This document shows, one piece after another, positions 1 through 64,000 of a stretch of 64,000 nt of DNA. The position numbers and the translations under genes are program-made. The DNA comes from a virus. Its lineage: Duplodnaviria; Heunggongvirae; Uroviricota; Caudoviricetes. Every line of letters starts with the position of its first letter. Position 1 is the first letter of the stretch. The notes beneath the pieces were generated by a model, which was not told where the DNA came from, did no database searches, and was given only the letters and a program-made list of their open reading frames with translations. The stretch spans positions 53,276 to 117,275 of the IMG/VR virus record IMGVR_UViG_3300029862_000001; one strand, written 5' to 3'.

Positions 1-21
1 GGAGAGGGAGGGCACTCTCTT

Positions 22-272
22 CCAACAAGATTAAGACTTACAGCGTTTTAAAACAGTATTCTCTACCAACAAGATTAAGACTTACAGCGTTTTAAAACAG
101 TATTCTGTAGGGTTTACCAACAAAATAAAGTATGATAGCGTTTTAAAACAGTATTCTCTTCCAACAAGATTAAGACTTACAGCGTTTTAAAACATCATTC
201 TCTTCCAACAAAATAAAGTATGATAGCGTTACCAACAAAATAAAGTATGATAGCGTTTTAAAACAGTATTCC
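22..272. repeat. Tandem direct-repeat array (~6 units of 41-44 bp in two alternating subtypes, each carrying the palindrome GTTTTAAAAC)
   Basis: Units at 22-64, 66-106, 117-159, 161-203, 205-230 (partial) and 232-272. Subtype A is ccaacaagattaagacttacagcgttttaaaacagtattct; subtype B is ccaacaaaataaagtatgatagcgttttaaaacagtattct. Units are contiguous with no unique spacers. Confidence 0.85.
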
Positions 273-319
273 ATAGGCTGGTAGTAAGTGAAATGTTTAA
301 CAATTAAAACATAAACAAC

Positions 320-526
320 ATGAACGTAGACTTTGCGCCTGACTTAGATTTGAGTAAGGAGGTAGAAGGTTTTATTTTTGGGGTGAAAGGAATAGAAGGT
401 AGTGATGGTATAGTATATGCTATTACAGTTGTGATAGGTGTATTTTTTTATGATTGTTATAAGGATAAATGTTTGTTATCGCGTAGTGATAGTTGTATAG
501 AACAGGCTGCCATAGAGGGGGAGTAG
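320..526 (+). CDS. hypothetical protein (68 aa)
   Basis: ATG at 320 immediately downstream of the repeat array; A-rich upstream leader; no recognisable motifs. Confidence 0.3.
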   Translation: MNVDFAPDLDLSKEVEGFIFGVKGIEGSDGIVYAITVVIGVFFYDCYKDKCLLSRSDSCIEQAAIEGE

Positions 527-714
527 GCGGCGCCTTGGGCTAAGGCCTGCGGTTGTAGGTGGAACGTAGGTCGGAGCAGAGCCGGGACAGTTTGTTGTGG
601 AACTAAAAAAAATAAAAAGGAGGAGATAGCGATATGAAAAAAGGCATTTAAGATATTTTCTATTATGTTTGTCATAGAAATAGTGCTGATAGCTATTTTA
701 GATGCTATGGCGTA

Positions 715-841
715 AGTGAGAAAAATTTCTTCATTAATTTTCTTATGCTTTAGACAGAGTGCTCCCGTCTGCGAAGATCGGAGCACTTGCTTTATGGGAT
801 TCATGGTGCGGTAGGTCGGTTCGATTCCGGCGATCTCACAC
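715..841 (+). ncRNA. tRNA-like element (T-arm GGTTCGATTCC plus acceptor-like 3' strand closed by a distal GTGAGA/TCTCAC stem)
   Basis: Canonical T-arm gtcgg-ttcgatt-ccggc at 815-831, then gatctcaca. The 5' partner gtgaga lies at 716-721. A full cloverleaf could not be folded by eye. The 3' ~45 nt are near-identical to the element at 1607-1689. Ends 28 nt before the start codon at 869. Confidence 0.4.
759..786 (+). other. Hairpin with conserved 12-nt loop GTCTGCGAAGAT (7-bp stem gtgctcc/ggagcac)
   Basis: Read directly from sequence. The same loop sequence recurs in the terminator hairpin at 5399-5426 with a different stem. Confidence 0.6.
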
Positions 842-868
842 AACATTAAAAACAAAGGAGGAAAGAAA

Positions 869-1216
869 ATGAAAGATGGTATTACATTACATCCAGAACA
901 CGGATTGAATCCGTCTATAGAAGTCTGCATGATATGTGGCGAAGAGATGGGGATTGCTTTATTAGGGAATAACATCAAGGGGCAGGCGCCGCATCATATA
1001 TGCACGGGAGAGATATGTGACAATTGCAAAAAGATAATAGATGACGGAGGTTGTTTTATTATCGAAGTCGAGGATGGATCAGATCAAAAGAATCCGTATC
1101 GTACAGGGAGATATTGCGCGATAAAGAAAGAGGCAGCAAAGAAAATACTTGGACAGGAACATAGTGTTGTGTACATGGAAAAGTCTGCATACAGTCAAAT
1201 AATACCACAAAAATAA
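869..1216 (+). CDS. hypothetical Cys-rich (CxxC...CxxC) zinc-ribbon protein
   Basis: ATG with strong RBS aaaggaggaaagaaaATG; MICGEE...CDNCKK motifs. Confidence 0.6.
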   Translation: MKDGITLHPEHGLNPSIEVCMICGEEMGIALLGNNIKGQAPHHICTGEICDNCKKIIDDGGCFIIEVEDGSDQKNPYRTGRYCAIKKEAAKKILGQEHSVVYMEKSAYSQIIPQK

Positions 1217-1224
1217 AGAAAGAT

Positions 1225-1548
1225 ATGTTTACAAAAGAAGAGCGATTATTCATTTGGAAAAAGGTATATGAGGAGATCGAAAGGTTAGAGGATGGGGATT
1301 ATATATGCGTCATGTTGAGAAATATAGTATTTAAGTTTTTCAGTACTCCTAAAAAAATAGAATCCATTTATGGGTTATATTTAGATAAACTGGTGAAAAC
1401 ATATTTCCCGGAATTGGAGGAAAAGAAAAGTATGACTACAGAACCAGAAGAAGAATGGAGGATATATGGATGGTTTGGTTGTATTAGTCCAGAAACGAAG
1501 GAGGTGAGGCTAAATATTGTGAAAGATATTATAAAAGAGTTAGAATAG
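1225..1548 (+). CDS. hypothetical protein (107 aa)
   Basis: ATG start; tightly packed after the previous gene. Confidence 0.5.
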   Translation: MFTKEERLFIWKKVYEEIERLEDGDYICVMLRNIVFKFFSTPKKIESIYGLYLDKLVKTYFPELEEKKSMTTEPEEEWRIYGWFGCISPETKEVRLNIVKDIIKELE

Positions 1549-1606
1549 TATTTTTGTTAATCTATTTTATTCATCAAATTAAGTTTTGGGTTTTGGCATG
1601 TCGGTT

Positions 1607-1689
1607 CGTGAGAATAGGCATGTCTATTTCTGTATCATAGAGGGATGGCGAGGCGTGCCGGTCCTGGTTCGATTCCGGGCATCTCACAA
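1607..1689 (+). ncRNA. tRNA-like element, second copy (~82 nt)
   Basis: T-arm cctgg-ttcgatt-ccggg at 1663-1679, then catctcaca; 5' gtgaga at 1608-1613 pairs with tctcac at 1682-1687. The 3' end and downstream leader (atctcacaaacaataaaacaaaagag) are near-identical to the element at 715-841. Precedes the start codon at 1709 by ~20 nt. Confidence 0.4.
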
Positions 1690-1708
1690 ACAATAAAACA
1701 AAAGAGTT

Positions 1709-1942
1709 ATGAGAATATACAAGAATGATATTATAAAGGCGTCAGCGATAAGCACCGGCGATGACAGGGGATTATTACTATGTTCAATAACGGATTCAGG
1801 CTTTACGTCTATAGCTGGTGTAATATCGGCTATTAAAGACAAGTTGCCAGGCAAAGATCATAAGAAGATGATTTTTGAAATACGGAATGATGGAAGAAAC
1901 GAATATGGCAGATATAATAATTGCGGAACAAAAGTATTGTAA
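1709..1942 (+). CDS. hypothetical protein (77 aa)
   Basis: ATG start after the tRNA-like element; no motifs. Confidence 0.4.
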   Translation: MRIYKNDIIKASAISTGDDRGLLLCSITDSGFTSIAGVISAIKDKLPGKDHKKMIFEIRNDGRNEYGRYNNCGTKVL

Positions 1943-1998
1943 TAAAGAGTAGAAAACAATATGTTTATGTAATATTAGTTTTTTCATTTTTATTGAAA

Positions 1999-2028
1999 GG
2001 AGCGCCGGCCTGTGAAGGTATGCGCTCT
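1999..2028. terminator. GC-rich hairpin ggagcgc/gcgctct, T-rich on the + side
   Basis: Stem 1999-2005 / 2022-2028. On + it is followed by tttgtatttatat and could terminate the 1709..1942 gene. On - it lies ~17 nt downstream of the orphan IS right-end copy. Confidence 0.4.
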
Positions 2029-2044
2029 TTGTATTTATATAATG

Positions 2045-2165
2045 CTTGACATACTCCCATCGCTAAAGCAAACGGGATTCTTGGATACAAACGTACGGAA
2101 CCCCCGGTTTTACAATCGTTGGAATCACCCGCACTTTCCAACTCGGAAATGCCCTTCCGAGGTCG
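2045..2165 (-). mobile_element. Orphan IS200/IS605 right-end (omega-RNA scaffold-like) copy with no adjacent tnpB
   Basis: ~120 bp, ~80% identical and co-linear with 63176-63292, which is the 3' end of tnpB plus its right end. Similarity stops at exactly the same point in both copies (cttgacatac...; on the - strand the element ends ...GTATGTCAAG). No surrounding TnpB-like coding sequence. Confidence 0.55.
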
Positions 2166-2252
2166 CAAGACAGGGCAAATATAATGTTTAATTATCATCT
2201 GACACATAAATGGGATCAGTATTACCATTAAATAACATAAAACAATAATAAT

Positions 2253-2507
2253 ATGACAGATAATAACATAGATGTGAATATCGTACCTGTAAAGAATGGT
2301 GCGAAACGTGTTGTGGTATCATATTACCATTATTCACGCAAGGACAAAAATCACATGAGTTCCCAAACGGATTACGTTTGGGAAACAAAGAATGAAGAAA
2401 TGTTTAAATACTTTGAGGCCAGGAGGACAAAAGTATTTTATAGTCAGATTCGTGCCATGTGTAGATTCTATGGCAAGAAAAATGTACGTAAATACAAAAA
2501 GTTATGA
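2253..2507 (+). CDS. hypothetical protein (84 aa)
   Basis: ATG start; basic C-terminus. Confidence 0.45.
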   Translation: MTDNNIDVNIVPVKNGAKRVVVSYYHYSRKDKNHMSSQTDYVWETKNEEMFKYFEARRTKVFYSQIRAMCRFYGKKNVRKYKKL

Positions 2508-3313
2508 TATTAAAAACGACAACCAACGAGTTTTGTTTCATTAACGTAAGTTTCTATGAAACAATAGCAGATCCTCGCTATTTCTTTGAACAAGATTATA
2601 AAGAGATGCCGGAATATGAGGAGGAATTAGATTTTGATTTTGATTCTTATTGCAATAAGTTTATTCCTTTTGTACAGGAATGGGCGAATAAGGTGGGCGA
2701 ACGCCTTTATGAATATGGTGTGAATAACATAAAGGTAATATCGGTCGGACATCCAAAAGATCGCAATTATGGTACTGATTGGATGGATGTAAGGGTAGAG
2801 TTTTGTGATGAATGGAGGCAAAAGATGTTATCTAACATTGGTAAGATTGTTAATGATGATAAATGCAAGAAGTATGCGGAGGCTAATTACCGGTCGGTAT
2901 CAGGATACATCTTTTTAGGACCTGAAGATTTAGAGGAATTTGAAAAGGAAATAATAGAAAGAAAGTCAGATTCGGGATATGATGTAACAATATTGTTAAA
3001 TATGTATCTAACTTTGGCTTTTGTAAAAGAATTTGGATTTAAAGCCGGAGAAGCATGGAGTGAAATAACAGAATATGCTTACGGATGTTTGTCGTATTCT
3101 GATTTTGCAACAACAGAGATGCTTATACCGGAAGGTTCGGAGCATTTATTCAAAGACATTTACACGGCAAAGGCCGACGAATTATATCATCATGTCCTGG
3201 ATAAATTCGGATGGGCGTGGCGTGATCCGAAATATAAGTCAGAAACAGAATTATGCGCGATGCTAAAGTGGGTAAAAGAAAAAGGCTTGACCATTGAAGA
3301 GTTAAGTATTTAA
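2504..3313 (+). CDS. hypothetical protein (269 aa)
   Basis: ATGA overlap with the upstream gene; long ORF with no competing frame. Confidence 0.6.
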   Translation: MILKTTTNEFCFINVSFYETIADPRYFFEQDYKEMPEYEEELDFDFDSYCNKFIPFVQEWANKVGERLYEYGVNNIKVISVGHPKDRNYGTDWMDVRVEFCDEWRQKMLSNIGKIVNDDKCKKYAEANYRSVSGYIFLGPEDLEEFEKEIIERKSDSGYDVTILLNMYLTLAFVKEFGFKAGEAWSEITEYAYGCLSYSDFATTEMLIPEGSEHLFKDIYTAKADELYHHVLDKFGWAWRDPKYKSETELCAMLKWVKEKGLTIEELSI

Positions 3314-3376
3314 TTGTTAAACATAAGGCAGTATTGGTGCGTGAGTATAGGTGCTGCCGTTAAAATATTTTATAAG

Positions 3377-3625
3377 ATGAAAAAAGAAGAGATTCAAACT
3401 ATTTTATACACAATCAAAGAAGGAGACAGTATTAAAATCAAAGTACAAGACAAAAGTGAAGAGATAAGACTGCGGGATCATGTAAGAAGAGTACAGAAAT
3501 ACGGATACAGGTTTTGTTTGTCTCATTTACATGATGGAATTTTCTATCTGGAGAAGTTGAAAGAAGGGGATAAGGATAAATACTATAGAGTAATAAACAG
3601 AGGAAATGAAAAGACCGGAGTATAA
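3377..3625 (+). CDS. hypothetical protein (82 aa)
   Basis: Track start at 3314 is TTG; the first in-frame ATG is 3377 (MKKEEIQ...). Confidence 0.45.
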   Translation: MKKEEIQTILYTIKEGDSIKIKVQDKSEEIRLRDHVRRVQKYGYRFCLSHLHDGIFYLEKLKEGDKDKYYRVINRGNEKTGV

Positions 3626-3899
3626 TAAGCTACGCAAAATGGCTAAGACTACTCCAGGTCTGATAGTGGACGAGGTGCAAAACATGATGCGTGTATCGCT
3701 ATACGATAATGGGGAGCTTAAGAAGGTGGTAGTAGTAATGAAATGCGATTCTTTTTTACAGTCAAAAAGTAACATAGAAAAGATAATGTTATTATCATCT
3801 TCTATAGAAGATAGAAAAAACAAAGAAAAAAATAAAACAAAATCAGAAAATGAACAGAATAACAAAAATAAGAGAAGAAATAGGAGGAAAACAGGTTGA
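3606..3899 (+). CDS. hypothetical protein with highly basic K/R/N-rich C-terminal tail
   Basis: ATG at 3606 overlapping the previous gene; C-terminus KNKEKNKTKSENEQNNKNKRRNRRK. Confidence 0.4.
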   Translation: MKRPEYNKLRKMAKTTPGLIVDEVQNMMRVSLYDNGELKKVVVVMKCDSFLQSKSNIEKIMLLSSSIEDRKNKEKNKTKSENEQNNKNKRRNRRKTG

Positions 3900-4233
3900 T
3901 TTGACCTTTTACGGGCGCTTTTGCAGCCTTATCGAAGGTGATAGGGAGATAATACTAAGGGCAATAAAAAACGGTCGTAAAAAAGGCGTAATCGGGGCCA
4001 TTCAGCCTGGGAGACATGACAGAATTTGGACCACATGGTCTATTGCTTTTAACGATCTGAAGGTAGGGGATACGGTAGAGTTCAGTACATCTGGAAAATA
4101 CAATCCCGGATTTCATGCTACGGAAAAGTATGTAGGGTGTGTAGAATGGATAAAAGGGTCGGAATGTGCGATAAAAACCGGTAAGGGGATAGCAGTAGTA
4201 TTAATTAAACACGTGGAAAGGGTGATAAAATGA
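3850..4233 (+). CDS. hypothetical protein (127 aa)
   Basis: ATG start; overlaps neighbours by a few codons, typical phage packing. Confidence 0.5.
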   Translation: MNRITKIREEIGGKQVDLTFYGRFCSLIEGDREIILRAIKNGRKKGVIGAIQPGRHDRIWTTWSIAFNDLKVGDTVEFSTSGKYNPGFHATEKYVGCVEWIKGSECAIKTGKGIAVVLIKHVERVIK

Positions 4234-4514
4234 TGGATTTAAGAATGTTTATAGACCTATTTCAGGAGATTGAGGTAGAGAACTTGTTTAAGGCGTTAGA
4301 TTTATGTATGGAATATGTAAGATTAGATTTACATGTGTTTAATGTAGGAGCTCATGTAACGTGTTCATACAGCAATGATCTTGAATCTCTTTCACAGGCA
4401 GAAGGTTGTAATGTGAATATGATAATAGAGGTACCCTACTTATTCGAAGCATTCATGGAATATGCTTCACCGGAAATGAAGTTGTATTATGAAAAACTAA
4501 CAGAGATAGTATAA
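4230..4514 (+). CDS. hypothetical protein (94 aa)
   Basis: ATGA stop-start overlap. Confidence 0.5.
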   Translation: MMDLRMFIDLFQEIEVENLFKALDLCMEYVRLDLHVFNVGAHVTCSYSNDLESLSQAEGCNVNMIIEVPYLFEAFMEYASPEMKLYYEKLTEIV

Positions 4515-4515
4515 T

Positions 4516-4989
4516 ATGAAAGAAGAAGTAGAACGGATAAAGAAGTTGGTAGGCATAGATCATAACAGATGGGAGCAACCTTGTGCATGTGATAAATGCA
4601 AGAACATGTGTAAGGTTCCTTGTATTGGTACGCCAAAAAACATAGAGGCTATCATAGATGCCGGATACGCTGACAGGTTAAAAGAAACAATGTGGATGGT
4701 AGGGTATCTTGCAGTGAAAGAAAAACCAATAGCGATGATCCAGCCAACAGAGAAAGACGGGTGGTGCGCATTCCGCCAGCCAGACGGTCTCTGCGAGCTG
4801 CATGACCGTGGACTAAAGCCGACTGAAGGAGTTCTGGCTTCTTGTAAGGTGGTTGAAGAAGACAATGTCCCAACATATGAAACGTCTGTACTTAGAGCAG
4901 TAGCTCATGAGTGGGTTAAGGTGGAGAACTTTGGAAATGTAATGAAGGTCGTTTTTAAATTTTTGCATGAAAATGAACGTAGAAAATAA
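4516..4989 (+). CDS. hypothetical Cys-rich protein (CACDKCKNMCKVPC)
   Basis: ATG start 2 nt after the previous stop. Confidence 0.55.
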   Translation: MKEEVERIKKLVGIDHNRWEQPCACDKCKNMCKVPCIGTPKNIEAIIDAGYADRLKETMWMVGYLAVKEKPIAMIQPTEKDGWCAFRQPDGLCELHDRGLKPTEGVLASCKVVEEDNVPTYETSVLRAVAHEWVKVENFGNVMKVVFKFLHENERRK

Positions 4990-5377
4990 ATTAGATAAAG
5001 TGGTTAATATCCTAAAAGAAAAAGGATTTGTAGTATATAGAAAGGGCGGGAAGGAGCCAGGTGTGTTTTACGCTAAAGAAGGTGACAGCCGGATAGGATT
5101 CGTTTATCCCAACAACGGATATATATACGACAGGATAAAGATGTGGTCTTTTTCAAGGGTATATAAACCACATAAGAAAACCGGGTCTTCGTGCTTAATG
5201 TGTGTCAGCGACGAATTTACTATAGAGAATGCGATTAAGAACATAGAGGATAGACTGTGGGTAAATTACATAAAAGACGGTAACAGAAAACGACCAGAAG
5301 AATATAAAAATATAAGAGAATTTGTTGGTAGCTTCACTAAATTCTACAACTCTGTAGAATTAGTTGAGGTTAAGTAG
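4967..5377 (+). CDS. hypothetical protein (136 aa)
   Basis: ATG start overlapping the previous gene's end. Confidence 0.5.
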   Translation: MKMNVENKLDKVVNILKEKGFVVYRKGGKEPGVFYAKEGDSRIGFVYPNNGYIYDRIKMWSFSRVYKPHKKTGSSCLMCVSDEFTIENAIKNIEDRLWVNYIKDGNRKRPEEYKNIREFVGSFTKFYNSVELVEVK

Positions 5378-5398
5378 TTTTCCATGTAAGTTAGTTAC

Positions 5399-5432
5399 CG
5401 GCACTGGTCTGCGAAGATAGGTGCCGTTTTTT
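5399..5432 (+). terminator. Rho-independent terminator (stem cggcac/gtgccg, loop GGTCTGCGAAGAT, then TTTTTT)
   Basis: 7-8 bp GC stem followed by a T6 run, directly after the stop at 5377. The loop is identical to the hairpin at 759-786. Confidence 0.65.
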
Positions 5433-5452
5433 ATTCAAGAAAGGAGGACAAA

Positions 5453-5705
5453 GATGGAGAAAAGAGACAAGAAGATGCCTTACGAGGTAGTCATACAGGA
5501 AAGAAAAAGAGTGGATTTGTACGGTAACGTAGTGTATTATATCCATTGGTTTGATAAATATGGGGACAATATCACAAACGAATGGAAATTCTGGAGCAAG
5601 GGTCCGAAAAAGAAATACGATAGAGTTAATCGTTATCTAACGGATAGTTGGTTGAAGGAATACTGTGGGAATAACAATTTAAAGATAAGGAGAATAAAAG
5701 AATGA
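5453..5705 (+). CDS. hypothetical protein (84 aa)
   Basis: Track start at 5421 is GTG inside the terminator hairpin; ATG at 5453 has RBS aaggagg 7 nt upstream. Confidence 0.5.
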
Positions 5706-5815
5706 AAAATATAAAAGTAGATAAAGTGATATTATATTACATGGATCGGGTAGACCCTGACGGGAACTTATACCGGTTCTATGTGTATAAAGGAATGGCA
5801 TCTGAAATAGAATAA
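5702..5815 (+). CDS. small hypothetical protein (37 aa)
   Basis: ATGA overlap with the previous gene and RBS taaggag; below the ORF-track size cut-off. Confidence 0.3.
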   Translation: MKNIKVDKVILYYMDRVDPDGNLYRFYVYKGMASEIE

Positions 5816-5963
5816 TTTTGCACGGAAGAGGCAGGTAATATGACCATACCAATCGGAGAAGGAGAGTATGTCGAGATCGTACTTGACAACGGAGAGAAAC
5901 AATAGAACATATATCAGAATCGGTTATTAAAAAAATATATAGATGACCAAAAGAGGCATTGAT

Positions 5964-5990
5964 CCCCTGCTTAAAAGCAGGGGCTTTGCT
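5964..5990 (+). terminator. Perfect 8-bp hairpin cccctgct-taaa-agcagggg followed by cttTgct
   Basis: Seen in sequence, in a ~390-bp stretch of low coding density (5816-6098). Confidence 0.35.
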
Positions 5991-6098
5991 AAAGATCGTA
6001 AAGTGCGAAGAACCCAGGTTCAGGGGAGACGCGGCCTGTTCTGCGTGGCGTAAGGCTACAGTAGATGAAATTATTGAACATTTTAAAAACAGATAATT

Positions 6099-6512
6099 AT
6101 GGGATATATATGTACAAGATGTGGTGGAACAAATGTTGCCTGTGAAGCCATAGTAAATCCGAATACCGGAAAAATAATAGATTATTTTGATGGATCTTTC
6201 GCGCATGCTATTTGCTCGGATTGTGAAAACGAGGTAATAATATCCAACATTGAAGAAGTCAAACATGAAATTGATTTAAGATTTCATGAATTTGTAGAAA
6301 GAACAGGGAAGGAGCCTGAATACGTAGAATGTCAGATTGTGTGGAAAGAGACAGGAGACGATAAAAGAACGACAATCAAACTATCGCTGAGTATCAACGA
6401 TGATGATAATGATGATGTTTTTTATTATTGTAATGGAATAGAATCGTTTAAGCAACTTGCTGAATACGGGATGGTAAAATTTATCGTAACAGGTTGTTGG
6501 AATTTCTTTTAA
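6099..6512 (+). CDS. hypothetical zinc-ribbon protein (CxxC...CxxC)
   Basis: ATG start; CTRCGG...CSDCEN motifs. Confidence 0.55.
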   Translation: MGYICTRCGGTNVACEAIVNPNTGKIIDYFDGSFAHAICSDCENEVIISNIEEVKHEIDLRFHEFVERTGKEPEYVECQIVWKETGDDKRTTIKLSLSINDDDNDDVFYYCNGIESFKQLAEYGMVKFIVTGCWNFF

Positions 6513-6549
6513 GAAACATATGTAGTTATCATTTTTAATAACATATCTT

Positions 6550-6876
6550 ATGAAAACACAAGAAGAATATGCCCATGAAATTGACGAAATCGTTCGCCGG
6601 GATGTAGAGAGCTGCCAGAGTGACTGGTTTATAATCGACAAGGAGATATTTATGCAGCCAGAGAATAAGAACAAGGCATTTATTTTGGGAACAAGAAAGA
6701 CCGGGTGCGATATGATCGTACTTGGAGGTACTAATTGCAGTGGATCCAATATAGATCGGCTTTTCGGTTGCCTTGGCAATGAAAATTTCTATGTATGTCA
6801 GCCGTTATCTTTCTATAAATCACAACAAGAAATCCAGAAAGTAAATCCGCTTTATGCTTTCCCCGTTAATCAATGA
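6550..6876 (+). CDS. hypothetical protein (108 aa)
   Basis: ATG start. Confidence 0.5.
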   Translation: MKTQEEYAHEIDEIVRRDVESCQSDWFIIDKEIFMQPENKNKAFILGTRKTGCDMIVLGGTNCSGSNIDRLFGCLGNENFYVCQPLSFYKSQQEIQKVNPLYAFPVNQ

Positions 6877-7051
6877 TGATTACACTGGATTAACGGATGA
6901 AGAATGTGAGGAAATCCAACGCTTCTTGGAAGCAGCAGAAGGTTATCCGGTAGATGTAGATTTGGAAACACAAGGGTTTTACCGTTGTAATGACGCAGGA
7001 ACACTTCCCGGAGAGTGTGCAGATTTTATTTTTCATAAGTGTAATGATTAA
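6854..7051 (+). CDS. hypothetical acidic protein (65 aa)
   Basis: ATG start overlapping the previous gene by 23 nt. Confidence 0.35.
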   Translation: MLSPLINDDYTGLTDEECEEIQRFLEAAEGYPVDVDLETQGFYRCNDAGTLPGECADFIFHKCND

Positions 7052-7071
7052 CTTAAATAAAATACAAGATA

Positions 7072-7388
7072 TGGAAAAAGATTATTATTCTGCTACTACG
7101 AGCAAACATCAATGCTATGTTCGTAATGCGATACCAACTTGGGCAATGGTTTTCAGTGTAGGGGATAATATATCGGATACTGGTAATATGAGGTTTGTTG
7201 CCAGCAAACTGTGGCGGGCTGTGTCGGCAATGCACCGGGGCGCCGAGTTTCGGCACGGTCTGGTGGAGGACATCACCGGTCACCAGTGGAGTCTAAATCG
7301 GTACGAAAACGATTTGCTAACCGCTGGATGTCATAGGATAGCATATAACGAAATGGAGAGAATAGCAAAACAACTGGGATGGGTTTAA
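7072..7388 (+). CDS. hypothetical protein (105 aa)
   Basis: Internal ATG chosen; the track start at 6990 overlaps the previous gene. Contains a GC-rich codon-anomalous segment at 7190-7300. Confidence 0.45.
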
Positions 7389-7434
7389 GTAACCCATCTT
7401 GTTTTATTGATTACATAATTAAAAATAAAAAGAT

Positions 7435-8178
7435 ATGGAAAATCCAATTATTGTTCCGTTTGATTTAAATACGGCGAGAAAAATTAAAAGCGGAGAAATA
7501 GAAGGTTCAGTATTAATTGGTAATATTAAAATAGAATTTGTATATGAGTCAAAAGACTGGGCAGATCGTTATAATTTACTTTTTGTAAAAAAAAATGAAT
7601 CTAGGATAAGTGCTATATATGCCGATACAGAAGGTCGTACTTTTTTCAACAACGTTCTGGAATTGGAAGTAGAGGCTGGAGCGTATTTTAAGAAAGGAGA
7701 TGTATTAATAAGCACGCTTGGGAACCCATTTATATATAATGGTATTATTAATAGAGAAGGAGATATGGGATGCATATATGGTATATCGGCATATGGCGAG
7801 ATTACATCTGAAGAAGTTCCAATATGGACAAGTGTGTGTGGTGAGGATAAATCCAAGTATGTTAGATTAGCCACAGAGGAAGAGAAAAAATCTTTTGCTG
7901 AAAGAATTGCTAATACAGAAAACCTTAAAAAAGCAGGAATAATAAAACAATATCTAAGTGAGTACGAATACTTGCTGACTAAAGAAAAGAAATGCGATTT
8001 TAAGCCATTCGATCAAGTCTTGGTGAGAGCAAGCAATTTGGGAAATTGGAATCTACACTTATTTGCCAGAGTAAGAGAAGAAGAATATAAATATGAATGC
8101 TTGGGAGGTTTGAGATACAAAGAGTGTATCCCATACCAAGGAAATGAGCATCTTTTAGGAACTAATAAAAATGGATAA
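7435..8178 (+). CDS. hypothetical protein (247 aa)
   Basis: ATG start; long uninterrupted ORF. Confidence 0.6.
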   Translation: MENPIIVPFDLNTARKIKSGEIEGSVLIGNIKIEFVYESKDWADRYNLLFVKKNESRISAIYADTEGRTFFNNVLELEVEAGAYFKKGDVLISTLGNPFIYNGIINREGDMGCIYGISAYGEITSEEVPIWTSVCGEDKSKYVRLATEEEKKSFAERIANTENLKKAGIIKQYLSEYEYLLTKEKKCDFKPFDQVLVRASNLGNWNLHLFARVREEEYKYECLGGLRYKECIPYQGNEHLLGTNKNG

Positions 8179-8183
8179 CAAAT

Positions 8184-8459
8184 ATGAAAACAATAACATA
8201 CGAAGGGGTGCAGCATGGAGACTGGGTGAGATGTGTCTTATGTGGGGCGCAAATGCTTCTTCCATGTGGGGCAGATAAATGCCCGGAATGTGGAGAAAAT
8301 GGCACTTTAAGGTGGGTCGACGAAGAGAGGCAGGAGATGGATGCTAAAGATTTGGATTGCTTAGGTTATGTAAGAGAGTTGAGGATAGATGATTATTTAT
8401 CTCCAACAACATTAGAAGAGATCGCGGAAGAAATAAAGAAAAAAGTAAATAGAGGATAA
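8184..8459 (+). CDS. hypothetical zinc-ribbon protein (CVLCG...CPECG)
   Basis: ATG start; two CxxC pairs. Confidence 0.55.
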   Translation: MKTITYEGVQHGDWVRCVLCGAQMLLPCGADKCPECGENGTLRWVDEERQEMDAKDLDCLGYVRELRIDDYLSPTTLEEIAEEIKKKVNRG

Positions 8460-8582
8460 CTCTAATGAGAAAATTATTAAAAGTAAAATTTATTCAAAAA
8501 TGTGCATGCGGGGCGGTCACTATCAGATTTGATAATGACCGCTGAATTAAGTAACATAGCTAAGAATTGTAAAATATAGAAA

Positions 8583-8813
8583 ATGTTAGGATGTCAGACA
8601 TATTGTATATCAGACAGTCCTTCGAATAGATACTGTCTTATTGGACCTATTGAGTGCAATGAGAAGTTAATAGAAGTGTTTAAGAAGGGGATAATGGTAA
8701 AACTCAAATACGTGGAAAAACGAGTCCTGGATACATTTACGGACAACGGAGTCGACCTGAGCAATTACACTCACTGTATTATTGTGAAGCGGAATTTTTA
8801 TCTCGCTTGGTAA
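8583..8813 (+). CDS. hypothetical protein (76 aa)
   Basis: ATG start after a 120-bp intergenic hairpin (gcggtca...tgaccgc at ~8509-8544). Confidence 0.4.
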   Translation: MLGCQTYCISDSPSNRYCLIGPIECNEKLIEVFKKGIMVKLKYVEKRVLDTFTDNGVDLSNYTHCIIVKRNFYLAW

Positions 8814-8831
8814 CGGCAAAACATAAACAAT

Positions 8832-9494
8832 ATGAATAATTTTGTAATAGATACTCCAGATAATTTCTGGCAAATAAGATGGCTTGACAAGTATATGGAA
8901 GGCCACAAAGGATTCATAGCTGGTGGATGTTTTAAAAATATCCTTTCCGGAGAAAGAGTAAAAGACATTGATATTTTCTTTGAAAGTGAAAGCGATTTTC
9001 AGGAGGCTATTGATTCGTTCAATGATGAAAAACATCAGAAAGAAGGATGGAAATTTAAGTACAGAAATGAGAAGGTATGTGCGTTCCAGAAAGAGGGAGA
9101 AAAGGTATGGATAGAGTTCATAGAGTCAGAGTTTGGAAAGCCGAAAGAGATTCTTAGGAGCTTCGATTTTACTGTGACAAAAATGGCTTACTATAAGGAG
9201 CCCAAATACGAAGAAAAAGAAGATGATTATTTTCCATTCTCATCTGCAAGTATAGTAGCATACGAGTACAAACTACTCTATCATGAGAAATTCTTCGAAC
9301 ATCTTCATATGAAGAGGCTGGTTATTGACGAAAATATCCCTTTTCCAGTAAGTACATGGGAGCGCTCATATCGGTATAAAGGATATGGTTACAATATGTG
9401 CCGGGAGACAAAGAAAAAACTTCTACAGGCTATTAAAGGTGTAAACGTAGAGGAGGAAGATGTATCTTTGTACACTACTGGAAGATGGGATTAA
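8832..9494 (+). CDS. putative minimal nucleotidyltransferase (polymerase-beta-like fold)
   Basis: Motif IAGGCFKNILSGERVKDIDIFF matches hG[GS]-x(9-13)-DhDh of the Pol-beta NTase superfamily. Judged by eye only. Confidence 0.45.
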   Translation: MNNFVIDTPDNFWQIRWLDKYMEGHKGFIAGGCFKNILSGERVKDIDIFFESESDFQEAIDSFNDEKHQKEGWKFKYRNEKVCAFQKEGEKVWIEFIESEFGKPKEILRSFDFTVTKMAYYKEPKYEEKEDDYFPFSSASIVAYEYKLLYHEKFFEHLHMKRLVIDENIPFPVSTWERSYRYKGYGYNMCRETKKKLLQAIKGVNVEEEDVSLYTTGRWD

Positions 9495-9952
9495 CCTATA
9501 AAACAAAATTGCTTATGAAAACATTAGAACAACTTAAAGAATTAGCATCAAAATGTTTAGACGGTAGAGATTTTAACAGACTGGCTAAATTTATCCCATA
9601 TAACATGATAAAGGATTTCGATATGGAGCCGAACGAAGAATACAATAACGAAGAAAGGTGGAACAGTACTGTAGTTGAATTTACCAGGGAGAATGTTTTG
9701 AAACAGCTTGAAGAAGATGTAAGATTCGGTTTTGAAAAGGCATTAAATCAGAGAGGAATATCAGCCAGTTTAATGTTTGAATGTGTAATGATGTGGAACT
9801 ACATCCTGGAAGAAGGTCTTGAAGACTGGGATGAGGATGATTATGGATTTTACGGGCTACCTCTATTTAAAGCTACGGCTGTAAAATACGGATGGGATAA
9901 TCCTATAGGGGAAGACAGCGGGAGAGAAAGAAAATATGATTCACAGTATTAA
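9485..9952 (+). CDS. hypothetical acidic protein (155 aa; alternative start at 9515)
   Basis: ATG at 9485 overlaps the upstream stop; no HEPN Rx4-6H motif seen. Confidence 0.45.
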   Translation: MGLTYKTKLLMKTLEQLKELASKCLDGRDFNRLAKFIPYNMIKDFDMEPNEEYNNEERWNSTVVEFTRENVLKQLEEDVRFGFEKALNQRGISASLMFECVMMWNYILEEGLEDWDEDDYGFYGLPLFKATAVKYGWDNPIGEDSGRERKYDSQY

Positions 9953-9963
9953 ATGGGCATATC

Positions 9964-10818
9964 ATGAGCACAAGTAAAGAATACAAGGCAGTAAGGAACT
10001 GTATATTAAATGAACTTCACCTTACCAAAGAAGATATAATCAAAAACATAGAGCCGTTATTGGAGAAACACGTAAAACGGTACATGGTTAATACATATGG
10101 AGGTGACAACCAGATAGAAAACTGGATCAGATGCATGGTGAATGATGAACTCAAACGAAGAGATCATGATTTTGTAAGAAAAGCGTGCGAGAGCGTCATC
10201 AGGGATCATGTATTAAATGAGTTGAATATAATCGTAAGATCCAAAAGTGAGAAATGTACATGTGAAAACAGAGTACCATCCGAAGAGGATAAGAAAGAGT
10301 CAACTGACGGACTGTATATAATCTACAAAGACGGACATGCAGAGCCGTTTACCGGCGATAACTCCAAAGATTGTGTACGATACATTGGGTTGAAGCACAG
10401 ATACATGTCATTTGCAATCTCACTGACGGAGCATGATATCGTACAATTGCTTGACGATGATAGCCGTGAAGAATCCGGAAGTGGGACATATTACGAATGT
10501 GAATGTGATGCGCTGTTTGACATTGACGGACGCGGCAATACGGAACGCCTTGTAGCCAGAAATCCAAAATTGAGAAATCTGCTGGAAGATGGCGAGTATA
10601 TACCATCTCTTGGTCAATTAAATTTAATGGCCCATTATATGAACGAACTAAACAAAGCATTCGCTTATGTTTCGGCATCTCCCCTCTCCTCGACGTGGTA
10701 TTGGTCCAGTACTGAGAACAGCCAGGCCGTCGCGTGGTACGTGGTCTTCTCCAGTGGCCTCACGGGCACCGGCAACAAGCACATCGGAGACATGGTTCGG
10801 GCGGTAATTGATTTTTAA
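9964..10818 (+). CDS. hypothetical protein (284 aa)
   Basis: ATG start; the last ~45 codons (10680-10815) use GC-ending codons, unlike the rest of the gene. Confidence 0.55.
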   Translation: MSTSKEYKAVRNCILNELHLTKEDIIKNIEPLLEKHVKRYMVNTYGGDNQIENWIRCMVNDELKRRDHDFVRKACESVIRDHVLNELNIIVRSKSEKCTCENRVPSEEDKKESTDGLYIIYKDGHAEPFTGDNSKDCVRYIGLKHRYMSFAISLTEHDIVQLLDDDSREESGSGTYYECECDALFDIDGRGNTERLVARNPKLRNLLEDGEYIPSLGQLNLMAHYMNELNKAFAYVSASPLSSTWYWSSTENSQAVAWYVVFSSGLTGTGNKHIGDMVRAVIDF

Positions 10819-10829
10819 AAAGGATTACA

Positions 10830-11498
10830 ATGATAACATCAGTAAAAATAAAAGACAATACAAAAACTCCATTTGAATATGCTTCGGACATAGAAGCGTT
10901 TGAAAATGGTAAAGAATTTATTTTCAAGCCAGGAGTGAATGTAATTATAGGTAAAAACGGTAGTGGAAAATCAACTTTGCTTAACATCATATCAATGTAT
11001 GCGTTATGCGAGAAGTCCATGTGCTCTGAAATGCCGGCTGAGGCGCTGGATTTTCCACCTATATTTGATGATGATGACAAGGTTCTTGATGGGATTGACA
11101 TATCATCTGATTATGCAGGGAAAGTATTCCGTTTATTGCCATCGGCGGAGATGAATCGAGATAGCGTATTGAAAAACATCAGCAATTTCGATTTGTATGT
11201 GAATAATATTCGAAGATCTTATGGAGAGAAAGTGGTGTTATCATTGGAATCACTCTTCAATTTAATGTTCGGTCAAAAGGATTATACATTTCCAATACAA
11301 GATCTTGTAGAATACAAGAAAAAATCAAATGCGTTTTGGATTAAAAGAATTGATAACCTGTTGAAGTATTATGGAAGAAACCGCATAACATTAACAGAAA
11401 GCAGTTTTGAATACACGGTTCTCATGGATGAGCCAGATAGGAATCTTGACATTGACAACGTAATGCAAATTTATAATGTATTGTCATTCCATATTTGA
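10830..11498 (+). CDS. minimal ABC/SMC-type P-loop ATPase
   Basis: Walker A VIIGKNGSGKSTLLN, signature-like RSYGEKVVLSL, Walker B/D-loop VLMDEPDRNLD. Confidence 0.6.
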   Translation: MITSVKIKDNTKTPFEYASDIEAFENGKEFIFKPGVNVIIGKNGSGKSTLLNIISMYALCEKSMCSEMPAEALDFPPIFDDDDKVLDGIDISSDYAGKVFRLLPSAEMNRDSVLKNISNFDLYVNNIRRSYGEKVVLSLESLFNLMFGQKDYTFPIQDLVEYKKKSNAFWIKRIDNLLKYYGRNRITLTESSFEYTVLMDEPDRNLDIDNVMQIYNVLSFHI

Positions 11499-11502
11499 AA
11501 AC

Positions 11503-11937
11503 ATGGCTTTGCTGAATATAGAAGACTACAATGAGCTTAAAGCTAAAGCCGAAGCAACAGATGAGCAGATAAAGAAACAAGCCGAAGAAATGGCTAAGCC
11601 TGAAGTTGTCACATTGAAAGTGTGCTTTGATACATACGGATTATTATACAGGCCAAATACTTGTGTTGATGTTGAAATACCATTCTATGATGATGAAAAA
11701 ATCAGAGATATGCTTAACAAAGCAAGTGCTGATATAATGAAATGGTGTGACAAAAATATGATAAAATACAACAAAGAACTCAAAGAATCCAGGTCTACAA
11801 AAAAACATTGCGAAGGACTAAGAAAGCATATCGCAAATCTCGAAAGACGCCTTTTAAGGCATACATTGGCAAATGTTATTTTATCTATTATATCAGTTGC
11901 GACTATAATTGCCCTTTTCACATTAATTCAAAACTAA
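11503..11937 (+). CDS. hypothetical coiled-coil protein with C-terminal transmembrane helix
   Basis: The internal ATG at 11503 avoids overlapping the ATPase gene; C-terminus VILSIISVATIIALFTLI is hydrophobic. Confidence 0.45.
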   Translation: MALLNIEDYNELKAKAEATDEQIKKQAEEMAKPEVVTLKVCFDTYGLLYRPNTCVDVEIPFYDDEKIRDMLNKASADIMKWCDKNMIKYNKELKESRSTKKHCEGLRKHIANLERRLLRHTLANVILSIISVATIIALFTLIQN

Positions 11938-11944
11938 AAAAAAT

Positions 11945-12190
11945 ATGAATAAGAATATAATCAACAACGCTCAACTTTTAGAGATTAAAACTAAGATTAG
12001 ACAACTTGGAGCAATGATGAATGCATATCAATGCAGGTTTGTGGTTTCTTCGGGTCAATTGTTTTTTGTGGATGATGAATATGCTGGAACGGTTAAACTG
12101 ACTAATCTTGATAATGGAGAATCTAACATATCATTCCCTTCATGTGACGATGGATTGATAATCAATCCAGCCGATAAGCATATTAAATAA
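11945..12190 (+). CDS. hypothetical protein (81 aa)
   Basis: ATG start. Confidence 0.45.
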   Translation: MNKNIINNAQLLEIKTKIRQLGAMMNAYQCRFVVSSGQLFFVDDEYAGTVKLTNLDNGESNISFPSCDDGLIINPADKHIK

Positions 12191-12234
12191 TTTCAAAACT
12201 AAAAATATTTAAATTAATTAAACAATAATAAGAC

Positions 12235-12501
12235 ATGAAACAAGATATAGAATTTGCTGTTCCTCTTTTTAAAGCTGGTGCAGAATGGCGTATTAACAGC
12301 GTGTGGCATTCTATAACAGTAATTCCAGATTGCCACCGTTTTATTGTGTTTCTCCCTAAGAAATCAACAATAGGATCAAAGAATCCAATTATGGGTATAT
12401 TGGAAGAGAACAGAACTTTTATATCCAGCCGTCCAGGATGTATTTTATGCAGATTAGATGAAATGGAATCATGGGCTTATTTGGATGATCTATTACCTTA
12501 G
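12235..12501 (+). CDS. hypothetical protein (88 aa)
   Basis: ATG start. Confidence 0.45.
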   Translation: MKQDIEFAVPLFKAGAEWRINSVWHSITVIPDCHRFIVFLPKKSTIGSKNPIMGILEENRTFISSRPGCILCRLDEMESWAYLDDLLP

Positions 12502-12574
12502 GTAATTATATACTCAATTTTAAAAGTTAGAATTATGAAAAAAAGATTTAACAGACAAAGAAAAAGAGGAAAGA

Positions 12575-12784
12575 ATGAATTACCTTACCATTCATAAATG
12601 TAAAAACGAGGATGAACGTAAAGAGTTAAAAGAATTATGTGATTGGTATTTTAAGGATACTCCTACATTAACTATGTCTTTTTCTTTAACAGAAGAAGAT
12701 TTTCGGGTAACAATGGAAAGGGACGTGGAGTTGTCGGAGGTAGCCAGAGCGGTAAAGAATCAACACCATAAGAAGAAAATTTGA
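12575..12784 (+). CDS. hypothetical protein (69 aa)
   Basis: ATG start. Confidence 0.4.
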   Translation: MNYLTIHKCKNEDERKELKELCDWYFKDTPTLTMSFSLTEEDFRVTMERDVELSEVARAVKNQHHKKKI

Positions 12785-12790
12785 AAGGTT

Positions 12791-12994
12791 ATGACCGACA
12801 GAGAACTTCTTGAAGAAAACAATAAGATGTTAAAGGAAATCCTAAGTTTTGTGAGAAAAGTCGATTCTGTTGAATATAGGGATCATCATGACTTTATGGA
12901 ATTTCTTAGAAATGTGGTAGCCGATATATGGGTAGAATATACGGAGCCTGAACAAAGAGGTAGATTGTTTAATTTAATAAATAAAAAGAAATGA
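12791..12994 (+). CDS. hypothetical protein (67 aa)
   Basis: ATG start. Confidence 0.4.
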   Translation: MTDRELLEENNKMLKEILSFVRKVDSVEYRDHHDFMEFLRNVVADIWVEYTEPEQRGRLFNLINKKK

Positions 12995-13293
12995 AAACAG
13001 TTTTTGATTTAAGCAGAGATGAGATTGTGGCATTGACAGACGAAAAGATAAGTCTGTATATAGACAAAGAGCTTGTTGGTAAGGGTATTCCAATTGAAGC
13101 TAAAAATTGGAATATAAAGAACGAAAAAGAAGTCGTGTATCCAAGAACTGGAGTTCCAGTATTTATGTTAAAAGATGTCGGCATCGGTTTTAGAACCATA
13201 GAAGGTGCAACTGAGGTGGCTAATTTGCTTGTTAAATATAATGCATTTAAAATAGAATCAAGGTTTCTGACAGGATCGTATGAACAGTTTTGA
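12991..13293 (+). CDS. hypothetical protein (100 aa)
   Basis: ATGA overlap; ends at TGA 13291-13293. Confidence 0.5.
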   Translation: MKTVFDLSRDEIVALTDEKISLYIDKELVGKGIPIEAKNWNIKNEKEVVYPRTGVPVFMLKDVGIGFRTIEGATEVANLLVKYNAFKIESRFLTGSYEQF

Positions 13294-13389
13294 ATCATAA
13301 AAGAAAGTGTTTGCCCGGCTATTAAAGGGGAAGCGGGGTATAGCAAAGAAGAGTTTGATAAGGTAAACAAGGAAAACCAAGATCCAGAA

Positions 13390-13659
13390 TTGGAAAGTAT
13401 AAATTCCTTCAATAACACTTTGAAAAATGCCAATGAAATTAAAGACAGGGTGTTGAAATACGTGTACAACATAAAACAAGAGCGTTCATATAACAATGAC
13501 CTGGTTGGCATCTTTGAAAGGTATAAAGATATAGCAGATGGTGATATGGAGGTAGCTATGAATTTTATTAAGGAGACCTATCCATTCAATGAAGAAACAG
13601 AGTCGTTTATCAAAAAAAAGTTTGACATGCCTATACCGGACGAATCAAAAGAGCAGTAA
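13390..13659 (+). CDS. hypothetical protein (TTG start; same frame as the upstream gene, no intervening stop after TGA 13291)
   Basis: No ATG between 13294 and 13390; either a TTG start or a read-through/annotation ambiguity. Confidence 0.3.
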   Translation: MESINSFNNTLKNANEIKDRVLKYVYNIKQERSYNNDLVGIFERYKDIADGDMEVAMNFIKETYPFNEETESFIKKKFDMPIPDESKEQ

Positions 13660-13733
13660 TTAAGCTAAATTAAATCATTTTGAATCTTTTTTATTATCAA
13701 AAGACATATCTTTGTCCAAAAAAAACAAACAGA

Positions 13734-13988
13734 ATGGAAGAAAAAGAGATAAAAGAAGCTATGATTGAAGCCCTGACGCACTTAGAGGGGTGTAAGTATT
13801 TCGTGGCTACGATAGTAAATGAAGAGGAAAGAAGATTTGATATGAGCCTAAGAATGTCACAGCATCAATTGGCGTTAATTATAAAAGGCATCTTATCTAA
13901 TAACGAGATGATGATGATGGATGTTTTGCAGTGGTGTTCTGAAAGATTTAAAAATAGTATAGAGAAAGGAAAGAAATCAACTAATTAA
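13734..13988 (+). CDS. hypothetical protein (84 aa)
   Basis: Track start at 13680 is TTG; the first ATG is 13734 (MEEKEIKE...). Confidence 0.45.
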   Translation: MEEKEIKEAMIEALTHLEGCKYFVATIVNEEERRFDMSLRMSQHQLALIIKGILSNNEMMMMDVLQWCSERFKNSIEKGKKSTN

Positions 13989-13999
13989 ATATTAATACA

Positions 14000-14470
14000 A
14001 TGAATCGCTGGTTTGAAATTACGGTAAAAGCCGAGATTGATAATATCGAGAACGGCAAAAAAAAGAAAGTAACTGAAAAGTATTTAGTGGATGCCTTGTC
14101 TTACACAGAGGCAGAATCAAGATCGTTGGAGATCTTCAAGGATTTGTACAATTCTTTCGAGGTTGTAAAAATTAATCCTATTAAAGTGTCGGAAATCTTC
14201 TTCAACGGAGAAGCTGAGTACTGGTATAAGTGTAAGGTGAATTACATTACACTGGATGAAAAGAAAGGTAAAGAAAAGAAAACTCCATGCTATATGTATA
14301 TCCAGGCCGGCAATCCTAAGGATGCCGAAGCTGTGTTGACTAAAGGTATGCAGGGTACGTTAGGAGACTGGAATTGCGAGTCTATTGTGGAAACGAAAAT
14401 CATTGAAGTGTTTAAATACGATCTTCAGAAGGGAGCTGAAAAATTAGGCGAGAAGAAGAGTGAAGAGTAA
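14000..14470 (+). CDS. hypothetical protein (156 aa)
   Basis: ATG start. Confidence 0.55.
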   Translation: MNRWFEITVKAEIDNIENGKKKKVTEKYLVDALSYTEAESRSLEIFKDLYNSFEVVKINPIKVSEIFFNGEAEYWYKCKVNYITLDEKKGKEKKTPCYMYIQAGNPKDAEAVLTKGMQGTLGDWNCESIVETKIIEVFKYDLQKGAEKLGEKKSEE

Positions 14471-14699
14471 GGCTGATGTAGTTTCCAACATAGCGCTTGT
14501 TGTGGCGATAATATCATTGCTTTCAGCAGGCGCTTTCCTTCTGATAGTGATTAAGACAGACGAGGTATCTAAATTATTAATGAACGTACCTTATCTACTG
14601 GCTTCAGCGGGATTGTTCTTTTCAATAATATCATTATTATTCGAATGGAAAGCAAGGAAAAGAAGCTATACGTCTGCGAAAAATGCGGACGAAAAGTGA
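14460..14699 (+). CDS. small membrane protein with two predicted TM helices and a charged C-terminus
   Basis: GTG start overlapping the upstream stop; hydrophobic stretches IALVVAIISLLSAGAFLLIVI and YLLASAGLFFSIISLLF. Confidence 0.4.
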   Translation: MKSKADVVSNIALVVAIISLLSAGAFLLIVIKTDEVSKLLMNVPYLLASAGLFFSIISLLFEWKARKRSYTSAKNADEK

Positions 14700-15169
14700 T
14701 GATAAGAAGTCATGGCTTATGCCAGGCTTGCAGGAGCAAAGAGTTGACTCCGAAGAAAAAAGACAGAATTACATCCATTAAAAACAGCAGCAAGAAGAAA
14801 AAGTTAGAGAACCCGGATTTATCCGGGTTTTTTCGTCTTATGTTGGAGGAATTGAGTACTATTCGAATGTCTATGACTGGTAAGGCTATTCATTTTCCTA
14901 CAGTATGTAACGTCTGTCACATACTTCCGAAAAGGTTATATAAGTCGGTTGCCACTTGCAGAGATAATATAGTTTTCCTTCATGAATCGGAGCATACGGT
15001 ATTCGACATGTATCTTGACCGGATGGAATTTGATAAACTTGAAACAGAATTTCCTTTTGTGTGGAAGTATGCGGTAAAGAAGGTACTGGATATGGAAAGC
15101 AGGGGAATGATTAAAGAAAGAGGTAGATTAATTATTGAAATAATTGACAGATATGAGAAAACTTTATAA
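14645..15169 (+). CDS. hypothetical zinc-ribbon protein (CEKCG...CQAC)
   Basis: ATG start. Confidence 0.5.
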   Translation: MESKEKKLYVCEKCGRKVMIRSHGLCQACRSKELTPKKKDRITSIKNSSKKKKLENPDLSGFFRLMLEELSTIRMSMTGKAIHFPTVCNVCHILPKRLYKSVATCRDNIVFLHESEHTVFDMYLDRMEFDKLETEFPFVWKYAVKKVLDMESRGMIKERGRLIIEIIDRYEKTL

Positions 15170-15329
15170 AATAAGAATAGAAGCTGACGATGAAACTATC
15201 TTTTATGCTCACATACGAAGAGAGAGTTATGGTAAGGATATAGCTATCGCAGTGAAAGATAGAGATAAAGATGAAGTGGAAACAGTGTTACATTGTATTA
15301 AAGAAGAATTGATTAGAGGAAGATCATGA
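15153..15329 (+). CDS. hypothetical protein (58 aa)
   Basis: Track start is TTG at 15144; ATG at 15153. Confidence 0.35.
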   Translation: MRKLYKIRIEADDETIFYAHIRRESYGKDIAIAVKDRDKDEVETVLHCIKEELIRGRS

Positions 15330-16642
15330 AAGAAAAAATAAAAATATTGACAGATTTAGGATTTGTACCTATGGTGGAAGGAGAAGGAAATACGTTGTTT
15401 AGAATGAACGATGTTGTGATATCGGTGTCAGATCCCAACCAAACACCAGAGCAGTTAAAGAAGGAGGTTATGTCTTTAATAAAGAACAGAGACATAGCAG
15501 AAAGAGGCGGACAGGTTCCAGTAGTTGAAGAGCCGGCGCCTGAGCCAGAGCAGGCCCAGAAGGAGGAACCGGAAGCTCCGGCGGAGGGAGCCGCTTCTAA
15601 CCCTGGAGAAGAGGATTCGAATCCGTTTACAGAAAATCAGGAAACGTTAGAGCCGTTTTATATCTGTGATGAGTTAAAGAAGATCGAGACTCCCAAATTC
15701 GTAAGATTGACATTAGACGGTAATCGTTTTTATGTAAGAAAGATGGATGATGGGACAGCCAAGATATATGCTTCGGTAACAACCATGATCAGAGACGGAT
15801 TCGTAGATGACAAGACGGCTCTTCAAGAATGGAGACAGGAGATGAGGATGATTGGTCGCAATCCGGAAGAAGTATCAGAATATGATGCAGATAAAGGAAC
15901 GATCATGCACTACCTATACGGATTGTACTTGACGGGCAGAGATATGGTCTTAAATCGAAGTTTTATAGTTAAGACAGTGCAAGAAGGCAAGCTTAAAATA
16001 TCAAAAAAGAATCTTGACAAATTCTTTGGTAGCATAGATGATCTTGACGATATGATTGTCAGAGTTATGAAGTTTGCTAAGTTTTGTTCGGAGTATAAGG
16101 TTAAGCCGATGATGATTGAAAGAATATTGTCATTAGAAGATTATTTGGTAGCTACGCCGATAGATGCGATGGTTAAAATGACATTCAAATACAAAGAAGA
16201 AGGTTATTTTGGAGCCGTGTATCAAAGGGCTACGGGGCAGTTCAAAAAAGGAGATCCGAAGAAGGAAGTGAGAGAAGTGGAGAAAGAAGAGATTGTTATC
16301 TTAGATTTTAAATCAGGTGACATACGAAATGAACATGCTTTTCAATTGGAGGCTGAAAGGAGAATGGTTAAAAACTGGTACGGAATTGATGCACGTATTA
16401 TGAATTTTTCTCCAAAAAGCACGAACAGTAAAGGTTATACGCTAAAAGAATGGTCTGATAAAAATGCTGCTATGGAGAAAGCGGACTGTGTGTTCCAACA
16501 AGGGATGTTGAATCATATCAGAAAAGATAAGAGGTTTAAAGTGAGAAAAGGAGTGCTGAATATCAATAAGCCGTACAATGAAGAGGATCATATTGTCGTA
16601 TATGATATTGCTGAGGAAATGTCTAAAAGATTCGTAATATGA
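15326..16642 (+). CDS. putative PD-(D/E)XK-family nuclease with acidic Pro/Glu-rich linker
   Basis: C-terminal motifs ATPIDAM ... EIVILDFKSGD (D...DxK); N-terminal low-complexity PAPEPEQAQKEEPEAPAEG. Confidence 0.5.
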   Translation: MKEKIKILTDLGFVPMVEGEGNTLFRMNDVVISVSDPNQTPEQLKKEVMSLIKNRDIAERGGQVPVVEEPAPEPEQAQKEEPEAPAEGAASNPGEEDSNPFTENQETLEPFYICDELKKIETPKFVRLTLDGNRFYVRKMDDGTAKIYASVTTMIRDGFVDDKTALQEWRQEMRMIGRNPEEVSEYDADKGTIMHYLYGLYLTGRDMVLNRSFIVKTVQEGKLKISKKNLDKFFGSIDDLDDMIVRVMKFAKFCSEYKVKPMMIERILSLEDYLVATPIDAMVKMTFKYKEEGYFGAVYQRATGQFKKGDPKKEVREVEKEEIVILDFKSGDIRNEHAFQLEAERRMVKNWYGIDARIMNFSPKSTNSKGYTLKEWSDKNAAMEKADCVFQQGMLNHIRKDKRFKVRKGVLNINKPYNEEDHIVVYDIAEEMSKRFVI

Positions 16643-16872
16643 GTGATATTGTTATTCCTGAAGGAGATTATGTGGAAATCGTAAAACCGATATGTATCAA
16701 TCCTTTTGGTGGTTATTTTATTAACATCAAAAGGGGTTCAAGATTAAGATTATCGAAAGATTTGAAAATAGGGGATAAGTATGCAATATGCATACTCACA
16801 TCTTATGAGAAATATGGTAAGACCGTTAAAGTAGTAATGCCTATACTGGTTAGAAACACAAGAAGAGTATGA
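16639..16872 (+). CDS. hypothetical protein (77 aa)
   Basis: ATGA overlap. Confidence 0.45.
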   Translation: MSDIVIPEGDYVEIVKPICINPFGGYFINIKRGSRLRLSKDLKIGDKYAICILTSYEKYGKTVKVVMPILVRNTRRV

Positions 16873-17114
16873 AAAGAAAAATTAGAAGAACCGGGGAGAT
16901 AATAGACGTAATCACCTTCAGCGGCTCAACTACAAGAAGCGACTGTGACAAAATACAGTTCTATGACAGAAACGGAAGTGTGATAAATGAGAGTTTAAAT
17001 TATTATCTCGATACCCTTCCTGTGGATGATGAAAACAAAGGCGTAGATTGGGAACAACGTAGATTCGATCTTGTTAAGGCTTATTCTATTGAGTTTATCA
17101 AAAATGCAAAATAG
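16869..17114 (+). CDS. hypothetical protein (81 aa)
   Basis: ATGA overlap. Confidence 0.45.
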   Translation: MKRKIRRTGEIIDVITFSGSTTRSDCDKIQFYDRNGSVINESLNYYLDTLPVDDENKGVDWEQRRFDLVKAYSIEFIKNAK

Positions 17115-17212
17115 AAAAGGAGAGATAGATTGCGGAGTATATGTACAGAATGTGGTGTCATGGTCTATAGATATAGCGGATAGAATCATAGAAGCAATGA
17201 GAGGAGTTGAAA

Positions 17213-18226
17213 ATGCTTGATTTCAGGAAATACGAAAACGTACCTCGGTTTCAACTTGACCGCAGGCCCGGAAGGAGCCGACTGAAGCTAACCTGCCCGG
17301 CTTGCGGAAAAAGCCGGTGCCTCACTCCTTATATTGATGTGGCAACAGGTCAGGTTGTTGGAAACGAGTTCGGAAGATGCGATCATGAACGGACTTGCGG
17401 TTACGATAAACGACCTACTGGTAAGGATGTAGGCGACAAAGATCTTTGGATTTCGGGAAACAAGTGTATAAGAGCTTATCGTCCTCCTGTAAATCCTGAC
17501 GTTGTAAATTACATACCTTTTAGCGAGTTTGAGAGGACTGTAGTTCCAGACGATAGAAACACTGTATTTAGATTTTTATCGTCTCTATGGGGAAAAGAAA
17601 GGGTATCTGATGTGTTCAGAAGGTATCATGTCGGAACAATGGATTTATGGGGATGGAAAGGGTGTTGTATATTCTGGCAGATAGACAAAGAATTTGTATG
17701 TAGAACCGGCAAGATCATGGACTTTTATATAAAGACCGACAGCCAGGGGAATGAGATTGATGTAAAAAGAGTGAAAGAGAAAGACGGTGACAATGAGCGG
17801 TCTCATGTTATGTTTTATCACTCGTTGCATGCAAGAGACTTCTTGTTTAGGCAATGCTTGTTCGGAGAGCATCTTCTAAGCCAGTATCCGGATAAGGTGG
17901 TTAATCTGGTGGAATCAGAAAAGACGGCTATTATATGCGCTGTGAATAAACCAGATGAGTTATTTGTAGCTACCGGTGGGTTGCAGAATCTAAGGCCGGA
18001 AGTGATAGATGTTTTAAAAGATAGAAAGACCGTAGCTTTTCCGGACAAAGGACAAGCATTTGAGACATGGAGTAAAAAGATAGATGGGATGATGATGAAG
18101 TCAAGGATAAAAGTATCGGACTATCTTCAAAATGTTGAGAATGTAGGAGACGGAGATGATGTGGCAGATCTGATAATTAGTAACAAGGTAAAAGAAAAAT
18201 ATCATGAGCCTGGATGTTTATATTAA
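17213..18226 (+). CDS. putative DNA primase (N-terminal Cys4 zinc-binding region plus TOPRIM-like region)
   Basis: ATG at 17213 with RBS gagaggag (track start is TTG at 17207); CPACGKSRC...CDHERTC; conserved E in LVESEKTAIICAV and D-containing segments downstream. Confidence 0.45.
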   Translation: MLDFRKYENVPRFQLDRRPGRSRLKLTCPACGKSRCLTPYIDVATGQVVGNEFGRCDHERTCGYDKRPTGKDVGDKDLWISGNKCIRAYRPPVNPDVVNYIPFSEFERTVVPDDRNTVFRFLSSLWGKERVSDVFRRYHVGTMDLWGWKGCCIFWQIDKEFVCRTGKIMDFYIKTDSQGNEIDVKRVKEKDGDNERSHVMFYHSLHARDFLFRQCLFGEHLLSQYPDKVVNLVESEKTAIICAVNKPDELFVATGGLQNLRPEVIDVLKDRKTVAFPDKGQAFETWSKKIDGMMMKSRIKVSDYLQNVENVGDGDDVADLIISNKVKEKYHEPGCLY

Positions 18227-18437
18227 GAACAAGAAGAAAGAAGAGGATTGTAGATGGGTTGCAAACATCACCCACAACATGAACAAGATGGCACAAAGAA
18301 TATTCGTATCAAAAAATAAAGAAACGCTGTACGATTATGTTTGGAGACCAGAAGAATTGTATAGAGAAATATATACCAATGAGATGAAGAATGTACTTAC
18401 AAAAGGTATATGTATTATGATCTCCAAAGTCTTTTGA
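18204..18437 (+). CDS. hypothetical protein (77 aa)
   Basis: ATG overlapping the primase gene's end. Confidence 0.4.
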   Translation: MSLDVYIKNKKKEEDCRWVANITHNMNKMAQRIFVSKNKETLYDYVWRPEELYREIYTNEMKNVLTKGICIMISKVF

Positions 18438-18552
18438 GATACGAGCCGGAAAACGGATGGGGGGTCTTATGATTCATTTCTTAAGTTTCTTATCGAATAT
18501 AAAGAGGCGTGTGAAGATCATCCGGGTTATATAATTAAAGCAAGTAGATAAT

Positions 18553-18810
18553 ATGGAAAATTATAAAAACACTTTAAATGAGGTAGTGGTGATCGAATCA
18601 TCACCAGAAACGTATTTTGTTTACGCTATTCGTAATGCTATTCGTATCTCTAAATGTGCGTATCCGACAGCCAAGAAAGTAATTTTCAAAAGAGAGGACG
18701 TAGAGGTAGAGATTTCGGAAATGGAAACTGAGAGCAGTTTGTATGAAAAGTTTAAAGAAAAACAAAAGAATAGGGTATGGAACTTAATGAGCACCAACAA
18801 CGGGTTTTAA
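18553..18810 (+). CDS. hypothetical protein (85 aa)
   Basis: ATG start. Confidence 0.45.
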   Translation: MENYKNTLNEVVVIESSPETYFVYAIRNAIRISKCAYPTAKKVIFKREDVEVEISEMETESSLYEKFKEKQKNRVWNLMSTNNGF

Positions 18811-19343
18811 GAGGCGAAATTTGTCCTTATTGTGGAAGAGAAACCGAGTTGGTCAATGCCGATAAAATATATAGCAGAAAAGGCTTAGGGATGGTTATGA
18901 TGTGTAAACCATGCAATGCTTATGTCGGTGTTCATGAATCAGGGCCGAATAAGGGAAAAGCTAAAGGCCGGCTTGCGGGGCCATCACTGAGGTCTCTTAA
19001 GATAAGAGTCCATGCCGAACTTGATAGACTATGGTCTACGCCGGAGGAACGGAAAAGGATGTATAAAGATTTATCTGAATTTCTCTCTATACCGGAAGAG
19101 TACACACATATAGGTATGTTTGGCGAGAAGACGATGGGAAAAGTCTTTCAGTTCTGTCATGTAAACAAAGAACGATCAGGTTCGAGAATAGAATGGCATA
19201 AACCTGGAGATAAGTGCCCTAATAAAAACAATCAAATAGTGTCAGGCAGTAGCGCATGTAGAGGATGTCCTGAGTATCTTCATGATGAGAAAGACGGGTA
19301 TGTCTGGTGTGATCCTGATATGAGCTACGGCAGGTTGAAATAG
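18777..19343 (+). CDS. hypothetical Cys-rich zinc-finger protein
   Basis: CPYCG...CKPCNAY...CRGC motifs. Confidence 0.5.
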   Translation: MELNEHQQRVLRGEICPYCGRETELVNADKIYSRKGLGMVMMCKPCNAYVGVHESGPNKGKAKGRLAGPSLRSLKIRVHAELDRLWSTPEERKRMYKDLSEFLSIPEEYTHIGMFGEKTMGKVFQFCHVNKERSGSRIEWHKPGDKCPNKNNQIVSGSSACRGCPEYLHDEKDGYVWCDPDMSYGRLK

Positions 19344-19395
19344 GGCGTGAATTGCCTATCTTTGTGCTATTATTAATCAAAAAAAATATAAGCAC

Positions 19396-19674
19396 ATGGG
19401 TAGATCGACAGAGTACTACAGGACTCATCCCGAAGCCAGGAAGAAAAAGGCTAAAAAGGACAAGGAGATAAATGCCAGACCGGAACAGAAAGCCAAACGC
19501 CGAGAGCTTGGTCGTAAAAACTACGAAACGGACAAGAAGAAGGGTAAGGGCTGGAGAAAAGGAAAGGATTGTTCTCATACCAAGAACGGTCTTAGGTATA
19601 AATCAGTAAAAGCTAATAGGGGATCCAAATCGGATACGAAAGGTGACAAAAATGCAAGAGGAGATAGCAAATAG
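19396..19674 (+). CDS. extremely basic K/R-rich small protein (92 aa)
   Basis: ~40% Lys+Arg; overlaps the helicase start by ~20 nt in another frame. Confidence 0.4.
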   Translation: MGRSTEYYRTHPEARKKKAKKDKEINARPEQKAKRRELGRKNYETDKKKGKGWRKGKDCSHTKNGLRYKSVKANRGSKSDTKGDKNARGDSK

Positions 19675-20776
19675 GATAGATATAAGAAGGATATTCAAGA
19701 CCTCTAAACAGGTTATGGAAGAGGCGTATGAGAATATCTTGAAATACAGGCGGGGAGAGCTTATCCCCGCTAAAACCGGATACGATTATATTGATGAGGC
19801 TTTGCTTGGAGGTATTTTTCCTCAGCACGCTATTGCCATAGGAGCCCGGCCATCTGTAGGTAAATCGTATGTGGCCCAAAAGATATTGGAAAATGTGATG
19901 AATCCGATGATCAACCCGCAAGCAGAAGATTATTTTCTTGTTAATTGCGAGTTCGAAATGAATCCTCAAGATCTTCTTCTTCGCAGAATGAGCCAGGATA
20001 TGAAAAAGCGAGCTCCTGAAATATTAAGAAGGCAAGATTCTAATACAGTAGAAGAGATGAGGATGTTTGAAATCCTTCAAGGTGAAATTAGGAATAATAT
20101 AATATACATCGATGCTCCGTGTACGGTAAAAGAGTTTGAGGCGGCTGTGTATCATATAGCTACCAAACACAAAGACAAACGTCTTATAATATTTAAAGTC
20201 GATCATATTGCTTTGATAAAAAGAATGGGGTTAGATCCTAAGTCGGCTATAGATGATTTGGTGGCGGTTATGAACGAAGCTAAATTAGTATATAAAAACA
20301 TATTTTTCCTCATCATATCCCAATTCAACAGAGAGATAGAAGGAAGGATAAAAAGCCCACAAGAGCAGCCTCCGCGTCTTTCTGATTTTTACCAGTCTGA
20401 TACGCTGGGTCAGTTATGTACGTTAATGATAGGTTTGCACAATCCTCGTAGGTACGGGCTGGATAAGTATATGATATTTGGGAAAGACTGGTATCAGACT
20501 CTTGATAGGTTTAAAACTGAAAACAAAACATCATTCAGGACAGCCGGACTGGTGTTTCATCATATACTGAAGGTAAGACAGGTTAGTATGGAAGAGCTTA
20601 CTAATACAATCCACCCAGAGATACTGCCGGGACATGGATGGATGTACGGGGAGGGCGGGACGAAGTTCGTGAACCCCAACCAGCCGCCGACGCCGCCTAA
20701 GCTCTATACTGTGGAAGACGTTACGGACAATCAGGAACAAGAACAAGAGACAAAAGAAGAACAGTCATTGTATTAA
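19652..20776 (+). CDS. DnaB-like / RecA-fold replicative helicase (C-terminal ATPase domain)
   Basis: Walker A GARPSVGKS, Walker B LIIFKVDHIAL; ATG at 19652 (track GTG start at 19643). Confidence 0.6.
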   Translation: MQEEIANRIDIRRIFKTSKQVMEEAYENILKYRRGELIPAKTGYDYIDEALLGGIFPQHAIAIGARPSVGKSYVAQKILENVMNPMINPQAEDYFLVNCEFEMNPQDLLLRRMSQDMKKRAPEILRRQDSNTVEEMRMFEILQGEIRNNIIYIDAPCTVKEFEAAVYHIATKHKDKRLIIFKVDHIALIKRMGLDPKSAIDDLVAVMNEAKLVYKNIFFLIISQFNREIEGRIKSPQEQPPRLSDFYQSDTLGQLCTLMIGLHNPRRYGLDKYMIFGKDWYQTLDRFKTENKTSFRTAGLVFHHILKVRQVSMEELTNTIHPEILPGHGWMYGEGGTKFVNPNQPPTPPKLYTVEDVTDNQEQEQETKEEQSLY

Positions 20777-20791
20777 AAAAAAATAAGAACC

Positions 20792-21394
20792 ATGAGACTA
20801 ACAGTAGAAGAAAACGAATACCTGATAAGTAAGTTCCTTTTGGTTCTTACTGAGTTTGCAGGAGATGAAAGAGAGATGTTTTTAATCAACTCCATACATG
20901 ATAAGGCGGTGGCGGATATGAATTATCGTCTTCCGTCTTTAATAAGCAGAGAACGTAAAAGACGAGTTATTGAACTCCTTAAAGAAGGAACCAGAATAAT
21001 CAAGGACTTTTCCGGCTATGCAGGTGATATGGGTATGATTAACGAATACGATCGCCTAAAGAAAGAAATAGGAACCGTCCAAGACCAGCTTGGTGACGTA
21101 GAAGGTCAACTTCGGGCAGCAGGAGAAGTTATTAAAAAAGAACTTGATATGATTGCTGACCGAATCAAAGAAGACCTCCTCGACCGGGAGCTGGCTAAAA
21201 GTAATGCCGAGGCTGAAAGAAAAGCCAAAGTAGATCCGAGATACGAAGTAGCTTTAGGTGATTACAAGGAGATGCTGGAAGTGATTTTTACAACCAGAAA
21301 CAAGTACTCTACGGTAGATTCTGTACATGACGATCTTAGACAGTCGGTATCTACCGGTAGAAATTCGATTATTAAAGAAGGGTACAACAGTTAA
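20792..21394 (+). CDS. hypothetical coiled-coil protein (200 aa)
   Basis: ATG start. Confidence 0.5.
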   Translation: MRLTVEENEYLISKFLLVLTEFAGDEREMFLINSIHDKAVADMNYRLPSLISRERKRRVIELLKEGTRIIKDFSGYAGDMGMINEYDRLKKEIGTVQDQLGDVEGQLRAAGEVIKKELDMIADRIKEDLLDRELAKSNAEAERKAKVDPRYEVALGDYKEMLEVIFTTRNKYSTVDSVHDDLRQSVSTGRNSIIKEGYNS

Positions 21395-21410
21395 AAAACA
21401 AGGAGGGAAT

Positions 21411-21608
21411 ATGGAAAAGAAGGAATTTAAAGTAGGAGAAGTGTTTGATGCCGGACTTGTAAGATTAAAATGCGTGGAAAATGATACATGCGATGGATGT
21501 ATATTTGAAGATTGTATGTCATGTTCATTTAGAGATGGGACTATTGGTCCATGCGATTGTGCAGAAAGAGAAGACAAAAAGAATGTTATTTTCATTAAAG
21601 CTGATTAG
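21411..21608 (+). CDS. hypothetical Cys-rich protein (65 aa)
   Basis: ATG with RBS aacaaggaggg (track start at 21327 overlaps the upstream gene); CDGC...CMSC...CDC. Confidence 0.45.
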   Translation: MEKKEFKVGEVFDAGLVRLKCVENDTCDGCIFEDCMSCSFRDGTIGPCDCAEREDKKNVIFIKAD

Positions 21609-21610
21609 GC

Positions 21611-22324
21611 ATGTACATCAATTTCAGACAACTTGCAGCATCAGACATGACTCCTAATGATCTTGCTAATCTTCTTGCCATAAGACAGAAGGATTCGGTT
21701 ATGATCGAAGCCATGCCGAAAGAAGATGCTGGGAGGTATATAGAGCTTGGCCTGGTTGAGAAATTAAAATCAGGTGTGATGAGATTAACCAACAAAGGAA
21801 CGTCTTTTGTGAATTATATAGAGACACCGGAAATGGCAGACGAGGTTCTGGAAACGTTGAAGATTATGATAGGAATGTACGAATCATATTCAAAAGACAT
21901 AGGTGTCAGTAGAAAAGAAGCGGAATCCAGATTGTGTTGGTTTATGGGTAACACCTCATTCAAGAAAGAGGTCATACTTCAGGTAACGGAATCTTATATA
22001 GCAGAGTCAGGAGATTATACAATGAGCTTATGTAACTTCATATGGAAACCGCCTTCTCAGGCTTTTTCAGTCCATATGAACCTCAAAAACTCAAAGCTCT
22101 TTGACTTAATAGCTGAAAAATTCAAGATCGCTACCGAGCCTTATTTGGAGTCTAAGAAGAATAAGGAAATGGATTGGTTGTTTGCCGTATCTAAATTGCC
22201 TACGCCGCCGGCTAAAGGCAATCCGGATTATTTGTTTACCGGAAGTTCTGAAACAGACAAAGAGCGATTGAAAAACATAAAAACGTATTTATTTAACAAA
22301 ATTAGAAAGCAATGGAAAAAGTAA
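21611..22324 (+). CDS. hypothetical protein (237 aa)
   Basis: ATG start. Confidence 0.55.
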   Translation: MYINFRQLAASDMTPNDLANLLAIRQKDSVMIEAMPKEDAGRYIELGLVEKLKSGVMRLTNKGTSFVNYIETPEMADEVLETLKIMIGMYESYSKDIGVSRKEAESRLCWFMGNTSFKKEVILQVTESYIAESGDYTMSLCNFIWKPPSQAFSVHMNLKNSKLFDLIAEKFKIATEPYLESKKNKEMDWLFAVSKLPTPPAKGNPDYLFTGSSETDKERLKNIKTYLFNKIRKQWKK

Positions 22325-22563
22325 GAATCAGAAAGATAATAGAGGATATAATTATTACTCAGTTTCTTAATTCGGAAATAGATATAGTTCATGAAGAAGA
22401 TGTGACGTTTAAAGAACTTGGATTAGATTCTGTTGATCGGATTGAGCTTGATGTGATGGTGGAACAAAAATTCAATATTGTTATTATTGATTATGATATG
22501 GAGACCATCAAAGATATGACTGATCTTGTTTACAAAATAATAACAGAAGGGTATGGGAAGTGA
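22312..22563 (+). CDS. acyl carrier protein-like (83 aa)
   Basis: Classic ACP phosphopantetheine-site motif FKELGLDSVDRIELDVMVEQKF (GxDSL...E). Confidence 0.55.
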   Translation: MEKVRIRKIIEDIIITQFLNSEIDIVHEEDVTFKELGLDSVDRIELDVMVEQKFNIVIIDYDMETIKDMTDLVYKIITEGYGK

Positions 22564-23047
22564 CATAATTTTATGCATGGCTTTAATAGCGTCATTTGCT
22601 TTTGTTATACAGTTTTTGTTGTCGATATTAGGATCTGATCTGGATACGGATATTGACATTGACAGTGCTTCTGATTTAAGTATGTCTTTGTCGGACATCA
22701 TATCATTCAAGGGCATAACACATTTCATCCTTGGATATAGCTGGACTACCTACTTTTCGGGTTCTCATTTAGTAGGGGTTGTGATAGGGTCGTTTTTCTT
22801 TATCGTTTTGTTTTACGTATATAAGTTACTTCTTAAGTTAAAACAAGAAATGGTGTACGAATGTCCAGAAGATTTAAACGGAAGAGAAGTTGAGATAGTA
22901 TTTAGATCAGGAAAGAACCATTATATGGTAAATATTGTGAAAAACGGGAGACAGGAACAGATGAGAGTAAGGTGCTTGTCTGGAAAAACCTACAAAAACG
23001 GCGACAAGGCGAATATAAAATATGAAGAAGGAGAATTAAGTATCTAA
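22553..23047 (+). CDS. NfeD-like membrane protein (short YqiJ/YuaF type)
   Basis: Two N-terminal hydrophobic segments plus a C-terminal beta-rich ~70 aa, immediately upstream of the flotillin gene (the conserved NfeD-SPFH operon arrangement). Confidence 0.45.
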   Translation: MGSDIILCMALIASFAFVIQFLLSILGSDLDTDIDIDSASDLSMSLSDIISFKGITHFILGYSWTTYFSGSHLVGVVIGSFFFIVLFYVYKLLLKLKQEMVYECPEDLNGREVEIVFRSGKNHYMVNIVKNGRQEQMRVRCLSGKTYKNGDKANIKYEEGELSI

Positions 23048-23078
23048 TTTTTTTATCAACAATTAAATTTTAAAAGTT

Positions 23079-24779
23079 ATGACAACAATCATGTACGTGT
23101 CAGCTATCTTAGCTGTAGTGATTATTTTGACAATCATCGGAGTCTTATCAAGGTATCGTAGATGTAAGCCTAATCAGGTCTTGGTCGTTTATGGTAAGAC
23201 AGGTGGGGAAAAGAAATCGGCGAAATTATATCATGGTGGAGCAGCATTCGTGTTGCCTATTATCCAAAGCTATGATATTTTATCTATGGAGCCTATGCAA
23301 ATAGATTGTAGGCTTACTGGTGCTTTGTCATCTCAGAATATTAGAGTAGATGTGCCTACAACTATTACAGTAGCTATCAGTACAAATCCTGAAATCATGC
23401 AAAATGCAGCAGAAAGACTTTTGGGGATGGATACCGAATCTACTGAAAATCTTATTACAGACATCGTTTACGGTCAGATGCGTTTGATTATTGCCGAAAT
23501 GACAATCGAAAAACTTAATTCTGATAGGGATGAGTTTTTGGATAAGGCAAGAAAAAACATTGATAACGAACTTAATAAATTGGGTCTTTATCTTTTGAAC
23601 ATTAACATCAGTGACATCAGAGATGAAGCCGGCTACATCATGAATCTTGGTAAAGAGGCTGAAAGCAAGGCTCTGAACGAAGCACAGGCTAATATCGAAG
23701 AACAGGAAAAGCTGGGTGCTATTAAGATTGCTGTACAGCAGAAGGAAAAAGAAACGGCTGTAGCTAATACCCAAAAAGAGCAAGAGATTCAAATTGCCTA
23801 TACTGAAAAAGAAAAAGAAACGGTAGTAGCTGAAACAAAGAAAGAAAAAGAAGTAGCTTTGGCTTTAACCGATAAAGAAAAACAGATCGGTGTAGCTCAA
23901 GCCGATAGAGATAGGGCTGCGGCTATAGCAAAGACTTTGGCTGACAAGGAATCAGCGATCGCAAGATCTAAGGCGGAACTTGAAGTAAACAAAGCTGAAG
24001 CCGAAAGAATGGAAGAAGTTGGGAAGAATAAAGCTGAAGCTGACAAACAAGCAGCTATAGCAATACAAGACTCTGAAGCTCAGATTAAGAAAGCTGAAGC
24101 TGAGAAAAATGCTTCTGTAGGCTACAACAATGCCCAGAAAGAGGTTGCTGTATCAGAATCAGAATTGCAGGTTATCAAAGCTCAATCAGAAAAGAAAGCC
24201 GGGGAAGAGAAAGTTAAATCGGAAGCGGCTGTGAAAACGGCAAAAGAGCTTGCTGATAAAGAAGTGGAAGAAGCTAAAGCTAAGAAGGTTCAAGCTGCGC
24301 TTAAAGCTGAAAAGATTGTGCCGGCTGAAACCCAGAAGGAAGAGGCTATCTTGCAAGCTGATGCTGAAGCTGAGAAGATCAAACGCCGGGCCGATGCTGA
24401 AGCAGCAGCACATTTGGCAAAAGCAGAGGCGGAAGCAAAAGCTATTCAGATGAAGCTGGAAGCGGAAGCCGAAGGTAAGAAAAAGTCGTTGATGGCAGAA
24501 GCCGACGGATTTAAGGCTATGGTGGAAGCAGCAGAATCCAATCCTCAGATTGCTATCCAGTACAAGATGGTTAATCAATGGAAAGAAATTGCTGGAGAAC
24601 AGGTTAAGGCGTTCGAGCACATCAATCTCGGAAATATCACGGTATTTGACGGTGGTCAAAACAGCACCGGTAATTTCCTTAACAATGTTGTTAAGACCGT
24701 TGCTCCAGCGCTGGGAGTCATTGATCAGCTTCCGATTGCAGATACTTTAAAGAAGTTAAAAGGAGATGACAAAAAATAA
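23079..24779 (+). CDS. flotillin-like SPFH/band-7 domain protein (YqiK/FloA type) with long Ala/Glu/Lys coiled coil
   Basis: N-terminal TM helix; SPFH-like segment VLVVYGKTGG...AAFVLPIIQSYDILSMEPMQIDC...ITVAIS; ~250 aa of EA/KE repeats. Confidence 0.6.
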   Translation: MTTIMYVSAILAVVIILTIIGVLSRYRRCKPNQVLVVYGKTGGEKKSAKLYHGGAAFVLPIIQSYDILSMEPMQIDCRLTGALSSQNIRVDVPTTITVAISTNPEIMQNAAERLLGMDTESTENLITDIVYGQMRLIIAEMTIEKLNSDRDEFLDKARKNIDNELNKLGLYLLNINISDIRDEAGYIMNLGKEAESKALNEAQANIEEQEKLGAIKIAVQQKEKETAVANTQKEQEIQIAYTEKEKETVVAETKKEKEVALALTDKEKQIGVAQADRDRAAAIAKTLADKESAIARSKAELEVNKAEAERMEEVGKNKAEADKQAAIAIQDSEAQIKKAEAEKNASVGYNNAQKEVAVSESELQVIKAQSEKKAGEEKVKSEAAVKTAKELADKEVEEAKAKKVQAALKAEKIVPAETQKEEAILQADAEAEKIKRRADAEAAAHLAKAEAEAKAIQMKLEAEAEGKKKSLMAEADGFKAMVEAAESNPQIAIQYKMVNQWKEIAGEQVKAFEHINLGNITVFDGGQNSTGNFLNNVVKTVAPALGVIDQLPIADTLKKLKGDDKK

Positions 24780-24786
24780 ATACAAT

Positions 24787-24808
24787 GGCCCAAGGTTACA
24801 CTTGGGCC
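24787..24808 (+). terminator. 8-bp GC hairpin ggcccaag-gttaca-cttgggcc just after the flotillin stop
   Basis: Seen in sequence; the downstream T-run is weak. Confidence 0.35.
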
Positions 24809-24996
24809 TAATTGAAGAAATAAAAGCAGCATTTATAGATTTTATTCCAGCAGGAATAGTGATTTTTAGTGCTTTATTGATTAATATGTTTTTAATATGG
24901 ATTTTGGACAAGATTTAGAACCAGAAGAACTGACAGGACATTATGATCAGTGTTATGGAATTGATTTTGAAACAGAAGAAGAGGAGGATGAAGAAT

Positions 24997-25302
24997 ATGA
25001 CTGACGAAGAATTTGCATTGGATAATAAGAAAAAGGTTGTTGTAAGAAAAAGAATATCTTATTTAAGCAAAGGGGATAAAGTGTGGATCGTCTCGTCCGA
25101 CGGCTACCTGCTACACACGGACGTCGTTCGGCGGGACCGGGGCCGATCTTATGTGGATATAGACGGGATACTGTATTGGAAACGAGGATTGGATGGCAAA
25201 CATCGTAATCGTAATAACTACATACAATTCGCCATGACGCCGGAGGATGGCAAGAAATATGTTGTATATTACCCAGAAGGATTTAAAGACGATAGCTTAT
25301 GA
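24997..25302 (+). CDS. hypothetical protein (101 aa)
   Basis: ATG at 24997 with RBS gaggaggatgaagaatATG (track start is 24943); contains a GC-rich codon island at 25080-25160. Confidence 0.45.
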   Translation: MTDEEFALDNKKKVVVRKRISYLSKGDKVWIVSSDGYLLHTDVVRRDRGRSYVDIDGILYWKRGLDGKHRNRNNYIQFAMTPEDGKKYVVYYPEGFKDDSL

Positions 25303-26318
25303 TGGTCCCGGAAACGCATTTGCTATATAAGGAGTTTAATGGTGTGAAACGTCTTGCCATTTCTTATTCCCAGATAGATACGTTTCTTACTTGTCCAATG
25401 AAATGGTATAAGACTTACGTAGAGGGCAAAAGGTCTACAGAAAAACAAGAAGCTACGTCTTATGGTACGGTTATTCATAAGACACTGGAATACTTCTTCA
25501 AGAACGGAAGGCAGCCTTCTGGCAAAGACCTTGGAGAAGCAATAAGTTACTATGCTTACCAAGAAGACATACCTTGGCAATCACCGGAAAATATGATGAT
25601 AGCCATGAAACAATCTGGGGAGCTTCTTGCTTGGATTGTGGATCTGTTTAAAAAAGACGGCAATAGGTTTATGATAGTTGATAGTGATCTTAATCCTTGT
25701 GAGAAACTTATCAGACACGGCGCTATAGTTGGAGTCGAAGAAGATTTTGTGCTGCCGTACCGCCTTCCTAAGCCAGTTGACATAAATGGGGTAATTCATA
25801 CCCATGTGTACATAGTAGGATCAGTAGACCTTCATCTGGCTATAAAGAGCAAGAACGTAATTCACCATTATGTCATAGATTGGAAATCAGGGAATAAGGT
25901 TTTTGATTCTAAGAAGTTGGAAACGAATTTACAGCATCCTATATATTCGTTTTACATCTATAGAAAATATGGTGGGGTTCTACCAGATATGAACATCTAT
26001 TTCTTTACCAGAACCAGGCAGTACCAAAAGGTTAAGGTGGATGAGGAACGTAAAACAAAATCTATAGAGATGCTAAATGACACTTTATCTAAAATGTATG
26101 ATTTTGAAGATAATAGTGTAAAATCATTTCAAGCGTACATCCAGGGAGCAGAAGGAGCCAGATATAGCAAGCGGCGTGCCACCCTAAGCCAGTCTGTTTC
26201 GCAAAACAAGCTACCCTGCCCGTCGGCACTGTGTTATTATTGTGACTTTGGATTACATAACAAAAACGAATGCCCTTTCTCTTCAGATTGGGATCCGTCT
26301 AAAAAGATAAATCGATGA
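25299..26318 (+). CDS. Cas4-like/RecB-family PD-(D/E)XK nuclease with Cys cluster
   Basis: Motifs VGVEEDF...YVIDWKSGNK (D/ExK) and Cys at LTCPMKW plus C-terminal CPSALCYYC...ECPF, consistent with a 4Cys Fe-S nuclease. Confidence 0.55.
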   Translation: MMVPETHLLYKEFNGVKRLAISYSQIDTFLTCPMKWYKTYVEGKRSTEKQEATSYGTVIHKTLEYFFKNGRQPSGKDLGEAISYYAYQEDIPWQSPENMMIAMKQSGELLAWIVDLFKKDGNRFMIVDSDLNPCEKLIRHGAIVGVEEDFVLPYRLPKPVDINGVIHTHVYIVGSVDLHLAIKSKNVIHHYVIDWKSGNKVFDSKKLETNLQHPIYSFYIYRKYGGVLPDMNIYFFTRTRQYQKVKVDEERKTKSIEMLNDTLSKMYDFEDNSVKSFQAYIQGAEGARYSKRRATLSQSVSQNKLPCPSALCYYCDFGLHNKNECPFSSDWDPSKKINR

Positions 26319-26487
26319 AATACGAGGACGTTCAAAAGTTAAGAACAAAATACCGGCAAGATCCGGAAGTCATATATCTTGAAGAGATGAGGAGCGTGGC
26401 GGTACGGTGCGGAAATTTTAAAAAGGCGTTTGAGTTCCAGGAGAAACTTGAGGCTATTTGGTTTAACTACTTAAAGGGAGTGCAATG
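26315..26487 (+). CDS. small hypothetical protein (57 aa)
   Basis: ATGA overlap with the upstream stop; fills an otherwise empty 167-bp gap. Confidence 0.35.
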
Positions 26488-26808
26488 AAAGAAGATCTAA
26501 TATGTGGAGTAGCGATCCTTTTGTATTTAGTTTTATTATACTTGCTCACGACAATTTTCATAAAAACAGGTGAAGCAGTAGATCGTTATAAGATGAAGAA
26601 GAAAACTGACAAAATCAAAGTAGGTCAAAGATACGAACATAAGAACTACTTTGAGGATCCATTTGAAAGAGGCAAGCATGTGATTAAGATATTAGACATA
26701 AAAGAAGGGTACGCTCTATATGAGTACGAAGAAAAACTATATATACGTTCTTCTGAGAGTCTTGAATATATTGTTAAAAAATATATTTTAATTACTGATA
26801 TAAAATAA
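26485..26808 (+). CDS. hypothetical protein with N-terminal TM helix
   Basis: ATG with RBS aagggagtgcaATG. Confidence 0.5.
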   Translation: MKEDLICGVAILLYLVLLYLLTTIFIKTGEAVDRYKMKKKTDKIKVGQRYEHKNYFEDPFERGKHVIKILDIKEGYALYEYEEKLYIRSSESLEYIVKKYILITDIK

Positions 26809-26814
26809 GGGGTC

Positions 26815-27201
26815 ATGGAAAAGAAAGTCACAATCAAAGAAGGGATGGATATTTTTTACAAAAATGCAGGGAAAGATATATGGGTCTATATTGGACTTTT
26901 TGGAAATAAAGTGCTATCCATTTTAAAAAACAAAGGTGTTATTGCATGTGAAAACGATGCTGAATATTGCGTGTTGATGGATGGAGAAGATCATTTTATA
27001 AGTATAGCAAAAGACATGAGTCACGACTATTGTTGTGAATACGTTGTAGAAAGAGCAGAAGCCTACAGAGACTACCCCTCCAAAGGTGCTACATGCAGTG
27101 TATGTCTGTTTGAAGATAATGAGAATAAAGCGAGAGAAATGCTAAAGGAGGCGATAATAGAACTTTCAAAAAACAGTAAAATAGATTGCGATGGGCTTTG
27201 A
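26815..27201 (+). CDS. hypothetical protein (128 aa)
   Basis: ATG with RBS taaggggtcATG. Confidence 0.5.
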   Translation: MEKKVTIKEGMDIFYKNAGKDIWVYIGLFGNKVLSILKNKGVIACENDAEYCVLMDGEDHFISIAKDMSHDYCCEYVVERAEAYRDYPSKGATCSVCLFEDNENKAREMLKEAIIELSKNSKIDCDGL

Positions 27202-28612
27202 ACTTAGACCTTACCAAAAAGAGGCCGTAGATGCCGGGCTTAAGTTTCTTACAGGAAAATCTAAGAAGCCTGGCATAATAGTGGCCCCATGCGGAGCAGG
27301 TAAGAGCCTTCTGATATCCAAGATAGCGCATGAGATAAATAGACCGACGTTAGTATTGCAGCCATCAAAAGAGATTCTGGAACAGAATTATGCGAAAGCC
27401 ATATCATTTGGAGCTAAACCTACCATATACTCTGCCTCATGTGGCGTAAAGGAATTATCGGCTATGACTTATGCTACACTTAAAAGCATAAAGAAAGACG
27501 TAGCAAGGTTGAAAGATATAGGGATAGACGCCTTATTGGTGGACGAATGCCACTCGGGGTATTCCCCTGAGGAAGGTTCTGAATTTATGGAGTTTATGAG
27601 CGAGTTTCCCGAGGCGAAGGCGCTGGGCTTCACCGCCACGCCCTGCCGCCTCCGGACCTACAGCTCCATGCTGGAAGGAAACTACAGCAAACTTAATATG
27701 CTGACGAAAGACGAACATAACTTCTTCAAGAAAATAGTTCATGTAATACAAATACAAGAGCTAACTTCTCAAGGTTTTTGGTGTCCACTTAAGTACGAAC
27801 GATGGTCGTTTGATGAATCGGCTCTGATGTTAAACAGTACCGGAGCCGAATACACCAACGAATCTATCAAAGAAAGCATTGTACGAAACGGCTTAAACAA
27901 CTCTATCTATAAGCGTCTTCTTCAGCTTATGAACGAGCGTAAGGCCATTTTGGTTTGCATGGATTCTATCGAATCATGTAATAGAATATCCGAGTTCATG
28001 AATGCCAGGATGGGAGCCATAACAGGTGTCGTAACATCGCTAACAACCAAAAAGAAAAGAGAGCAAATCATATCCGATTTCAAAGAAGGTAAGTTAAAGG
28101 TCGTGTTTAATTATTCAACGCTTGCTACCGGATTTGATTTTCCTGAACTTGATTGTGTGATGTTTGGACGACCAACGTTCTCATATTCAGTATTTTACCA
28201 AATTGTAGGTCGAGCCGTCCGCATCCATCCTGACAAGAAAGAGGCGCTGATAGTTGATTGCTGCGACAACATGAGGCGTTTCGGCCGGATAGAAGATTTA
28301 ACGATCGAACAATTTCCTTCTAAGGGATGGTGTATGTTTGCCGGCGATCAACTTCTGTCCAATATAAGGATGGGTGATATTATTACCAAAGACGAAATCC
28401 TTCGCCGGGCAGCCTCGCTTAAATCCGTAAATGGAGATGGTAGGAGAGAGGACGATCTTGATAGTATAATAATGTGGTTTGGAAAATATGAAGGAATTAG
28501 ATTCAAGGACATACCGGTGTCGTATTTTAGGTTCTTGGCTGAGAATATGGCAGTAAAACCAGGAGAGAGAAAAGAAAAGGTTATAGAATATTATAATAGG
28601 ATAAAAGCATGA
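27191..28612 (+). CDS. SF2 DEAH-box DNA/RNA helicase
   Basis: Walker A IIVAPCGAGKS, motif II LLVDECH, helicase C-terminal motifs TLATGFDFPELD and VGRAVR. Confidence 0.7.
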   Translation: MGFELRPYQKEAVDAGLKFLTGKSKKPGIIVAPCGAGKSLLISKIAHEINRPTLVLQPSKEILEQNYAKAISFGAKPTIYSASCGVKELSAMTYATLKSIKKDVARLKDIGIDALLVDECHSGYSPEEGSEFMEFMSEFPEAKALGFTATPCRLRTYSSMLEGNYSKLNMLTKDEHNFFKKIVHVIQIQELTSQGFWCPLKYERWSFDESALMLNSTGAEYTNESIKESIVRNGLNNSIYKRLLQLMNERKAILVCMDSIESCNRISEFMNARMGAITGVVTSLTTKKKREQIISDFKEGKLKVVFNYSTLATGFDFPELDCVMFGRPTFSYSVFYQIVGRAVRIHPDKKEALIVDCCDNMRRFGRIEDLTIEQFPSKGWCMFAGDQLLSNIRMGDIITKDEILRRAASLKSVNGDGRREDDLDSIIMWFGKYEGIRFKDIPVSYFRFLAENMAVKPGERKEKVIEYYNRIKA

Positions 28613-28965
28613 ACAACAAGAGAAGAAAAAAAATATCGGATGTTATTAACAACGTAAATAAGTATAAAACAGATTTTGAATACATCAAATCAAAGTTATC
28701 GGAGTTGAAGTGCAACATAAATTCAGCCAAAGATGATGTTGATATGATTTTAGACGAAGAGACTGAGGCGAGAGATAATATACCGGAATCGTTACAAGAC
28801 TCAGAAAGATATTGGGAATCAGATCAGGCTGTAGCTAATATGGAGGAGGTGGTTGATGACATGGAAAGTATTATAAATGATATAGATGATGTGATTTCAA
28901 CCATAGATGGGAGCATTAAAACCATAAATGGTTCTATTAAAGTAAATTTGGAAGGAGTAATATAA
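28609..28965 (+). CDS. hypothetical acidic protein (118 aa)
   Basis: ATGA overlap. Confidence 0.45.
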   Translation: MNNKRRKKISDVINNVNKYKTDFEYIKSKLSELKCNINSAKDDVDMILDEETEARDNIPESLQDSERYWESDQAVANMEEVVDDMESIINDIDDVISTIDGSIKTINGSIKVNLEGVI

Positions 28966-29271
28966 ATGAAAACAAATGAATTAAGGGAAATACTTAAATT
29001 GTATGGTCTTCAACATGATGTTGTTATCAACAAAAGTTCAAGAAGGTATTCTATTATCTTAGATAATAACATAATAGGAACCAATCACGACAAAGAGAGG
29101 GTGGTTGTGTTCCGTCCTATACCGGAAGGGAAAAACACATTCTGCATGGAGCGAGATAGGTTCTACACGGAGTTTGAAGAAGCTTTTGATGATGATAAAG
29201 CCATAGAAGCCGTAAGACAATATTTTGAAAACAATAAAACAGAAAGTCATGAACGAAAACGAAATATTTAG
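28966..29271 (+). CDS. hypothetical protein (101 aa)
   Basis: ATG start. Confidence 0.45.
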   Translation: MKTNELREILKLYGLQHDVVINKSSRRYSIILDNNIIGTNHDKERVVVFRPIPEGKNTFCMERDRFYTEFEEAFDDDKAIEAVRQYFENNKTESHERKRNI

Positions 29272-29602
29272 ATTAAAGGGCAGAATAGCCATATCCAACC
29301 TATCACGTGAGGACAAGGATATGATAAATAGCATCCTTGATGGTATCAATAAAAAGGATGAAGAAGAAAAAGGATATCTCTATACCGTGAGAGTAAAACT
29401 AAACAACGGAAGGGTTGTGCATGCTACTTTATTTTTTAAAGACAAGAAAGGCCCTACATTTGAAGATTTAAAGAAGGAGCTTGATGACATGGGAGTTAAA
29501 AATGATAGTTATAGCAATAACGGCATAATTATCATTAACCGCATTATCATGAGCGGAGAAGAATTTGATCGCTTTGTAGGAGATGATGGACGATATTATT
29601 AG
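29249..29602 (+). CDS. hypothetical protein (117 aa)
   Basis: Track start at 29225 is TTG; ATG at 29249. Confidence 0.4.
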   Translation: MNENEIFRLKGRIAISNLSREDKDMINSILDGINKKDEEEKGYLYTVRVKLNNGRVVHATLFFKDKKGPTFEDLKKELDDMGVKNDSYSNNGIIIINRIIMSGEEFDRFVGDDGRYY

Positions 29603-29638
29603 ACAGTTAATTAAAATAACGATAAAACAAAATAAAAG

Positions 29639-30184
29639 ATGGACGATATTATTATTAAAAAAGGAACCGATGTAGTTCTTAACAGAGATCTTAATGTTCG
29701 TGAAGTAACAGTAGCCAGAAAAGGACTTAAGGTTGCATGTGAAAAGGATATCAAAAAAGGAGATACAGAAGTTACACTGTCATACGAAGGTCGTATGGAG
29801 TTCGATGTACCAGTTGAATATGTATCTAAGAGTGATAATACTCTTTTTGAAAATAAAGAAAGTAAGTCGGCAAAGAATGACATCATTGACGACAAACTAC
29901 GATGGGATTTGCTTCCAATGGAAGAGATTGAGGATATTGTAAGAGTCTATCATGCTGGTGCAAAGAAGTACGGACCCAATAAATGGCAGAACCTTGACAA
30001 CGGGTTTGAACGGTATCGTGCTGCGGCTGCCAGGCACTTAATGGAATACATGAAAGGGGAAAGAATAGACTCAGATACAGGAGCTTTTCATCTTGCACAA
30101 TGTGCATGGAACTGTATAGCTATGCTGTGGTATGATAAGCACGGGAAAGGATTAATACCATTAAATAAGGAGGAAAAGAAATGA
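29639..30184 (+). CDS. dATP/dGTP diphosphohydrolase-like (MazG-type NTP pyrophosphatase) protein
   Basis: Segment LRWDLLPMEEIEDIVRVYHAGAKKYGPNKWQ...ERYRAAAARHLMEY resembles the N-terminal domain of phage dNTP diphosphohydrolases. From memory, not searched. Confidence 0.45.
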   Translation: MDDIIIKKGTDVVLNRDLNVREVTVARKGLKVACEKDIKKGDTEVTLSYEGRMEFDVPVEYVSKSDNTLFENKESKSAKNDIIDDKLRWDLLPMEEIEDIVRVYHAGAKKYGPNKWQNLDNGFERYRAAAARHLMEYMKGERIDSDTGAFHLAQCAWNCIAMLWYDKHGKGLIPLNKEEKK

Positions 30185-30489
30185 CAATAGAACAACTAAA
30201 TTATTTATTAAGAAAAGAGCTTTATGCTATAAAAAAACATAAAGACAATATTGATAGAATCAAAAAAGAATATTTTGATTCCAATTATGGATTAAAAGAA
30301 GGAGATAAGATCCGTATTTTACACGAAGCAGGAGATGAAATGATAGGCTTCTTGAAAAAAGTTGAAGTATGTGAAGACGGAGATCTGTACTTGACAATCC
30401 AAAAACAAAACGAAAAAGGTGACAGAGGCAGAGGGACATGGAATATGTATCTATCATCAAAATCAATTAAAATAGAAAAATTATCATAG
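30181..30489 (+). CDS. hypothetical protein (102 aa)
   Basis: ATGA overlap. Confidence 0.45.
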   Translation: MTIEQLNYLLRKELYAIKKHKDNIDRIKKEYFDSNYGLKEGDKIRILHEAGDEMIGFLKKVEVCEDGDLYLTIQKQNEKGDRGRGTWNMYLSSKSIKIEKLS

Positions 30490-30555
30490 GTGGTTATATA
30501 CAATATTATACTAATCATGTTGTAAAACATAAAGTAAATCTAAAATTTGAATGCG

Positions 30556-31269
30556 ATGATTAATTACGCAGCAAAAGCCAGAAAAGCTTATTTGATAAAC
30601 AATTTCGATAAGATTCTTAACAGCCTCAACACGCTTCATTCAACGGTTGAAAGCATGACGTTGTTCGTAAACGACCAGGCTTATAATTACATTCTTAAGC
30701 TAAAGGAAGTAATTAAAACCAGTCCTATGTATAAGCACAATATCAAGCGTCTTTTAAATGATATGGACAAAGAGATAAAGAGGTACAATGCTTCTATCTA
30801 CTACATAAATAAAGAGCGTAGTGAGGTTATAGCTGATATAACACAAGCGATGGAAGATTGCCTCATGCCATACATAAACGACCTGGCCGGCGCTATAAGG
30901 GCAGCCGTGTGGTCGAAGGGCGTGTCCGAGGAGCGGACGGAAGCGGCGGTACTGTCCCTAATCGTATCCTCCTTGGCCATGACATCAGGCAGACTTATTT
31001 CAGGTGGATATCAGATCATGAAAGAAATGGGTGGTGGCTGGGGTGGTAATCCATTTACGTTTATGAGCATTGATAAAATAAGACACTTATCTACATCATT
31101 ATCTGATGCTATTACCGGTGGAGAAATAGCTCTTGAGGAAAAAGAAGCCAATGACATAACTAAGGCGATGGATGTTTTTATTGAGAAGATGTCCGATTCA
31201 GATATTGTCGATAAAGTAATTAGCATACTCGAAGAGGCAGAATCTAAAAACAAGGAGGAGCGATCGTGA
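30556..31269 (+). CDS. hypothetical protein (237 aa)
   Basis: Track start at 30547 is TTG; ATG at 30556; contains a GC-rich island at 30880-30960. Confidence 0.5.
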   Translation: MINYAAKARKAYLINNFDKILNSLNTLHSTVESMTLFVNDQAYNYILKLKEVIKTSPMYKHNIKRLLNDMDKEIKRYNASIYYINKERSEVIADITQAMEDCLMPYINDLAGAIRAAVWSKGVSEERTEAAVLSLIVSSLAMTSGRLISGGYQIMKEMGGGWGGNPFTFMSIDKIRHLSTSLSDAITGGEIALEEKEANDITKAMDVFIEKMSDSDIVDKVISILEEAESKNKEERS

Positions 31270-31457
31270 ATTATTTGGATGGGTATGTAGAAGAGATTCT
31301 TTCCGAGCCGTACTATGATGATTATGGCTCTGGGATTTTTAGGTGGTGGGTGGAAGTATCTTACGTTTGTTATGGCATAGGAGCTGTCACTACCTTAATG
31401 TTTGATACGAGAGAAGAAGCTGAGGCTGTAAAACCAGGTTACAAATTTTTATGTTGA
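31266..31457 (+). CDS. hypothetical protein (63 aa, GTG start)
   Basis: Strong SD caaggaggagcgatcGTG. Confidence 0.35.
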   Translation: MNYLDGYVEEILSEPYYDDYGSGIFRWWVEVSYVCYGIGAVTTLMFDTREEAEAVKPGYKFLC

Positions 31458-31464
31458 AAATAAT

Positions 31465-31701
31465 ATGAAGTATTTTGTTTTATTGATGGCACTTGTGTTA
31501 TCATCATGTTCGCATGATGATAGTCAGGTTAATAACGGATGGGTTATATATGATCTACTTCCTTTAGAAGATGGATGTATAATGTATTATGGTGAAGACG
31601 AAAGAATTTCAATATTTTATAATAATAGGCTTATAAAATTCGTTGGATACCAAGGGGAATACAATATAGGAGATTCTATTAAAATCGTAAAAGTGAAATA
31701 A
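31465..31701 (+). CDS. putative lipoprotein (78 aa)
   Basis: Signal peptide plus lipobox MKYFVLLMALVLSSC. Confidence 0.5.
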   Translation: MKYFVLLMALVLSSCSHDDSQVNNGWVIYDLLPLEDGCIMYYGEDERISIFYNNRLIKFVGYQGEYNIGDSIKIVKVK

Positions 31702-31702
31702 T

Positions 31703-32191
31703 ATGAAAAATAATTTAAAACTCGTATGTCCAAAATGTGGCACCCCTCACCAGCCTCATTCTCCGCACACGATGGATGCAGATGGATTTGAAAGGAGTGA
31801 GATAAGAACTGTCATGGAAGACATGGGATGGTGCTACGAATGCTCTTTTTGGCAAAACTTGTACGACAAGCACAAAGACGATCCTGGATGGGTTAGGATA
31901 GACGGTGTAAGCTGGGTGCTTAAGCCTATGGTGAAAAACGTACCAAACGGATGGAACTGCCTTGGATGCGGTGGAAGAAAAATGTATATCAATATCGAAG
32001 GGAAAGGCATTGTTGTATCAAATAACTGCTGGTGCCAAGGTGATGTTTCGGATGCATTTAAGGATCTGATGCCTGATAATGCTACTTGGGCTACGAAGGA
32101 GGAATTTGACAAAGCTCCTGTAGTAGGACATATCATAGAAGGTATTGGTTTAGTTTTCACGGATAGGGGAGGTCATGAAGTTAATGCTTAA
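31703..32191 (+). CDS. hypothetical Cys/Trp-rich protein (162 aa)
   Basis: ATG start 2 nt after the previous stop; last gene of the + block. Confidence 0.5.
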   Translation: MKNNLKLVCPKCGTPHQPHSPHTMDADGFERSEIRTVMEDMGWCYECSFWQNLYDKHKDDPGWVRIDGVSWVLKPMVKNVPNGWNCLGCGGRKMYINIEGKGIVVSNNCWCQGDVSDAFKDLMPDNATWATKEEFDKAPVVGHIIEGIGLVFTDRGGHEVNA

Positions 32192-32232
32192 AAACTTAGG
32201 TAATTATATACCTTTTTTTCATAACAAAAGAA

Positions 32233-32266
32233 ACCGGTTCTCTATCATCTCTGACTGAGAACCGGT
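32233..32266. terminator. 10-bp hairpin accggttctc / gagaaccggt between the convergent + and - gene blocks
   Basis: Stem 32233-32242 / 32257-32266 with a 14-nt loop; T7 run at 32212-32218; lies in the 212-bp gap between the last + gene and the first - gene. Confidence 0.45.
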
Positions 32267-32403
32267 AAGAAAACAATTTCAGAAAAAAAATTAACCTACA
32301 TAATCTTTCAAGTAAGAACAAAAAACGTACAATCTACTCTTTAACGATGCTAATATAGCATATTGGAATCATACAAAAACAATGCAAGTCCGATATTCTT
32401 CGT

Positions 32404-35400
32404 CTACTTGTAGCTAACATCATCGTCCCCTTCCGAATCAGGAGTAGCGCCGATGAAGAACATCATTGACTTGTTGTTCGTCTGCTGCCACCAATTATAG
32501 GCGCGCGCTACGTTTTCCGGCGTCTTGATATTATACCATTGTTTGATAAACGTCTGTTTGGCGAGTTGCCTAAATAACTTAGACTCTCCCTTGTATGTAC
32601 CGGATGTTACTTTATCAAGTGAATAATTCCTAAGATCGGTAAGATCCTTCAGTTTTCGCCCCATAACAAACGGATCGTTAATGATATCTACCACGTTAAG
32701 CTCCATAATAAACGGCATCTGTGAAGCTATTTCGTTTATGGTTCTGAATCCGACATAGGATCCAAATTGAGTAAGCCAACTTTCCTCGTTTTCATCATCA
32801 TCACGCCACCCGGCAAGAAGCATAGATACGGCTTGCATAATAAGGAACGTGCCGGCATAGACACTGAGGCGTTTGAGATTAGTTTTCTCTACCTCATTCA
32901 TATTGTCTTTATTTTCGTTCCAGGCATCTATGATGTTTTTCATACCAGACTCGGAAGCCAGGCTAAATGTTTTGACTATCATATTCTTTAACGTAATTGA
33001 CAACCCTTCCTCTTCTTGCATTGTCTGGAAATTGAAGCCACGTCTTTTCCACAGACGTTGAGCCGCCAGCACCAACCATCCTCGGTGGGCGGTCATGAAC
33101 CTGGCTATCCAGTTGCGCGATGCGGCAGTTCGGTTTTCTTCATTCAAAGATCCGTTACATATCTGCGACAAGCTACGGACTTGATTCCTGGTTATAGCCA
33201 TCTGGGTTTCAACTTCCTCAACAGTAACACCCGATCCCGGCTTTACAACCACCTTTCCATCCACGACGTCTACCATACTCCATAAAGTACGATCTTTTAA
33301 TGCGTTCCATTCTCTTTTTATGGTACTCTGTTCTTTATTGCGTTCTTTTTCCATCTTGAAATCTTGGAACGTGTAGAACCGGCCTTTGTAATAACGAACA
33401 TTGTCCATAGTAGCAATCATAACCTGCGGATCAAGAGGGTAGTTCAGGATTTCCATAAAAGCATACATAGGTGAACGCATTAAGGTCCTGGCCACTCTAT
33501 TATATCCGGCACCATACATACGATTTCGGATATTGAATATCCCCATTCTCTCACCTATGACATATAATTTGCTTTTCCTATCTATGTCTCCGGTTTCTGC
33601 TATACAAGATGGAGCAAGGCGTGAAAATTCAGCCGATGCGTATTTAAGGGAATCTTTACTTATATACTGTCCTACGGCAGATTCCATGATGAGGTTGATA
33701 TGACCTGTTAAGGCGCCGGTAGCTGCCACAAACGGGGACAGTGCCAAGTTCATGACCGACATAAATCTTTCAACAGCTATCATAATTCTTGTAAGGTCTA
33801 CCGTATATCCTCCGATGTTCACCGTAAGTTTTTTGGTGTTCATCCTAATGCCATAATAATGATCGTTGAAGAAGTCCCTGAACATCTGATATGCTTGGGT
33901 TGCTTCAGCCTTTTTACCGCCTTCAAATTGTTTGTTCAGCAACATCTGCTCCAGTCCTTGAGCGAGCTCTATAGACTTCTGCTTTTCGTTGTATAACGAT
34001 GACTGCATCATAAGCATCGAATAAGAGTAGCCAAAATCGTGAGATACATCATCTTGGTTCTCCAATTCATATATGTAGTATTTAGGTATAGACCTAAGTC
34101 TGTCTTCCGGATCATATACTTCCCCTTGTCTGGTTTTACCGTATAAAGAATCGTCTACTCTGTCCAGGCACAGATCTGATACAAAATTACGAACCGTATT
34201 TTTGAAGTTAATACCCAATCCTTCTATACGTTCTATATCTTGTTTTGATATCTGTGGAATAGCATATAGATTCGGGCTCTGCTCTTTGTATAGATCAAGT
34301 GATTGTCTTTTTATTTCCTTGAGTTTTTGAATCATATTCCACTGCTCTACGTTTTTAGTAGCGACCTCATTACCATCAGCATCATACTTAATGCCGAAGT
34401 CGTTGAAATACGATTCATCACGATACAGGCTCTTCTTGGGCATACGATGACCATACCCATGATCTTTTACATAATCAGGGTTACGACCGCTATTTTCGGC
34501 CTCAGATTCAGCCACCCACGCTCTTGCAGGGTCGAAAGACAGGTATGATATGTCCATACCATAATCTTGTGTGGAAGTCCCATTCTGTACGTCCTTAACC
34601 ATCTGCGCCACATCTATCTCACCTCGACCTATTTTGTCGATCATAGCCGCATATCCGGTAGGCGCCATGCGTTTATAGTACGAAAAGACTTGGCTCCTGG
34701 CAAATTCATTAACGATATCGTTCACTTCAGCTACTCCGTTATCGTGTCCAAATATGTCAGACATCTTAGCTCTAACCGCATTCCTAAAATCTCTACGATC
34801 TAGCTTTTTATCTATTCCCAATTTTTCTGACAAGTAGTTGGTTTCAGAGACGGTAAACATATACCTGTTATCTTGAGCCATGAATAACTTATCTCTAAGA
34901 GCCTGAATCTTTTTGGCTTTTTTGGCAGTAGTATGACGCTGTGCAAACTGCCATTCAATTTCCTTAGAGTCAGCAAGAGCATTTAAATAAGACTGATTGA
35001 CTTCGTTTTCAGCTTTACTGCTTTTAGTAAGGTACTTATCAATATCTTCAAGACCCACCATCTTAGCATAATCTATTAAGATAGCGTAATCGACTTCAAT
35101 AGCTTCAGATGCAGCCCTAAAAGCATCTCTTTCAGATGAGGTAAATGTCGCTTCGTTAATCTCTCCGATATCAGCCACATCTCGGTTGTTTCCGATTATT
35201 TCCTTGATAATGGCCTTATTTTTTTCTATATCTTTTACAATAGAATCCACGTCAGTCTCATATCTATCACTTGTCGTAGAACTAATGATATCATGCGCCA
35301 TTTTGATATACGAAGCCTTGTTATTTGATTCGGTACGCGCCGACTGTTCCGATTCTACGTCATTCCAAAACCGATCATTAAATGACAGGTGACCTCCCAA

Positions 35401-38400
35401 CATAAGTGTCTTCAACGCAGCTTCTCCTCCTGACTCGTTCTGAATCGTTCTTAATTTTTGCAAAAACGATTCTGATACGGCATTAGTGGCATTATTTGAT
35501 TCTTTTCTCCAAACTTCATTTATGGCTTGTATTTCTTTGGCCATCTTAAGTTGGTCGCCAGTTTTTTCCACTCTCCTGGTTCCTACATATATGTATTCTG
35601 AAGCTGCTTCCTTACGTTGTTTACGAAGCAGTCCTTCTTCTTCGTAATTGCTGCTTTTAAAATAGGCAACCTCATCAAAATTACCACCGCTATCAATAAA
35701 AGGCTGCCTCAATATCCGTTTTTGCCTGGATAGGGCATTAAGGTATTCTTTGGTTGTTTGAGAAACCGGATGCCCTAATTCTTCTTCAGCCTTTTTGTAT
35801 ATGGATTCCATTCTTGTGGCATAACTTTCGCTAAATTCCAGTTCCGAATTTTCAGCATCCCACTTTTCCATCTGCTCTGTATAGATCTTTTCCTGTTCGA
35901 TGGTAAAAATATCGGTATTAACTCTATCAGACGATGGTTTGAATTTAGCGTTTTCAGTAACCGTATTTCCATCCTTGTCAACTACTTCTCTTTTAAATAC
36001 GTAATTACGGTTATTGTCAACCACATCACCAATTTCTTCTTCTGATATCTCTATGTTCATGGCAGTCGCAAACGCTCGCATCTGTGCCAGCTTCTTATTA
36101 CGATCGTATTTAGCCATATCAAGAGCACTGCGAAGGTAATTAGAAGTTTTGCCATCTACTTTCTGAAGCAGTTTTTCAAATTCAGATTTGTTAAAACCAT
36201 GCTTTTTAGCATATGCCAGGAAGTCGGATATGGCGGGCTGGGCATTCACCATCGCATTGTAATTGTCTTTTGCAATCATAGCTCCAAGAGCGTTATTGAA
36301 CGGACTGGAAGAATGCTCTAATATACCGAACCACCTACTTATCCAAGAAACATCGTGTTGAACCTTGTCAAAAAATTCTTTTACTCCCTTTACCTTATCT
36401 GCCGGCACATGAAGTTCGTTCATTAACTTATCAAGCAACGTACTTTCATCAAGGTCTTGTACTGATTTAATATCAGACTGAATACCATTGATGTCGGCGA
36501 TGACGGTATTGATCCTATTTGTATAATCCTGCTTTTCACGTTCATCAAATTCGGTACTTCTGTTACGGATATATCCTCGAAGATCGTTCATGATCGGAAG
36601 AATCTGATTGTTGATAATATCTACGTTCTTTCGATCATTGGTATTGAAGTGAAGCTTACCGCCTTTGGTATCACCATGAAGGATGGTGTTTACCACATTA
36701 CTTAAGTATCTGACCTGAGCTTCGGCTGTGGAGATCATGCTGTTCATGGCAGCCGCCATCTCATTCTTGTCTATTTTGGTCTCTACCTTATTTATCTTAT
36801 CTTCTATGGTCTTAAGCTGAGCAAGGGTCATAGACGTAGTTACAGCCCTATCAGAACTTATCTGACGTAAGTCTCTTAATGTTTTTCTTAGCGATCTGAT
36901 CTTAGACTCAAGAAACTTGTTCTTGTTCATAGAAGAAAGGGAGTATAATGTAAAGTCATTATCCTTTAACAGAGAAGTGTCAAATCCTTTATCTATGTCA
37001 GTAATGGCAAGATCACGAATGTTTTTAATAACGTTATTCAAATCTTGTCTTTGGGTTGATAAAGCTGATTTAAGCCAGCTTACTATTCCAGAGAAAAGCC
37101 GCCGGACGCGCCCCAGGAAGGAGGTGGGCTCTACCGGAGCCTGTGCTGTGCCGGTCTGCATCTCCCTGGCGAGGATCTTTCCAAGAATTTCTCTCCTAAC
37201 AGCATTATCAAGCTCAGCTCCTTCATATACCTTACCGTATGTATTATAATACTGACCTGCATACTGGTTCCACTCTTCCGTACCTTCCACATCTTGCAGA
37301 ACAGCCTCAACAGCATTCTGATCTCTGTATGCCTCTACAAGGAAGTGGGCTGTTTCTTCTACTAAATCAGATAAAGTAGCATCTTCACCAACTGCTATTA
37401 CGTTATTAGCAATATCCGCCAATGCCTTAGCAGAAGGTTCGTGCCCGTATTTGGTTTGGTACTTCTCTATATAGTCGGTCATACCTATGACACTAACGCC
37501 AAGCGTTTTCAGTATCTCGACAATAGAATTTCGTTGGTCACGTTCCTGCCTGCTATAATCTGATACGATCTTAGCTTTAGTATCAGCATAAAGATCGTTA
37601 TCTTCTAATATGAATGAAACTACAAGCGCATCAAAATGATCGTACTTGGCGTCCAATTCATTGTATCTTCCTGACTTAAGATCGTTCTTTATCTGTTCCC
37701 TACTAACCCTTTCCGTTCCTCCGGTGGCGAGTCTCATAGTTACCTTACTGTTATCCAACGAGCTTATGGTTATCATACCCTGGTCGTTCATGGAAACATC
37801 GGAACCAAAATGATTACGGAGCTCGGTGTATGATAAGGCTGAATTGAAAAGTCTAATTTGTCCTGTATGACCTTCTCCTGTAAGATAATAGCTTCTTGTT
37901 TCAGGATCGAATATCTTAGATCCTGACAAAAGACCTTTCTTTATAAGGTAGTTAATTATCCCGCCTTTTGTTGATAAAGAAGTAGAAGCAGAAGCGGTCA
38001 TGACCGGTATAAAAGACTTGGGATTATTAAGAACATACTTTCCAGCTTTGTAAGTAATGTCTGCCACGCCATCCACGGTAGATTCTTGAACGGTTCCTGA
38101 TAAGAATCCTATTCTAATATCATTCCCGCCAGAGCGAAGAGCTTCTCCGTAATCTTCAAATAATTGACTACGATCGTTCATGAAAAACAAACGAGGCTCT
38201 CCAGTCTGATACGTTACACCCACAGGATTAGAATCTGTTTCTGGTAGCTCTTCTGGGCTAAATATCTTAAGACCGTCTTTTATAACCATATAATTAACAC
38301 CCTTATCCTGTACCACAGATACGGGAGTGAAGTCCGAAGATATAGCATCTTGTAAATACTGCCCGGCGTCTATTCCTGGTTCTTCCGGTACGGAAATACT

Positions 38401-38817
38401 TGATGGGATCATAGCATCCACCAACATAATATTATCACCCAGATCTTGGCTATAGAATCCGAAGCCTGATTCTTGAATCCCATAAGTTGCATCTGATTTT
38501 GATACAAGAACAGGATTACTCATCTTAGAAGCCTTATCCAGTACCCTTTCTCTATAAGCTTCCGGAATAAGATCGATGTTGGATTTTACCTTATTATAAG
38601 CCGGTTTGTTGATAGGCACTCTCTTTCTCCAGTCGCCAAAAGCCTTTAAGAACTTATTGGAAAATACGGTTTTAAAAACAGTAGTAGCCCGTTCCCTGTT
38701 CTCCATAAGAGGAATAGATGCTATCTTATCAAACAACATAGACCTGTCCCCTGATCTGGTAGAGACAGAAACAACTTTCTTTTTATTATCTCTTTTAATA
38801 ATACACGTTGATGCCAT
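32404..38817 (-). CDS. giant virion-associated protein (2137 aa), function unknown
   Basis: 6.4-kb uninterrupted ORF on - with ATG start; no catalytic motifs recognised by eye; sits within the block of large structural genes. Confidence 0.8.
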   Translation of the reverse strand: MASTCIIKRDNKKKVVSVSTRSGDRSMLFDKIASIPLMENRERATTVFKTVFSNKFLKAFGDWRKRVPINKPAYNKVKSNIDLIPEAYRERVLDKASKMSNPVLVSKSDATYGIQESGFGFYSQDLGDNIMLVDAMIPSSISVPEEPGIDAGQYLQDAISSDFTPVSVVQDKGVNYMVIKDGLKIFSPEELPETDSNPVGVTYQTGEPRLFFMNDRSQLFEDYGEALRSGGNDIRIGFLSGTVQESTVDGVADITYKAGKYVLNNPKSFIPVMTASASTSLSTKGGIINYLIKKGLLSGSKIFDPETRSYYLTGEGHTGQIRLFNSALSYTELRNHFGSDVSMNDQGMITISSLDNSKVTMRLATGGTERVSREQIKNDLKSGRYNELDAKYDHFDALVVSFILEDNDLYADTKAKIVSDYSRQERDQRNSIVEILKTLGVSVIGMTDYIEKYQTKYGHEPSAKALADIANNVIAVGEDATLSDLVEETAHFLVEAYRDQNAVEAVLQDVEGTEEWNQYAGQYYNTYGKVYEGAELDNAVRREILGKILAREMQTGTAQAPVEPTSFLGRVRRLFSGIVSWLKSALSTQRQDLNNVIKNIRDLAITDIDKGFDTSLLKDNDFTLYSLSSMNKNKFLESKIRSLRKTLRDLRQISSDRAVTTSMTLAQLKTIEDKINKVETKIDKNEMAAAMNSMISTAEAQVRYLSNVVNTILHGDTKGGKLHFNTNDRKNVDIINNQILPIMNDLRGYIRNRSTEFDEREKQDYTNRINTVIADINGIQSDIKSVQDLDESTLLDKLMNELHVPADKVKGVKEFFDKVQHDVSWISRWFGILEHSSSPFNNALGAMIAKDNYNAMVNAQPAISDFLAYAKKHGFNKSEFEKLLQKVDGKTSNYLRSALDMAKYDRNKKLAQMRAFATAMNIEISEEEIGDVVDNNRNYVFKREVVDKDGNTVTENAKFKPSSDRVNTDIFTIEQEKIYTEQMEKWDAENSELEFSESYATRMESIYKKAEEELGHPVSQTTKEYLNALSRQKRILRQPFIDSGGNFDEVAYFKSSNYEEEGLLRKQRKEAASEYIYVGTRRVEKTGDQLKMAKEIQAINEVWRKESNNATNAVSESFLQKLRTIQNESGGEAALKTLMLGGHLSFNDRFWNDVESEQSARTESNNKASYIKMAHDIISSTTSDRYETDVDSIVKDIEKNKAIIKEIIGNNRDVADIGEINEATFTSSERDAFRAASEAIEVDYAILIDYAKMVGLEDIDKYLTKSSKAENEVNQSYLNALADSKEIEWQFAQRHTTAKKAKKIQALRDKLFMAQDNRYMFTVSETNYLSEKLGIDKKLDRRDFRNAVRAKMSDIFGHDNGVAEVNDIVNEFARSQVFSYYKRMAPTGYAAMIDKIGRGEIDVAQMVKDVQNGTSTQDYGMDISYLSFDPARAWVAESEAENSGRNPDYVKDHGYGHRMPKKSLYRDESYFNDFGIKYDADGNEVATKNVEQWNMIQKLKEIKRQSLDLYKEQSPNLYAIPQISKQDIERIEGLGINFKNTVRNFVSDLCLDRVDDSLYGKTRQGEVYDPEDRLRSIPKYYIYELENQDDVSHDFGYSYSMLMMQSSLYNEKQKSIELAQGLEQMLLNKQFEGGKKAEATQAYQMFRDFFNDHYYGIRMNTKKLTVNIGGYTVDLTRIMIAVERFMSVMNLALSPFVAATGALTGHINLIMESAVGQYISKDSLKYASAEFSRLAPSCIAETGDIDRKSKLYVIGERMGIFNIRNRMYGAGYNRVARTLMRSPMYAFMEILNYPLDPQVMIATMDNVRYYKGRFYTFQDFKMEKERNKEQSTIKREWNALKDRTLWSMVDVVDGKVVVKPGSGVTVEEVETQMAITRNQVRSLSQICNGSLNEENRTAASRNWIARFMTAHRGWLVLAAQRLWKRRGFNFQTMQEEEGLSITLKNMIVKTFSLASESGMKNIIDAWNENKDNMNEVEKTNLKRLSVYAGTFLIMQAVSMLLAGWRDDDENEESWLTQFGSYVGFRTINEIASQMPFIMELNVVDIINDPFVMGRKLKDLTDLRNYSLDKVTSGTYKGESKLFRQLAKQTFIKQWYNIKTPENVARAYNWWQQTNNKSMMFFIGATPDSEGDDDVSYK

Positions 38818-38868
38818 AATAAAACATTTTTGTTATGAGACAAAGGTAGTTAAAAATCAAGCATATCA

Positions 38869-38907
38869 TAAAAAATAAAGCCACCTAACTTCTCAGTCTG
38901 ATGGCTT
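38869..38907 (-). terminator. Rho-independent terminator (stem aagcca/tggctt plus TTATTTTTT on -)
   Basis: Hairpin 38878-38907 preceded on + by A-run 38869-38877, immediately downstream of the - gene ending at 38959. Confidence 0.5.
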
Positions 38908-38958
38908 AAAAATAATATGAAAAAAAATATAATCTGACGAAAAATCGTCAAGTTCAGC

Positions 38959-39282
38959 TTATATGTAATGCATGTACCCATCTCGGTGTATAAACCTTCC
39001 CGATTCAAAGCGCTCAATATCTTCAGGGCAAATAGGGCCCGAATCCTCTCTCCTGGCTTCAAACCAAAGCCCCGGCTTACGAAGTCGGCAAGTTATGATA
39101 TAGTTGAAGCAATTGTGCGTAAAATGGAAAACAGATCCTACAGGGAAATACCTATCAGCTTGAAATACGATTCTTTTTCGTTTAGTATCAAACGTGATAT
39201 CCCCTACTATCTTAGCCACGTAATAGCTTCTGCCATTTAACGTTTCATCTGTCTGCGGTATCCAATAATAACCTCTTGCCAT
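38959..39282 (-). CDS. hypothetical protein (107 aa)
   Basis: ATG at 39282 (MARGYYW...) just after the terminator hairpin at 39293-39326; the track start at 39351 would overlap that hairpin. Confidence 0.45.
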   Translation of the reverse strand: MARGYYWIPQTDETLNGRSYYVAKIVGDITFDTKRKRIVFQADRYFPVGSVFHFTHNCFNYIITCRLRKPGLWFEARREDSGPICPEDIERFESGRFIHRDGYMHYI

Positions 39283-39292
39283 GCCACAAATA

Positions 39293-39326
39293 TATAAAAA
39301 AAGTCGGACAAGACACATGCCCGACT
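39293..39326 (-). terminator. Rho-independent terminator (agtcgg/ccgact hairpin plus T-run on -)
   Basis: + strand tataaaaaaagtcggacaagacacatgcccgact. Confidence 0.45.
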
Positions 39327-39491
39327 TTATATTACTTTGATTCATTTTCAAACCGCTTTATAAGAGAAGCAATATCATCACCACAAATAAACATCATTCG
39401 ACGTTCTTCTTTTGGTTTATGAGACACTGGAATGGTTTTGTTTATCTTAATCTGATTCGCCAGACCTCTACCTAAACGAATATCAACTTTT

Positions 39492-39809
39492 TTACCTTTC
39501 ATGAATTATTTGTTTAAACAGATCAATTCCATCTATTATAATATGACCGCTTTGCATACGACCATTATTAGGATTGTAAAGAAAGTTGAAACCACTTTCT
39601 TTTTCCTGTCTTTCAAAAAAACTGATATCCTTTCCTCTACGGGCTCTTTCAAAAGCTTTCTTGAACAACTTGCCTCTAAAGGTCTTGACGAGGTTCTTGG
39701 TAGCGTTATTGCCGGCTCTTACCATTGCTTTCCTTGCCTGGTCCTCCGAGACAAAACTGCTTCGGAAAATATACGATGTTGCTGCTTGTATATCTTGCTT
39801 GGTGATCAT
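39492..39809 (-). CDS. hypothetical basic protein (105 aa)
   Basis: ATG start; followed on - by a 56-aa overlapping small ORF (39321-39491) that is not scored. Confidence 0.45.
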   Translation of the reverse strand: MITKQDIQAATSYIFRSSFVSEDQARKAMVRAGNNATKNLVKTFRGKLFKKAFERARRGKDISFFERQEKESGFNFLYNPNNGRMQSGHIIIDGIDLFKQIIHER

Positions 39810-40159
39810 ATGACAAACATTTCTTTCAGAATACTGATCTTTATTCCGTATATCAATTTCATCTCATCTCTATCATATACGCCAAAAAAGGATTCACTGG
39901 GATCCTTTGGATTTACGCTCAGTTGAATTATACAATTGTAAAGATAGACCTTAAGTTCATAATTATCAGAGTATCTATCCCGTATGGTTTCAAATGTCTT
40001 AATTAATTCTTCAACAAGTACTCTGCTGAATGAAAAAGGTTCTCTACAATTACCTTTAAATATGATATGATTTAAATCATTGGTATTATCAAATTCGTAC
40101 TCTACCCGACTGTCGTCCATCATATCATAAGTGATTGACTTTTTGATTTTAAACCCCAT
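39806..40159 (-). CDS. hypothetical protein (117 aa)
   Basis: ATG start; ATGA overlap with the downstream gene. Confidence 0.45.
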   Translation of the reverse strand: MGFKIKKSITYDMMDDSRVEYEFDNTNDLNHIIFKGNCREPFSFSRVLVEELIKTFETIRDRYSDNYELKVYLYNCIIQLSVNPKDPSESFFGVYDRDEMKLIYGIKISILKEMFVI

Positions 40160-40176
40160 GTTGTTTTGTTTTTTAG

Positions 40177-40482
40177 TTAATATAGATCTTCTGAATACAA
40201 TTGTTCTCTAATGGCACTCCTATCTACTACCATTTCCTGATTATTGCTCTTAACAAGAGCAGATGCCTCCTCTCTTGTTAGAAACCGATTCTTGCTTGTC
40301 AAAAATCCTTGAACACTGCGGTTTTTATGGGCTATTCCGTATGCCGCAAGTTGCGATATTATGGAACAGTGTCTCAATCCACAAAATACGGTTCCGGATG
40401 GTATATTTACTGGACCGTGAGGCTTGTTCTTGTGATCTTGAACCCATATAGCTGCGCATACAACAATTTCCTTATCACACAT
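40177..40482 (-). CDS. hypothetical protein (101 aa)
   Basis: ATG start. Confidence 0.45.
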   Translation of the reverse strand: MCDKEIVVCAAIWVQDHKNKPHGPVNIPSGTVFCGLRHCSIISQLAAYGIAHKNRSVQGFLTSKNRFLTREEASALVKSNNQEMVVDRSAIREQLYSEDLY

Positions 40483-40485
40483 AAT

Positions 40486-40692
40486 TTACATATTTAAAAT
40501 ACCGTTTTTACCAATATGCTTCTTTTCTTCTTCAGTAGGCCATTCTTTCTTGAACTTACCATGCCACGTTCCAGGAACTACCACCAGTTTATCATCCTTA
40601 TCATATTCAATAGCGGCGCATTCAGAACAAAGAGGCTTGCCTTCATATCCCTTTAGCGACTTATCGTAAATACGATGATTTGCAAACTTCAA
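40486..40692 (-). CDS. hypothetical protein (68 aa)
   Basis: ATG start. Confidence 0.4.
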   Translation of the reverse strand: MKFANHRIYDKSLKGYEGKPLCSECAAIEYDKDDKLVVVPGTWHGKFKKEWPTEEEKKHIGKNGILNM

Positions 40693-40927
40693 CCTGTCCG
40701 CTTCTGGCTAATAGATTAAAGAAGGCAGCGTTATACAACATGCGATACCGATACAATTCATTGAAAGTATGGTATCCATCAGAAACCTCTCCCATGTCTC
40801 CAGGTTCTGCTTTAGGTTCAGGATGATTCGGATAGCAGTAGTCCACTGATGCTTCTAACACTGACTTTACGTGTTCTATTATCCTCGCAACATCATCATG
40901 TTTAAAAAAAATGCTTAAATCTTTCAA
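40661..40927 (-). CDS. hypothetical protein (88 aa)
   Basis: ATG start. Confidence 0.4.
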   Translation of the reverse strand: MKDLSIFFKHDDVARIIEHVKSVLEASVDYCYPNHPEPKAEPGDMGEVSDGYHTFNELYRYRMLYNAAFFNLLARSGQVEVCKSSYLR

Positions 40928-41120
40928 CGAATTTAATATCTTCGTTGATTGCTGATTCGAACTCTTCTTTTGTCATTATCCTGACTAAATCTTTTAATTC
41001 CATTATTTGTAATATTTTAGTTGTTCTGAAATCCTATATTTACTTACATCATCGCATAAGTTACACCCTCCCGTACATCCACAAACCGAACAATACGAGT
41101 CTCTTTTAAAAGTAGTGTTT

Positions 41121-41339
41121 TCATGATTTTGGTAAAACATTCATATAACACGGTACATCTACCACATCTCTTCTGCAAAGTCCCTTCTCAAAATAGGAAA
41201 CCATATAAGTGCTTTTACCTTCGTAATCAGGTTTAGGATCAAAGCATTCAAAAACGAATCTTGTTCTACCTTCAAGATGACCAAACATGAAAACAAATTC
41301 TCCACCGTATCTTTTGTTAGCCAATTCTTCTACTGTCAT
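41121..41339 (-). CDS. hypothetical protein (72 aa)
   Basis: ATGA overlap with the upstream gene. Confidence 0.4.
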   Translation of the reverse strand: MTVEELANKRYGGEFVFMFGHLEGRTRFVFECFDPKPDYEGKSTYMVSYFEKGLCRRDVVDVPCYMNVLPKS

Positions 41340-41563
41340 AACCTGTCTCCTCCCAATCCTGAATTGATACTCACATACTTAACACTGACACCATTTCCAC
41401 GTCCAAGCTGACCCCAGCCGGGCGATGGCGTTCCCTTAGCCGGAGCAGCGACAGCCCTAAGCCGAGACCAGTCCTGCTTTTGTCTCATGGCTTCAGCCTC
41501 TTTGTAATATCGGTTACACAGTTCTTGATCTTCGTAACCAACGTAATCTTCCTTATTTTCCAT
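41336..41563 (-). CDS. hypothetical protein (75 aa)
   Basis: ATG start. Confidence 0.4.
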   Translation of the reverse strand: MENKEDYVGYEDQELCNRYYKEAEAMRQKQDWSRLRAVAAPAKGTPSPGWGQLGRGNGVSVKYVSINSGLGGDRL

Positions 41564-41640
41564 AAAAAAAATACTTTTTCAACAAATGTACGACATTCAT
41601 AAATTAATTAGGTTTAAAATAAAACAATATGAATTAAAAT

Positions 41641-41673
41641 AAAAACCCGATACGTTAAAATCGCATCGGGTTT
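41641..41673. terminator. Bidirectional terminator-like hairpin cccgatacg/cgcatcggg flanked by A-run (5') and T/A-runs (3')
   Basis: aaaaacccgatacgttaaaatcgcatcgggtttggtatcgaaaaaaaa. Confidence 0.5.
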
Positions 41674-41693
41674 GGTATCGAAAAAAAATAGGT

Positions 41694-41876
41694 TCAGATC
41701 TTGGGTAAAGATTCGAGCCAATTTTTAACATCTTTATATTTAGGGTCTTTGTCTATTCTATCTTTCAGTTCATGCAATGCTGAGTCCATAACCGTATTCG
41801 GTACGCCAATCAACTCTCCTATTAAATACAATGGGGTTTTATTCGATTTAGATTCGTGTGCTATATTCATGTCCAA
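41694..41876 (-). CDS. hypothetical protein (60 aa)
   Basis: Short ORF on the coding strand of the island. Confidence 0.35.
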   Translation of the reverse strand: MDMNIAHESKSNKTPLYLIGELIGVPNTVMDSALHELKDRIDKDPKYKDVKNWLESLPKI

Positions 41877-42033
41877 AAAAAAGTTATGTGAAACAAACCG
41901 GCCACGGGTATTCTATTGCCCGCCGACCGGTATAATATTTTTATTCTTTTTTTCCAAACGGGAAAAACGGGAATGCGGGAATCATATTTTTCACTATGGC
42001 TCCCGCACCACCGGAAGGACCTGGGTCTGGATC

Positions 42034-42327
42034 TCAGGTCAGATCCTTCCAGTTTATTTTTTCGCCGAGGTAATCTTGCACGGCAAGCCATCTTATAAAG
42101 GCTACTCCTTCGGGAGCATCCGGATCATCCAAATACATTAACGTAGCTTTCACCAACTCGTTCTCACATTTGAAGACCTTCGGAAAACCATCCGAATAGT
42201 ACATTGCAAAGACATATTGGACATCGCCCCATGTCGCTTTATCCGGCTTCTTCGCTCCGCACTTTTCAAAAATATCTTTTATTTCCGGCTGCTTCCAGAT
42301 CCTCTTGGATCCATCGACGTTGACCAT
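42034..42327 (-). CDS. hypothetical protein (97 aa)
   Basis: ATG start. Confidence 0.45.
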   Translation of the reverse strand: MVNVDGSKRIWKQPEIKDIFEKCGAKKPDKATWGDVQYVFAMYYSDGFPKVFKCENELVKATLMYLDDPDAPEGVAFIRWLAVQDYLGEKINWKDLT

Positions 42328-42332
42328 CTTCT

Positions 42333-42686
42333 TTACCGCCTCATCAGCAAGAGCAGAACCTCAGATGTTACCCATTTCTTAAATCTCTTAGCAGACTCTA
42401 ATTTTGAAGATAATATAAGAGAATATAAACCAGATTCATTAATTATTCTTATACTATCTATATATCTGGTTTTCAATATAGATCGTTTTACGCCCCATTG
42501 ATTATCAGATACTTGCAAAAGCATAGAATCATCATCATCTACATGTCTTTTTACCGCATCTTTAGCATTTATATATCCAAGAGATTTAGCCACATCTGAC
42601 GCCACAAACCAAACATCTCCTTTTGGATCTACAATAATTCTAAGCTCTCCAAAATCCGAACTTTCAAAAACAGAAACTTTATCCAT
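42333..42686 (-). CDS. Bro-N domain protein (phage antirepressor-like N-terminal domain)
   Basis: FGELRIIVDPKGDVWFVASDVAKSLGY...DDDDSMLLQV...GVKRSI matches the Bro-N consensus by eye. Confidence 0.55.
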   Translation of the reverse strand: MDKVSVFESSDFGELRIIVDPKGDVWFVASDVAKSLGYINAKDAVKRHVDDDDSMLLQVSDNQWGVKRSILKTRYIDSIRIINESGLYSLILSSKLESAKRFKKWVTSEVLLLLMRR

Positions 42687-42973
42687 GATAAAAAAAATAG
42701 GCCCAAAAGAGAATGTCAGATCCCACTATGACAAACCCTAATGAGCCAAAAATATCTTTCAACATCAAACAACCAGAGGTGGGATCTCGTTGTTCATTGT
42801 TTCTGGAGCAAAGATAGGAACAGGATTTTAAATAGCAAATATTTTAATACTTTTTAAATCAAACCAGGGCCCGCATCACTGCGAGCCCTGATCTACACTA
42901 ATCTAAACTAATACCATGAAAAACTTAAATCTAAAAACTAAAGAACACACAAATGTAGGAAAATATATGCCTT

Positions 42974-43171
42974 TCACAAAGAATCTGTATCCTGTTCTTT
43001 TGTGTGATTCAAGACATGGGATATAGTTCTGATACTTAATCCGGTTTGATTTTGTATCAGATTATAAATATAGGATTTTGAAACTACAGTTCTTAATTGA
43101 CCTAAATCATTCATAATGTTTTTATACATAAGATGAATGCTGTTGTTACATTTGATGGTACTGATTCTCAT
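42974..43171 (-). CDS. hypothetical protein (65 aa)
   Basis: Only ORF in a 700-bp AT-rich gap; hairpin cagggc...gccctg at 42859-42884 lies downstream. Confidence 0.3.
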   Translation of the reverse strand: MRISTIKCNNSIHLMYKNIMNDLGQLRTVVSKSYIYNLIQNQTGLSIRTISHVLNHTKEQDTDSL

Positions 43172-43394
43172 TTCCTACTGTTATTAGTTACGTTCGGTTC
43201 TTACTTTTTCCTTATTTCCATAATCCCTTCCTGAAACTAATATTGCAAACTTAATAAAAATAATTCATAAACAATGAAAATCTAACTTTTCTTGTATGTT
43301 ATTGATATACGTGCATATATAAGAAAAGTGAGACTTTCACAAGCCTCACTTCCCAAATTATAACCATGAAAAAAACTATATATATATACAAAAA

Positions 43395-45653
43395 TTACCT
43401 GCATTCCAATTTGTTAAGATCATCCAATTCAGGCTTGCTTACGGTCATGTCTTGCGTCAAGCCAGATCTGTTTTGGTATGGAGCGTAATCGGTTTCTACC
43501 GTCTTAGCCTTCTGAGTAGAATCGTATTTCACCTCTGATTCGGTTCCTGTCAGATTTTGGTAGATAGAGCCGGAACTACTCTCGCTTACTTTAGACCATA
43601 TCTTATTACCTACTCTTATAAAATTATCATAAATACCTTCTGCTGTTATAACACCATCTTGCTCTACGATATTAGAACCCGATTTTTCTTTTAACAAATA
43701 CGGGTGCCTGGTGTAAAAATAGTGTTCAAAATCATTCCCAGCATACGAAGGGTCATACCTCTCCAAATAAAACAATTCTGATAAAGAAGGGTCGGTACTG
43801 GTCATGCTATAATCAAACAACATCAACCTGTCTTTTCCAGATAAAGATAATTCTATTGATTTCAAAATATCAGGATCATCAGAAATAAGACCCAAAGATG
43901 GACCAGGTTTGAAGTCAAGATACTTATAGGCATTATCATATAATTTTGTTTTATGGAGTTTGTTGTCAAGGTAAGATTGGTATAAATCGAATAAGGATAA
44001 TGGGTTTTCGCTATCTTGTTTTTTGTTCATGTATCGACTATACTCCCGATCCACATCCACGTAAGGAACGTCAAGTACCGCAGGGTGCCCAAACGCCATC
44101 CTGGTCATTATCATGTCCTCTGTGTTCTGAGAATCCATGAACGATCTGACGTATTTTTTAATGGAAGCCATGAGCGTATTATTATCTACGTTCCGTACTT
44201 TCTCTTTATCCAAAACGCCGTTCTTAAAACAAGATTCAGGATATATTTTAGTAGAAAAATGAGTTAGGTTGTGCTTGGCTAATACTGTTGATATTTGATA
44301 CATCTCGTTAAGATCATCTTTGCTGATCCTTTGATATAGATTATCTCCTACCTTAAGCAATGAATGTTTCTCAAATGCCTCTACTGGGTCTATATCGGAT
44401 TCAGAATAAACGATATTCAAATTATCCATATACTCCGGCAATAATCCAAAATAATAGTCTGTACTATCACCAAGAACATCATCTATAGAAGATGCCAGCG
44501 TTGGAGCATAATTTACATCATTATGCCTGGCCACATAAATATCAAGATCCAGCATCAAATTATCTATCTTATTCAAAGATTCTTCTGTGCCATCATAAGT
44601 TTCCGATGTCCCTATTATATCTATGCCAAACCACGTACAAGCCTCTTCTATATCCCATATCATGCTTCTTAAATCGGATTCGGTGTCGGCATTAGCCCTA
44701 TGTAAATAAGCTGATATACGAGCTCTTAGGAACTCTATTTTGCCGGAATTGTAATAAGAAAGATCTTGTAGCTTAGACAAAGATCTTCTCTTGCCTTCCA
44801 CCACATCATCCCCTTCTATGTTTATTACCGGAATCTTATTCGTAGATGAGAACTCATCAAACATAGATTCGGCAAATTCTTTATCAGAAACGAATTTCTC
44901 AACCAGTTCAGGATATGAATTTCTCAACGATTCAAAAGCAGATGAAAATTCAGAAAAGTTTTTTATGCCGGCTACTGTTTTACGCATAGCATAATAAAGC
45001 TCAGAAGGATTATATGGTACTTTTTTACCAAATTGGTTAAACACTCCCTCCTTGTAAACAATAGGACCATACTGATAGTCAATAGACATAAAATAATTAT
45101 CTTTTTCCCTATCATGTTCGTTAATAGAAGAATCTATTAACTTTCTCATGGAAGTCGAAACCTCGTTTAAAACAGAAGGATCGGATAAAATACGACTTAT
45201 TTCTGTTTCATCATACAAACCGGATCTCCTTAATTTCTGCTCATTCAGTATCAAACTGCCATCTACATAAAAATCGAAGAGAATAGCATTAGACAATGAA
45301 GACGCATTGAAAAAATAATGAGTAGACAAAAGGAAATCCCTTACATCCTTAATGTCCTGAGCCGTTAAAGGATCAGCAAAATAAGTCTGACGCTTCATAT
45401 ACGACAGCACGTCTTCTAAAAGAGGTTCGCCATTGGGATCGGTATTAAATATCTCCCCTGGAGCCGGGTTATTCCAATGACCGTAATACGACAAAAAACC
45501 CGGAGTGTAAGCCTTAGCCCATACCTGAAGAGCCCGCTCGCTGTTTCCTAATACTTTTAAAGCACTTTCGTAAAGAACGGAAGGCTCCCCGTTAGGAGCC
45601 TTAACCCGTTTTATTTCATTTTCCTTTTTTTCTATCTGACATTTGACACCCAT
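43395..45653 (-). CDS. large virion/tail-associated protein (752 aa), function unknown
   Basis: ATG at 45653 (the track start at 45674 is TTG). Confidence 0.65.
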   Translation of the reverse strand: MGVKCQIEKKENEIKRVKAPNGEPSVLYESALKVLGNSERALQVWAKAYTPGFLSYYGHWNNPAPGEIFNTDPNGEPLLEDVLSYMKRQTYFADPLTAQDIKDVRDFLLSTHYFFNASSLSNAILFDFYVDGSLILNEQKLRRSGLYDETEISRILSDPSVLNEVSTSMRKLIDSSINEHDREKDNYFMSIDYQYGPIVYKEGVFNQFGKKVPYNPSELYYAMRKTVAGIKNFSEFSSAFESLRNSYPELVEKFVSDKEFAESMFDEFSSTNKIPVINIEGDDVVEGKRRSLSKLQDLSYYNSGKIEFLRARISAYLHRANADTESDLRSMIWDIEEACTWFGIDIIGTSETYDGTEESLNKIDNLMLDLDIYVARHNDVNYAPTLASSIDDVLGDSTDYYFGLLPEYMDNLNIVYSESDIDPVEAFEKHSLLKVGDNLYQRISKDDLNEMYQISTVLAKHNLTHFSTKIYPESCFKNGVLDKEKVRNVDNNTLMASIKKYVRSFMDSQNTEDMIMTRMAFGHPAVLDVPYVDVDREYSRYMNKKQDSENPLSLFDLYQSYLDNKLHKTKLYDNAYKYLDFKPGPSLGLISDDPDILKSIELSLSGKDRLMLFDYSMTSTDPSLSELFYLERYDPSYAGNDFEHYFYTRHPYLLKEKSGSNIVEQDGVITAEGIYDNFIRVGNKIWSKVSESSSGSIYQNLTGTESEVKYDSTQKAKTVETDYAPYQNRSGLTQDMTVSKPELDDLNKLECR

Positions 45654-45694
45654 AGTGATAAATATTTTAGACAAAGATACTGTAAAAATAGAAA

Positions 45695-46276
45695 TTATGA
45701 AACTTCTATTTCATAATGCGAAGCCTCTGTCTCAACTATCAATCTTCCCTCTCCTTCAAACTCAACACTATCATTTCCTGGACCAGTAACAAAAGGGAAA
45801 TCAGATACGGATGTTACATAATCTCCAGAACCACCGGAAAAAGACTGACTTTTATTTTGTTTGTAATTGATAGTCAATTGTGTTTTACCTATCTGAAGAG
45901 TTCCAGATAAATTTTTAGTATAAGTAGTGGTAGTTGTAATATCCCCATTTTTATAACAATACATTATAAAGATGGTAACCGGACTCTTTTTTATATTACT
46001 ATCCGGACCTGCATGATAAGATTCATTTCCTCCAAATATGCTATAAATGTGACAATAAGGACCGACTCTTTTACTTGAAGTTTTAGCCTTATCCTCGACT
46101 CCTTTCAAAGATATAGTAACCTTACTCTTGTATTCAATATCCTTCCAATTACAGACTCCTTCACTTACGTTTCCAACAAACCTGTCATCAACATAAACCT
46201 CTATATTCCCCTGCTGATTGGTCTTCAACTGATACTGAACAAGACTTGAAACATCTTCGTATCTCCTTCTCATACT
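45695..46276 (-). CDS. beta-rich structural protein (~193 aa), possible fibre/adhesin-like
   Basis: ATG at 46276 with RBS aaggag 8 nt upstream (the track TTG start is 46282); Thr/Gly/Ser-rich, beta-strand-like composition. Confidence 0.5.
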   Translation of the reverse strand, partial: SMRRRYEDVSSLVQYQLKTNQQGNIEVYVDDRFVGNVSEGVCNWKDIEYKSKVTISLKGVEDKAKTSSKRVGPYCHIYSIFGGNESYHAGPDSNIKKSPVTIFIMYCYKNGDITTTTTYTKNLSGTLQIGKTQLTINYKQNKSQSFSGGSGDYVTSVSDFPFVTGPGNDSVEFEGEGRLIVETEASHYEIEVS

Positions 46277-49200
46277 CAACACTCCTTATTTAACTCATTT
46301 ATCGAATCCGAATTATCAGAACCTTCTACAAGATTCTTATTCCTATCTATCTCTTCCTGGCTCATATTACTAATCATATTTTGTATTTTCCTACCAGATT
46401 GAGATAAAGAACGGATGAATGCGCTGGAACTTATCTTAACTCCAAGATCCGGTTTTGCCCTAAACGCTTCACCGGTACTGATATTATACAAATCATACAC
46501 ACCTGAGTTCATATAGAATTTATATATCCAGTTTCCACCAGCTTTTTTGTACCCTAATTTGGTTAACTCGACTACACTCATACCAAATTTAATGCCATTA
46601 CGACCCATTATCTTCTCCGGTATAGGTTCTACCTTAGCCGGAACAGATGTATATGCTTCATCGCCGCCGTACAGGAAATAAGGGGTTGTCACCCTTGATA
46701 TGTGAGTAAGCGGTTCTTCGGATATACGAGGCTCGTCTTTCGCAGCCTTATATTCTTCCCTTGGATTGGATATCCTAATAAAAGGATCGTATGTCAAAAA
46801 GGTTAAGCCGTATTCTACTTTATAACCTGATACGCCGTTAAGATCCCTTATAGCCTTAGTCGTATGCGAGTGATTGATGGTGTCTATACCATACCTTGAT
46901 TCCATATCGGTCATAATACTATTAACCTCATCTCCCTCTACATAAACCTCTTCTCCTTCCGGGATAGAGGTTATGCCGGCAGCCCTTCTAAGTAGCCATA
47001 AAGTGACTTCAGCAATGTCAGAGAACTTATCTCCGTTCTTCCTATAGTTATCTACTCTTCCTTCTTCATATCCAGGTAATTCGACATTTCCTTTAACTTC
47101 GACATTTGTTCTGGATTGTCCTTTGCCTTCTCCATCTCCCTTTTTATCGCCATCTTCCTCAGTGCGTACTGCACCGCCTTCTGCACTTCCTTCTTTTCCA
47201 TCATTTAAAATATTATCTGATTCTGACTCTATAGACTCCACGACAGCATCATACTCTGGTATGCCGCTAAGGAAATCTGCTACGTTATTCAAAAACTCTA
47301 TTTTTTCCTCGTTTGTCATATCAAGGCTTTCCACGGGCTCCCATATGGCAGGCAAGTTGTTTGATTTTATTGCAGTAGAAACATCTTCTACAGTTTTATT
47401 ATCCACCGTAGGCAAAACTTTAGAAACCAAACTATTGATATCAGATTCCATTTTTTCTACTTCCTCTTTTGTGCCATATTCTTTTAGGGTATCCATGCCA
47501 TTGACTCTAAGAGAATAATTCAAAGCCTTACTTGGAACAAAATTAATATATTTCAAAAAGTTTTTCAACTCTGATATAATTTGTTCGTTGTTGCCATTTC
47601 TACTATTTAAATAATCTACAACTACTTGCTCTTTGCTTTTCTTTAGGTAATCAACGTATTCATCCATAGTCAAACCCTTACTGTAAGATATTCTATCACC
47701 TACAGTACCCTTAGGGTCTAACCCCATTTCAGACTTAAGATCTTTAGGATTACCTCTTTGTCTTAAAAATCTAATATCTCCACCTACAATCTTTCTTGCT
47801 ATAAAATCATAGATATTAGCAAAAGGGGGTAAGTTGTTTTCCTTTATATAAGATTCTATATCCTCTAACCTTGCAGCAAAAGACTTCCTTGTAGTCCTGG
47901 TTGTTCCAGTAGAAGAAACTGACGAGCCGCTCGTGGCTGTAGGCTGCTGTACTGGGGCAGTCTTGCCGGCAGCCGGCTGCTGTTCTTCCTCTGGCATTTC
48001 CTCTTCATAAACATCCACGTATTCTTTAGAAGTAACGGTCTTACCCTCATCAGAGAAAGGAAGATCATCCTCTATAAGCGACTTAGGGCTGGAAGATGAT
48101 TTACCAAACTGAATCCTGATCTTAGGAGCAACAAACATCTCACCTTCGAAATCTATTCCAGATTCTACTTCAGACGTCACAATGTCTTTAACGCTCCTAC
48201 TTCCATCTTCTACCCACTTAACAACATCAGGAACCGTAGATAATTTTTCTATAGCCTCACGAGCTTTTCTAAGCCCTGAAATAGGATTCAAATACGATAC
48301 TTGATACGAAGCCGGATCAAGACCTAACTTGGTTAGATACGCATTAAGATCTTGTATATCATCTTGACCCATCTGTAGCAATTCAGAATCACCAGATTCA
48401 AGTAGCATATCTATAAAAGACATCCATTTCTGCCCTTCCTCTGATTCTACAGAACGTAGACTAACTGGGAAAAGATAATTAAGACCGTTTTTACCTTTGA
48501 TGACAACTACCGGAACTCTTACATTTTTGTAATTATTCCCCTTGTCATTTAATATAGAATAAGCAAATGGGAAGCCTGTGTATTTAGATCCGTTCTTAAG
48601 CACGACTTTGCCATTTAATACATATCCGACATCAGATACTTTTTCAGCACCTTTTTCGGTAATGGGGAGATTTTCTACCTGGCCATATCCTTGACCGTTT
48701 ACCTTCATGTTAAACACCGGTCTTCCGGGAAGAGTCTGGGCAACAACATGCGTGCCGACGCTGATGGTAGCCGACCGACCAGCATCTTTCTTCCACTTGT
48801 TAAAAGCCGTTCTTCTTATTTTACTTATACCATCTATGCCCCCTGTGTCAGCTTTTACAACAGAAACGAATCTGTTCCCACTCATGACCTTGATAACCAT
48901 ATTGGACACCAGTTTATTCTCAGCAGATTCTATTCTTTTTTTATCGCCGGACTGAACAGCATCATTGTATTCGGCAAAAAGAGACTGATTATAGGTATCA
49001 TTTACATCTATTTCGAGATTAACCTTATCTCCTTTTTTCAAAGAAGATAATGCTTCCTGATCTATTTTATCTACTTCATTCTCTCCGAATCCGACACCCG
49101 TTCTGTACGGAACCAACTCATCTGAATCAAGACGCTTATAAACCAAAGAATAGGAATTACCCACGTCCTGAATAGACACATCTGTATAACGGTTAAGAAC

Positions 49201-52200
49201 ACGAGCCGATTCTTTATCTATAGACCATCTCGCATGATAAGGAAGTTCAATTATAGTAGCCGTTTCTCCACCTATGTTAAGAGAATACCTTTTAGTGCCA
49301 TTAGCGTTCGTTTCAGAGCTTATTTGAATAGGAACCAATGATTTTATGGAAGATATAAATTTATCGGCTCTAAGACCCGCAATTTCATACCTTTCATTGC
49401 CATCATTAGAGATTCTTCTAACCATCAACGTCTCTGGATTCTGGGCGCTATCTATATTGGCTCCCGGCGTATTATCAGATTCGTCTAATTCATTTACAAG
49501 AGAATCTATATTAGCATCATCCTCCCCGAAATTACTTAACGTAGATTCAGAGATACGACCTTTATCAATCCTGTTTTGCTCGATATAAGGAAGGAGGTCC
49601 GTGATATTTCCAACCTGGCCAAGATCTTCTATGGTAAATACCGAATCTGCAAGTTTATCTTCGTCAACTTTCTCTCCTTTGTCCCGCCTGTTCATTATAT
49701 CAACATACGAAGAAATAGCATCATCAAGCTCCTTTCTTTGATCTGGCTCCAAATTAGACTTAGCCATATCAATAATAGCTTTATTTTCCTCATATACTGA
49801 TCTCGGACTTGTAAGCCTGTCAGCCTTTTCAGATAATGATTTAATGAGATTAACAGGACTATCACCTAAAGACGATACATAATCATCAAAATCTTGTTTG
49901 TATTTATCATACACATCTTTTTCTCTCGCAGTAAGAAGATCGGCATTACCTGTATATAGTTTATCAATTATAGACTGCCTTACTACCGGAACCATAATAG
50001 GATTATCCATAGCAGCCTCATAATCTTCATCCGATACAGACTCCGTAAGCGGTGACTCTTTTATATCATCTTCTGCCTCCTTCATCCTATCTTCCCTTAC
50101 TCTATCAAGAGCATGCATAAAAGCCTTGATAGTCCAAGCTTCGTCTTCCGAAATCTTACCTTCTGACACAGCTTGATCTACTACCTCATCAGTGTCATAT
50201 TCACCAACTTTATTAGGCTCTGCAAGATCAGGAACCTTGTCATCCTTCTTATAAGGAGTAGACCATAGAGAAGACAGCGCTTTTGAAAACTCCCTGTTTT
50301 CCTCAGCTAAGAATCTTTTATCAAGCATCTTAGATAAGAAGTTATTCATATTCCTATAATCCATCAAACTCCTGCGGTATTCATTTACCAAGGATCTCAT
50401 GGCTTTATCTTTGGCCGTAAACTTCTTTTCCTGTCTTGATTTTACATTGAAATAATCATCAAAAGCTACAAGCGTATCATAGGCCTCTATTACATTTTGT
50501 GAACTCATAGGAAAAAGAGGTGATGATAAAACAGATTCGGTTCTACTTACCAACTCTTCTATCGAAAACTCTTTTCCTGTTAACGTTGATAACTCAGACA
50601 ACGAATTATTGTAATTGGTTCTAAGATCTTCCAATTCTTTGGTTTTTCGTTGTATAGATTCAGCTTGTGGATCTTTTCCATCTACGTTACGAGGACGAGT
50701 AGCAAGATCTTCTATTTCGGATTCAAGTTCTTCTATCCTTGACCGTATGCCACGGGTAGCCATCGCCCGCTCCCTTGCCCTGTCCGACAGCCGGGAGAAC
50801 GTACTTAGTGCATATGCCACGCGAGGCTGACCCGAAAGCGTTTCTATGACAGAAGCTATGTCTTTCATTCTTGATTCCGATTGAAGACCAAGAAAAGCAT
50901 TACGAGCCACGTATTTTCTAAACTCAATCTTAGAATCATCACCTATAAGATCTTCGGCAAAACTCTGGGCAGATCTGAAATCCGAAAGACGATTATTATA
51001 ATTATCAATAATAGAATCCTTGTATTTCTTTGCCTCTTCCAAAGACATTCCGTTGGCTTCGGCTATTTCCGAAATAGGCATCATATCAACCATCTGCCTG
51101 AAATTTTCAGCCGAATCCTCTAAGGTTCCCATTTGGTTGTCAATAGACATCTTTTCAAACATTGCATCATCAAGCTCCTTGCCGGTCATAGACTGAGCAT
51201 CGGAACGAACTTGAGGCCCTAAACTCATTGACTTTTTCAACGTATTCAAAGCCGCCGTATTAAGATTAGAAGATGCTTTGTTATATTCATTTACTTGCCT
51301 TTCTAGCAATATCTGATTATTACTATACTCTTTCACTCCAGAGAAGCCTTCCCTCATACCAAACAAAGAACCGATAATAGCACCGATTCCTATTTCAGTC
51401 CATCCTTCTTTAGACGTATATTGTTTTTTAAATCCTTCAGAAATAGCATCAAGAACATCAACGGCCCCGTTCATAGCAACATTGTCATATCTTGACTTAA
51501 CATATTCCTCAGCCGTATTCTGGACAGCACCTTGAGACCCTTCTTCCCACAGACCCTCAGATACCGGTCTTTTCATGATATTGAAAACATTGCCTGCTAT
51601 CTTCTGTCCTATATTGGGATTGGTTATTTTAATAGCCATCTCTCCCGGCTTCGCAACTTCCGTCCCTAATCCAAATAAATGCTTGTTGAGCTTCTTTTCC
51701 AACCCAGGTATAGCCTTGCCTCCTAACCCTATATACTTACCAAAAAGAAGCCAGTTGGATAATCCTACGATACCCATATTGGCGGCAAATATAGCACTAC
51801 CTACATCAGCATTAGAATTACGAAAAACAGCCATTTCCTCTACATTGGGATCACGACCATAAATCTTACGATAATAATCCTTGAAATCAGACTCGGATTG
51901 CTTCATAAAAGAATTTGCTTCGACCGATGACTCGAATCCAGCACTGGTAGCCAACAACGTCATGGTCTTAGCCGCCTCCCCTACATTTCTTCCGGTAGCA
52001 ACTCCTTTTCTCACATAGTTGTTAAACATGCTTTTAAGGCTTCCTATGCCCCTATTAGCAGCTTGCTCTGCTGCTAACTTAGCTCCGATTCTTCCACCTA
52101 ATTTGGCACCTATATTACCCAATGATCCAACTCCAAGTCCTCCGGTCATGTACGCTGATATCATGGCTCCTACGGTAAAAGACATACCGTTACCAAGGAC

Positions 52201-52914
52201 ATCATTCCATAAGAAATTACCGGTATCCTTAAAAAGCTTCTGACCGAAATTATAATCTTCTACCTCTTTCTTGTAATAATGAGGAAGAAGCATGTCTATT
52301 TGCTGGTCAAGATCACTTACAAACTTATCCATGTTAGTATTTAACGCAGCTTTGAAACTTCCCTCAGATGCCATATTGATAAGTTTGTCAGGCAATAACA
52401 CAACTCCATGCACACCGTACAATGCGGACTTTAAAGCGAATTTACCTACACCATTCCAAAACTTACTCCATCCGCTCTGTCTTCTGGCATAATAATCCTC
52501 ATTATTTATACCCGGAATATAGTTGGGATATTTTGTACGCCATACCCCATCATTACCCATCTGATGACTTTCACGGATACTTACCTTCGGTCCATAAGGA
52601 TTAAGAGGCGGCGGGGCAGGTGTAGCCCCCCTGTAGCTGTTACGAGCCAGTGCCTCCGAGTAGCTGTTGCTTATCTCCTTGGCTATATACGGTTCTTCGT
52701 ATTCGGCAGCAGCTATCCTTGATGCGTAATCCGGAAATTTAGGTTGGGCATACACACCTTCACCAGGCATATAATTAGGAACCAGAGGCGTTGTCGTCTC
52801 TGGTAATGTAGCCGGAGTGTAATTTTCTTCTTCGGCTAATTTCCTTTGCCTTGCCACATCTTCGTAAGTGGTTTTAGCAGCAGGATTATATCTATCTATA
52901 TTATTATCAGCCAT
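46276..52914 (-). CDS. giant virion-associated protein (2212 aa), function unknown
   Basis: 6.6-kb ORF with ATG start; Gly/Ala-rich N-terminal segment and long helical regions; partly tape-measure-like composition. Confidence 0.8.
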   Translation of the reverse strand: MADNNIDRYNPAAKTTYEDVARQRKLAEEENYTPATLPETTTPLVPNYMPGEGVYAQPKFPDYASRIAAAEYEEPYIAKEISNSYSEALARNSYRGATPAPPPLNPYGPKVSIRESHQMGNDGVWRTKYPNYIPGINNEDYYARRQSGWSKFWNGVGKFALKSALYGVHGVVLLPDKLINMASEGSFKAALNTNMDKFVSDLDQQIDMLLPHYYKKEVEDYNFGQKLFKDTGNFLWNDVLGNGMSFTVGAMISAYMTGGLGVGSLGNIGAKLGGRIGAKLAAEQAANRGIGSLKSMFNNYVRKGVATGRNVGEAAKTMTLLATSAGFESSVEANSFMKQSESDFKDYYRKIYGRDPNVEEMAVFRNSNADVGSAIFAANMGIVGLSNWLLFGKYIGLGGKAIPGLEKKLNKHLFGLGTEVAKPGEMAIKITNPNIGQKIAGNVFNIMKRPVSEGLWEEGSQGAVQNTAEEYVKSRYDNVAMNGAVDVLDAISEGFKKQYTSKEGWTEIGIGAIIGSLFGMREGFSGVKEYSNNQILLERQVNEYNKASSNLNTAALNTLKKSMSLGPQVRSDAQSMTGKELDDAMFEKMSIDNQMGTLEDSAENFRQMVDMMPISEIAEANGMSLEEAKKYKDSIIDNYNNRLSDFRSAQSFAEDLIGDDSKIEFRKYVARNAFLGLQSESRMKDIASVIETLSGQPRVAYALSTFSRLSDRARERAMATRGIRSRIEELESEIEDLATRPRNVDGKDPQAESIQRKTKELEDLRTNYNNSLSELSTLTGKEFSIEELVSRTESVLSSPLFPMSSQNVIEAYDTLVAFDDYFNVKSRQEKKFTAKDKAMRSLVNEYRRSLMDYRNMNNFLSKMLDKRFLAEENREFSKALSSLWSTPYKKDDKVPDLAEPNKVGEYDTDEVVDQAVSEGKISEDEAWTIKAFMHALDRVREDRMKEAEDDIKESPLTESVSDEDYEAAMDNPIMVPVVRQSIIDKLYTGNADLLTAREKDVYDKYKQDFDDYVSSLGDSPVNLIKSLSEKADRLTSPRSVYEENKAIIDMAKSNLEPDQRKELDDAISSYVDIMNRRDKGEKVDEDKLADSVFTIEDLGQVGNITDLLPYIEQNRIDKGRISESTLSNFGEDDANIDSLVNELDESDNTPGANIDSAQNPETLMVRRISNDGNERYEIAGLRADKFISSIKSLVPIQISSETNANGTKRYSLNIGGETATIIELPYHARWSIDKESARVLNRYTDVSIQDVGNSYSLVYKRLDSDELVPYRTGVGFGENEVDKIDQEALSSLKKGDKVNLEIDVNDTYNQSLFAEYNDAVQSGDKKRIESAENKLVSNMVIKVMSGNRFVSVVKADTGGIDGISKIRRTAFNKWKKDAGRSATISVGTHVVAQTLPGRPVFNMKVNGQGYGQVENLPITEKGAEKVSDVGYVLNGKVVLKNGSKYTGFPFAYSILNDKGNNYKNVRVPVVVIKGKNGLNYLFPVSLRSVESEEGQKWMSFIDMLLESGDSELLQMGQDDIQDLNAYLTKLGLDPASYQVSYLNPISGLRKAREAIEKLSTVPDVVKWVEDGSRSVKDIVTSEVESGIDFEGEMFVAPKIRIQFGKSSSSPKSLIEDDLPFSDEGKTVTSKEYVDVYEEEMPEEEQQPAAGKTAPVQQPTATSGSSVSSTGTTRTTRKSFAARLEDIESYIKENNLPPFANIYDFIARKIVGGDIRFLRQRGNPKDLKSEMGLDPKGTVGDRISYSKGLTMDEYVDYLKKSKEQVVVDYLNSRNGNNEQIISELKNFLKYINFVPSKALNYSLRVNGMDTLKEYGTKEEVEKMESDINSLVSKVLPTVDNKTVEDVSTAIKSNNLPAIWEPVESLDMTNEEKIEFLNNVADFLSGIPEYDAVVESIESESDNILNDGKEGSAEGGAVRTEEDGDKKGDGEGKGQSRTNVEVKGNVELPGYEEGRVDNYRKNGDKFSDIAEVTLWLLRRAAGITSIPEGEEVYVEGDEVNSIMTDMESRYGIDTINHSHTTKAIRDLNGVSGYKVEYGLTFLTYDPFIRISNPREEYKAAKDEPRISEEPLTHISRVTTPYFLYGGDEAYTSVPAKVEPIPEKIMGRNGIKFGMSVVELTKLGYKKAGGNWIYKFYMNSGVYDLYNISTGEAFRAKPDLGVKISSSAFIRSLSQSGRKIQNMISNMSQEEIDRNKNLVEGSDNSDSINELNKEC

Positions 52915-55846
52915 AAATTTTTTGCAAAAAATCGTTCAACTTACTAAACTTGTCATTCATGTTGGGCATGATATTTATTCCTCTCATATACGGATCTCTC
53001 ATCTGATCAAGACGCTCTTGAATAGCCTCCTTCACGTATTTTACAAAGAAGTACTGAGGACACTTCTGGTGAATGCTATTCCAGTAATCCGCATACTCAT
53101 CATTACCAGGATCCAAAGGAACAAAATCCGAGAACAACAATGCAGGATTTTTAGAATTTTTAGTCCTTTTGTCATAGAAATTGACCGCTACCTCTCTCGA
53201 ACCCCTGTCATCCATTCCTTCCAACTGAACTGATATGTTATCAGACATGTCAATAAAATTATCAACAAAGGTTTTAACAACATTCATTTCTTCTGGCTTA
53301 AGGTAAGAACCATGAACCATTACTATATCATAAAGATCATTCTTAACATCAGCCTTAGAAGCCAAACGGGGAAGACCATTACGTATGAGATACTTATCAT
53401 AAGAATAGCCTTCCTTCTTTCCGGTATCTACAAAATCACAGGTTCCAAAACTTGATTTGTAACCATCTACTGGATAATTGCGCTCCTCAACCGAAGGATC
53501 TATACCCGCCTTAAGAAGTTCATCATTCGTGATCTCTACCCTTTTTGTAACATAAGAGTTTTCACCGGACCCTACTTGAGCAGTCAAGAATCTTCTGACA
53601 GTGCCATTATCTATCTCGGCGTCCATATTGATAGTATTAATAGCAGTAGGATCCAGATTATTTACCTTTCCTGCCATGTAACCAGACAATCTTCTAAACT
53701 GAGCCTTCTGCAAAGACTTTTCTGGTGAATCGGCATTCCAATTGTATCTTTTGTAAGAATCAAAGTAATGATACTGAGATAACTTATCAGAAATCTGATC
53801 GGGAGATACAGACATTTTTATCTCATCCTGCATCTGACCCGCTATCATGTCAGACACCCTACTATTTTTCTCAACATATCTTAACTGAGTAATAGTCAAA
53901 GGCTCCCCTTCCTGATAATCTTTTAAATCTATATCACCATCCTTATCTATGGTCATATAATCGGATATATTAAAATCAGGATCGCCATTGAGTTTCTTCA
54001 TTCCATTAATAAGAGCCAACGTGCCAGTAGAAGAACCATTATCCTCGCTTGTAACGGTATCAAATACGCCAGTTGTTATGGCCGTGGCGAGTAGGAAAGC
54101 TCCAGCCTTATCATCCGTATCGGTAAGATTTATAAAAGAATTTCCTTTCATAAACTTAGCATTACGAACTTTCCTGATAATATCCTTATTTTTTTCAGTA
54201 ACTATGTTATCGATTTGATAATCAGTTATGTTATTTATAGCCTTTGTGGCTCCGTTTGCCTTAGAATCAGAAAGAAGTAAAGCATCATAAGCTTCAGATA
54301 ATCTGTTATTTCCTTGTCCGAAATATCCGTTTTTCTGACCTCCATTGTTTTTTAAATAAGAATATATCCGCTCTTCAGGAGTCATATTAGCATACAATCC
54401 TGGATCAGTTTTTTCTTCTTCGTATGATGCTGCAACGATATTGTTTCTATCTGTAGGAGATAATGAATTATACAATTTCAATAAATTGGCTTTACGATCT
54501 GTAGAATGAGATTTAAGTAACTCATAAGGAATATCAGCCAAGTTAATAGATCCTGTCTTACCCGTTCCAGAGTTAATAGCCGTAGGCCCGTCCATAGGAG
54601 CCATCGGTACTCCCATACCGTCTGCGTCTGTCGTGCCTGCGGATGAGCTTTCAGTTCCCATCTTGGAGCCGTAAGTGCGCATGTACTCGGTTTCAATCTT
54701 AGCCTGAGCAAGTTGCTCTTTTGCCAACGATATTTCAACCATAGACTTAGCATTGTCAGTCAAAAACTTTTGCTGAGCCCTATCCTCTGCCAACCTTGCA
54801 AAATAAAGATCGTCTTTCTTCCTTTCAAAACTTGTATTGTCGTATCTCCATACATCAGTCATCTTATCGAAAAGATTATTAGTAACAACAAAATTAGCAG
54901 CCGCTACCGGATCAGACGAAGCTATTATCATATCTGCCTTCCTCTTGGCTTCTGCTTTCTGATTTTTAGCTTCCTGTATCTGGCTGTCAATACGATCAAT
55001 AATATCTTTATTATCCCCCACTGATTTCTTTTTTGCTTCCAATGCTCCTATGTGCCTATCGTATCTTTCGACATAAGACCCAATGTATTGACTAACCAAA
55101 TCCGGATTACTGAACACCGGATTGGTGGCTGCCATGTACGATGCTTCTATTCTCATCTGATTCCTCATGTTTTCAGATAAGTTAGCAGACACAAAATTCC
55201 TTATCTGGGAATCTGTAAGTTCATCTACATTAACTTCTATAATACCACCAGTAGGATTACCTTTAACATCATATTCTGTTGTCTGAATCTTCTTGCCTTC
55301 GTTATTTTTCCTAAAGTCACTAACCAGCTTATTTATCTCCTTAGTATAATCGACATAAGGAGAATAATGAAGACCTCCTAACCTTGATCCTGCTTTACCA
55401 TCTGACCTCCATTTGTAATAAGGATCCAAAGCATGCCATTCATTAATAGGAGAATAAAGTTCAGGATGATTCTGTTTTATAGATTCTATTTCCTTCATAA
55501 CCCTCTTGCCTTCTTTTGTGCCGGCAATCGCGTTAATGACCGTATCGTCCAGCACCGAGCTAATCTCTCCTTGTATGGCTCTCGTAACTCCATCAGAAGA
55601 AAGATCCACGCCTTTAAATTTTTGATTGATGTTAGCAATCACACCTGACATCTTATCCTCCATATAAGCTCGGGCTTCAGGCTTATCTATCTCTTGACCC
55701 ATAAGATAATCTACCTGGGTATAGATCTTTTCACGAGCAGCATCAACCTTCTGCTGTTTGTACATCATGACGTCCTTAACAAGATCTATGTTGTAAGGAC
55801 TAACATACGGGGCATATTGCCTTAAAATACTATACTGTGAAGCCAC
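52907..55846 (-). CDS. large structural protein (979 aa)
   Basis: GTG start at 55846 with strong SD aaggaggaccaaataGTG; overlaps the next gene by 8 nt. Confidence 0.7.
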   Translation of the reverse strand: MASQYSILRQYAPYVSPYNIDLVKDVMMYKQQKVDAAREKIYTQVDYLMGQEIDKPEARAYMEDKMSGVIANINQKFKGVDLSSDGVTRAIQGEISSVLDDTVINAIAGTKEGKRVMKEIESIKQNHPELYSPINEWHALDPYYKWRSDGKAGSRLGGLHYSPYVDYTKEINKLVSDFRKNNEGKKIQTTEYDVKGNPTGGIIEVNVDELTDSQIRNFVSANLSENMRNQMRIEASYMAATNPVFSNPDLVSQYIGSYVERYDRHIGALEAKKKSVGDNKDIIDRIDSQIQEAKNQKAEAKRKADMIIASSDPVAAANFVVTNNLFDKMTDVWRYDNTSFERKKDDLYFARLAEDRAQQKFLTDNAKSMVEISLAKEQLAQAKIETEYMRTYGSKMGTESSSAGTTDADGMGVPMAPMDGPTAINSGTGKTGSINLADIPYELLKSHSTDRKANLLKLYNSLSPTDRNNIVAASYEEEKTDPGLYANMTPEERIYSYLKNNGGQKNGYFGQGNNRLSEAYDALLLSDSKANGATKAINNITDYQIDNIVTEKNKDIIRKVRNAKFMKGNSFINLTDTDDKAGAFLLATAITTGVFDTVTSEDNGSSTGTLALINGMKKLNGDPDFNISDYMTIDKDGDIDLKDYQEGEPLTITQLRYVEKNSRVSDMIAGQMQDEIKMSVSPDQISDKLSQYHYFDSYKRYNWNADSPEKSLQKAQFRRLSGYMAGKVNNLDPTAINTINMDAEIDNGTVRRFLTAQVGSGENSYVTKRVEITNDELLKAGIDPSVEERNYPVDGYKSSFGTCDFVDTGKKEGYSYDKYLIRNGLPRLASKADVKNDLYDIVMVHGSYLKPEEMNVVKTFVDNFIDMSDNISVQLEGMDDRGSREVAVNFYDKRTKNSKNPALLFSDFVPLDPGNDEYADYWNSIHQKCPQYFFVKYVKEAIQERLDQMRDPYMRGINIMPNMNDKFSKLNDFLQKIYG

Positions 55847-58662
55847 TATTTGGTCCTCCTTCTTCTTTTAATTTCATCATCTTCTTCATTTAAACTTTTC
55901 AAGTAAGGTGTAGAATAATCACCCATATTCATCACATCCTGATTACCTTGAACGTAAATAATTTGACCACTTGGAAGCATTCTCATATTCGGAGCTATGG
56001 AAGCTATGGTATTCAACGATGTACGAACATTGAACTTATTCTGTATCTCGCTGTTTATGCTATCATAATAACGAGCAAGATTTTCATCCCTTATAGCCAT
56101 AGCTTTCAACAACCCAGATTCATAACGTTGCCTTTCTGCTATGTTCTTATCATCTGTCTGAACATAAGCCATTTCATTGAACCTGTCAGCTTCGTTTATT
56201 TGCCTTGCGTTATTGAAATTTACTTCATTAACGTACTTGGCTATATTGCTTCCAGCTATGGCGTTCATATTAGCCAGAATAGCAGCCCGCTGGGAGTCGG
56301 GCACGTCACCTACTGCGTCTAACTGAGCCGATGTCGCACGGTTGAGCTCGTTGATATACTGATCAGCAGATTGAAGAACCGGGTCTATTCTCGGAGCCTG
56401 ATGTCTTTCCAGGCCTTCTATCTCCAAGCCAGTGTCAAGGGTTCTCAGCATTTCCGGGAAGATAGGACCGAACGCTGCCGGCCGCCCCTGTCTTTTAGTT
56501 CCGTTGTCTTCAACCACCTCCTCTGTATCGGTGTCGGTTACAGTCGTGGGTGTATCGGTTTTCGATTTTACTTCTATCCTTCCAGGAGATCCAATATTAG
56601 GTGGTGTAAGACCTGGTGCTATGGGACCGGCCTCAATAGGCTTCATTTCTGGTTTAACAGACTCAAGAACGAAGTCTATTTCCGGCATTAACCCACTATC
56701 TCTTAAAGCAACAAACTTATTATAATCGGAGCCCAGAATCTTCTTAGCGGCATCAGATTTATCACCAAATAAGTCAACATAATTCTTTATCCCTTTTTCG
56801 TTTAACAATCTTTTTTGCTCTGCCGAAACAACGTCCAACCCATAATAAGAACGAGTAGCTGTTGTCTGACCAAACTTATCATCTACGGCAAATGAATTAT
56901 AAGCCTGATTCCCTCCGTAGCTTCCGGCGTCCTGGCCCCAGAATCCGTACTCATCTCTGAATTTCTTGGCTGCATCAGCATTCGTGATAGCGCCTACATC
57001 AGCTAACGCCCACAATGCATTTAATTGCCTGTTATATCCTTTCTGAAAACCTTCTGTATCAAAATCACCATCCGTATTGTACTTGTTAGCCCATCGGTTT
57101 ACATCAAGCAAATTAGATACCGCCTTATCATTTACCCTTCCGTATCCTAAATTGCTTCTATGTTGTAGATTCTGATTGGCATTGACACTGGAATCGGGAT
57201 TAAGAATCTGCTCACGACCACTAACATCAGACATAGTCATATTAAGAGTTCGTCCAAATAACTGATTGATAAGCTTATTGTAGCCGATAGCATTCTTTCT
57301 AAGTTCCTCCAGCTCCTTCTGAGTAGGTCCACCTTCAGCCATTTTCCTGGTTTGCTTAACATACTCGTCATATATCCAGTTCTTGGCATCTGATTCTGCA
57401 ATATTAAAAGCCTTGGCTTGTTTCTTTACCTGATTCAGATCAACAACCCCGCCATCCCTGAAGAAAGCATCCATCTTCTCGTTACGCTTAGATTCTTCCT
57501 GTTTGCCATAAACGATTTCAGCGAAAGAACGAAATTGTGCTTCAAGCTCGTCTATCTCTTTCTGGTTTTCATTGACGTACTTGGAAAGAATAGAAGCATT
57601 AAGATTAGATGTATTTTTATCTTTTACATCTTCATTTTTCTCTAATCTCTTATATACACGCTCCTGATCTTCGTACTTATCAGACAAACCAATCTTCTTC
57701 TTATATCGATCAAGAAGTGCAGCATACGTATCTTTAGACGTTGCCTTAATACCGTAGTTTTCTCTAACGTAAGAGGCGAACTCATCATCTATCTTACGAT
57801 AATCGGAAACAATATAAGCTTCCGGTAAATCAACTGGCGTGCCTCCATTCTCATGCCTGTTTCCTTTAGCTTCCATAGGCCCCACTGAATCAGGCGTCAG
57901 CACATACTCGCCTTTCTCTATCTCTACGTTAGCATTATCCTCCATAGATTTAGGAAGAGGATAAATATATTCGCCGGTCATATCAGACGTATCCATCTTC
58001 TGACCGTTACCTAAATTCACGCCACCACCTTCACGTTCCCACTTGATGAATTGCTGACGACGCTCCTTGGCAAGTTTTTCCCTTGCAGCCTGCTCGTCTC
58101 TGCTGGCAGCATATGCAGCAGATGAAGCTCCCATGATATTACGGGTAAGACCTAATCCTAAACTAACACCAGATAAGGTAGCTTGAGCCACGTTAGCGCC
58201 CACCTTATTACCAGCTCGTATCCTGCCAAGGCTGGATCCGAACATCTGAGCTCCGCTGGTTAGGTCGGGTGAGTAATATGGGATAGTCATAGGATCGAGA
58301 GGATTTCCATCCTGTGATCGCTTTTCTTTTGATTGATTTTCTTCTTTATCAACACTAACAATAGTTCCTTTGGGCATAGACTTAGGATCGAACGTATTGT
58401 TATTACTTACATTCATAGTCGAAATAGAAGGTTCTTGCCTTTTTATAGTAGAATAGTCAGGACCTATAATATTGTCAAATCCCGCCTCCATCATGTCTAT
58501 TTCCGAATTTATCTCACTCATACCAGGAACATTGGACATATCCATATCAATATAAGGATTAGATGTCGTATCAGCCTGTTGTGTAACATCCTGAACACTA
58601 CCACCAGGAGCGAATACCGGACGATTTTTTATGATTCGTAATCTCATATCATCTTTTTTCAC
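55846..58662 (-). CDS. large structural protein (938 aa)
   Basis: ATG start; uninterrupted 2.8-kb ORF. Confidence 0.7.
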   Translation of the reverse strand: MKKDDMRLRIIKNRPVFAPGGSVQDVTQQADTTSNPYIDMDMSNVPGMSEINSEIDMMEAGFDNIIGPDYSTIKRQEPSISTMNVSNNNTFDPKSMPKGTIVSVDKEENQSKEKRSQDGNPLDPMTIPYYSPDLTSGAQMFGSSLGRIRAGNKVGANVAQATLSGVSLGLGLTRNIMGASSAAYAASRDEQAAREKLAKERRQQFIKWEREGGGVNLGNGQKMDTSDMTGEYIYPLPKSMEDNANVEIEKGEYVLTPDSVGPMEAKGNRHENGGTPVDLPEAYIVSDYRKIDDEFASYVRENYGIKATSKDTYAALLDRYKKKIGLSDKYEDQERVYKRLEKNEDVKDKNTSNLNASILSKYVNENQKEIDELEAQFRSFAEIVYGKQEESKRNEKMDAFFRDGGVVDLNQVKKQAKAFNIAESDAKNWIYDEYVKQTRKMAEGGPTQKELEELRKNAIGYNKLINQLFGRTLNMTMSDVSGREQILNPDSSVNANQNLQHRSNLGYGRVNDKAVSNLLDVNRWANKYNTDGDFDTEGFQKGYNRQLNALWALADVGAITNADAAKKFRDEYGFWGQDAGSYGGNQAYNSFAVDDKFGQTTATRSYYGLDVVSAEQKRLLNEKGIKNYVDLFGDKSDAAKKILGSDYNKFVALRDSGLMPEIDFVLESVKPEMKPIEAGPIAPGLTPPNIGSPGRIEVKSKTDTPTTVTDTDTEEVVEDNGTKRQGRPAAFGPIFPEMLRTLDTGLEIEGLERHQAPRIDPVLQSADQYINELNRATSAQLDAVGDVPDSQRAAILANMNAIAGSNIAKYVNEVNFNNARQINEADRFNEMAYVQTDDKNIAERQRYESGLLKAMAIRDENLARYYDSINSEIQNKFNVRTSLNTIASIAPNMRMLPSGQIIYVQGNQDVMNMGDYSTPYLKSLNEEDDEIKRRRRTK

Positions 58663-58715
58663 AAAGATAAGAGAAACGAACGAAAAAATCCAACGTTATG
58701 CAACAGGTTTAAAAA

Positions 58716-59780
58716 TCAGGGACGTATGACAGGCAAACCGCCCGAATCAGGATCGTACTTAAGACCGCATGCCATGCGATAGTTTTTAAGCACTCTCTTG
58801 TACAAAAATAGCACCGTCTTGGAATCTATTTTTTTCATAGACTTAGTTAAAACCTCTTCTGTTGAAACAGACATCAGACAGCTATTCAAGAACGACCTGA
58901 CATTGGAACCGAACAAGGTCTTCACCATTTTTCTAAACGTTCTAAAAAGATATGATGCAGAAAGAGACTTTAACCCATTGCGAGCCAGTCTCTTATTAAG
59001 ATAATTAATGGCTTTTTCAGATAGACAAAGCCTGTTCTTTCCTTGACTGTCCACCTCTGACGAGAACCACGAATACAAGGTGGTAGGATGTTTCTTGAGA
59101 TGATTGATAAAGGAAGTTATAATACCTTCTTTTAAAGCCCTTTTATGAGCTACACATGCGGCGATTTTTTCTTCTCTTTTCAAAGAGCTGTCAAGGCACC
59201 TAAACACCGTCCTATCGTCTCCAATAAAATACTGAGGACGTTCTTCTTTAAACTTAGCCCGATAAGCGGCATATCCTTCCTTACGGAGCATATCTATCTG
59301 AGACCGGATATAGAACCTTACACACTTTTCTTCGGCTTCTTGCACGCTTTTAAGATAAGGAACTGACTTTCTTCCATATCGAAGATAGTCATAAACCATA
59401 GCCTCTATGAAGTCATTGTATGGGAAGAATCTTCCAAAACCAAAGTTCCAAACTATGAAACATCGCACTCTATCTTTCCAATAATCAGATATGAGAAAAT
59501 TGCTACAATATCTCAACTTCCTGTCTTTCTGATAAAAATGATGAGTATGTTTGTCATAAAATAGATTAAAATATCTCAAATTGCCTAAACACTGACCGGC
59601 TGGACGGCGTACTACATTATACCCTAAGTTGCTGAAGCTATTGTATATAACTTCTATCGGAGAGACCTGCTCTTTCTTAAAGAGCTTGTCGTGTAACTTG
59701 TGAGGATCTGTTATTTCTTTTAACTTTGTGTCCATATTTTTTTGTTTTTTTTTTAGTGCAAAGATATGGTTTTTCATCAT
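58716..59780 (-). CDS. hypothetical 354-aa protein with possible HUH-like motifs (KHTHHF; YAAYRAKF)
   Basis: The track start at 59837 is TTG; ATG pair at 59780 (MMKNH...). Motif assignment is speculative. Confidence 0.5.
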   Translation of the reverse strand: MMKNHIFALKKKQKNMDTKLKEITDPHKLHDKLFKKEQVSPIEVIYNSFSNLGYNVVRRPAGQCLGNLRYFNLFYDKHTHHFYQKDRKLRYCSNFLISDYWKDRVRCFIVWNFGFGRFFPYNDFIEAMVYDYLRYGRKSVPYLKSVQEAEEKCVRFYIRSQIDMLRKEGYAAYRAKFKEERPQYFIGDDRTVFRCLDSSLKREEKIAACVAHKRALKEGIITSFINHLKKHPTTLYSWFSSEVDSQGKNRLCLSEKAINYLNKRLARNGLKSLSASYLFRTFRKMVKTLFGSNVRSFLNSCLMSVSTEEVLTKSMKKIDSKTVLFLYKRVLKNYRMACGLKYDPDSGGLPVIRP

Positions 59781-60065
59781 ACGCTCAAAGAAGAAAATGC
59801 ACGGCCTTGTATCCGGTTTGAGAGAAATAGGATACAAGGTTTTTTTGTTTTATGACAGTTTGGAAAAGAGACGAAATAACGGATCTAAACGTAACCGCCT
59901 GACCGTCAGTGGTGGGACAACAAATCTTGAATTAAAACTACACCTATGAATAGTCTTCGTTTTCCTTAATATTAAGACCATTTTCAATGATCTTATCCAT
60001 TATATTATTTATATTATTTTATATACTTTATCATTTATTCATATAATTGTTTACAGTGAATGAAC

Positions 60066-60235
60066 TTGACGACCGAAGGGAGTTAAGTGAGTGAACGGAT
60101 TGACAAATTACTTTTTCCGTCATTGTATTGTTAGCCTAATTGTGTTAAAAGATTGAGTATCGTGACCGAAGGGAACGATGCGAAAGAACATATAATATTT
60201 AAAAACGACTGAACCTATCGACTGAAGGGAGATAG
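60066..60235. repeat. Three dispersed copies of GAC(C/T)GAAGGGA(G/A) within a 660-bp non-coding region
   Basis: Copies at 60069-60080, 60162-60174 and 60218-60230; the first and third also share downstream tta/ata-(a/g)gtga(g/t)...gtga. Confidence 0.5.
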
Positions 60236-60390
60236 GTGATGGAGTGACGTTAATAATTATATTAGGTAGCCAGTGGAGAATTAGGCAGGTTTGTAGGCGA
60301 GACGGGCGTCCATGCCCGTCAGGACAGTGGAAGTACGTAGGTCTGTTCTGTTAAACCAAGACGATGATAGTTCCATCCTTCACGAAATCG

Positions 60391-60464
60391 CACAAAAAAG
60401 CCGGATTATCTTGATATCGTTCTTCAACCTTCGGTATCCGTGTAACGAGTCTCAAATCCGGCTT
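60391..60464 (-). terminator. Large two-level hairpin (outer 10-bp stem aagccggatt/aatccggctt, inner 7-bp stem gatatcg/cggtatc) followed on - by TTTTTTGTG
   Basis: Lies 36 nt downstream of the - gene ending at 60500. Confidence 0.5.
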
Positions 60465-60499
60465 CGATTTATTAATATGAGAAATAAAATAATATTGTT

Positions 60500-62920
60500 C
60501 TAATTATCAGTGACGCCTTTAATGCGAAGCTGTATATTGGGAAGCACGGCATTAATCAAAGCCATTTTCTTATCCTCTTCGCTTTCTTTTTCATGCTGTC
60601 TATACATCATGCTGTAATCACTGTCATCACCATCCTTTTTCCCGTCTAACGTCAGTAAATGATTTATGATGTCCTTACCATACGTTTCAGCCCATGTACG
60701 GAATCTCTCTTCCTCGGACTGTCTCTCCTGGGACGGAGCTTCCGGGTTAGGAAGGGCGGCTGCCATTTCTACCTCTGGAAGTGTTACCGATGCTGCTATT
60801 TCCCCATCATCTCCGAATCCCATTTGACCATACGAAGATACGGAATTTTCTTCAATATCCAAACCAAGATTTTTAGCAACCTCCATAGCATAGTTATAAC
60901 GGTCATCGTTTCGTATCACGCTTTTATGAGGACGTCCTGCTCCTTGGTTCCAAGCTACTACAGCATCTTTAAGGTTATCGGCGTTCATGAAGTCCTGCCG
61001 GCTGTAGTTGTAATACCCTGGTCCTTCTTTTCCTTTTCTTGTGTATAAGAAATTAGAATATCCGGTTTTCCCTTCATATTCGTCAGCCAAGAACTCAAGT
61101 TGGTCTTTGAATGTGGGTGTAGAATGACCTTTCTTTTTGGCATGCTTGAATAGCTTATCCATGCGCTCATTATGCCATTGCTGTATGCCGTATGATGTTC
61201 TGTTGTCTCCGTATATGTCATCTTTAAGACCGGATTCAGCCATGAGATTACCTATGATAGCAAGCGCCTGTATCTTAGACATGCCTCTTTTATTAGTAAA
61301 ATATTCATATGCTTCACGCTGTTTACCAACCACGCCACCTTCTTTCTTGATATTGGTATTGTATCTCTTTCCATTCCACGTAAATTCCTTAAGACCTCTT
61401 TTCCTGGCTTCTTTAAAGGCTTCGCCTCTTGTAGTGGAAATCGGGTCTTGTAATTCAAGATCGTTTTTTATACCAAGAATGGCATTAATAATATTATCAT
61501 CCTTTTTATCATCATCATCTAATTTATCAACATTATTCGAAACGTAAGATTGGCTTATTAAATTTGATACGCTTTTTCTATTTTTATAAGTTCCTTCTTT
61601 ATCTGATGGAGCTTCAAAAGCATACACAAGTGGATACGAATAATCCGTATCTGGATCTTCTGACATAAATTCGCTTACTGCATGAATGGCTTTATTGTAT
61701 TTAGTATCCTTTATACTATACATCCCAGCATCTTGAACATGATCATAAAATCTGTCTATCATGTAATTGATATATCCACGCTTATCCCCCTTAAATCGCT
61801 CTTTATCTTTCTCAAACTCTTTGGGTGGATATCTTTTATCGGATTCTTGGAAAAGTCCCTTAAACCCTCCATAATCAGATACGGCATAGGGATTACCACC
61901 AGATTCTTCAATAATATTTCCAAGTACGGTTTCTATCTGGCGTTGATTGAAACCTTTATCATATAAAGCATCATAGATCATATTCATTCCATCTACGTCC
62001 ATAGTGCGGTGCGTACCCTTACCCACGCGCTTCATATTTTCATATTTGGATTTGAATAAATCCCAATCTATTTCCGGCTTAGAAGAATCCCCTCCTTGTT
62101 TTTTAGATCTTATCTTCATTTTTTTATCCAGATCATTCTTGGAATCAATGGCGGATTTCAACAAAACCTTGTTTGGATCATTCTCTTCATATGGATTCTT
62201 ATCTTCTACATAATCCAGAATATCAAACGGGTATCCTATTGTATCAAGAATCTTAGTAACAATCCCTACACCAAGAGGTTGATCGCTTCTATAAAAATCA
62301 TACTTATCTTTTACGACCATCCTACCTCTATCATCACGGTACATAGTGAAACTTGATAAGCCTGATAAATCATTTAAATCGCCGTAAGCGTCTGGTATAA
62401 AATTGTATTCGTTAAATACCTGATGTTCTCCAGTTCTGGCTTTTTTTAAGAGATCTATTCCCTCTTCCACCATTCCAAGTTTCCTACTTGTTACATCCCT
62501 TAACTCCTCCAAATCAGATACGTCCTTGCCTGCAACTTTTCCATCAATTATCTTATTATCTAAGGAATCAAGCTCCCTTTCATATTTTTTAGTCATTTTC
62601 TCCCACCCACCATTTATCCTGTCAGATATAATGGATTTGATATTGTCTGGTATTCTGACAATCCCATTTTCTTCTTTCAGATTATTTGGTTGGTTTAAGA
62701 ATCTAAACCAAAGATTCTGACTAAAATCATCTACATTGGCTTTCGGAACATCTTGACCAAAAAATTCCATTATTTTGGTTTTTAATCCTCTTTCATTAGC
62801 ATACACGTCAGGTGTTATATTAGATGCCAGATATTCTCTAAGTTTTACAAACGGACCAATTTTACTCCATAATGTTTTTGGTTGTTTGTCTCTTACATAA
62901 TTTTTAGTCTTCTTTGCCAT
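60500..62920 (-). CDS. virion-associated peptidoglycan hydrolase with two lytic transglycosylase (SLT-like) domains
   Basis: ATG at 62920 with RBS aagaaggaggaagaaaaaaATG. Motif 1 is ESGGNPYAVSDYGGFKGLFQ (ES...AxSxxGxxGLxQ); motif 2 is ESGLKDDIYGDNRTSYGIQQW. Confidence 0.6.
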   Translation of the reverse strand: MAKKTKNYVRDKQPKTLWSKIGPFVKLREYLASNITPDVYANERGLKTKIMEFFGQDVPKANVDDFSQNLWFRFLNQPNNLKEENGIVRIPDNIKSIISDRINGGWEKMTKKYERELDSLDNKIIDGKVAGKDVSDLEELRDVTSRKLGMVEEGIDLLKKARTGEHQVFNEYNFIPDAYGDLNDLSGLSSFTMYRDDRGRMVVKDKYDFYRSDQPLGVGIVTKILDTIGYPFDILDYVEDKNPYEENDPNKVLLKSAIDSKNDLDKKMKIRSKKQGGDSSKPEIDWDLFKSKYENMKRVGKGTHRTMDVDGMNMIYDALYDKGFNQRQIETVLGNIIEESGGNPYAVSDYGGFKGLFQESDKRYPPKEFEKDKERFKGDKRGYINYMIDRFYDHVQDAGMYSIKDTKYNKAIHAVSEFMSEDPDTDYSYPLVYAFEAPSDKEGTYKNRKSVSNLISQSYVSNNVDKLDDDDKKDDNIINAILGIKNDLELQDPISTTRGEAFKEARKRGLKEFTWNGKRYNTNIKKEGGVVGKQREAYEYFTNKRGMSKIQALAIIGNLMAESGLKDDIYGDNRTSYGIQQWHNERMDKLFKHAKKKGHSTPTFKDQLEFLADEYEGKTGYSNFLYTRKGKEGPGYYNYSRQDFMNADNLKDAVVAWNQGAGRPHKSVIRNDDRYNYAMEVAKNLGLDIEENSVSSYGQMGFGDDGEIAASVTLPEVEMAAALPNPEAPSQERQSEEERFRTWAETYGKDIINHLLTLDGKKDGDDSDYSMMYRQHEKESEEDKKMALINAVLPNIQLRIKGVTDN

Positions 62921-63098
62921 TTTTTTCTTCCTCCTTCTTAAATTTGTGGTAAGCATCACAAACCTTGTCAACCAACCATCCCATTAGATAGGCAGCGTGC
63001 TCATCTTCTCCGGCGTCAAAACTGTAGTTAATATTAAGATACTTACAATAAAGGGAAAGACCGTGCAGACATTCGTGTCCTATGGTTCTAACATCCAT
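62904..63098 (-). CDS. short ORF / possible C-terminal remnant of a gene abutting the IS right end
   Basis: The frame stays open from 63221 across the IS boundary (63176) to 62904; the part inside the IS is an artefact, and the first ATG in flank DNA is 63098. Confidence 0.25.
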   Translation of the reverse strand: MDVRTIGHECLHGLSLYCKYLNINYSFDAGEDEHAAYLMGWLVDKVCDAYHKFKKEEEKNGKED

Positions 63099-63175
63099 AT
63101 CAGATAGTGAATGAAATAAGAAACATATTTCTTTCCTGTGATTGGTTCGGTTTCCTACGAAAATAGTCCTGCCAC

Positions 63176-64000
63176 CTTGACATACTCCCATAGCTAAAGC
63201 AAATGGGATTCTTGGATACAAACGTATGGAACCCCGGTATTTCTATCGCTGGAATTACCCATACTCTCCAATTCGGAAATGCCCTTCCGAAGTATATTAC
63301 GGGCTGCAAGAACATCACGGTCGTTAATTGCGCCGCACGCCGGGCACACCCACGTGCGGTCGCGTAACGACAATCCTTTATTAATGCAGCCACATTCGCA
63401 AGTTTTGGAAGAAGGATACCATTTGTCAATCTTGTGTACTATCACTCCATACTTTGAAGCAACATACATTAGCTTATCAATAAAAGAAGAATGGCTAAGA
63501 TCAGAAACCTTCTTTCCCCACAAACGCTTCATTCCTTCAATGTTTAAATCTTCAATAAAAATATAATCATATTGTTTGCATAACTGGTGTGCTAATCCCC
63601 ATTGAAAATCCGATCGAAGATCTTTTATTTTACGATATGCTTGTTGGAGTTCAAACAGTCTCCTTCTTCTATTGTTGGATCCTTTCTTTGCATTAGAAAA
63701 CCGTTTGTTTAGTTTTCTAATCTTGTTTTGATATCGTTTGAAGAATAGTGGAGAATCGATTTTGCTACCATCGCTTTTAGTTAGATAAGTTTTCAGCCCA
63801 AAATCCAATCCGATAGATGCACCATCATGTGTCTTTCTATAAGAGTTTGAAGGATTATGGTCTGTAACTATAATCAAACTAAAACGTGAACAGGTTTCTC
63901 TAACTATTCTAATTTGTTTAACATTACCTTCATAAGGTCTACTGTATGAGAATCTAAATCGTTTCTTTCCTTTGTTAATTGTTAGAAAATTACCATTCAG
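63176..64000 (-). mobile_element. IS200/IS605-family element right end with tnpB (runs past the window edge)
   Basis: tnpB coding sequence plus ~18 bp beyond its stop; the terminus ...GTATGTCAAG (- strand) matches the TCAA-type right-end cleavage motif of this family; the boundary is defined by comparison with the orphan copy at 2045. Confidence 0.65.
63194..64000 (-). CDS. tnpB: TnpB (IS605 OrfB) RNA-guided nuclease, C-terminal ~270 aa (N-terminus outside the window)
   Basis: RuvC-I GASIGLDFGLKTY, RuvC-II YIFIEDLNIEGM, zinc finger CECG...CPACG, RuvC-III NDRDVLAARNI; the frame is open from 63877 up to position 64000 with no stop. Confidence 0.75.
   Translation of the reverse strand: MNGNFLTINKGKKRFRFSYSRPYEGNVKQIRIVRETCSRFSLIIVTDHNPSNSYRKTHDGASIGLDFGLKTYLTKSDGSKIDSPLFFKRYQNKIRKLNKRFSNAKKGSNNRRRRLFELQQAYRKIKDLRSDFQWGLAHQLCKQYDYIFIEDLNIEGMKRLWGKKVSDLSHSSFIDKLMYVASKYGVIVHKIDKWYPSSKTCECGCINKGLSLRDRTWVCPACGAINDRDVLAARNILRKGISELESMGNSSDRNTGVPYVCIQESHLL

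What the first reader, a model, noticed from the sequence alone, without database searches (positions are those of the whole stretch)
1..290. Tandem 43-bp repeat array with GTTTTAAAAC palindromes at the window start
Six contiguous units in two alternating subtypes; every unit carries a perfect 10-bp palindrome, and there are no unique spacers. This looks like iterons of a replication origin, a regulator-binding operator array, or part of a terminal repeat. Its place directly upstream of the early gene block suits an origin or early-promoter control region. A degenerate echo of the conserved half (cattttaaaaacagataatt) occurs at ~6075.
Basis: seen in the sequence. Interest (0 to 1): 0.55.

Follow-up and report, generated by a model that had tools for sequence, protein, structure and literature searches.

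The report
Variable repeat array heading phage early genes
A real tandem repeat of 44-51-bp units lies just upstream of the first early gene of an uncultured gut "epsilon crAss-like" phage; all close relatives keep it in the same place and direction, its copy number changes rapidly, and it is most likely a control site for early transcription, with no positive support for a replication origin and clear evidence against a terminal repeat.

Summary
The array is real (window 20-280) but less regular than described. It has six units in the order A-A-B-A-B(truncated)-B, spaced 44, 51, 44, 44 and 27 bp. Five of the six carry GTTTTAAAAC.

The window is an epsilon crAss-like phage, 91% identical to crAssE-Sib. 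More than 120 related contigs carry a homologous array at the same locus and in the same orientation, usually with 51-bp units and 1-9 copies. The motif occurs nowhere else in the window or in a complete 151-kb relative. Copy number differs between genomes whose flanks are identical, and partial units of 21-31 bp amplify on their own. Assemblies often break inside the array, which probably explains why the window starts there.

- **Conserved core:** it is asymmetric (TTCCAACAAAATT, then 17 bp, then TTTAAAACAG.AT..TGTAGG). The palindrome is perfect in only 54% of unit variants.
- **Terminal repeat:** rejected.
- **Origin:** no GC-skew switch, no AT-rich unwinding region and no adjacent initiator gene.
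- **Position:** the array ends about 40 bp before the first early gene (ATG 320), and no host-type promoter lies in between.

My best reading, at confidence about 0.35, is that the units are directional early-promoter or control modules. Function is unproven.

The parts
1..19 (+). Right-hand end of the purine-rich left boundary tract (GGAGAGGGAGGGCACTCTC). In relatives it reads GGAGAGGGGGAGAGGGAGGGCACTC and its length varies from 12 to 44 nt.
20..63 (+). Unit 1, type A, 44 bp. It lacks the GTAGGTT segment of the 51-bp consensus. Palindrome at 45-54.
64..114 (+). Unit 2, type A, full 51-bp form ending in TGTAGGGTT. Palindrome at 89-98. This is the best match to the clade consensus.
115..158 (+). 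Unit 3, type B, 44 bp. Palindrome at 140-149.
159..202 (+). Unit 4, type A, 44 bp, with the variant ACATCATTC after the core. Palindrome at 184-193.
203..229 (+). Unit 5, type B, truncated to 27 bp. It has block 1 plus the variable segment, and no TTTAAAAC core.
230..280 (+). Unit 6, type B, the terminal unit, ending in CCATAGGCTGG. Palindrome at 255-264.
292..319 (+). Conserved A-rich leader (AATGTTTAACAATTAAAACATAAACAAC) immediately before the ORF1 start codon.
320..526 (+). ORF1, the first gene of the early block. It is a real coding sequence: differences among relatives fall on synonymous third codon positions. It is 68 aa here and 86-101 aa in relatives.

Best explanation
The array is a set of duplicated, directional cis-acting modules that control transcription of the early gene block.

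Each unit carries two conserved blocks whose centres are 24 bp apart. These are TTCCAACAAAATT and, after a 17-bp partly free spacer, (CAG.G)TTTAAAACAG.AT, followed by TGTAGG. All units point toward ORF1. I propose that each unit is an early promoter, or a promoter with its regulator site. It would be read by something other than the host sigma-A holoenzyme, most plausibly the virion-delivered RNA polymerase homologue reported for this phage group. Slippage or unequal recombination adds and removes whole or partial units and so changes dosage, and selection keeps at least one unit.

Shown here: the anatomy, the single locus, the fixed polarity, conservation across the clade, rapid copy-number change, and the position at the head of the early block.

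Inferred: protein binding, promoter activity, and which polymerase is involved.
For: 1. Position. The array ends about 40 bp before the ATG of ORF1 (320). ORF1 is truly coding and opens a run of same-strand genes that extends to about 32 kb.
2. Upstream context. In relatives a conserved small gene lies upstream on the same strand, and in one relative the PhageTerm-predicted genome start lies about 620 bp upstream.
3. No host-type promoter near the array. The Bacteroidetes motif TTTG-N19-21-TAnnTTTG is absent between the array and ORF1. The one match nearby (349-380) lies inside ORF1 and varies synonymously. The same phage does carry canonical host-type matches to this motif elsewhere, upstream of the antirepressor-like ORF at 42.8-43.0 kb.
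4. Unit geometry. The two conserved blocks are 24 bp apart centre to centre, with a free 7-10-nt segment in the spacer, a layout like -35/-10 elements.
5. The conserved element is asymmetric. TTTAAAACAG is present in 100 of 124 distinct units, while the perfect palindrome is present in only 67 of 124. Orientation is fixed in every locus.
6. Spacing between units is not conserved (44, 50, 51, 27 and 21 bp), so the units act independently rather than as a phased array.
7. At least one unit is kept in 47 of 48 loci that were found without reference to the motif.
8. A virion RNA polymerase homologue has been reported for crAssE-Sib (HHpred 95% to phi14:2 gp66, PMC11054128).
Against: - No transcription data exist for this uncultured group.
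- The motif occurs only at this locus. If it is a promoter, it is the only one of its class, with no dispersed copies before other early genes.
- It matches neither the sigma-70 nor the Bacteroidetes sigma-A consensus on the + strand.
- For the one crAss-like virion polymerase that has been studied (phi14:2), no early promoter motif was found.
- An earlier survey found no RNA polymerase block in the epsilon group (PMC7886860). I could not confirm the polymerase by sequence: phmmer of the four large virion proteins against PDB sequences found nothing.
- Left-half partial units (block 1 only) amplify up to 13 times without the core. That pattern looks more like binding-site or iteron behaviour than whole-promoter duplication.
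Confidence: 0.35

Rival explanations
1. Iterons of the phage replication origin. A phage initiator would bind the directly repeated asymmetric units and recruit the phage DnaB-like helicase, the primase and host Pol III.
For: - The units are direct repeats at a single locus in a non-coding region.
- The conserved core is asymmetric, as in plasmid iterons.
- The left-half partial units amplify with a 21-22-bp period, about two helical turns, which is the classical iteron spacing.
- The phage has no DNA polymerase of its own and must recruit the host replisome (PMC7886860).
- A very conserved 745-bp non-coding or small-gene region adjoins the array.
Against: - GC skew does not change sign at the array in the complete relative. 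The switches lie at 17.4 and 110.8 kb, although skew here follows gene orientation and so is weak evidence.
- There is no AT-rich unwinding element beside the array. The maximum is 78% AT in 40-nt windows, below the locus 95th percentile.
- No unit type consistently carries a DnaA box (my reading of the unit lists).
- The nearest replication genes are 15-21 kb away, and the flanking proteins have no recognisable DNA-binding or initiator domain.
- Copy number of 1-9 and variable spacing are unusual for cooperative iteron sets.
Confidence: 0.2
2. Operator array. The units would be binding sites for a phage repressor or another early regulator, for example the small LacI-type HTH protein at window 42974-43171, which shuts off or tunes the early operon during a carrier or pseudolysogenic state.
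For: - The position immediately upstream of the first early gene.
- A palindromic core is present in many units.
- The clade encodes a conserved repressor and antirepressors (PMC11054128; window ORFs).
- Operator number can vary without loss of function.
Against: - Dyad symmetry is not the conserved feature. Only 54% of unit variants keep the 10-bp palindrome, and 31% keep only TTTAAA.
- The half-site order GTTTT|AAAAC is the reverse of the AAAC|GTTT arrangement that I recall for LacI-family operators. This rests on my own knowledge and was not tested.
- The conserved footprint spans about 40 bp and is strongly asymmetric.
- I could not test whether the array co-occurs with the repressor, because no repressor-less Epsilonduovirus locus was recovered.
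Confidence: 0.13
3. A packaging or terminus-associated element. The units would be small-terminase or accessory-protein binding sites belonging to a pac region near the physical genome end.
For: - The PhageTerm-predicted start of crAssE-Sib (p = 1.5e-22) lies about 620 bp upstream of the array.
- The interval between the two is unusually conserved and free of indels.
- The units are single-locus, directional repeats, like the lambda cosB R sites or the SPP1 pac boxes (established knowledge).
Against: - 620 bp is far from the cut for known pac and cos recognition sites.
- The terminase genes are about 21 kb away.
- No related contig ends at the PhageTerm position, and contig ends scatter inside the array, as expected for repeat-induced breaks.
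- The terminus rests on a single unreplicated prediction, and the paper does not state a packaging class.
Confidence: 0.08
4. A largely neutral, unstable minisatellite, possibly distorted by assembly, seeded on a single functional site. Under this reading the repetition itself has no function.
For: - Arrays differ by exactly one 51-bp unit between genomes with identical 800-bp flanks.
- Partial units of 21-31 bp expand in separate lineages.
- Many assemblies break inside the array.
- One-copy arrays exist, for example L026.
Against: - The conserved positions stay nearly invariant across 124 distinct unit variants while the spacer positions vary freely.
- Two or more copies are the rule: the mode is 2-3, and few distinct arrays have a single core.
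- Partial-unit junctions share only 3-5 nt. In my judgement that is too short to be a de Bruijn mis-join, so the variants are probably real.
Confidence: 0.12
5. A centromere-like partition site of the F sopC type, serving plasmid-like carriage, or alternatively an RNA-level element such as a CRISPR-repeat mimic or a protein sponge.
For: - The array formally resembles sopC: 43-bp tandem units, each with an inverted repeat, no spacers, and one unit sufficient for function (established knowledge).
- The authors of the crAssE-Sib paper speculate about plasmid-like persistence.
- A permuted unit begins GTTTTAAAACAG, as many CRISPR repeats do.
Against: - No ParA- or ParB-like protein was found near the array, among the window proteins tested, or among ten candidate proteins of the relative.
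- The palindrome is not conserved.
- No RNA hairpin is shared by the unit types, and the array as a whole folds no better than shuffled sequence (z = -1.39).
- None of 120 spacer-containing metagenomic arrays that carry the core shares more than 10-12 nt with the unit.
- Rfam finds nothing.
Confidence: 0.05

Closest known systems
Clusters of early promoters near the leading genome end of podoviruses (T7 A1/A2/A3 for host RNAP; N4 P1-P3 for virion RNAP)
   Same: Several modules in the same orientation lie within about 1 kb of a predicted genome end, directly upstream of the early genes and pointing into the genome. In T7 the A1-A3 promoters lie roughly 500-750 bp from the left end (from my own knowledge). 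Here the array lies about 620-840 bp from the predicted end in crAssE-Sib.
   Different: The T7 promoters are independent sigma-70 consensus promoters, not sequence repeats. The N4 promoters depend on a hairpin with a 5-7-bp stem. The units here match no host consensus and share no hairpin. Copy number varies from 1 to 9, and no promoter activity has been shown.
Iterons of phage and plasmid replication origins (lambda ori, P1 oriR, R6K, pSC101)
   Same: Direct repeats at a single locus, with an asymmetric conserved core. The left-half partial units expand with a 21-22-bp period.
   Different: The full unit is 44-51 bp rather than 17-22 bp. There is no adjacent AT-rich unwinding element, no DnaA boxes, no neighbouring or overlapping initiator gene, and no skew switch. 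Copy number is not fixed.
F-plasmid sopC centromere (12 tandem 43-bp repeats, each with a 7-bp inverted repeat)
   Same: Unit length, tandem arrangement without spacers, a short palindrome inside each unit, and tolerance of copy-number change down to one unit.
   Different: No partition ATPase or centromere-binding protein was detected. The palindrome is not the conserved part of the unit. An additional asymmetric block gives the units a fixed polarity toward a gene start.
Lambdoid OR/OL operator triplets
   Same: Repeated sites, partly palindromic, immediately upstream of the early genes, in a phage that encodes a repressor and antirepressors.
   Different: Operators are 17-bp symmetric sites spaced 3-7 bp apart and overlapping a host promoter. 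Here the footprint is about 40 bp and asymmetric, spacing and number vary, and no host promoter is present.

Membership tests
Terminal repeat (DTR) of the phage genome | The same sequence is present at both ends of the genome, or at two loci in a complete record. | tested here: not met
   There is one locus only in the complete 151-kb relative. The array is internal in 127 loci.
Terminal repeat (DTR) of the phage genome | Contig or genome ends fall at a fixed coordinate. | tested here: not met
   Contig ends fall at many different positions inside the array. One full-length contig has both ends in the array with a 22-bp overlap.
Replication-origin iterons | Three or more direct repeats of an initiator-binding site at one locus. 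| tested here: met
   There are 1-9 full units plus partial units at a single locus. Binding itself was not tested.
Replication-origin iterons | An adjacent AT-rich DNA-unwinding element. | tested here: not met
   40-nt windows flanking the array reach at most 78% AT, below the 95th percentile of the locus. The left flank is GC-rich.
Replication-origin iterons | The initiator gene is adjacent to or overlaps the repeats. | tested here: not met
   Flanking proteins have no initiator or DNA-binding domains. The replication genes lie at 15-21 kb.
Replication-origin iterons | A strand-composition (GC-skew) switch at the site. | tested here: not met
   The sign changes lie only at 17.4 and 110.8 kb of OR575929, and skew is negative on both sides of the array. 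This is weak evidence, because skew follows gene orientation.
Replication-origin iterons | Origin activity or initiator binding. | not testable with these tools
   This needs a plasmid replication assay, marker-frequency analysis or EMSA.
Host sigma-A (Bacteroidetes) promoter | A -7 box TAnnTTTG, with a -33 TTTG 19-21 bp upstream, on the strand of the downstream gene. | tested here: not met
   There is no + strand match in the array or in 272-319. The match at 349-380 lies inside coding ORF1 and is not conserved as a promoter. Minus-strand TAATTTTG is present in only about half of the unit types, and in none of the window's units.
N4-type virion-RNAP hairpin promoter | A conserved hairpin with a 5-7-bp stem in each promoter. 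| tested here: not met
   Only one unit type folds (-9.6 kcal/mol). The others do not (-0.8 to -4.8, z between -0.5 and +0.75).
crAss-type virion-RNAP early promoter | Transcript 5' ends at the motif, with rifampicin-resistant transcription. | not testable with these tools
   No promoter motif has been defined for this enzyme, and there are no transcript data for the epsilon group.
Symmetric operator array (dimeric repressor) | A dyad-symmetric site conserved in every copy. | tested here: not met
   The perfect 10-bp palindrome is present in 67 of 124 distinct units, while the asymmetric TTTAAAACAG is present in 100 of 124.
sopC-type partition centromere | A cognate ParA-type ATPase and a centromere-binding protein encoded by the element. 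| tested here: not met
   No such domains were found in the flanking genes, the window ORFs or candidate proteins of the relative. Remote homologues could have been missed.
CRISPR-repeat mimic / mini-array | The unit matches a host CRISPR repeat over most of its length. | tested here: inconclusive
   120 spacer-containing metagenomic arrays that carry TTTAAAACAG share only 10-12 nt with the unit.
Protein-coding repeat | One open reading frame maintained through the units. | tested here: not met
   Periods of 44, 50 and 27 bp are not multiples of 3. Different unit types are open in different frames, from my frame-by-frame reading of the consensus units. No ORF crosses the array in the window.

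The most novel reading that the evidence does not exclude
The units would be tandem early promoters recognised by the divergent virion-packaged RNA polymerase of epsilon crAss-like phages. That would make TTCCAACAAAATT-N17-TTTAAAACAG the first recognisable promoter motif for the crAss-type two-barrel virion polymerase, for which no early promoter consensus could be found in the only studied system (phi14:2). Unit copy number would then act as a fast-evolving dial on early gene dosage.
Probability: 0.12. Interest if true: 0.7.

Novelty: new member of a known kind. Interest (0 to 1): 0.38.

Why it matters
Epsilon crAss-like phages are abundant in the human gut, have never been cultured, and have no mapped promoter, origin or packaging site.

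- **A defined target for experiments.** This array is the most conspicuous non-coding feature of their genomes. It is the top tandem repeat in a complete 151-kb relative. It marks the head of the early block and gives a short sequence that can be tested by EMSA, reporter assays, in-vitro transcription or 5'-end mapping in metatranscriptomes.
- **Practical consequences.** The array explains why many assemblies of these phages break at one place. It offers a hypervariable marker for strain tracking. At least one GenBank 'hypothetical protein' CDS laid over it (WOZ57410 in OR575929) is probably spurious.
- **If the units prove to be virion-polymerase promoters,** they would open the question of how crAss-type polymerases choose their start sites.

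Tried and rejected
1. **Host promoter at 349-380** (TTTG-N20-TATTTTTG). It looked significant: 4 composite matches in the window against 0.95 expected. However, it lies in ORF1, and its variation among relatives is synonymous third-position change, so it is coincidental.
2. **Minus-strand host promoters** (TAATTTTG, the reverse of CAAAATTA). Present in only about half of the unit types, and intact in none of the window's units.
3. **RNA or ssDNA structure.** There is no shared hairpin, the array folds no better than shuffled sequence (z = -1.39), and Rfam finds nothing.
4. **Coding repeat.** The frames are inconsistent.
5. **DnaA boxes.** TTTCCACA occurs in only a minority of unit types. IHF consensus: only the CAR-N4-TTR part is kept. 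Both come from my reading.
6. **ParA/ParB or an initiator next to the array.** None found.
7. **Comparable arrays in other crAss-like phages.** None in phi14:2, crAss001 or BS162P1.
8. **Virion polymerase by phmmer against PDB sequences.** Nothing found. A DxDxD pattern search gave only a DGDFD in the 938-aa protein.
9. **Genome-contig scan.** I mis-specified the spacer as N10 instead of N9.
10. **Search for the window's own contig** through its unique 27-bp junction. No hit.
11. **Search for a repressor-less sister genus** through divergent homologues of the 115-aa protein. This recovered only the same lineage or an unrelated PolB phage.
12. **Literature searches** for the motif and for the array. 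Nothing found.

Full report
**What is in the window.** Positions 20-280 hold six head-to-tail units with no unique spacers.

- Unit starts are 20, 64, 115, 159, 203 and 230, giving spacings of 44, 51, 44, 44 and 27 bp.
- There are two subtypes. They differ in a segment of about 10 nt: type A has CAAGATTAAGACTTACAG and type B has CAAAATAAAGTATGATAG. Their order is A-A-B-A-B'-B.
- Unit 5 is cut off after AGCGTT and lacks the palindrome, so five of the six units carry GTTTTAAAAC.
- The repeat is not a chance feature. It is the top TRF hit of the window (score 259), and its 20-nt core occurs five times against 0.05 expected.
- The 'echo' at 6079-6098 exists as a string, but it is the A-rich leader that abuts ATG 6099. 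It does not score as a unit.

**What genome this is.** Bases 292-3000 are 91% identical to phage crAssE-Sib (OR575929, 151,256 bp). That phage is an uncultured epsilon crAss-like phage from human gut (PMC11054128).

- The window has a + strand block of small early genes and replication genes (320 to about 32,200). It converges on a - strand block of very large virion proteins.
- In the complete relative, the block that starts at the array is preceded by another block on the same strand (PNK, NrnA-like, tRNAs, clamp, SSB). A terminator-like hairpin follows, and then the record's start point, which PhageTerm predicted with p = 1.5e-22.
- The array lies about 620-840 bp from that point.

**The array is a conserved feature of the clade.**

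- A protein-based search with the 115-aa gene at 869-1213 returned 176 related viral contigs.
- A motif-based search returned at least 120 stretches, all on contigs whose lengths are compatible with fragments or complete genomes of such phages, with one locus per genome.
- In 127 loci where both flanks are present there are 77 distinct arrays. The interval is 129-557 bp and holds 1-9 exact TTTAAAAC cores, most often 2-3, usually with a 50-51-bp period.
- Among 48 internal loci that were found without reference to the motif, 47 keep at least one exact core. The exception, L072, comes from a more divergent genome and has a degenerate array.
- More divergent homologues of the 115-aa protein (78% identity or less) still sit next to the same array.
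- Other crAss-like phages have nothing comparable: phi14:2, crAss001 and BS162P1.
- In OR575929 the array is the strongest tandem repeat of the whole genome.

**It is a single locus, and it is where assemblies break.**

- Position-weight scans with the full unit, the core, or block 1 alone find no other positive hit in the 64-kb window or in the 151-kb relative.
- 38 related loci begin at many different positions inside, or within a few hundred bases upstream of, the array.
- One 142,955-bp contig has one end entering the array from the early genes and the other end leaving it toward the upstream region, with a 22-bp overlap. This is what a circular or permuted genome looks like when an assembler breaks it at its only long tandem repeat.
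- The window probably begins there for the same reason, so its copy number and unit order may be incomplete. This is an inference.
- These results rule out a terminal repeat.

**Anatomy of a unit.** I aligned 124 distinct full units. The consensus is TTCCAACAAAATT-[MAR + about 7 free nt]-CAGYG(T)TTTAAAACAGYATTNTGTAGG-TTTT.

- Nearly invariant positions form two blocks whose centres are 24 bp apart (CAAAAT and TTTAAAAC, separated by 17 bp), plus TGTAG.
GTTTTAAAAC is perfect in 67 of 124 variants, and only TTTAAA survives in 39. The asymmetric TTTAAAACAG is present in 100 of 124.
- All units point the same way, toward ORF1.
- The window's 44-bp units lack GTAGGTT and instead repeat the last bases of the left boundary (CTCTT).

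**The array changes quickly.**

- Three flank haplotypes with identical 800-bp flanks carry arrays that differ by exactly one 51-bp unit.
- In separate genomes different sub-segments have expanded. A 21-bp left half (TTCCAACAAAATTCAACTTCC) reaches up to 13 copies, a 22-bp piece reaches six copies, and a 31-bp piece reaches five.
- The purine tract at the left boundary varies from 12 to 44 nt.
- By contrast, the 745 bp upstream are almost free of indels, and most columns are at least 97% conserved across 78 distinct sequences.

**What flanks it.**

- Downstream, ORF1 (320-526) is a real gene. Differences among relatives are synonymous third-position changes. This also disposes of a tempting Bacteroidetes promoter match at 349-380, which is simply codons.
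- Upstream, in relatives, a 56-61-aa hydrophobic ORF on the same strand shows a clear codon-periodic substitution pattern of 0.041, 0.007 and 0.118 for the three codon positions.
- No canonical host promoter lies between that gene and ORF1 on the + strand. The same phage does carry canonical matches to the host promoter motif elsewhere, upstream of the antirepressor-like ORF at 42.8-43.0 kb.

**Tests of the candidate functions.**

- *Origin.* In the complete relative, GC skew changes sign only where gene orientation flips (17.4 and 110.8 kb). It is negative on both sides of the array. No AT-rich unwinding region adjoins the array. The flanking proteins have no initiator or DNA-binding domains, and the replication genes lie 15-21 kb away. 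The 21-22-bp expansions of the left half remain an iteron-like trait.
- *Symmetric operator.* Weakened by the asymmetric conservation.
- *Partition site.* No ParA or ParB was found.
- *RNA element.* The unit types share no hairpin, the array does not fold better than shuffled sequence, and Rfam finds nothing.
- *CRISPR-repeat mimic.* None of 120 spacer-containing metagenomic arrays that carry the core resembles the unit beyond 10-12 nt.
- *Coding repeat.* Excluded by periods that are not multiples of three and by inconsistent frames.

**Most likely function.** Position, fixed polarity, a two-block geometry like -35/-10 elements, independence from inter-unit spacing, and the lack of any host-type promoter at the head of the early block together point to directional early-transcription modules.

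- These would be promoters, or promoters with a regulator site, used by something other than the host sigma-A holoenzyme.
- A candidate exists. The crAssE-Sib paper reports a virion RNA polymerase homologue (HHpred 95% probability to phi14:2 gp66). An earlier survey found no polymerase block in this group.
- I could not confirm the polymerase by plain sequence search.
- No early promoter motif is known for the one enzyme of this kind that has been studied.
- I put this reading at about 0.35, origin iterons at 0.2, an operator array at 0.13, a largely neutral minisatellite around one functional site at 0.12, a packaging element at 0.08, and the rest at 0.05. None of these has been demonstrated.

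**Novelty.** I found no description of this array in the searchable literature, and GenBank annotates a hypothetical CDS across it. It is a new example of a familiar kind of feature, tandem cis-acting repeats in a phage control region. Its interest is moderate, and would rise if it proves to be the first recognisable promoter for a crAss-type virion polymerase.

Noticed in passing
window 757-845: A structured non-coding element lies between ORF1 and the 115-aa gene. It consists of an 8-9-bp GC-rich hairpin (GAGTGCTCC...GGAGCACTT) followed by a tRNA-like T-arm (GTCGG-TTCGATT-CCGGC) and an acceptor-like tail. It folds at -35.9 kcal/mol (z = -2.5). ARAGORN and Rfam find nothing here or in relatives.
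   Followed up: partly
L097 4381-5125 (homologous to the DNA just left of the window start): The roughly 745 bp upstream of the array are nearly free of indels, and most columns are at least 97% conserved across 78 distinct sequences. The region holds two copies of GGTCTAAAACGAAAC, a terminator-like hairpin (GGCGG...CCGCC-TTTTT), two copies of CTTATTGTATTTTT and two copies of GGCGGTAGGGCGTGGG. The PhageTerm genome start of crAssE-Sib falls at its left edge. It may hold a pac site, an sRNA or an origin element.
   Followed up: partly
L097 4770-4937: A small hydrophobic ORF (56-61 aa, MWWFLLVADLYFLSVGIRSMLEYG...) just upstream of the array is truly coding. Its substitution rates by codon position are 0.041, 0.007 and 0.118. 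No family match was found.
   Followed up: partly
window 42809-42839 and 42950-42980 (- strand); ORFs 42974-43171 and 42333-42686: Two canonical Bacteroidetes promoter matches (TTTG-N19-21-TAnnTTTG) lie in front of a truncated BRO-N antirepressor-like ORF. Next to it is a 65-aa ORF with a LacI-type HTH signature (SIRTISHVLNH). These look like genes read by host RNAP inside the late block.
   Followed up: partly
L001 588-710 (OR575929 150547-150669, WOZ57410.1): GenBank annotates a 40-aa 'hypothetical protein' CDS that runs across the left boundary and the first unit of the array. It is probably spurious.
   Followed up: no
window 320-526: ORF1 is 68 aa in this window, against 86-101 aa in relatives. 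An internal stretch that includes part of a Cys-rich segment (CERCIFYDYYKDKC...) is missing or altered, so the gene may be decaying in this genome.
   Followed up: no
window 1-19; left boundary of the arrays in L026, L030, L032 and others: A G-rich purine tract (GGAGAGGGGGAGAGGGAGGG, expanded to 44 nt in some genomes) always precedes the first unit. It could form G-quadruplex or triplex DNA.
   Followed up: no
OR575929 2066-2176; L355 3020-3102: A second, smaller tandem repeat (31-bp period, about 2.6-3.6 copies) lies in a non-coding gap of the upstream gene block, about 2 kb on the other side of the predicted genome start.
   Followed up: no
window 55849-58662 (- strand), residue 531 of the 938-aa protein: This is one of three DxDxD-pattern hits among the large virion proteins (TDGDFDTEG), and the only one that contains a DFD triplet. 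It may be relevant to the disputed virion RNA polymerase of epsilon phages. phmmer against PDB sequences found nothing.
   Followed up: partly
L237, L252, L265, L273, L286 and others (metagenome contigs): Many unrelated CRISPR arrays have repeats that contain or begin with GTTT(T)AAAACAG. Examples are a Cas12a-type repeat, GTTTAAAACAGATAACAAATTTCTACTTTTGTAGAT, and 47-49-nt repeats of the form GTTGTG...ACAAC. The resemblance to the phage unit stops after 10-12 nt.
   Followed up: yes

Follow-up and report, generated by a model that had tools for sequence, protein, structure and literature searches.

What are the two tRNA-like sequences that stand just before gene starts near the beginning of this phage DNA? 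The window analysed here, the whole stretch of 64,000 nt, contains GGTTCGATTCCGG as exact copies at 818-830 and 1666-1678 and at no other position on either strand of the 64 kb, against an expectation of 0.08; none of 100 shuffled sequences attained two copies. Directly 3′ of both copies lies (CG/GC)ATCTCACA, followed by an A-rich leader (ACAACATTAAAAACAAAGGAG / AAACAATAAAACAAAAGAG), and an ATG follows 29 nt past C839 in the first element (el1; ATG at 869) and 21 nt past C1687 in the second (el2; ATG at 1709). An earlier note, made from the letters alone, had described two near-identical tRNA-like 3′ halves before gene starts, each with a textbook T-arm, an acceptor-like strand and an A-rich leader. 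Both loci bear it out. The folding energies of the elements are unremarkable (z from -2.6 to +0.15, the minimal elements not being significant), and a loose structural scan for a T-arm plus acceptor, which has a random expectation of ~1.24 per 64 kb, was not counted as evidence. The case for the elements is therefore made on the exact repeat together with comparative data.

Anatomy of the two elements

All features described here lie on the + strand. The core of el1 is a tRNA-like minihelix (795-839) in which the acceptor strands, 5′ UGGGAUU (795-801) and 3′ GAUCUCA (832-838), pair at seven of seven positions and abut the T-stem, with C839 in the discriminator position. Its T-arm comprises the stem strands GUCGG (815-819) and CCGGC (827-831) around the loop UUCGAUU (820-826), and a 13-nt linker (802-814; hypervariable at 809-814) is the most variable stretch of the element. 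The minihelix of el2 (1641-1687) has AGGGAUG (1641-1647) facing CAUCUCA (1680-1686), then C1687; six of the seven acceptor pairs form and A1.A72 is unpaired. Here the T-arm is CCUGG (1663-1667), UUCGAUU (1668-1674) and CCGGG (1675-1679). Both T-arms (815-831 and 1663-1679) are canonical for a tRNA, with a 5-bp stem and a UUCRANN loop closed by G53-C61; CCA is encoded in neither element. The linker of el2 is 15 nt long (1648-1662), and in relatives 29 nt separate the acceptor 5′ strand from the T-arm: most carry an extra 14 nt, CCGGUGCGUAUGUGCCGG, forming a 7-bp hairpin immediately 5′ of the T-arm, which was lost between CCGGT repeats in the el2 of the window and of one relative (L039).

Upstream of each minihelix is a hairpin. 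That of el1 (757-788) consists of two stems, an outer one of 9 bp and an inner one of 4 bp, under the GNRA tetraloop GCGA (771-774), and is present in the minimum-free-energy (MFE) fold; that of el2 (1595-1624), likewise in MFE folds, has the outer stem GGCAUGUC / GGCAUGUC, the inner stem GUUC/GAAU and the GNRA loop GUGA (1608-1611). A hairpin of this kind had been assigned in the earlier note to the first copy; both copies have one. At the other end each element closes with a trailer, ACAACAUUAAAA (840-851) in el1 and AAACAAUAAAACA (1688-1700) in el2, with a cassette breakpoint directly 3′. The el1 trailer is part of the element: among relatives homology runs through ..TTAAAA and then gives way to divergence into ACAAAGGAGG.., TAGGGAAGAAC.. 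or CATAATTATATGG... The sequence 3′ of the el2 trailer in relatives is either AAAGAGTTATGAG.., as in the window, or TAATTATATGGAAG.., which belongs to an additional 141-aa gene. In the window the next gene after el1 is an ORF of 115 aa (869-1216), zinc-ribbon-like with CxxC and assigned to phrog_11852, a family whose function is unknown; csAssE-Sib has an inserted gene of 134 aa separating el1 from the 115-aa ORF. The ORF after el2 (77 aa, 1709-1942) gave no match in a family search.

Between 722 and 756, upstream of the el1 hairpin, lies an AU-rich segment that is nearly invariant in relatives, with per-column diversity near zero over 103 copies, and whose role is unexplained; the sequence upstream of ~600 is highly polymorphic. 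An indel within the block (A5T3 vs ..GATTTT) shifts every reading frame, so the block is not conserved as coding sequence. Coding was also rejected as an explanation for ORFs 716-814 and 759-872, in whose frames the covarying substitutions are non-synonymous.

The segment GTGAGA occurs at 716-721, directly after the stop codon of a small upstream ORF, and at 1608-1613, and in both copies it is complementary to TCTCAC (in el1, UCUCAC at 834-839). The earlier note took this distal pairing to close each element. The complementarity stands, but the pairing is not one that evolution has kept: it is absent or disrupted in haplotypes a30 (GTAATA), a54, a36 and b12, the distal strand is deleted in L013, and the proximal strand (795-801 in el1, 1641-1647 in el2) is still paired where the distal pairing fails. 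In el2 the GUGA of the motif is the apical GNRA loop of the upstream hairpin, and a G-to-A variant keeps that hairpin (A:B) and breaks the alternative helix (B:C) needed by the distal fold. Distal and proximal closing give two near-isoenergetic folds in el1 and in el2; distal closing, and with it the long B:C hairpin in el2, is energetically as good as the proximal fold, but these haplotypes, L013 and the G-to-A variant contradict it. On this comparison the GTGAGA of el1 is probably not a functional closing strand.

Conservation and gene turnover among relatives

Across ~365 copies, all from one closely related gut phage group (csAssE-Sib; protein identity 94-100%), the minihelix is kept by wobble and compensatory changes and the linker is hypervariable. 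Among 15 distinct haplotypes of el1, 98.9% of cells are paired, against 38-57% with slid partner columns. Individual changes include the replacement of G52-C62 by A-U in el1, with an A.C intermediate; U.G/C-G swaps; haplotype a36, whose 3′ strand is altered at three bases, all three still paired; and a compensatory change of G4-C69 to A-U in the el2 of haplotype b12. In L013 the minihelix of el2 is retained and everything 5′ of it is lost. A joint alignment of 37 distinct versions of el1, el2, a third paralogue (el0) and an element from an unrelated prophage (L329) has 92.3% of cells paired, versus 74.8% in shuffles and 35-59% in slid controls; both sides change in 9 of 12 pairs, and none of 500 shuffles matches the observed covariation score, shuffle statistics that the relatedness of the copies inflates. 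The T-stem switches from C-G to U-A and from G-C to A-U, and 26 of the 37 versions lack pairing at 1-72. In the T-loop U54, U55, C56 and A58 are nearly fixed, with recurrent changes at 57 (G to A) and 59/60. By manual tally ~20 stem substitutions keep pairing and ~5 break it, several being true double compensations.

The upstream hairpins vary too. Over 57 haplotypes of el1 the variable pairs are AU 33/GC 17/GU 6, UA 52/CG 4, CG 56/AU 1 and GU 39/AU 18, and the variation in the el2 hairpin is wholly pair-preserving (G-C/G.U 32:19, U.G/U-A 46:5). G.U pairs are found only in the sense of the + strand, which is that of all neighbouring genes, so that selection can be placed on + strand RNA. The pattern of substitution shows the structure to be under selection at the RNA level. 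Single copies nonetheless look dispensable, since a few are decayed: a deletion leaves b48 with half a T-arm, the T-stem of b5 contains an A.G pair, and the el2 of the window is without the extra hairpin. In L065 the change is a tandem duplication.

The third paralogue is located outside the window, ~1.9 kb to the 5′ side of el1. The three share one layout: a covarying hairpin, a spacer of 2-16 nt, the minihelix, an A/U-rich trailer and an ATG 21, 23 or 29 nt further on. Their acceptors have fully diverged (GGGAUU, GGGAUG, GGUUGU) with architecture and distance to the ATG unchanged; as aligned, the acceptor/T-arm minihelix is the sole part conserved among the paralogues. Because no more than three elements were found in a 151-kb genome of about 200 genes, they are not general punctuation.

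The comparisons show that the position of the elements between ORFs of the same strand is fixed. The gene after each element differs between genomes, having been swapped, inserted or deleted with the element kept, and gene indels cluster directly after the elements. In L046, el1 and el2 have recombined via their shared 3′ halves, with deletion of the two intervening genes. A scan for sigma-70 promoters and intrinsic terminators returned nothing specific, the hairpins falling short of terminator criteria. The last genuine tRNA of the phage (Cys) has an ATG 18 nt downstream, and CCA is not encoded by any of the four phage tRNAs whose sequences were read (Met, Gln, Arg, Cys).

An INPHARED DNA search for distant homologues returned csAssE-Sib only, and searches with the downstream 115-aa protein and with the Gad2 alignment returned just phages that are 93-100% identical. 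The unrelated prophage (L329/L330) has a similar, independent minihelix 235 nt upstream of its Gad2 gene; an IMG/VR search for elements of this type found unrelated tRNA-like sequences only. The phage itself encodes a Gad2-family nucleotidyltransferase (220 aa, 8832-9494), whose predicted fold is nearest that of tRNA A-/CCA-adding enzymes, as well as Pnkp and Ro60, and a weak YrlA-like match adjoins rsr. A general linkage of minihelix and Gad2 was rejected: one lineage (L329/L330) has an element, and none of the seven other Gad2 lineages examined does.

Comparison with tRNA, tmRNA and Y RNA

As the earlier note had judged by eye, neither element folds into a canonical cloverleaf. ARAGORN called 0 genes at el1 and el2 by default and in intron modes (-i, -io), thresholds of 70-80% giving mutually inconsistent junk only, and Rfam at gathering thresholds and at E<=10 found no tRNA match, the sole match being the T-loop at ~7 bits (tmRNA). 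The phage's six ordinary tRNAs were called by the same tools. The linkers span 13-15 nt (29 in relatives), and both a D-arm and an anticodon stem with 7-nt loop are absent; the divergent, intron-containing or suppressor tRNAs suggested earlier find no support. The suggestion of att-like tRNA 3′ fragments fares no better in its main part: the duplicated halves do recombine with each other, as the L046 deletion attests, but no bacterial tRNA with such a 3′ end occurs in 185,579 species genomes, where GGTTCGATTCYGGNNATYTCAC gives five matches, none a called tRNA gene and one the same phage mis-binned, and there is no integrase among the 206 annotated csAssE-Sib features. We regard it as highly improbable that the elements are functional aberrant tRNAs or att sites copied from the 3′ end of a host tRNA. 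The canonical T-arm and acceptor-like 3′ strand would suit that reading, and crAss-like phages are known for suppressor tRNAs; against it, besides the missing anticodon arm, the window's large ORFs are uninterrupted under code 11.

The likeness to tmRNA and tRNA-Ala is closer: (G)GGGAUG / CAUCUC with G2-C71, G3.U70 and G4-C69, together with the UUCGAUU T-loop, G.U being present at position 3-70 in 21 of 25 haplotypes of el1 and el2. Unlike tmRNA, the elements have no mRNA-like domain, pseudoknots or tag ORF; they have A or U at position 72, C instead of A at position 73, and no encoded CCA. A tmRNA was rejected on a score in Rfam of 7.1 bits against 47 required and on the linker, which at 13-29 nt leaves no room for an mRNA-like domain. 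A permuted tmRNA proposed by ARAGORN (ps70, tag EKNFFINFLML) was rejected as well, its tag frame being shifted by an indel in relatives and pseudoknots being absent. In viral contigs GGTTCGATTC.....ATCTCCA corresponds mostly to tmRNA-like 3′ ends (judged by eye) and to tRNA-Ala; orphan T-arms elsewhere in viral loci are, as a background, mostly tmRNA-like 3′ ends.

In the tRNA-like domain of a Y RNA a 7-bp acceptor stem is a major RNase P determinant (PMC4201824), and M. smegmatis YrlA, which has such a stem, is an RNase P substrate and has CCA added to it (Chen et al. 2014, PMC4201824). YrlA RNAs (Rfam RF02553) resemble the phage elements in mimicking tRNA, with a canonical T-arm, without being tRNAs, and csAssE-Sib encodes Ro60. 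They have, however, their parts in a permuted order (T-arm, closed acceptor stem-loop, D-arm), a 5′ Ro-binding motif (GNCGAAN0-1G) and a location <=4 kb from rsr on the same strand, whereas el1 and el2 have no such motif, no D-arm, an open acceptor stem and a distance of ~75 kb from rsr in csAssE-Sib. The nearest approach to the motif, UGCGAAG in the el1 hairpin loop, fails it and varies. A YrlA-type Y RNA was rejected, there being no RF02553 match at el1 or el2 (E<=10) and rsr lying so far off.

Candidate processing signals and competing readings

Our preferred explanation, held tentatively and at somewhat less than an even chance, is that el1, el2 and the third paralogue act in cis within the rightward, polycistronic early transcripts of this large csAssE-Sib-type gut phage, punctuating them as signals for RNase P / RNase Z. 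Processing signals were among the readings offered in the earlier note, and this one fits the anatomy best: the minihelix alone is conserved among the paralogues, is intergenic and on the sense strand, lies 21-29 nt from a start codon and has a hairpin before it. A T-arm coaxially stacked on an acceptor-like stem of 6-7 bp would provide the minimum for host tRNA-end enzymes. RNase P would cut at the 5′ edge of the minihelix, and the upstream mRNA would then end in a GNRA-capped hairpin that may shield it against 3′ exonucleases. After the discriminator-position C a second cut would be made by RNase Z or, in the A/U-rich trailer, by an enzyme of RNase E type. The downstream mRNA would then begin ~21-29 nt ahead of its start codon, and a tRNA-like by-product of 45-60 nt would be set free. 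We infer the cleavage itself, the enzymes that perform it and any effects on mRNA stability or expression. The tRNA-like pattern of variation and the sparing of the minihelix by a deletion of all sequence 5′ of el2 support the punctuation model. Against it, pair 1-72 is mostly unpaired, a departure from an ideal RNase P substrate, and the near-invariant AU-rich block at 722-756 is unaccounted for.

The product rather than the cut might be what matters, an unlikely reading in our estimation but one with several points in its favour: the minihelix RNAs, whether released from the transcript or made separately, would be small trans-acting tRNA mimics with an acceptor of Ala/tmRNA type, serving to decoy or titrate the CCA-adding enzyme, AlaRS, EF-Tu/SmpB or defence toxins that act on acceptor ends, or as substrate of the phage's CCA-enzyme-like nucleotidyltransferase. 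The acceptors of el1, el2 and the L329 element, (G)GGGAU.. / ..AUCUC with G3.U70, are like those of tRNA-Ala and tmRNA; discriminator C and G2-C71 are nearly invariant across paralogues; the phage encodes the Gad2-family enzyme with its CCA-enzyme-like predicted fold, Pnkp and Ro60, with the weak YrlA-like match; and an unrelated prophage has its independent minihelix upstream of Gad2. Trans action, however, would need neither the fixed 21-29 nt to the start codon nor the upstream hairpin, several haplotypes have G-C or A-U in place of G3.U70 and el0 has G3-C70, no T-arm element lies near Gad2 in the seven other lineages examined, and the elements have no evident promoter or terminator of their own. 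The most specific form of the idea, that minihelices excised from early transcripts by host enzymes are extended or used by the phage Gad2-family enzyme (8832-9494) and then work in trans as decoys or substrates against host factors or defence toxins, the first of a stand-alone class in phages, we consider a long shot; if true, the anti-Gabija nucleotidyltransferases, a family so far unexplained, would acquire an RNA partner.

Two further readings dispense with a released RNA. An uncleaved cis element in the 5′-UTR or between cistrons, acting as a stabiliser, exonuclease block, polymerase or ribosome pause, or, with the hairpin, as a leaky terminator or attenuator, seems to us rather improbable. 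It would account for the constant place just 5′ of ribosome-binding regions, for the hairpins with U-rich stretches after them (GCUUUAU, UAUUUCU, GUUGGUUGU) before each element and for the near-isoenergetic distal and proximal folds. Yet a generic stabiliser has no evident need of a canonical GGUUCGAUUCC T-loop with U54, U55, C56 and A58 conserved, the hairpins are below terminator criteria, the distal alternative fold is not conserved and the interchangeable downstream gene speaks against gene-specific regulation. We also give little credence to the idea of decaying, functionless remnants of a tRNA-Ala or tmRNA-like gene with internal deletions, persisting through the close kinship of the sampled phages and mattering only as recombination repeats. 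The Ala/tmRNA-like acceptor, the copies altered by deletion or duplication (the el2 of the window with its 14 nt lost, b48, L065), the L046 recombination and the clustering of gene indels after elements all agree with decay; the excess of pair-preserving over pair-breaking stem events with several double compensations, the saturation of the 13-nt linker with changes beside a nearly fixed T-loop, and the architecture and ATG distance shared by three diverged paralogues do not.

The punctuation reading has counterparts elsewhere. The t-elements of plant mitochondria came to light through the motif GGTTCRANYCC, combined with an acceptor-like stem, in places other than true tRNAs, and RNase P and RNase Z cleave them (PMC1920247); they set mRNA 5′ and 3′ ends and can gain non-encoded C/A residues (Forner et al. 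2007, PMC1920247). By the same description both phage elements carry GGTTCGATTCC with a proximal acceptor stem, are intergenic and lie on the strand of the flanking ORFs; like t-elements they are non-canonical tRNA-like structures beside coding regions in mRNA precursors. The t-elements, however, are organellar, mostly degenerate cloverleafs of ~74 nt with experimentally mapped processing, whereas the phage elements are minihelices of 45-64 nt with a covarying hairpin upstream and 21-29 nt to a start, for which processing is proposed from the structure. In MALAT1 and MEN-beta (mascRNA) a stabilising structure precedes a tRNA-like element, RNase P makes the upstream 3′ end, and RNase Z and the CCA enzyme process the product; these RNAs are eukaryotic and nuclear, with a triple helix instead of a GNRA hairpin and, in mascRNA, a full small cloverleaf, so that the analogy is without homology. 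In phage T7, RNase III sites of the early mRNA are structured intercistronic signals that leave the upstream message with a protective hairpin at its 3′ end; in T4-type phages the PeSL cassettes, which are short, repeated and regulatory, border variable early genes and promote modular shuffling. PeSL, like el1 and el2 (in L046), are repeats linked to gene shuffling; T7 sites are plain hairpins and PeSL a promoter plus stem-loop, neither is a tRNA mimic, and a different nuclease is implied.

The literature searched contains nothing on csAssE-Sib or on tRNA-like elements in crAss-like phages; from these searches and to our knowledge, punctuation of mRNA by tRNA mimics is documented in organelles and a few eukaryotic lncRNAs and not in phages. 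If RNase P and RNase Z do cut the minihelices, a very abundant lineage of human-gut phages (>170 IMG/VR contigs) would punctuate its early polycistronic RNA via tRNA mimicry. This would explain conserved intergenic blocks that standard annotation leaves empty, would offer the tRNA-end enzymes of Bacteroidota a natural substrate of minimal size (45 nt), and would mean that the elements mark hot spots of early-gene exchange.

Structure of the two elements

The two tRNA-like elements (el1 and el2) share the sequence GGTTCGATTCCGG. Across both strands of the 64-kb window it has just two occurrences, 818-830 and 1666-1678, against 0.08 expected. Downstream of either copy come two variable bases, then ATCTCACA and an A-rich leader; the first ATG lies at 869 for el1 and at 1709 for el2, 29 and 21 nt past the C at the discriminator position. 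The earlier note's description of duplicated 3′ halves before gene starts is thus borne out.

Directly 3′ of the T-stem, GAUCUCA of el1 (832-838) can pair with UGGGAUU (795-801) at 7/7 positions across a 13-nt linker, and CAUCUCA of el2 (1680-1686) with AGGGAUG (1641-1647) at 6/7 across a 15-nt linker. This proximal pairing is a 12-position coaxial stack of tRNA acceptor stem and T-arm, without D-arm or anticodon arm (a minihelix). The note had instead closed each element by a distal GTGAGA...TCTCAC helix, GTGAGA lying 5′ of both copies (716-721 and 1608-1613). Because the two folds are nearly equal in energy, it is comparative data that decide between them.

Copies were gathered by way of flanking sequence and the downstream protein, anchors that put no constraint on the element itself, giving 187 of el1 (57 haplotypes) and 178 of el2 (51 haplotypes). 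In el1, 98.9% of helix cells are paired, versus 38-57% in slid registers. G52-C62 becomes A-U in some haplotypes (the A.C intermediate is also seen), and the T-stem shows U.G and C-G exchanges. The most divergent haplotypes tell most: el1 haplotype a36 has three altered 3′-strand bases (G66A, and a CU-to-UC swap opposite G4 and G3) with pairing kept at 3/3; el2 haplotype b12 carries a true compensation, G4-C69 to A-U. The distal GUGAGA/UCUCAC helix is broken in both a36 and b12, GUGAGA is entirely gone from el1 haplotypes a30 and a54, and one relative (L013) has lost all sequence 5′ of the el2 minihelix, distal strand included, and retains the minihelix. Furthermore, GUGA of el2 caps an upstream hairpin (1595-1624) as its GNRA loop, and el2 variation agrees with this hairpin, not with the long alternative helix on which the distal fold depends. 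The distal closing is contradicted by these data: as judged from the pattern of substitution, the part under selection is the minihelix.

Within the whole region, polymorphism peaks in the el1 linker (809-814); the el1 T-loop and the two acceptor strands hardly vary, and an AU-rich block (722-756) is nearly invariant among copies. Most relatives have an extra 7-bp hairpin immediately 5′ of the el2 T-arm, lost between CCGGT repeats from the window copy and one relative (L039). Some copies are decayed, folding energies of the elements are unremarkable, and a loose structural scan is expected to yield about one chance match per window. On the + strand a tiny hydrophobic ORF (635-715; MKKAFKIFSIMFVIEIVLIAILDAMA in relatives) abuts the el1 start exactly; in the window, where an A-run is one base longer (A7 versus A6), it is frameshifted after 5 codons, and the added base may be sequencing error, real mutation or slippage.

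Further members and flanking sequences

A scan of the complete genome of csAssE-Sib (OR575929.1, 151 kb, human gut; 92% identity over 81% of the window's first 8 kb) located a third paralogue, el0, on the same strand about 1.9 kb upstream of el1, a position about 1.1 kb before the window start. Its minihelix (csAssE-Sib sequence L421, ~577-508, minus strand) consists of UGGUUGU, a 32-nt middle arm, UCCGG-UUCGAUU-CCGGA, GCAACCU and C; with flanks (~640-480, minus) the order is covarying hairpin, minihelix, A/U-rich trailer and, 23 nt later, ATG. Across 100 copies (21 haplotypes) there are two distinct C-G to U-A compensations in the T-stem, and T-loop changes are almost wholly limited to positions 59/60. 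An annotated csAssE-Sib CDS (556-843) terminates within el0.

A fourth, sequence-divergent type occurs in an unrelated temperate Bacteroidota-type prophage (L329, a Logan SRR26188331 contig; 9721-9766 within region 9690-9770): GGGGAGA, 14 nt, UGUGG-UUCGAUU-CCACA, CUUCUCU and C, with G3.U70. It is preceded by a small hairpin, and a Gad2-family gene lies 235 nt downstream; the type recurs in contig L330 (8520-8600). When the four types are aligned (37 distinct versions), 92.3% of cells are paired versus 74.8% in shuffles, both-sided change is seen at 9/12 pairs and 0 shuffles reach the observed covariation score, shuffle statistics that are inflated because, apart from one outlier, the copies all come from a single closely related phage group. 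G2-C71, G53-C61 and C73 are almost invariant; pair 1-72 is mostly open. Further unrelated viral contigs (L294 at ~10382, minus strand; L423-L430) also hold orphan tRNA-like pieces, among them a perfect minihelix, GGAGAUU-AUU-AAUGG-UUCGAUU-CCAUU-AAUCUCC-A, and a ~100-nt sequence with a long insertion (GGAGAAUGUAGCG...GGUUCGAUUCCACUCUUCUCC) on which ARAGORN makes no call.

A covarying hairpin precedes each of el0, el1 and el2: at 757-788 for el1 (GCGA loop; pair counts AU 33, GC 17, GU 6; UA 52, CG 4; CG 56, AU 1), the GUGA-looped hairpin at 1595-1624 for el2, and GCCUGUAC..UACGGGC for el0, where one pair is found as U-A, C-G, A-U and U.G. After each element comes a conserved, A/U-rich trailer (12-13 nt), exactly at whose end homology stops and alternative downstream genes begin. 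In csAssE-Sib el1 and el2 are each followed by an additional gene, and other genomes have further variants; in one relative (L046) el1 and el2 have recombined via their common 3′ halves, deleting the two intervening genes.

Genomic setting

More than 170 contigs in IMG/VR, 80-150 kb long, fall in this phage group. Small early genes and genes of replication (primase, DnaB, PD-(D/E)XK nuclease, helicase) make up a long block on the window's + strand; a block on the minus strand encodes giant virion proteins. Searches of the available literature gave no mention of the elements, and the csAssE-Sib record has none either. In the phage's cluster of true tRNAs the last (Cys) is followed by an ATG 18 nt downstream, and CCA is encoded in 0/4 of the tRNAs read in sequence.

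About 8 kb downstream of the elements lies a gene (8832-9494, +) for a 220-aa Gad2-family (PF26128) nucleotidyltransferase with the motif GGCFKNILSGERVKDIDIFF, whose csAssE-Sib counterpart (96% identical) bears the annotation 'polyA polymerase/CCA-adding enzyme'. In predicted fold (pLDDT 76) it comes nearest to tRNA A-/CCA-adding enzymes (Foldseek E 7e-5, TM 0.43) and poly(A) polymerase, but it lacks the body and tail domains; Gad2 is a predicted nucleotidyltransferase (bioRxiv 10.1101/2023.05.01.538930). No general Gad2-minihelix linkage was found among the Gad2 lineages examined.

Other features deserve mention. At 19-271 (+) stand six tandem copies (period ~44 nt) of ..CCAACAAGATTAAGACTTACAGCGTTTTAAAACAGTATTC.., whose 20-mer core has five occurrences in the window, all within the array (0.05 expected). 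csAssE-Sib has a comparable array near the end of its record; the repeats may represent early promoters, an origin of replication or terminal repeats. Directly 3′ of the 1709-1942 ORF is a strong GC-rich, terminator-like hairpin (1999-2030, +; GGAGCGCCGGCC..GCGCTCTTTGTATTT), kept in csAssE-Sib. A polymorphic insertion of ~220 nt (2030-2250, +; core 2045-2163) is carried by ~20 relatives but not by csAssE-Sib. Its core shares 88% identity with 63176-63293, at the 3′ end of a TnpB gene (OrfB_IS605 / Cas12f-like TNB) at the window's right edge, and the insertion looks like a solo IS605-family end or omega-RNA-like remnant. The TnpB gene (63100-64000, minus; Pfam OrfB_IS605 5.6e-18, Cas12f1-like_TNB 1e-19) runs off the window end just past a tail-lysozyme homologue; the corresponding csAssE-Sib stretch leads to the Ro60 gene.

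Identity and probable role

ARAGORN calls no tRNA or tmRNA in the window, none with introns allowed, and only mutually inconsistent candidates at a lowered 70-80% score threshold; Rfam 15 gives no match over the whole window at gathering thresholds and, at E≤10 around the elements, solely a 7-bit match to the T-loop part of the tmRNA model. Ordinary tRNAs of the phage group (Met, Gln, Arg and Cys, plus Tyr and Lys) are called readily by the same tools. The earlier note was therefore right that neither copy is a canonical cloverleaf; its divergent or intron-containing tRNAs are at odds with these negatives, the covariance-model search included, and with the absent D-arm and anticodon arm. It had also proposed att-like tRNA 3′ fragments, a reading rejected since the 3′-half pattern has five matches in 185,579 species genomes (one being this phage, mis-binned as Veillonella), 0/5 called as a tRNA gene, and no integrase is annotated in csAssE-Sib.

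The el1 and el2 acceptor stem is of tmRNA/tRNA-Ala type (G3.U70), and a kindred pattern, ..ATCTCCA, in viral contigs finds chiefly 3′ ends that by eye look tmRNA-like, as well as tRNA-Ala; tmRNA or tRNA-Ala ancestry is plausible on such likeness, present identity being rejected because the mRNA-like domain is absent and G3.U70 not strictly retained. csAssE-Sib encodes a Ro60/Rsr protein, and Y RNAs were considered; el1 and el2 lack their defining motif and module order, and the weak YrlA-like match 5′ of the Ro60 gene (28.5 bits against a gathering score of 69, E 0.003) is separate. Two tRNAs with imperfect acceptor stems also precede that gene; with a polynucleotide kinase/3′-phosphatase and an NrnA-like phosphodiesterase of the same genome, Ro60 makes up an RNA repair and surveillance toolkit (L422 22571-24725 and L421 2615-4409, outside the window). 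A coding explanation fails because the covarying substitutions would alter the amino acids encoded by the overlapping small ORFs, and a DNA-level site because G.U pairs are found in the + strand sense only.

RNase P, RNase Z and the CCA-adding enzyme need no more of their substrate than an acceptor/T-arm minihelix. Given this, the same-strand intercistronic site, the upstream hairpin and the fixed short distance to an ATG, the elements would most likely act in cis as a punctuation signal between cistrons, the 5′ hairpin being a putative protective structure. The anatomy (minihelix, intercistronic, before an ATG) thus fits the processing signal envisaged in the note; processing itself is what we infer from it. 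Plant-mitochondrial t-elements (PMC1920247) and the MALAT1/mascRNA module are alike in punctuation role. Alternatively, a released tRNA-like RNA may act in trans.

Together these elements are a real, RNA-level, tRNA-derived structural family missed by standard tools. They are not tRNA, tmRNA, Y RNA or att site and, with a function that we infer, are best read as a new, phage-borne form of tRNA-like processing elements.

Follow-up and report, generated by a model that had tools for sequence, protein, structure and literature searches.

A family of phage RNA hairpins with a constrained tip, located ahead of U-tracts and of tRNAs or tRNA-like elements

Two hairpins and the family to which they belong

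The DNA analyzed here, a 64-kb stretch referred to as the window, comes from an epsilon crAss-like phage with 92% identity to crAssE-Sib. Its + strand contains the 12-mer GTCTGCGAAGAT exactly twice, at positions 767 to 778 and 5407 to 5418, as the original prediction held; no third copy was found in the window with one mismatch tolerated. The 12-mer had been described as a 12-nt loop common to two hairpins. It folds, instead, as a 4-bp inner helix, GUCU/AGAU (G·U, U-A, C-G, and U-A), under a GCGA tetraloop of the GNRA type, and a 1×1 mismatch parts this inner helix from the outer stem. In the site 1 hairpin (H1, 757 to 788, + strand; a covariance-model match of 31.6 bits), the outer stem has 9 bp (757-765/780-788), the mismatch is C766.C779, the inner helix spans 767-770/775-778, the loop occupies 771-774, and the tail, UUGCUUUAU, is weakly U-rich. 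The site 2 hairpin and its U-tract (H5, 5399 to 5432, + strand; the top covariance-model match at 34.6 bits) begin 21 nt past the stop codon of the open reading frame (ORF) at 4967 to 5377 and comprise a 7-bp outer stem (5399-5405/5420-5426), a G5406.A5419 mismatch, an inner helix (5407-5410/5415-5418), a GCGA loop (5411-5414), and a T6 tract (5427-5432). The folding energies were -19.0 kcal/mol (z, -4.0) for site 1 and -16.4 kcal/mol (z, -3.5) for site 2.

The outer stems of the two sites had been said to covary. As with the flanks, however, the stem sequences are mutually unrelated, and covariation proper appeared only when each site was compared among relatives. When 13 pairs of H1 were checked over 17 distinct relatives, 97.3% were paired and 3 pairs had changed on both sides. 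One relative carries AUCU/AGAU at site 1, and because this G.U to A-U change keeps the pairing, the bases of the inner helix do pair. The + strand of the window contains 743 identical 12-mer pairs, and the position frequencies of the family give a P of about 0.6 that any two among nine members have identical tips. Thus, the shared 12-mer alone is not significant, and the identity of the two copies carries no meaning beyond family membership.

The hairpin family itself, rather than the pair of identical 12-mers, is the real finding. Sites 1 and 2 are two of about nine window copies of one phage RNA hairpin family. A covariance model of the family (window matches counted at E ≤ 0.002) gave 9 matches in the window and 13 in crAssE-Sib, no matches in 100 kb of Cellulophaga phage phi4:1 or in the B. 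thetaiotaomicron plasmid p5482, and a single weak match in 98 kb of bacterial MAG DNA. The consensus consists of an outer stem of 6 to 11 bp, which varies freely, and a tip made of a 1×1 mismatch (mostly G.A or A.A), a G.U pair, three Watson-Crick pairs (most often U-A, C-G, U-A or U-A, U-A, C-G), and a GNGA tetraloop. Because the window contains six exact-descriptor copies versus 0.165 in shuffles (maximum, 2), it is the architecture and not the shared 12-mer that exceeds chance. Bipartite tetraloop hairpins in general were not enriched (27 in the window versus 21.7 expected).

The other window members carry inner pairs that differ from those of sites 1 and 2. On the + strand, H2 (1595 to 1624) has an 8-bp outer stem, a G1603.A1616 mismatch, the inner pairs GUUC/GAAU, and a GUGA loop (1608-1611); GGTTCGTGAGAATAG, which forms its tip, is the second of the two widespread tip sequences. 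H3 (1997 to 2030), which is kept in 88 relatives, is a variant with a 2×2 internal loop (CG/AU), the inner pairs GCCU/AGGU, a GUGA loop (2012-2015), and a U-rich tail. H4 (3327 to 3358) has a 9-bp outer stem, a G3336.A3349 mismatch, the inner pairs GUGC/GUAU, and a GUGA loop (3341-3344); it is without a U-tract and lies about 20 nt from the next ATG downstream. On the - strand, H6 (32233 to 32266; 10-bp outer stem, A.A mismatch, inner pairs GUCA/UGAU, GAGA loop, and U-rich tail) is located downstream of a 2137-aa ORF (32404 to 38817, - strand), at the switch of coding strand. The syntenic hairpin in a relative of 66% identity (L206) has the H6 design on an unrelated stem. H7 (38878 to 38907, - strand; 8-bp outer stem, A.A mismatch, inner pairs GACU/AGUU, GAGA loop, and tail UAUUUUUUAU) sits between the ORF at 38959 to 39351 (- strand) and the 2137-aa ORF. 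H2, H4, H6, and H7 were identified with both the descriptor and the covariance model, and H3 with the covariance model. Two looser members matched the covariance model: H8 (43325 to 43352, - strand; 21.9 bits), which begins 42 nt past the stop codon of the ORF at 43395 to 45674 (- strand) and has a GUGA loop, a G.U pair at position 4, no mismatch, and a U-rich tail, and H9 (59803 to 59841, + strand; 22.3 bits), which has a G.A mismatch, the inner pairs GUUU/AAAU, a GAGA(G) loop, and a T7 tail. Eight of the nine hairpins sit 14 to 137 nt past a co-oriented stop codon; the exception is H9, whose strand is opposite to that of the flanking long ORFs.

Constraint on the tip and its occurrence in other phages

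Of 21 GNGA-capped hairpins of 10 or more pairs in the window and crAssE-Sib, 14 had their single mismatch at position 5 from the loop; the GNAA-capped hairpins of the window and crAssE-Sib had no position-5 mismatch pattern. The mismatch was repaired in none of 436 sequences from relatives (five sites), and the G.A mismatch of H5 was invariant. The G.U pair was kept across these sequences. The loop was GNGA in all but one (ACGA, at site 1), and GNGA variation was confined to N; at site 2, GCGA (n = 27) and GUGA (n = 26) were about equally frequent. Conservation of the loop, which the original prediction had proposed checking, therefore held for GNGA and not for the exact sequence. Because the mismatch costs energy, the tip is not needed for stability. 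A constrained tip on free stems suggests a recognition element, a reasonable reading of these sequences and one that had been predicted, albeit for an exact loop whose second base is, in fact, free.

The tip survey covered viral contigs and gut-metagenome contigs; the bacterial DNA covered by the covariance-model scan was p5482 and the 98 kb of MAG DNA. Tips of 14 to 16 nt, G-GUCU-GNGA-AGAU-A and G-GUUC-GUGA-GAAU-A, top well over 100 unrelated stems in the viral and gut-metagenome contigs. In viral contigs, 82 of the 122 matches to GGTCTGNGAAGATAGH had at least 7 flanking pairs, and the stems were unrelated. In metagenome contigs, 82 of 125 matches to GGTCTGTGAAGATAG were in hairpins (53 distinct 5′ arms). 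The corresponding numbers for the H2 tip were 93 of 113 matches and 50 distinct arms, and a reversed-sequence control 15-mer was in a hairpin in 1 of 44 matches. Two copies occur in Bacteroides phage DAC17, one of which carries the identical GGUCUGUGAAGAUAG tip; this hairpin ends at 2749-2750, about 7 nt before a tRNA-Glu that starts at 2757. The suggested search for further copies of the 12-mer gave none in the window, and the survey of the tips showed them to be present in many phage contigs. The 743 identical 12-mer pairs and the unrelated flanks of the two copies would agree with chance alone or with a recent local duplication, but both copies top a strongly enriched family, and the many unrelated stems and the reversed control leave this explanation with next to no probability; coincidence holds only for the free positions inside the family.

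The G.U pairs, the co-orientation with genes, and the compensatory changes in H1 indicate that the family is very probably real and acts at the RNA level. The alternative is a single-stranded DNA hairpin, such as an N4-like hairpin promoter, a priming signal, or a recombination site for tRNAs or gene cassettes. Gene-content breaks between relatives adjoin the site 1 unit, and hairpins flank small cassettes and tRNAs, as this alternative would have it. However, the coding strand is always the one that carries the G.U (G.T) pairs and purine.A mismatches, which are strand-specific features (C.A would stand in the complement), the U-tracts and the fixed 2- to 10-nt spacing to tRNA 5′ ends are RNA features, and, unlike in attC or IS200/IS605 ends, conservation is seen at the tip and not at the base. 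We consider a DNA-level role highly improbable.

U-tracts, tRNAs, and tRNA-like elements downstream of the hairpins

Among 191 dereplicated hairpins, whose percentages are descriptive and not unbiased frequencies because the database loci were picked by the tip motif itself, 91 (about half) were followed by a T-tract, 33 had an ARAGORN tRNA 0 to 20 nt downstream, 23 had an uncalled T-arm-plus-acceptor element within 25 nt, and 44 (about a quarter) had neither a U-tract nor a tRNA downstream. About 30% of the copies end 2 to 20 nt ahead of a tRNA or a truncated tRNA-like element, and the hairpin-to-tRNA spacing at scored viral-contig loci was 2 to 10 nt. In this phage lineage, hairpins occur 4 to 16 nt before tRNA-Met, tRNA-Arg, and two tRNA-like elements, mimics 1 and 2. 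The original prediction had missed this most informative context, namely, the tRNA-like element 6 nt past site 1 and the tRNAs 2 to 10 nt past other members.

Both mimics are on the + strand, were identified in a descriptor scan, and resemble the "top half" of a tRNA. Mimic 1 (795 to 839) has an acceptor-like stem, UGGGAUU (795-801)/GAUCUCA (832-838), a 13-nt linker (802-814) with a hypervariable patch (810-814), a T arm, GUCGG-UUCGAUU-CCGGC (815-831), and a discriminator-like C839; an A-rich leader and an ATG at 869 follow. Its T-stem variants, GUCGG and GCUGG, both pair. Mimic 2 (1641 to 1687) has the acceptor-like stem AGGGAUG/CAUCUCA, the T arm CCUGG-UUCGAUU-CCGGG, and C1687, followed by an A-rich leader and an ATG at 1709; its linker is 15 nt here and 29 nt in most relatives, and its stem covaries between GGGGATG/CATCTCA and GGAGATG/CATTTCA. 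Overall, the tRNA-like elements are 41 to 66 nt long with linkers of 10 to 32 nt. ARAGORN and Rfam made no call on them, they fold no better than shuffles, and the minimum-free-energy fold of mimic 1, taken alone, is not distinctive; it is the T-loop consensus, the zero-spacing geometry, and the limited covariation that suggest the tRNA-like reading. Site 1 probably works jointly with its tRNA-like element.

Site 2 had been predicted to be an intrinsic terminator, and every sequence feature of one is present. The T-tract is T6 in the window and T6 to T10 across all relatives, and site 2 very probably terminates transcription. The whole family might, then, be plain intrinsic terminators, in which the GNGA-capped 4-bp tip is a fast-folding nucleation unit favored by the host RNA polymerase, with no reader, and the tRNA-proximal copies are terminators or attenuators ahead of tRNA genes by chance. 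Bacterial terminators often have GNRA tetraloops, and about half of the family shares with them a stable hairpin after a co-oriented stop codon, a tetraloop cap, and a U-tract, site 2 being the textbook case. A B. thetaiotaomicron chromosomal sRNA terminator has the related tip C-UCU-GUGA-AGA-A; the tip could accordingly be one that host terminators favor generally and not a signal peculiar to phages. Similar GUGA/GCGA tips occur in two Bacteroides sRNA terminators from Rfam. However, stability or folding speed would not select a destabilizing purine.A mismatch that stays unrepaired across 436 sequences, a fixed G.U pair, and a loop that is GNGA and never GNAA. Unlike ordinary terminators, the family has a near-identical tip on unrelated stems, and many copies without a U-tract abut tRNA or tRNA-like 5′ ends. 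The module is also absent from p5482. Other terminators in the window lack it as well, so termination in this host can do without it. We regard plain terminators as an unlikely, although not negligible, explanation.

A second alternative is antitermination, which the original prediction raised, by a mechanism of the lambda N/boxB type, in which a phage factor would load on RNA polymerase and let it pass the terminators downstream. The hairpins resemble arginine-rich-motif targets in being short and GNRA-type with adjacent irregularities, and several copies are in an early-gene region of many small ORFs. Nevertheless, the family has a tetraloop on a 4-bp helix within a long stem, as opposed to the 5-bp helix and pentaloop of boxB; a shared linear boxA-like flank was looked for around the copies and was not found; and U-tracts or tRNAs follow most copies. 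Copies in late/structural regions and in very different phages, prophages included, also speak against a lineage-specific N-like protein, and this function is improbable. Scarcely better is the prospect of an endoribonuclease site at which a cut would separate cistrons or free tRNAs and small RNAs. Intergenic positions between co-directional early genes and within tRNA arrays would suit such a site, and the conserved irregular hairpin resembles processing signals. RNase III sites and 3′-terminal stabilizer hairpins of the T7 early region are likewise irregular and located between co-directional early genes, and the hairpins here would similarly leave the upstream mRNA with a protective 3′ hairpin. 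In contrast to the T7 sites, the 12- to 15-bp helices are short for RNase III, nothing implicates a nuclease, and the 3′ end is proposed to come from termination or RNase P; cleavage alone would leave the U-tracts after half of the copies unexplained.

A proposed role at RNA 3′ ends

We infer that the hairpins mark and protect RNA 3′ ends and that the tip is under selection, an explanation to which we assign a probability of about 0.55. Where a U-tract follows, as at site 2, the hairpin would be the intrinsic-terminator stem for the upstream gene. If, instead, a tRNA or truncated tRNA-like element lies 2 to 20 nt downstream, as at site 1, RNase P would cut the 5′ end of that element, leave the upstream RNA with a hairpin and short tail, the same type of end as that produced by termination, and release the downstream mRNA, which would begin with a short A-rich leader. 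Since the tip is unneeded for stability, the simplest account of its invariance would be a surface for a trans-acting host or phage factor, although we put a specific reader of the tip at somewhat less than even odds. Two points run against the overall explanation: the U-tracts are poor at site 1 and H4, so that "terminator" does not fit all copies, and a hairpin 2 to 10 nt upstream of a tRNA could hinder RNase P.

A conserved tip, a fixed-length upper helix, an unpaired base, and a free lower stem characterize the IRE/IRP, MS2/PP7 coat operator, and lambda boxB/N systems. The family has a comparable design, with a constrained loop, a 4- to 5-bp helix as spacer, a purine that is unpaired or mismatched, and a variable lower stem. 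It differs in having no sequence similarity to these elements, in being known from sequence and not from a partner protein, and in its context, which is RNA 3′ ends and pre-tRNA leaders and not translational operators or nut sites.

Processing at tRNAs or tRNA-like structures is familiar from the tRNA punctuation of mitochondrial transcripts, MALAT1/mascRNA, and the minihelix substrates of RNase P. Here, too, an acceptor-stem-plus-T-arm element stands between an upstream RNA and a message, and the new 3′ end would carry the upstream structure as a cap, but the elements are top halves with linkers and their cleavage is predicted. In the literature searched, we found no description of tRNA-like punctuation in phages of Bacteroidales. 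REP/BIME repeats, which can stabilize upstream mRNA, resemble the family in being numerous, imperfect hairpins that lie between genes on the transcribed strand. REP copies share their whole sequence, whereas members of this family share the tip alone, so the family is not a dispersed repeat.

The shared tip and its fold

The 12-mer GTCTGCGAAGAT occurred on the plus strand at positions 767 to 778 and 5407 to 5418, and a check for further copies, suggested with the original prediction, found none in the window beyond these two, even when one mismatch was allowed. Both copies formed the tips of stable hairpins: H1 at 757 to 788 (site 1; -19.0 kcal/mol, z = -4.0) and H5, which together with its U-tract covers 5399 to 5432 (site 2; -16.4 kcal/mol, z = -3.5). 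The original prediction had therefore located a real shared motif but misdescribed it as an identical 12-nt loop. Folding gave instead a GCGA tetraloop on a 4-bp inner helix (G.U, U-A, C-G, and U-A), which was set off from the outer stem by a 1x1 mismatch (C.C in H1, G.A in H5). In the nearest GenBank relative, the site 1 G was replaced by A (AUCU/AGAU), which converted the wobble to a Watson-Crick pair.

The exact identity of the two tips, noted in the original prediction, carried little weight. The plus strand of the window contained 743 identical 12-mer pairs, and the family position frequencies gave a chance of about 0.6 that some two of the nine family members in the window would have identical tips. 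Conservation in relatives was partial: exact identity was kept in only about half of them because the site 2 loop was nearly equally divided between GCGA (27 contigs) and GUGA (26 contigs). By these counts, the identity of the two tips is a coincidence within a family of hairpins that have a free outer stem and a nearly fixed tip.

The descriptor used to define the family required a GNRA loop on a 4-bp inner helix, below which came a 1x1 mismatch and then 6 bp or more of outer stem. Six copies were found in the window versus 0.165 in shuffles (maximum of 2), and in all six the inner helix began with G and ended with U and the loop was GNGA. A looser descriptor for bipartite tetraloop hairpins (any tetraloop, inner helix of 3 to 6 bp) was not enriched in the window (27 versus 21.7); the meaningful form was only the specific hairpin with the mismatch, the 4-bp helix, and the GNGA loop. 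Of the 21 GNGA-capped hairpins that had 10 or more pairs in the window and the related phage crAssE-Sib combined, 14 had their single mismatch at position 5 from the loop, and no comparable mismatch position was observed in GNAA-capped hairpins. A covariance model built from nine copies yielded 9 matches in the window (E <= 0.002), 13 in crAssE-Sib, and 1 weak match in 98 kb of bacterial MAG DNA. It yielded no match in the Bacteroides thetaiotaomicron plasmid p5482 or in the 100 kb scanned of phi4:1, the cultured Cellulophaga phage whose TerL was closest (33%).

Eight of the nine window copies were located 14 to 137 nt after a co-oriented stop codon. H9 (59803 to 59841, plus strand), a family-like hairpin with a T7 tail, ran opposite to the long ORFs on either side and occupied the interval between two genes of the minus strand. 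A small antisense or divergent transcript may terminate there. Ordinary terminators that lacked the tip were also present in the window.

Selection on the tip within and beyond the lineage

Positions 292 to 7715 of the window matched crAssE-Sib (OR575929.1, 151 kb, an epsilon crAss-like phage from the human gut) with 91.9% identity. Genes were on the plus strand to about 32 kb and on the minus strand thereafter, and the region of sites 1 and 2 was a row of small ORFs that matched only PHROGs of unknown function. Shine-Dalgarno cores showed no enrichment upstream of ORFs (13/70; control window, 12/70), which fits a Bacteroidota-type host, and a promoter scan was below shuffle expectation. A ThyA search of genome contigs for the host returned only uninformative matches to Clostridia MAGs (38% identity).

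In close relatives (119 loci from a pattern scan), site 1 occurred as 17 distinct variants that kept 97.3% of pair cells, and three pairs had changed on both sides (G-C/A-U, U-A/C-G, and C-G/A-U). Across five sites and 436 sequences, the mismatch was never converted to a pair, and the bottom pair of the inner helix was always G.U, with A-U as a site 1 alternative. Apart from one ACGA variant at site 1, every loop was GNGA and varied only at N.

A TerL search for distant relatives recovered only phages with 92 to 99% identity. In some close relatives (L173 to L188 and others), the TerL match spanned 3.95 kb rather than 2.8 kb, an insertion of about 1.1 kb that is possibly an intron or intein. 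Distant epsilon-type phages were reached via a 2137-aa protein, whose ORF (32404 to 38817, minus strand) had family hairpins on both flanks. The hairpin downstream of this gene had the full design on a wholly different stem at 66% protein identity (L206), and the same syntenic hairpin was degraded or variant at protein identities of 53% or less. The 2137-aa ORF itself was 97% identical to metagenomic proteins and only about 24% identical to proteins sized like the crAssE-Sib counterpart. Its more distant homologues contained additional LPD23 or methyltransferase domains, and a DFDxD motif was absent from the window ORF.

The tip was also found well outside the lineage. Bacteroides phage DAC17, a member of the Steigviridae whose TerL shares only 24% identity, carries AGCUAUAUU-G-GUCU-GUGA-AGAU-A-GAUAUAGCU, a hairpin that starts at 2722 and ends (2749 to 2750) about 7 nt before a tRNA-Glu gene (start at 2757); a second DAC17 family member, near 95,095 on the minus strand, follows gene 120. 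Among the matches listed for GGTCTGNGAAGATAGH in viral contigs, 82 of 122 had at least 7 consecutive flanking pairs, in unrelated stems. Similar results were observed in metagenome contigs, where 82 of 125 matches to GGTCTGTGAAGATAG were in hairpins, and for GGTTCGTGAGAATAG, the tip of H2 (1595 to 1624, plus strand), with 93 of 113 matches in hairpins. The unrelated outer stems, with 53 and 50 distinct 5' arms for these two tips, argued against a dispersed repeat of the REP or MITE type. A reversed 15-mer, in which the mini-helix was still possible, served as the control; it had 44 matches in the whole viral collection, and only 1 had at least 6 flanking pairs. The three metagenome matches on contigs of more than 290 kb sat among SSB, RecT/exonuclease, and helicase genes and therefore lie in prophages. 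A GH5 homologue search aimed at Bacteroides chromosomes returned phage variants only.

The motif strings of both tips had no relevant occurrence in the searchable literature, and literature searches on crAssE-Sib, terminators, and the motif strings gave no description of these hairpins. The genome description of crAssE-Sib (PMC11054128) makes no mention of hairpins, terminators, or promoters. The hairpins thus constitute a widespread and apparently undescribed family in gut phages.

U-tracts, tRNAs, and miniature tRNA-like elements

Sites 1 and 2 were 21 to 43 nt after upstream stop codons, and each was a stable hairpin after a co-oriented gene, as in intrinsic terminators (-16 to -19 kcal/mol, z below -3.4). 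Site 2 had every sequence feature of an intrinsic terminator, including a T6 tract (T7 to T10 in relatives), in line with the original prediction of a terminator at this site. In the case of site 1, the tail was UUGCUUUAU only and a tRNA-like element began 6 nt later. H4 (3327 to 3358, plus strand) had no U-tract.

We examined these contexts in 191 dereplicated hairpins from fetched viral and metagenome loci. A T-tract followed 91 of them, and 33 ended 0 to 20 nt before a tRNA called by ARAGORN (2 to 10 nt in viral contigs), with fewer than 0.1 such juxtapositions expected by chance according to our arithmetic (146 tRNAs in 1.1 Mb). Another context, observed for 23 of the 191, was a T arm with a stacked acceptor-like stem that was not called as a tRNA and stood no more than 25 nt from the hairpin end; 44 hairpins had neither a T-tract, a tRNA, nor a tRNA-like element. 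In the lineage of the window, hairpins preceded tRNA-Met by 5 to 6 nt and tRNA-Arg by 4 nt in a Met-Gln-Arg-Cys array. Two loci, L289 and L231, carried large tRNA arrays (26 tRNAs in 14.6 kb) that included CUA-anticodon tRNAs called tRNA-Pyl by ARAGORN. Such tRNAs probably suppress amber codons, a hint that these phages recode stop codons. A 41-kb viral contig (L257, 9480 to 10920, minus strand) had seven family hairpins in 1.3 kb, one of them 3 nt before a tRNA gene apparently split by an insertion of about 100 nt, as well as repeated GGACGAAAGUCC mini-hairpins.

The tRNA-like elements of this lineage were three paralogues, each with a canonical GGUUCGAUUCC T arm that ran directly into a 7-bp acceptor-like stem; the 7-nt strand after the T arm paired with a 7-mer 13 to 32 nt upstream. 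Element 1 (795 to 839, plus strand) stood 6 nt after H1 and had a 13-nt linker, and element 2 (1641 to 1687, plus strand) stood 16 nt after H2 and had a 15-nt linker (29 nt in most relatives). Element 3, with a 32-nt linker, was located just off the window (7819 to 7886 in the relative's locus L002; about 569, minus strand, in the crAssE-Sib record). In element 1, GUCGG-UUCGAUU-CCGGC was followed without a gap by GAUCUCA, paired with UGGGAUU, which stacked the T arm directly on the 7-bp acceptor stem. Both helices showed compensatory or wobble changes among relatives, and the stems covaried in the paralogues. Downstream of each element were a C, an A-rich leader, and a start codon.

Element 1 was not a full cloverleaf with D and anticodon arms; only 13 nt separated its T stem from the 5' strand of the acceptor. 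ARAGORN called no tRNA in the window, Rfam gave no tRNA match for element 1 at E <= 10, neither program called any of the three elements, and minimum free energy folding of the elements was not distinctive, with no support from thermodynamics alone. The presence of Ro60/Rsr in crAssE-Sib raised the idea of a bacterial Y RNA (YrlA). YrlA RNAs are recognized by a match to the Rfam YrlA model and by a layout in which the T arm stands upstream of a closed acceptor-like hairpin. The idea was rejected because element 1 had no such Rfam match and a different topology (a hairpin followed by a T arm enclosed between the 5' and 3' acceptor strands, with open ends). The rsr gene was about 70 kb away in crAssE-Sib.

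The element 1 linker contained a hypervariable 5-nt patch at 810 to 814 (GGTAG, AGCAA, AGCAG, AACAG, AATAG, AGTAG, or ATCAA) with invariant flanks in otherwise nearly identical relatives. The difference between the 15- and 29-nt linkers of element 2 (1648 to 1662 versus L002 from 10450 onward) was one direct-repeat copy ending in GTGCCGGT. A 220-nt ORF-free stretch (2031 to 2252) between H3 (1997 to 2030, plus strand) and the next gene held a GGGATTC box like the acceptor strand of element 1; it folded no better than shuffles (z = -0.5). In another phage (L404, 8009 to 8090), a 41-nt minihelix with a perfect 7-bp stem and a 10-nt linker stood one base after a family hairpin. Uncalled tRNA-like genes, some apparently D-arm-less (31-nt linker), were located right after family hairpins in L225, L226 (4475 to 4600), L282, and L329.

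Candidate functions of the tip

The strand-specific G.U pairs, gene co-orientation, and U-tracts indicated that the element acts at the RNA level. The strand asymmetry, together with conservation of the tip rather than the base, argued against an N4-like hairpin promoter and an attC-like element. RNase III sites are nearly uninterrupted RNA duplexes of about 20 bp or longer, and the family hairpins, with a total of only 11 to 15 pairs, did not fit such a processing site. No Rfam family matched anywhere in the window at gathering thresholds; a permissive search gave only sub-threshold matches, the most relevant of which were the terminators of the Bacteroides sRNAs BTnc231 and BTnc049.

The tip kept a destabilizing mismatch and a GNGA-only loop on well over 100 otherwise free stems, which hairpin stability did not explain. 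A plausible explanation, judging from these conservation patterns, is that a factor of the host or the phage recognizes the surface of the tip. The recognition element of the original prediction is thus plausible, in a form other than the one proposed. Lambda-type nut sites combine a conserved, linear boxA with a nearby 5-bp stem that carries a GNRA-like pentaloop. The phage hairpins had a tetraloop on a 4-bp helix inside a stem of 12 to 15 bp, and the copies had no shared flank, which argued against a boxA and boxB/N arrangement. IRE, MS2, and boxB hairpins parallel the family in design but do not match it in sequence or membership.

It is also possible that the tip reflects a host-wide terminator preference. 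Consistent with this idea, a chromosomal sRNA terminator of B. thetaiotaomicron (NC_004663.1, about 2088358 to 2088563, minus strand; PMC7366714 supplement) has the related tip C-UCU-GUGA-AGA-A on a GGACCGCAC stem, and the two Rfam Bacteroides sRNA terminators resemble the tip weakly. The chromosomal tip is close to that of the phages, although it has neither the G.U pair nor a separate mismatch, and no related terminator was found in the supplements of a second B. thetaiotaomicron transcriptome paper.

The common denominator of the terminator and tRNA contexts would be an RNA that ends in a hairpin and a short tail. Such an end could arise through termination in the U-tract or, as we infer, through an RNase P cut at the 5' end of a tRNA or tRNA-like element that starts a few nucleotides later. 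The upstream RNA would thereby gain protection from its hairpin, and a short A-rich leader would open the downstream message. A more speculative reading, to which we assign a probability of only about 0.3, is that the tip (R.A mismatch, G.U pair, 3 bp, and GNGA) is the operator of a putative RNA-binding factor of Bacteroidales or their phages that marks RNA 3' ends. Together with RNase P-cut tRNA-like "top halves," it would form a tRNA-punctuation system that processes and stabilizes polycistronic early transcripts and tRNA arrays. We know of no description of this mode of gene expression in bacteriophages.

Among viruses of the human gut, crAss-like phages and other phages of Bacteroidales are the most abundant, and control of their transcripts has, to our knowledge, hardly been described. 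An easily recognized signal that is kept against its own thermodynamic interest, at terminators and before tRNA and tRNA-like genes, suggests a common step by which RNA 3' ends are formed, processed, or stabilized, and it opens onto the hairpin family and its associated miniature tRNA-like elements. Phage DAC17 on B. thetaiotaomicron, which can be cultivated and carries the exact motif, makes tests practical. The signal can be used to annotate transcript boundaries and uncalled tRNA-like RNAs in gut phage genomes, and it could become a component in the synthetic biology of Bacteroides.

In crAssE-Sib, the gene for Ro60/Rsr adjoined tRNA-Tyr and tRNA-Lys genes, and the rsr terminator was a family hairpin. 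Other products of this phage include a polynucleotide kinase/phosphatase and an enzyme of the CCA-adding/poly(A) polymerase type. These RNA-end genes were located at 72.7 to 74.8 kb (L122), 137.1 kb (L123), and 3.5 to 4.4 kb (L121), and the toolkit could be related to the hairpins and tRNA-like elements.
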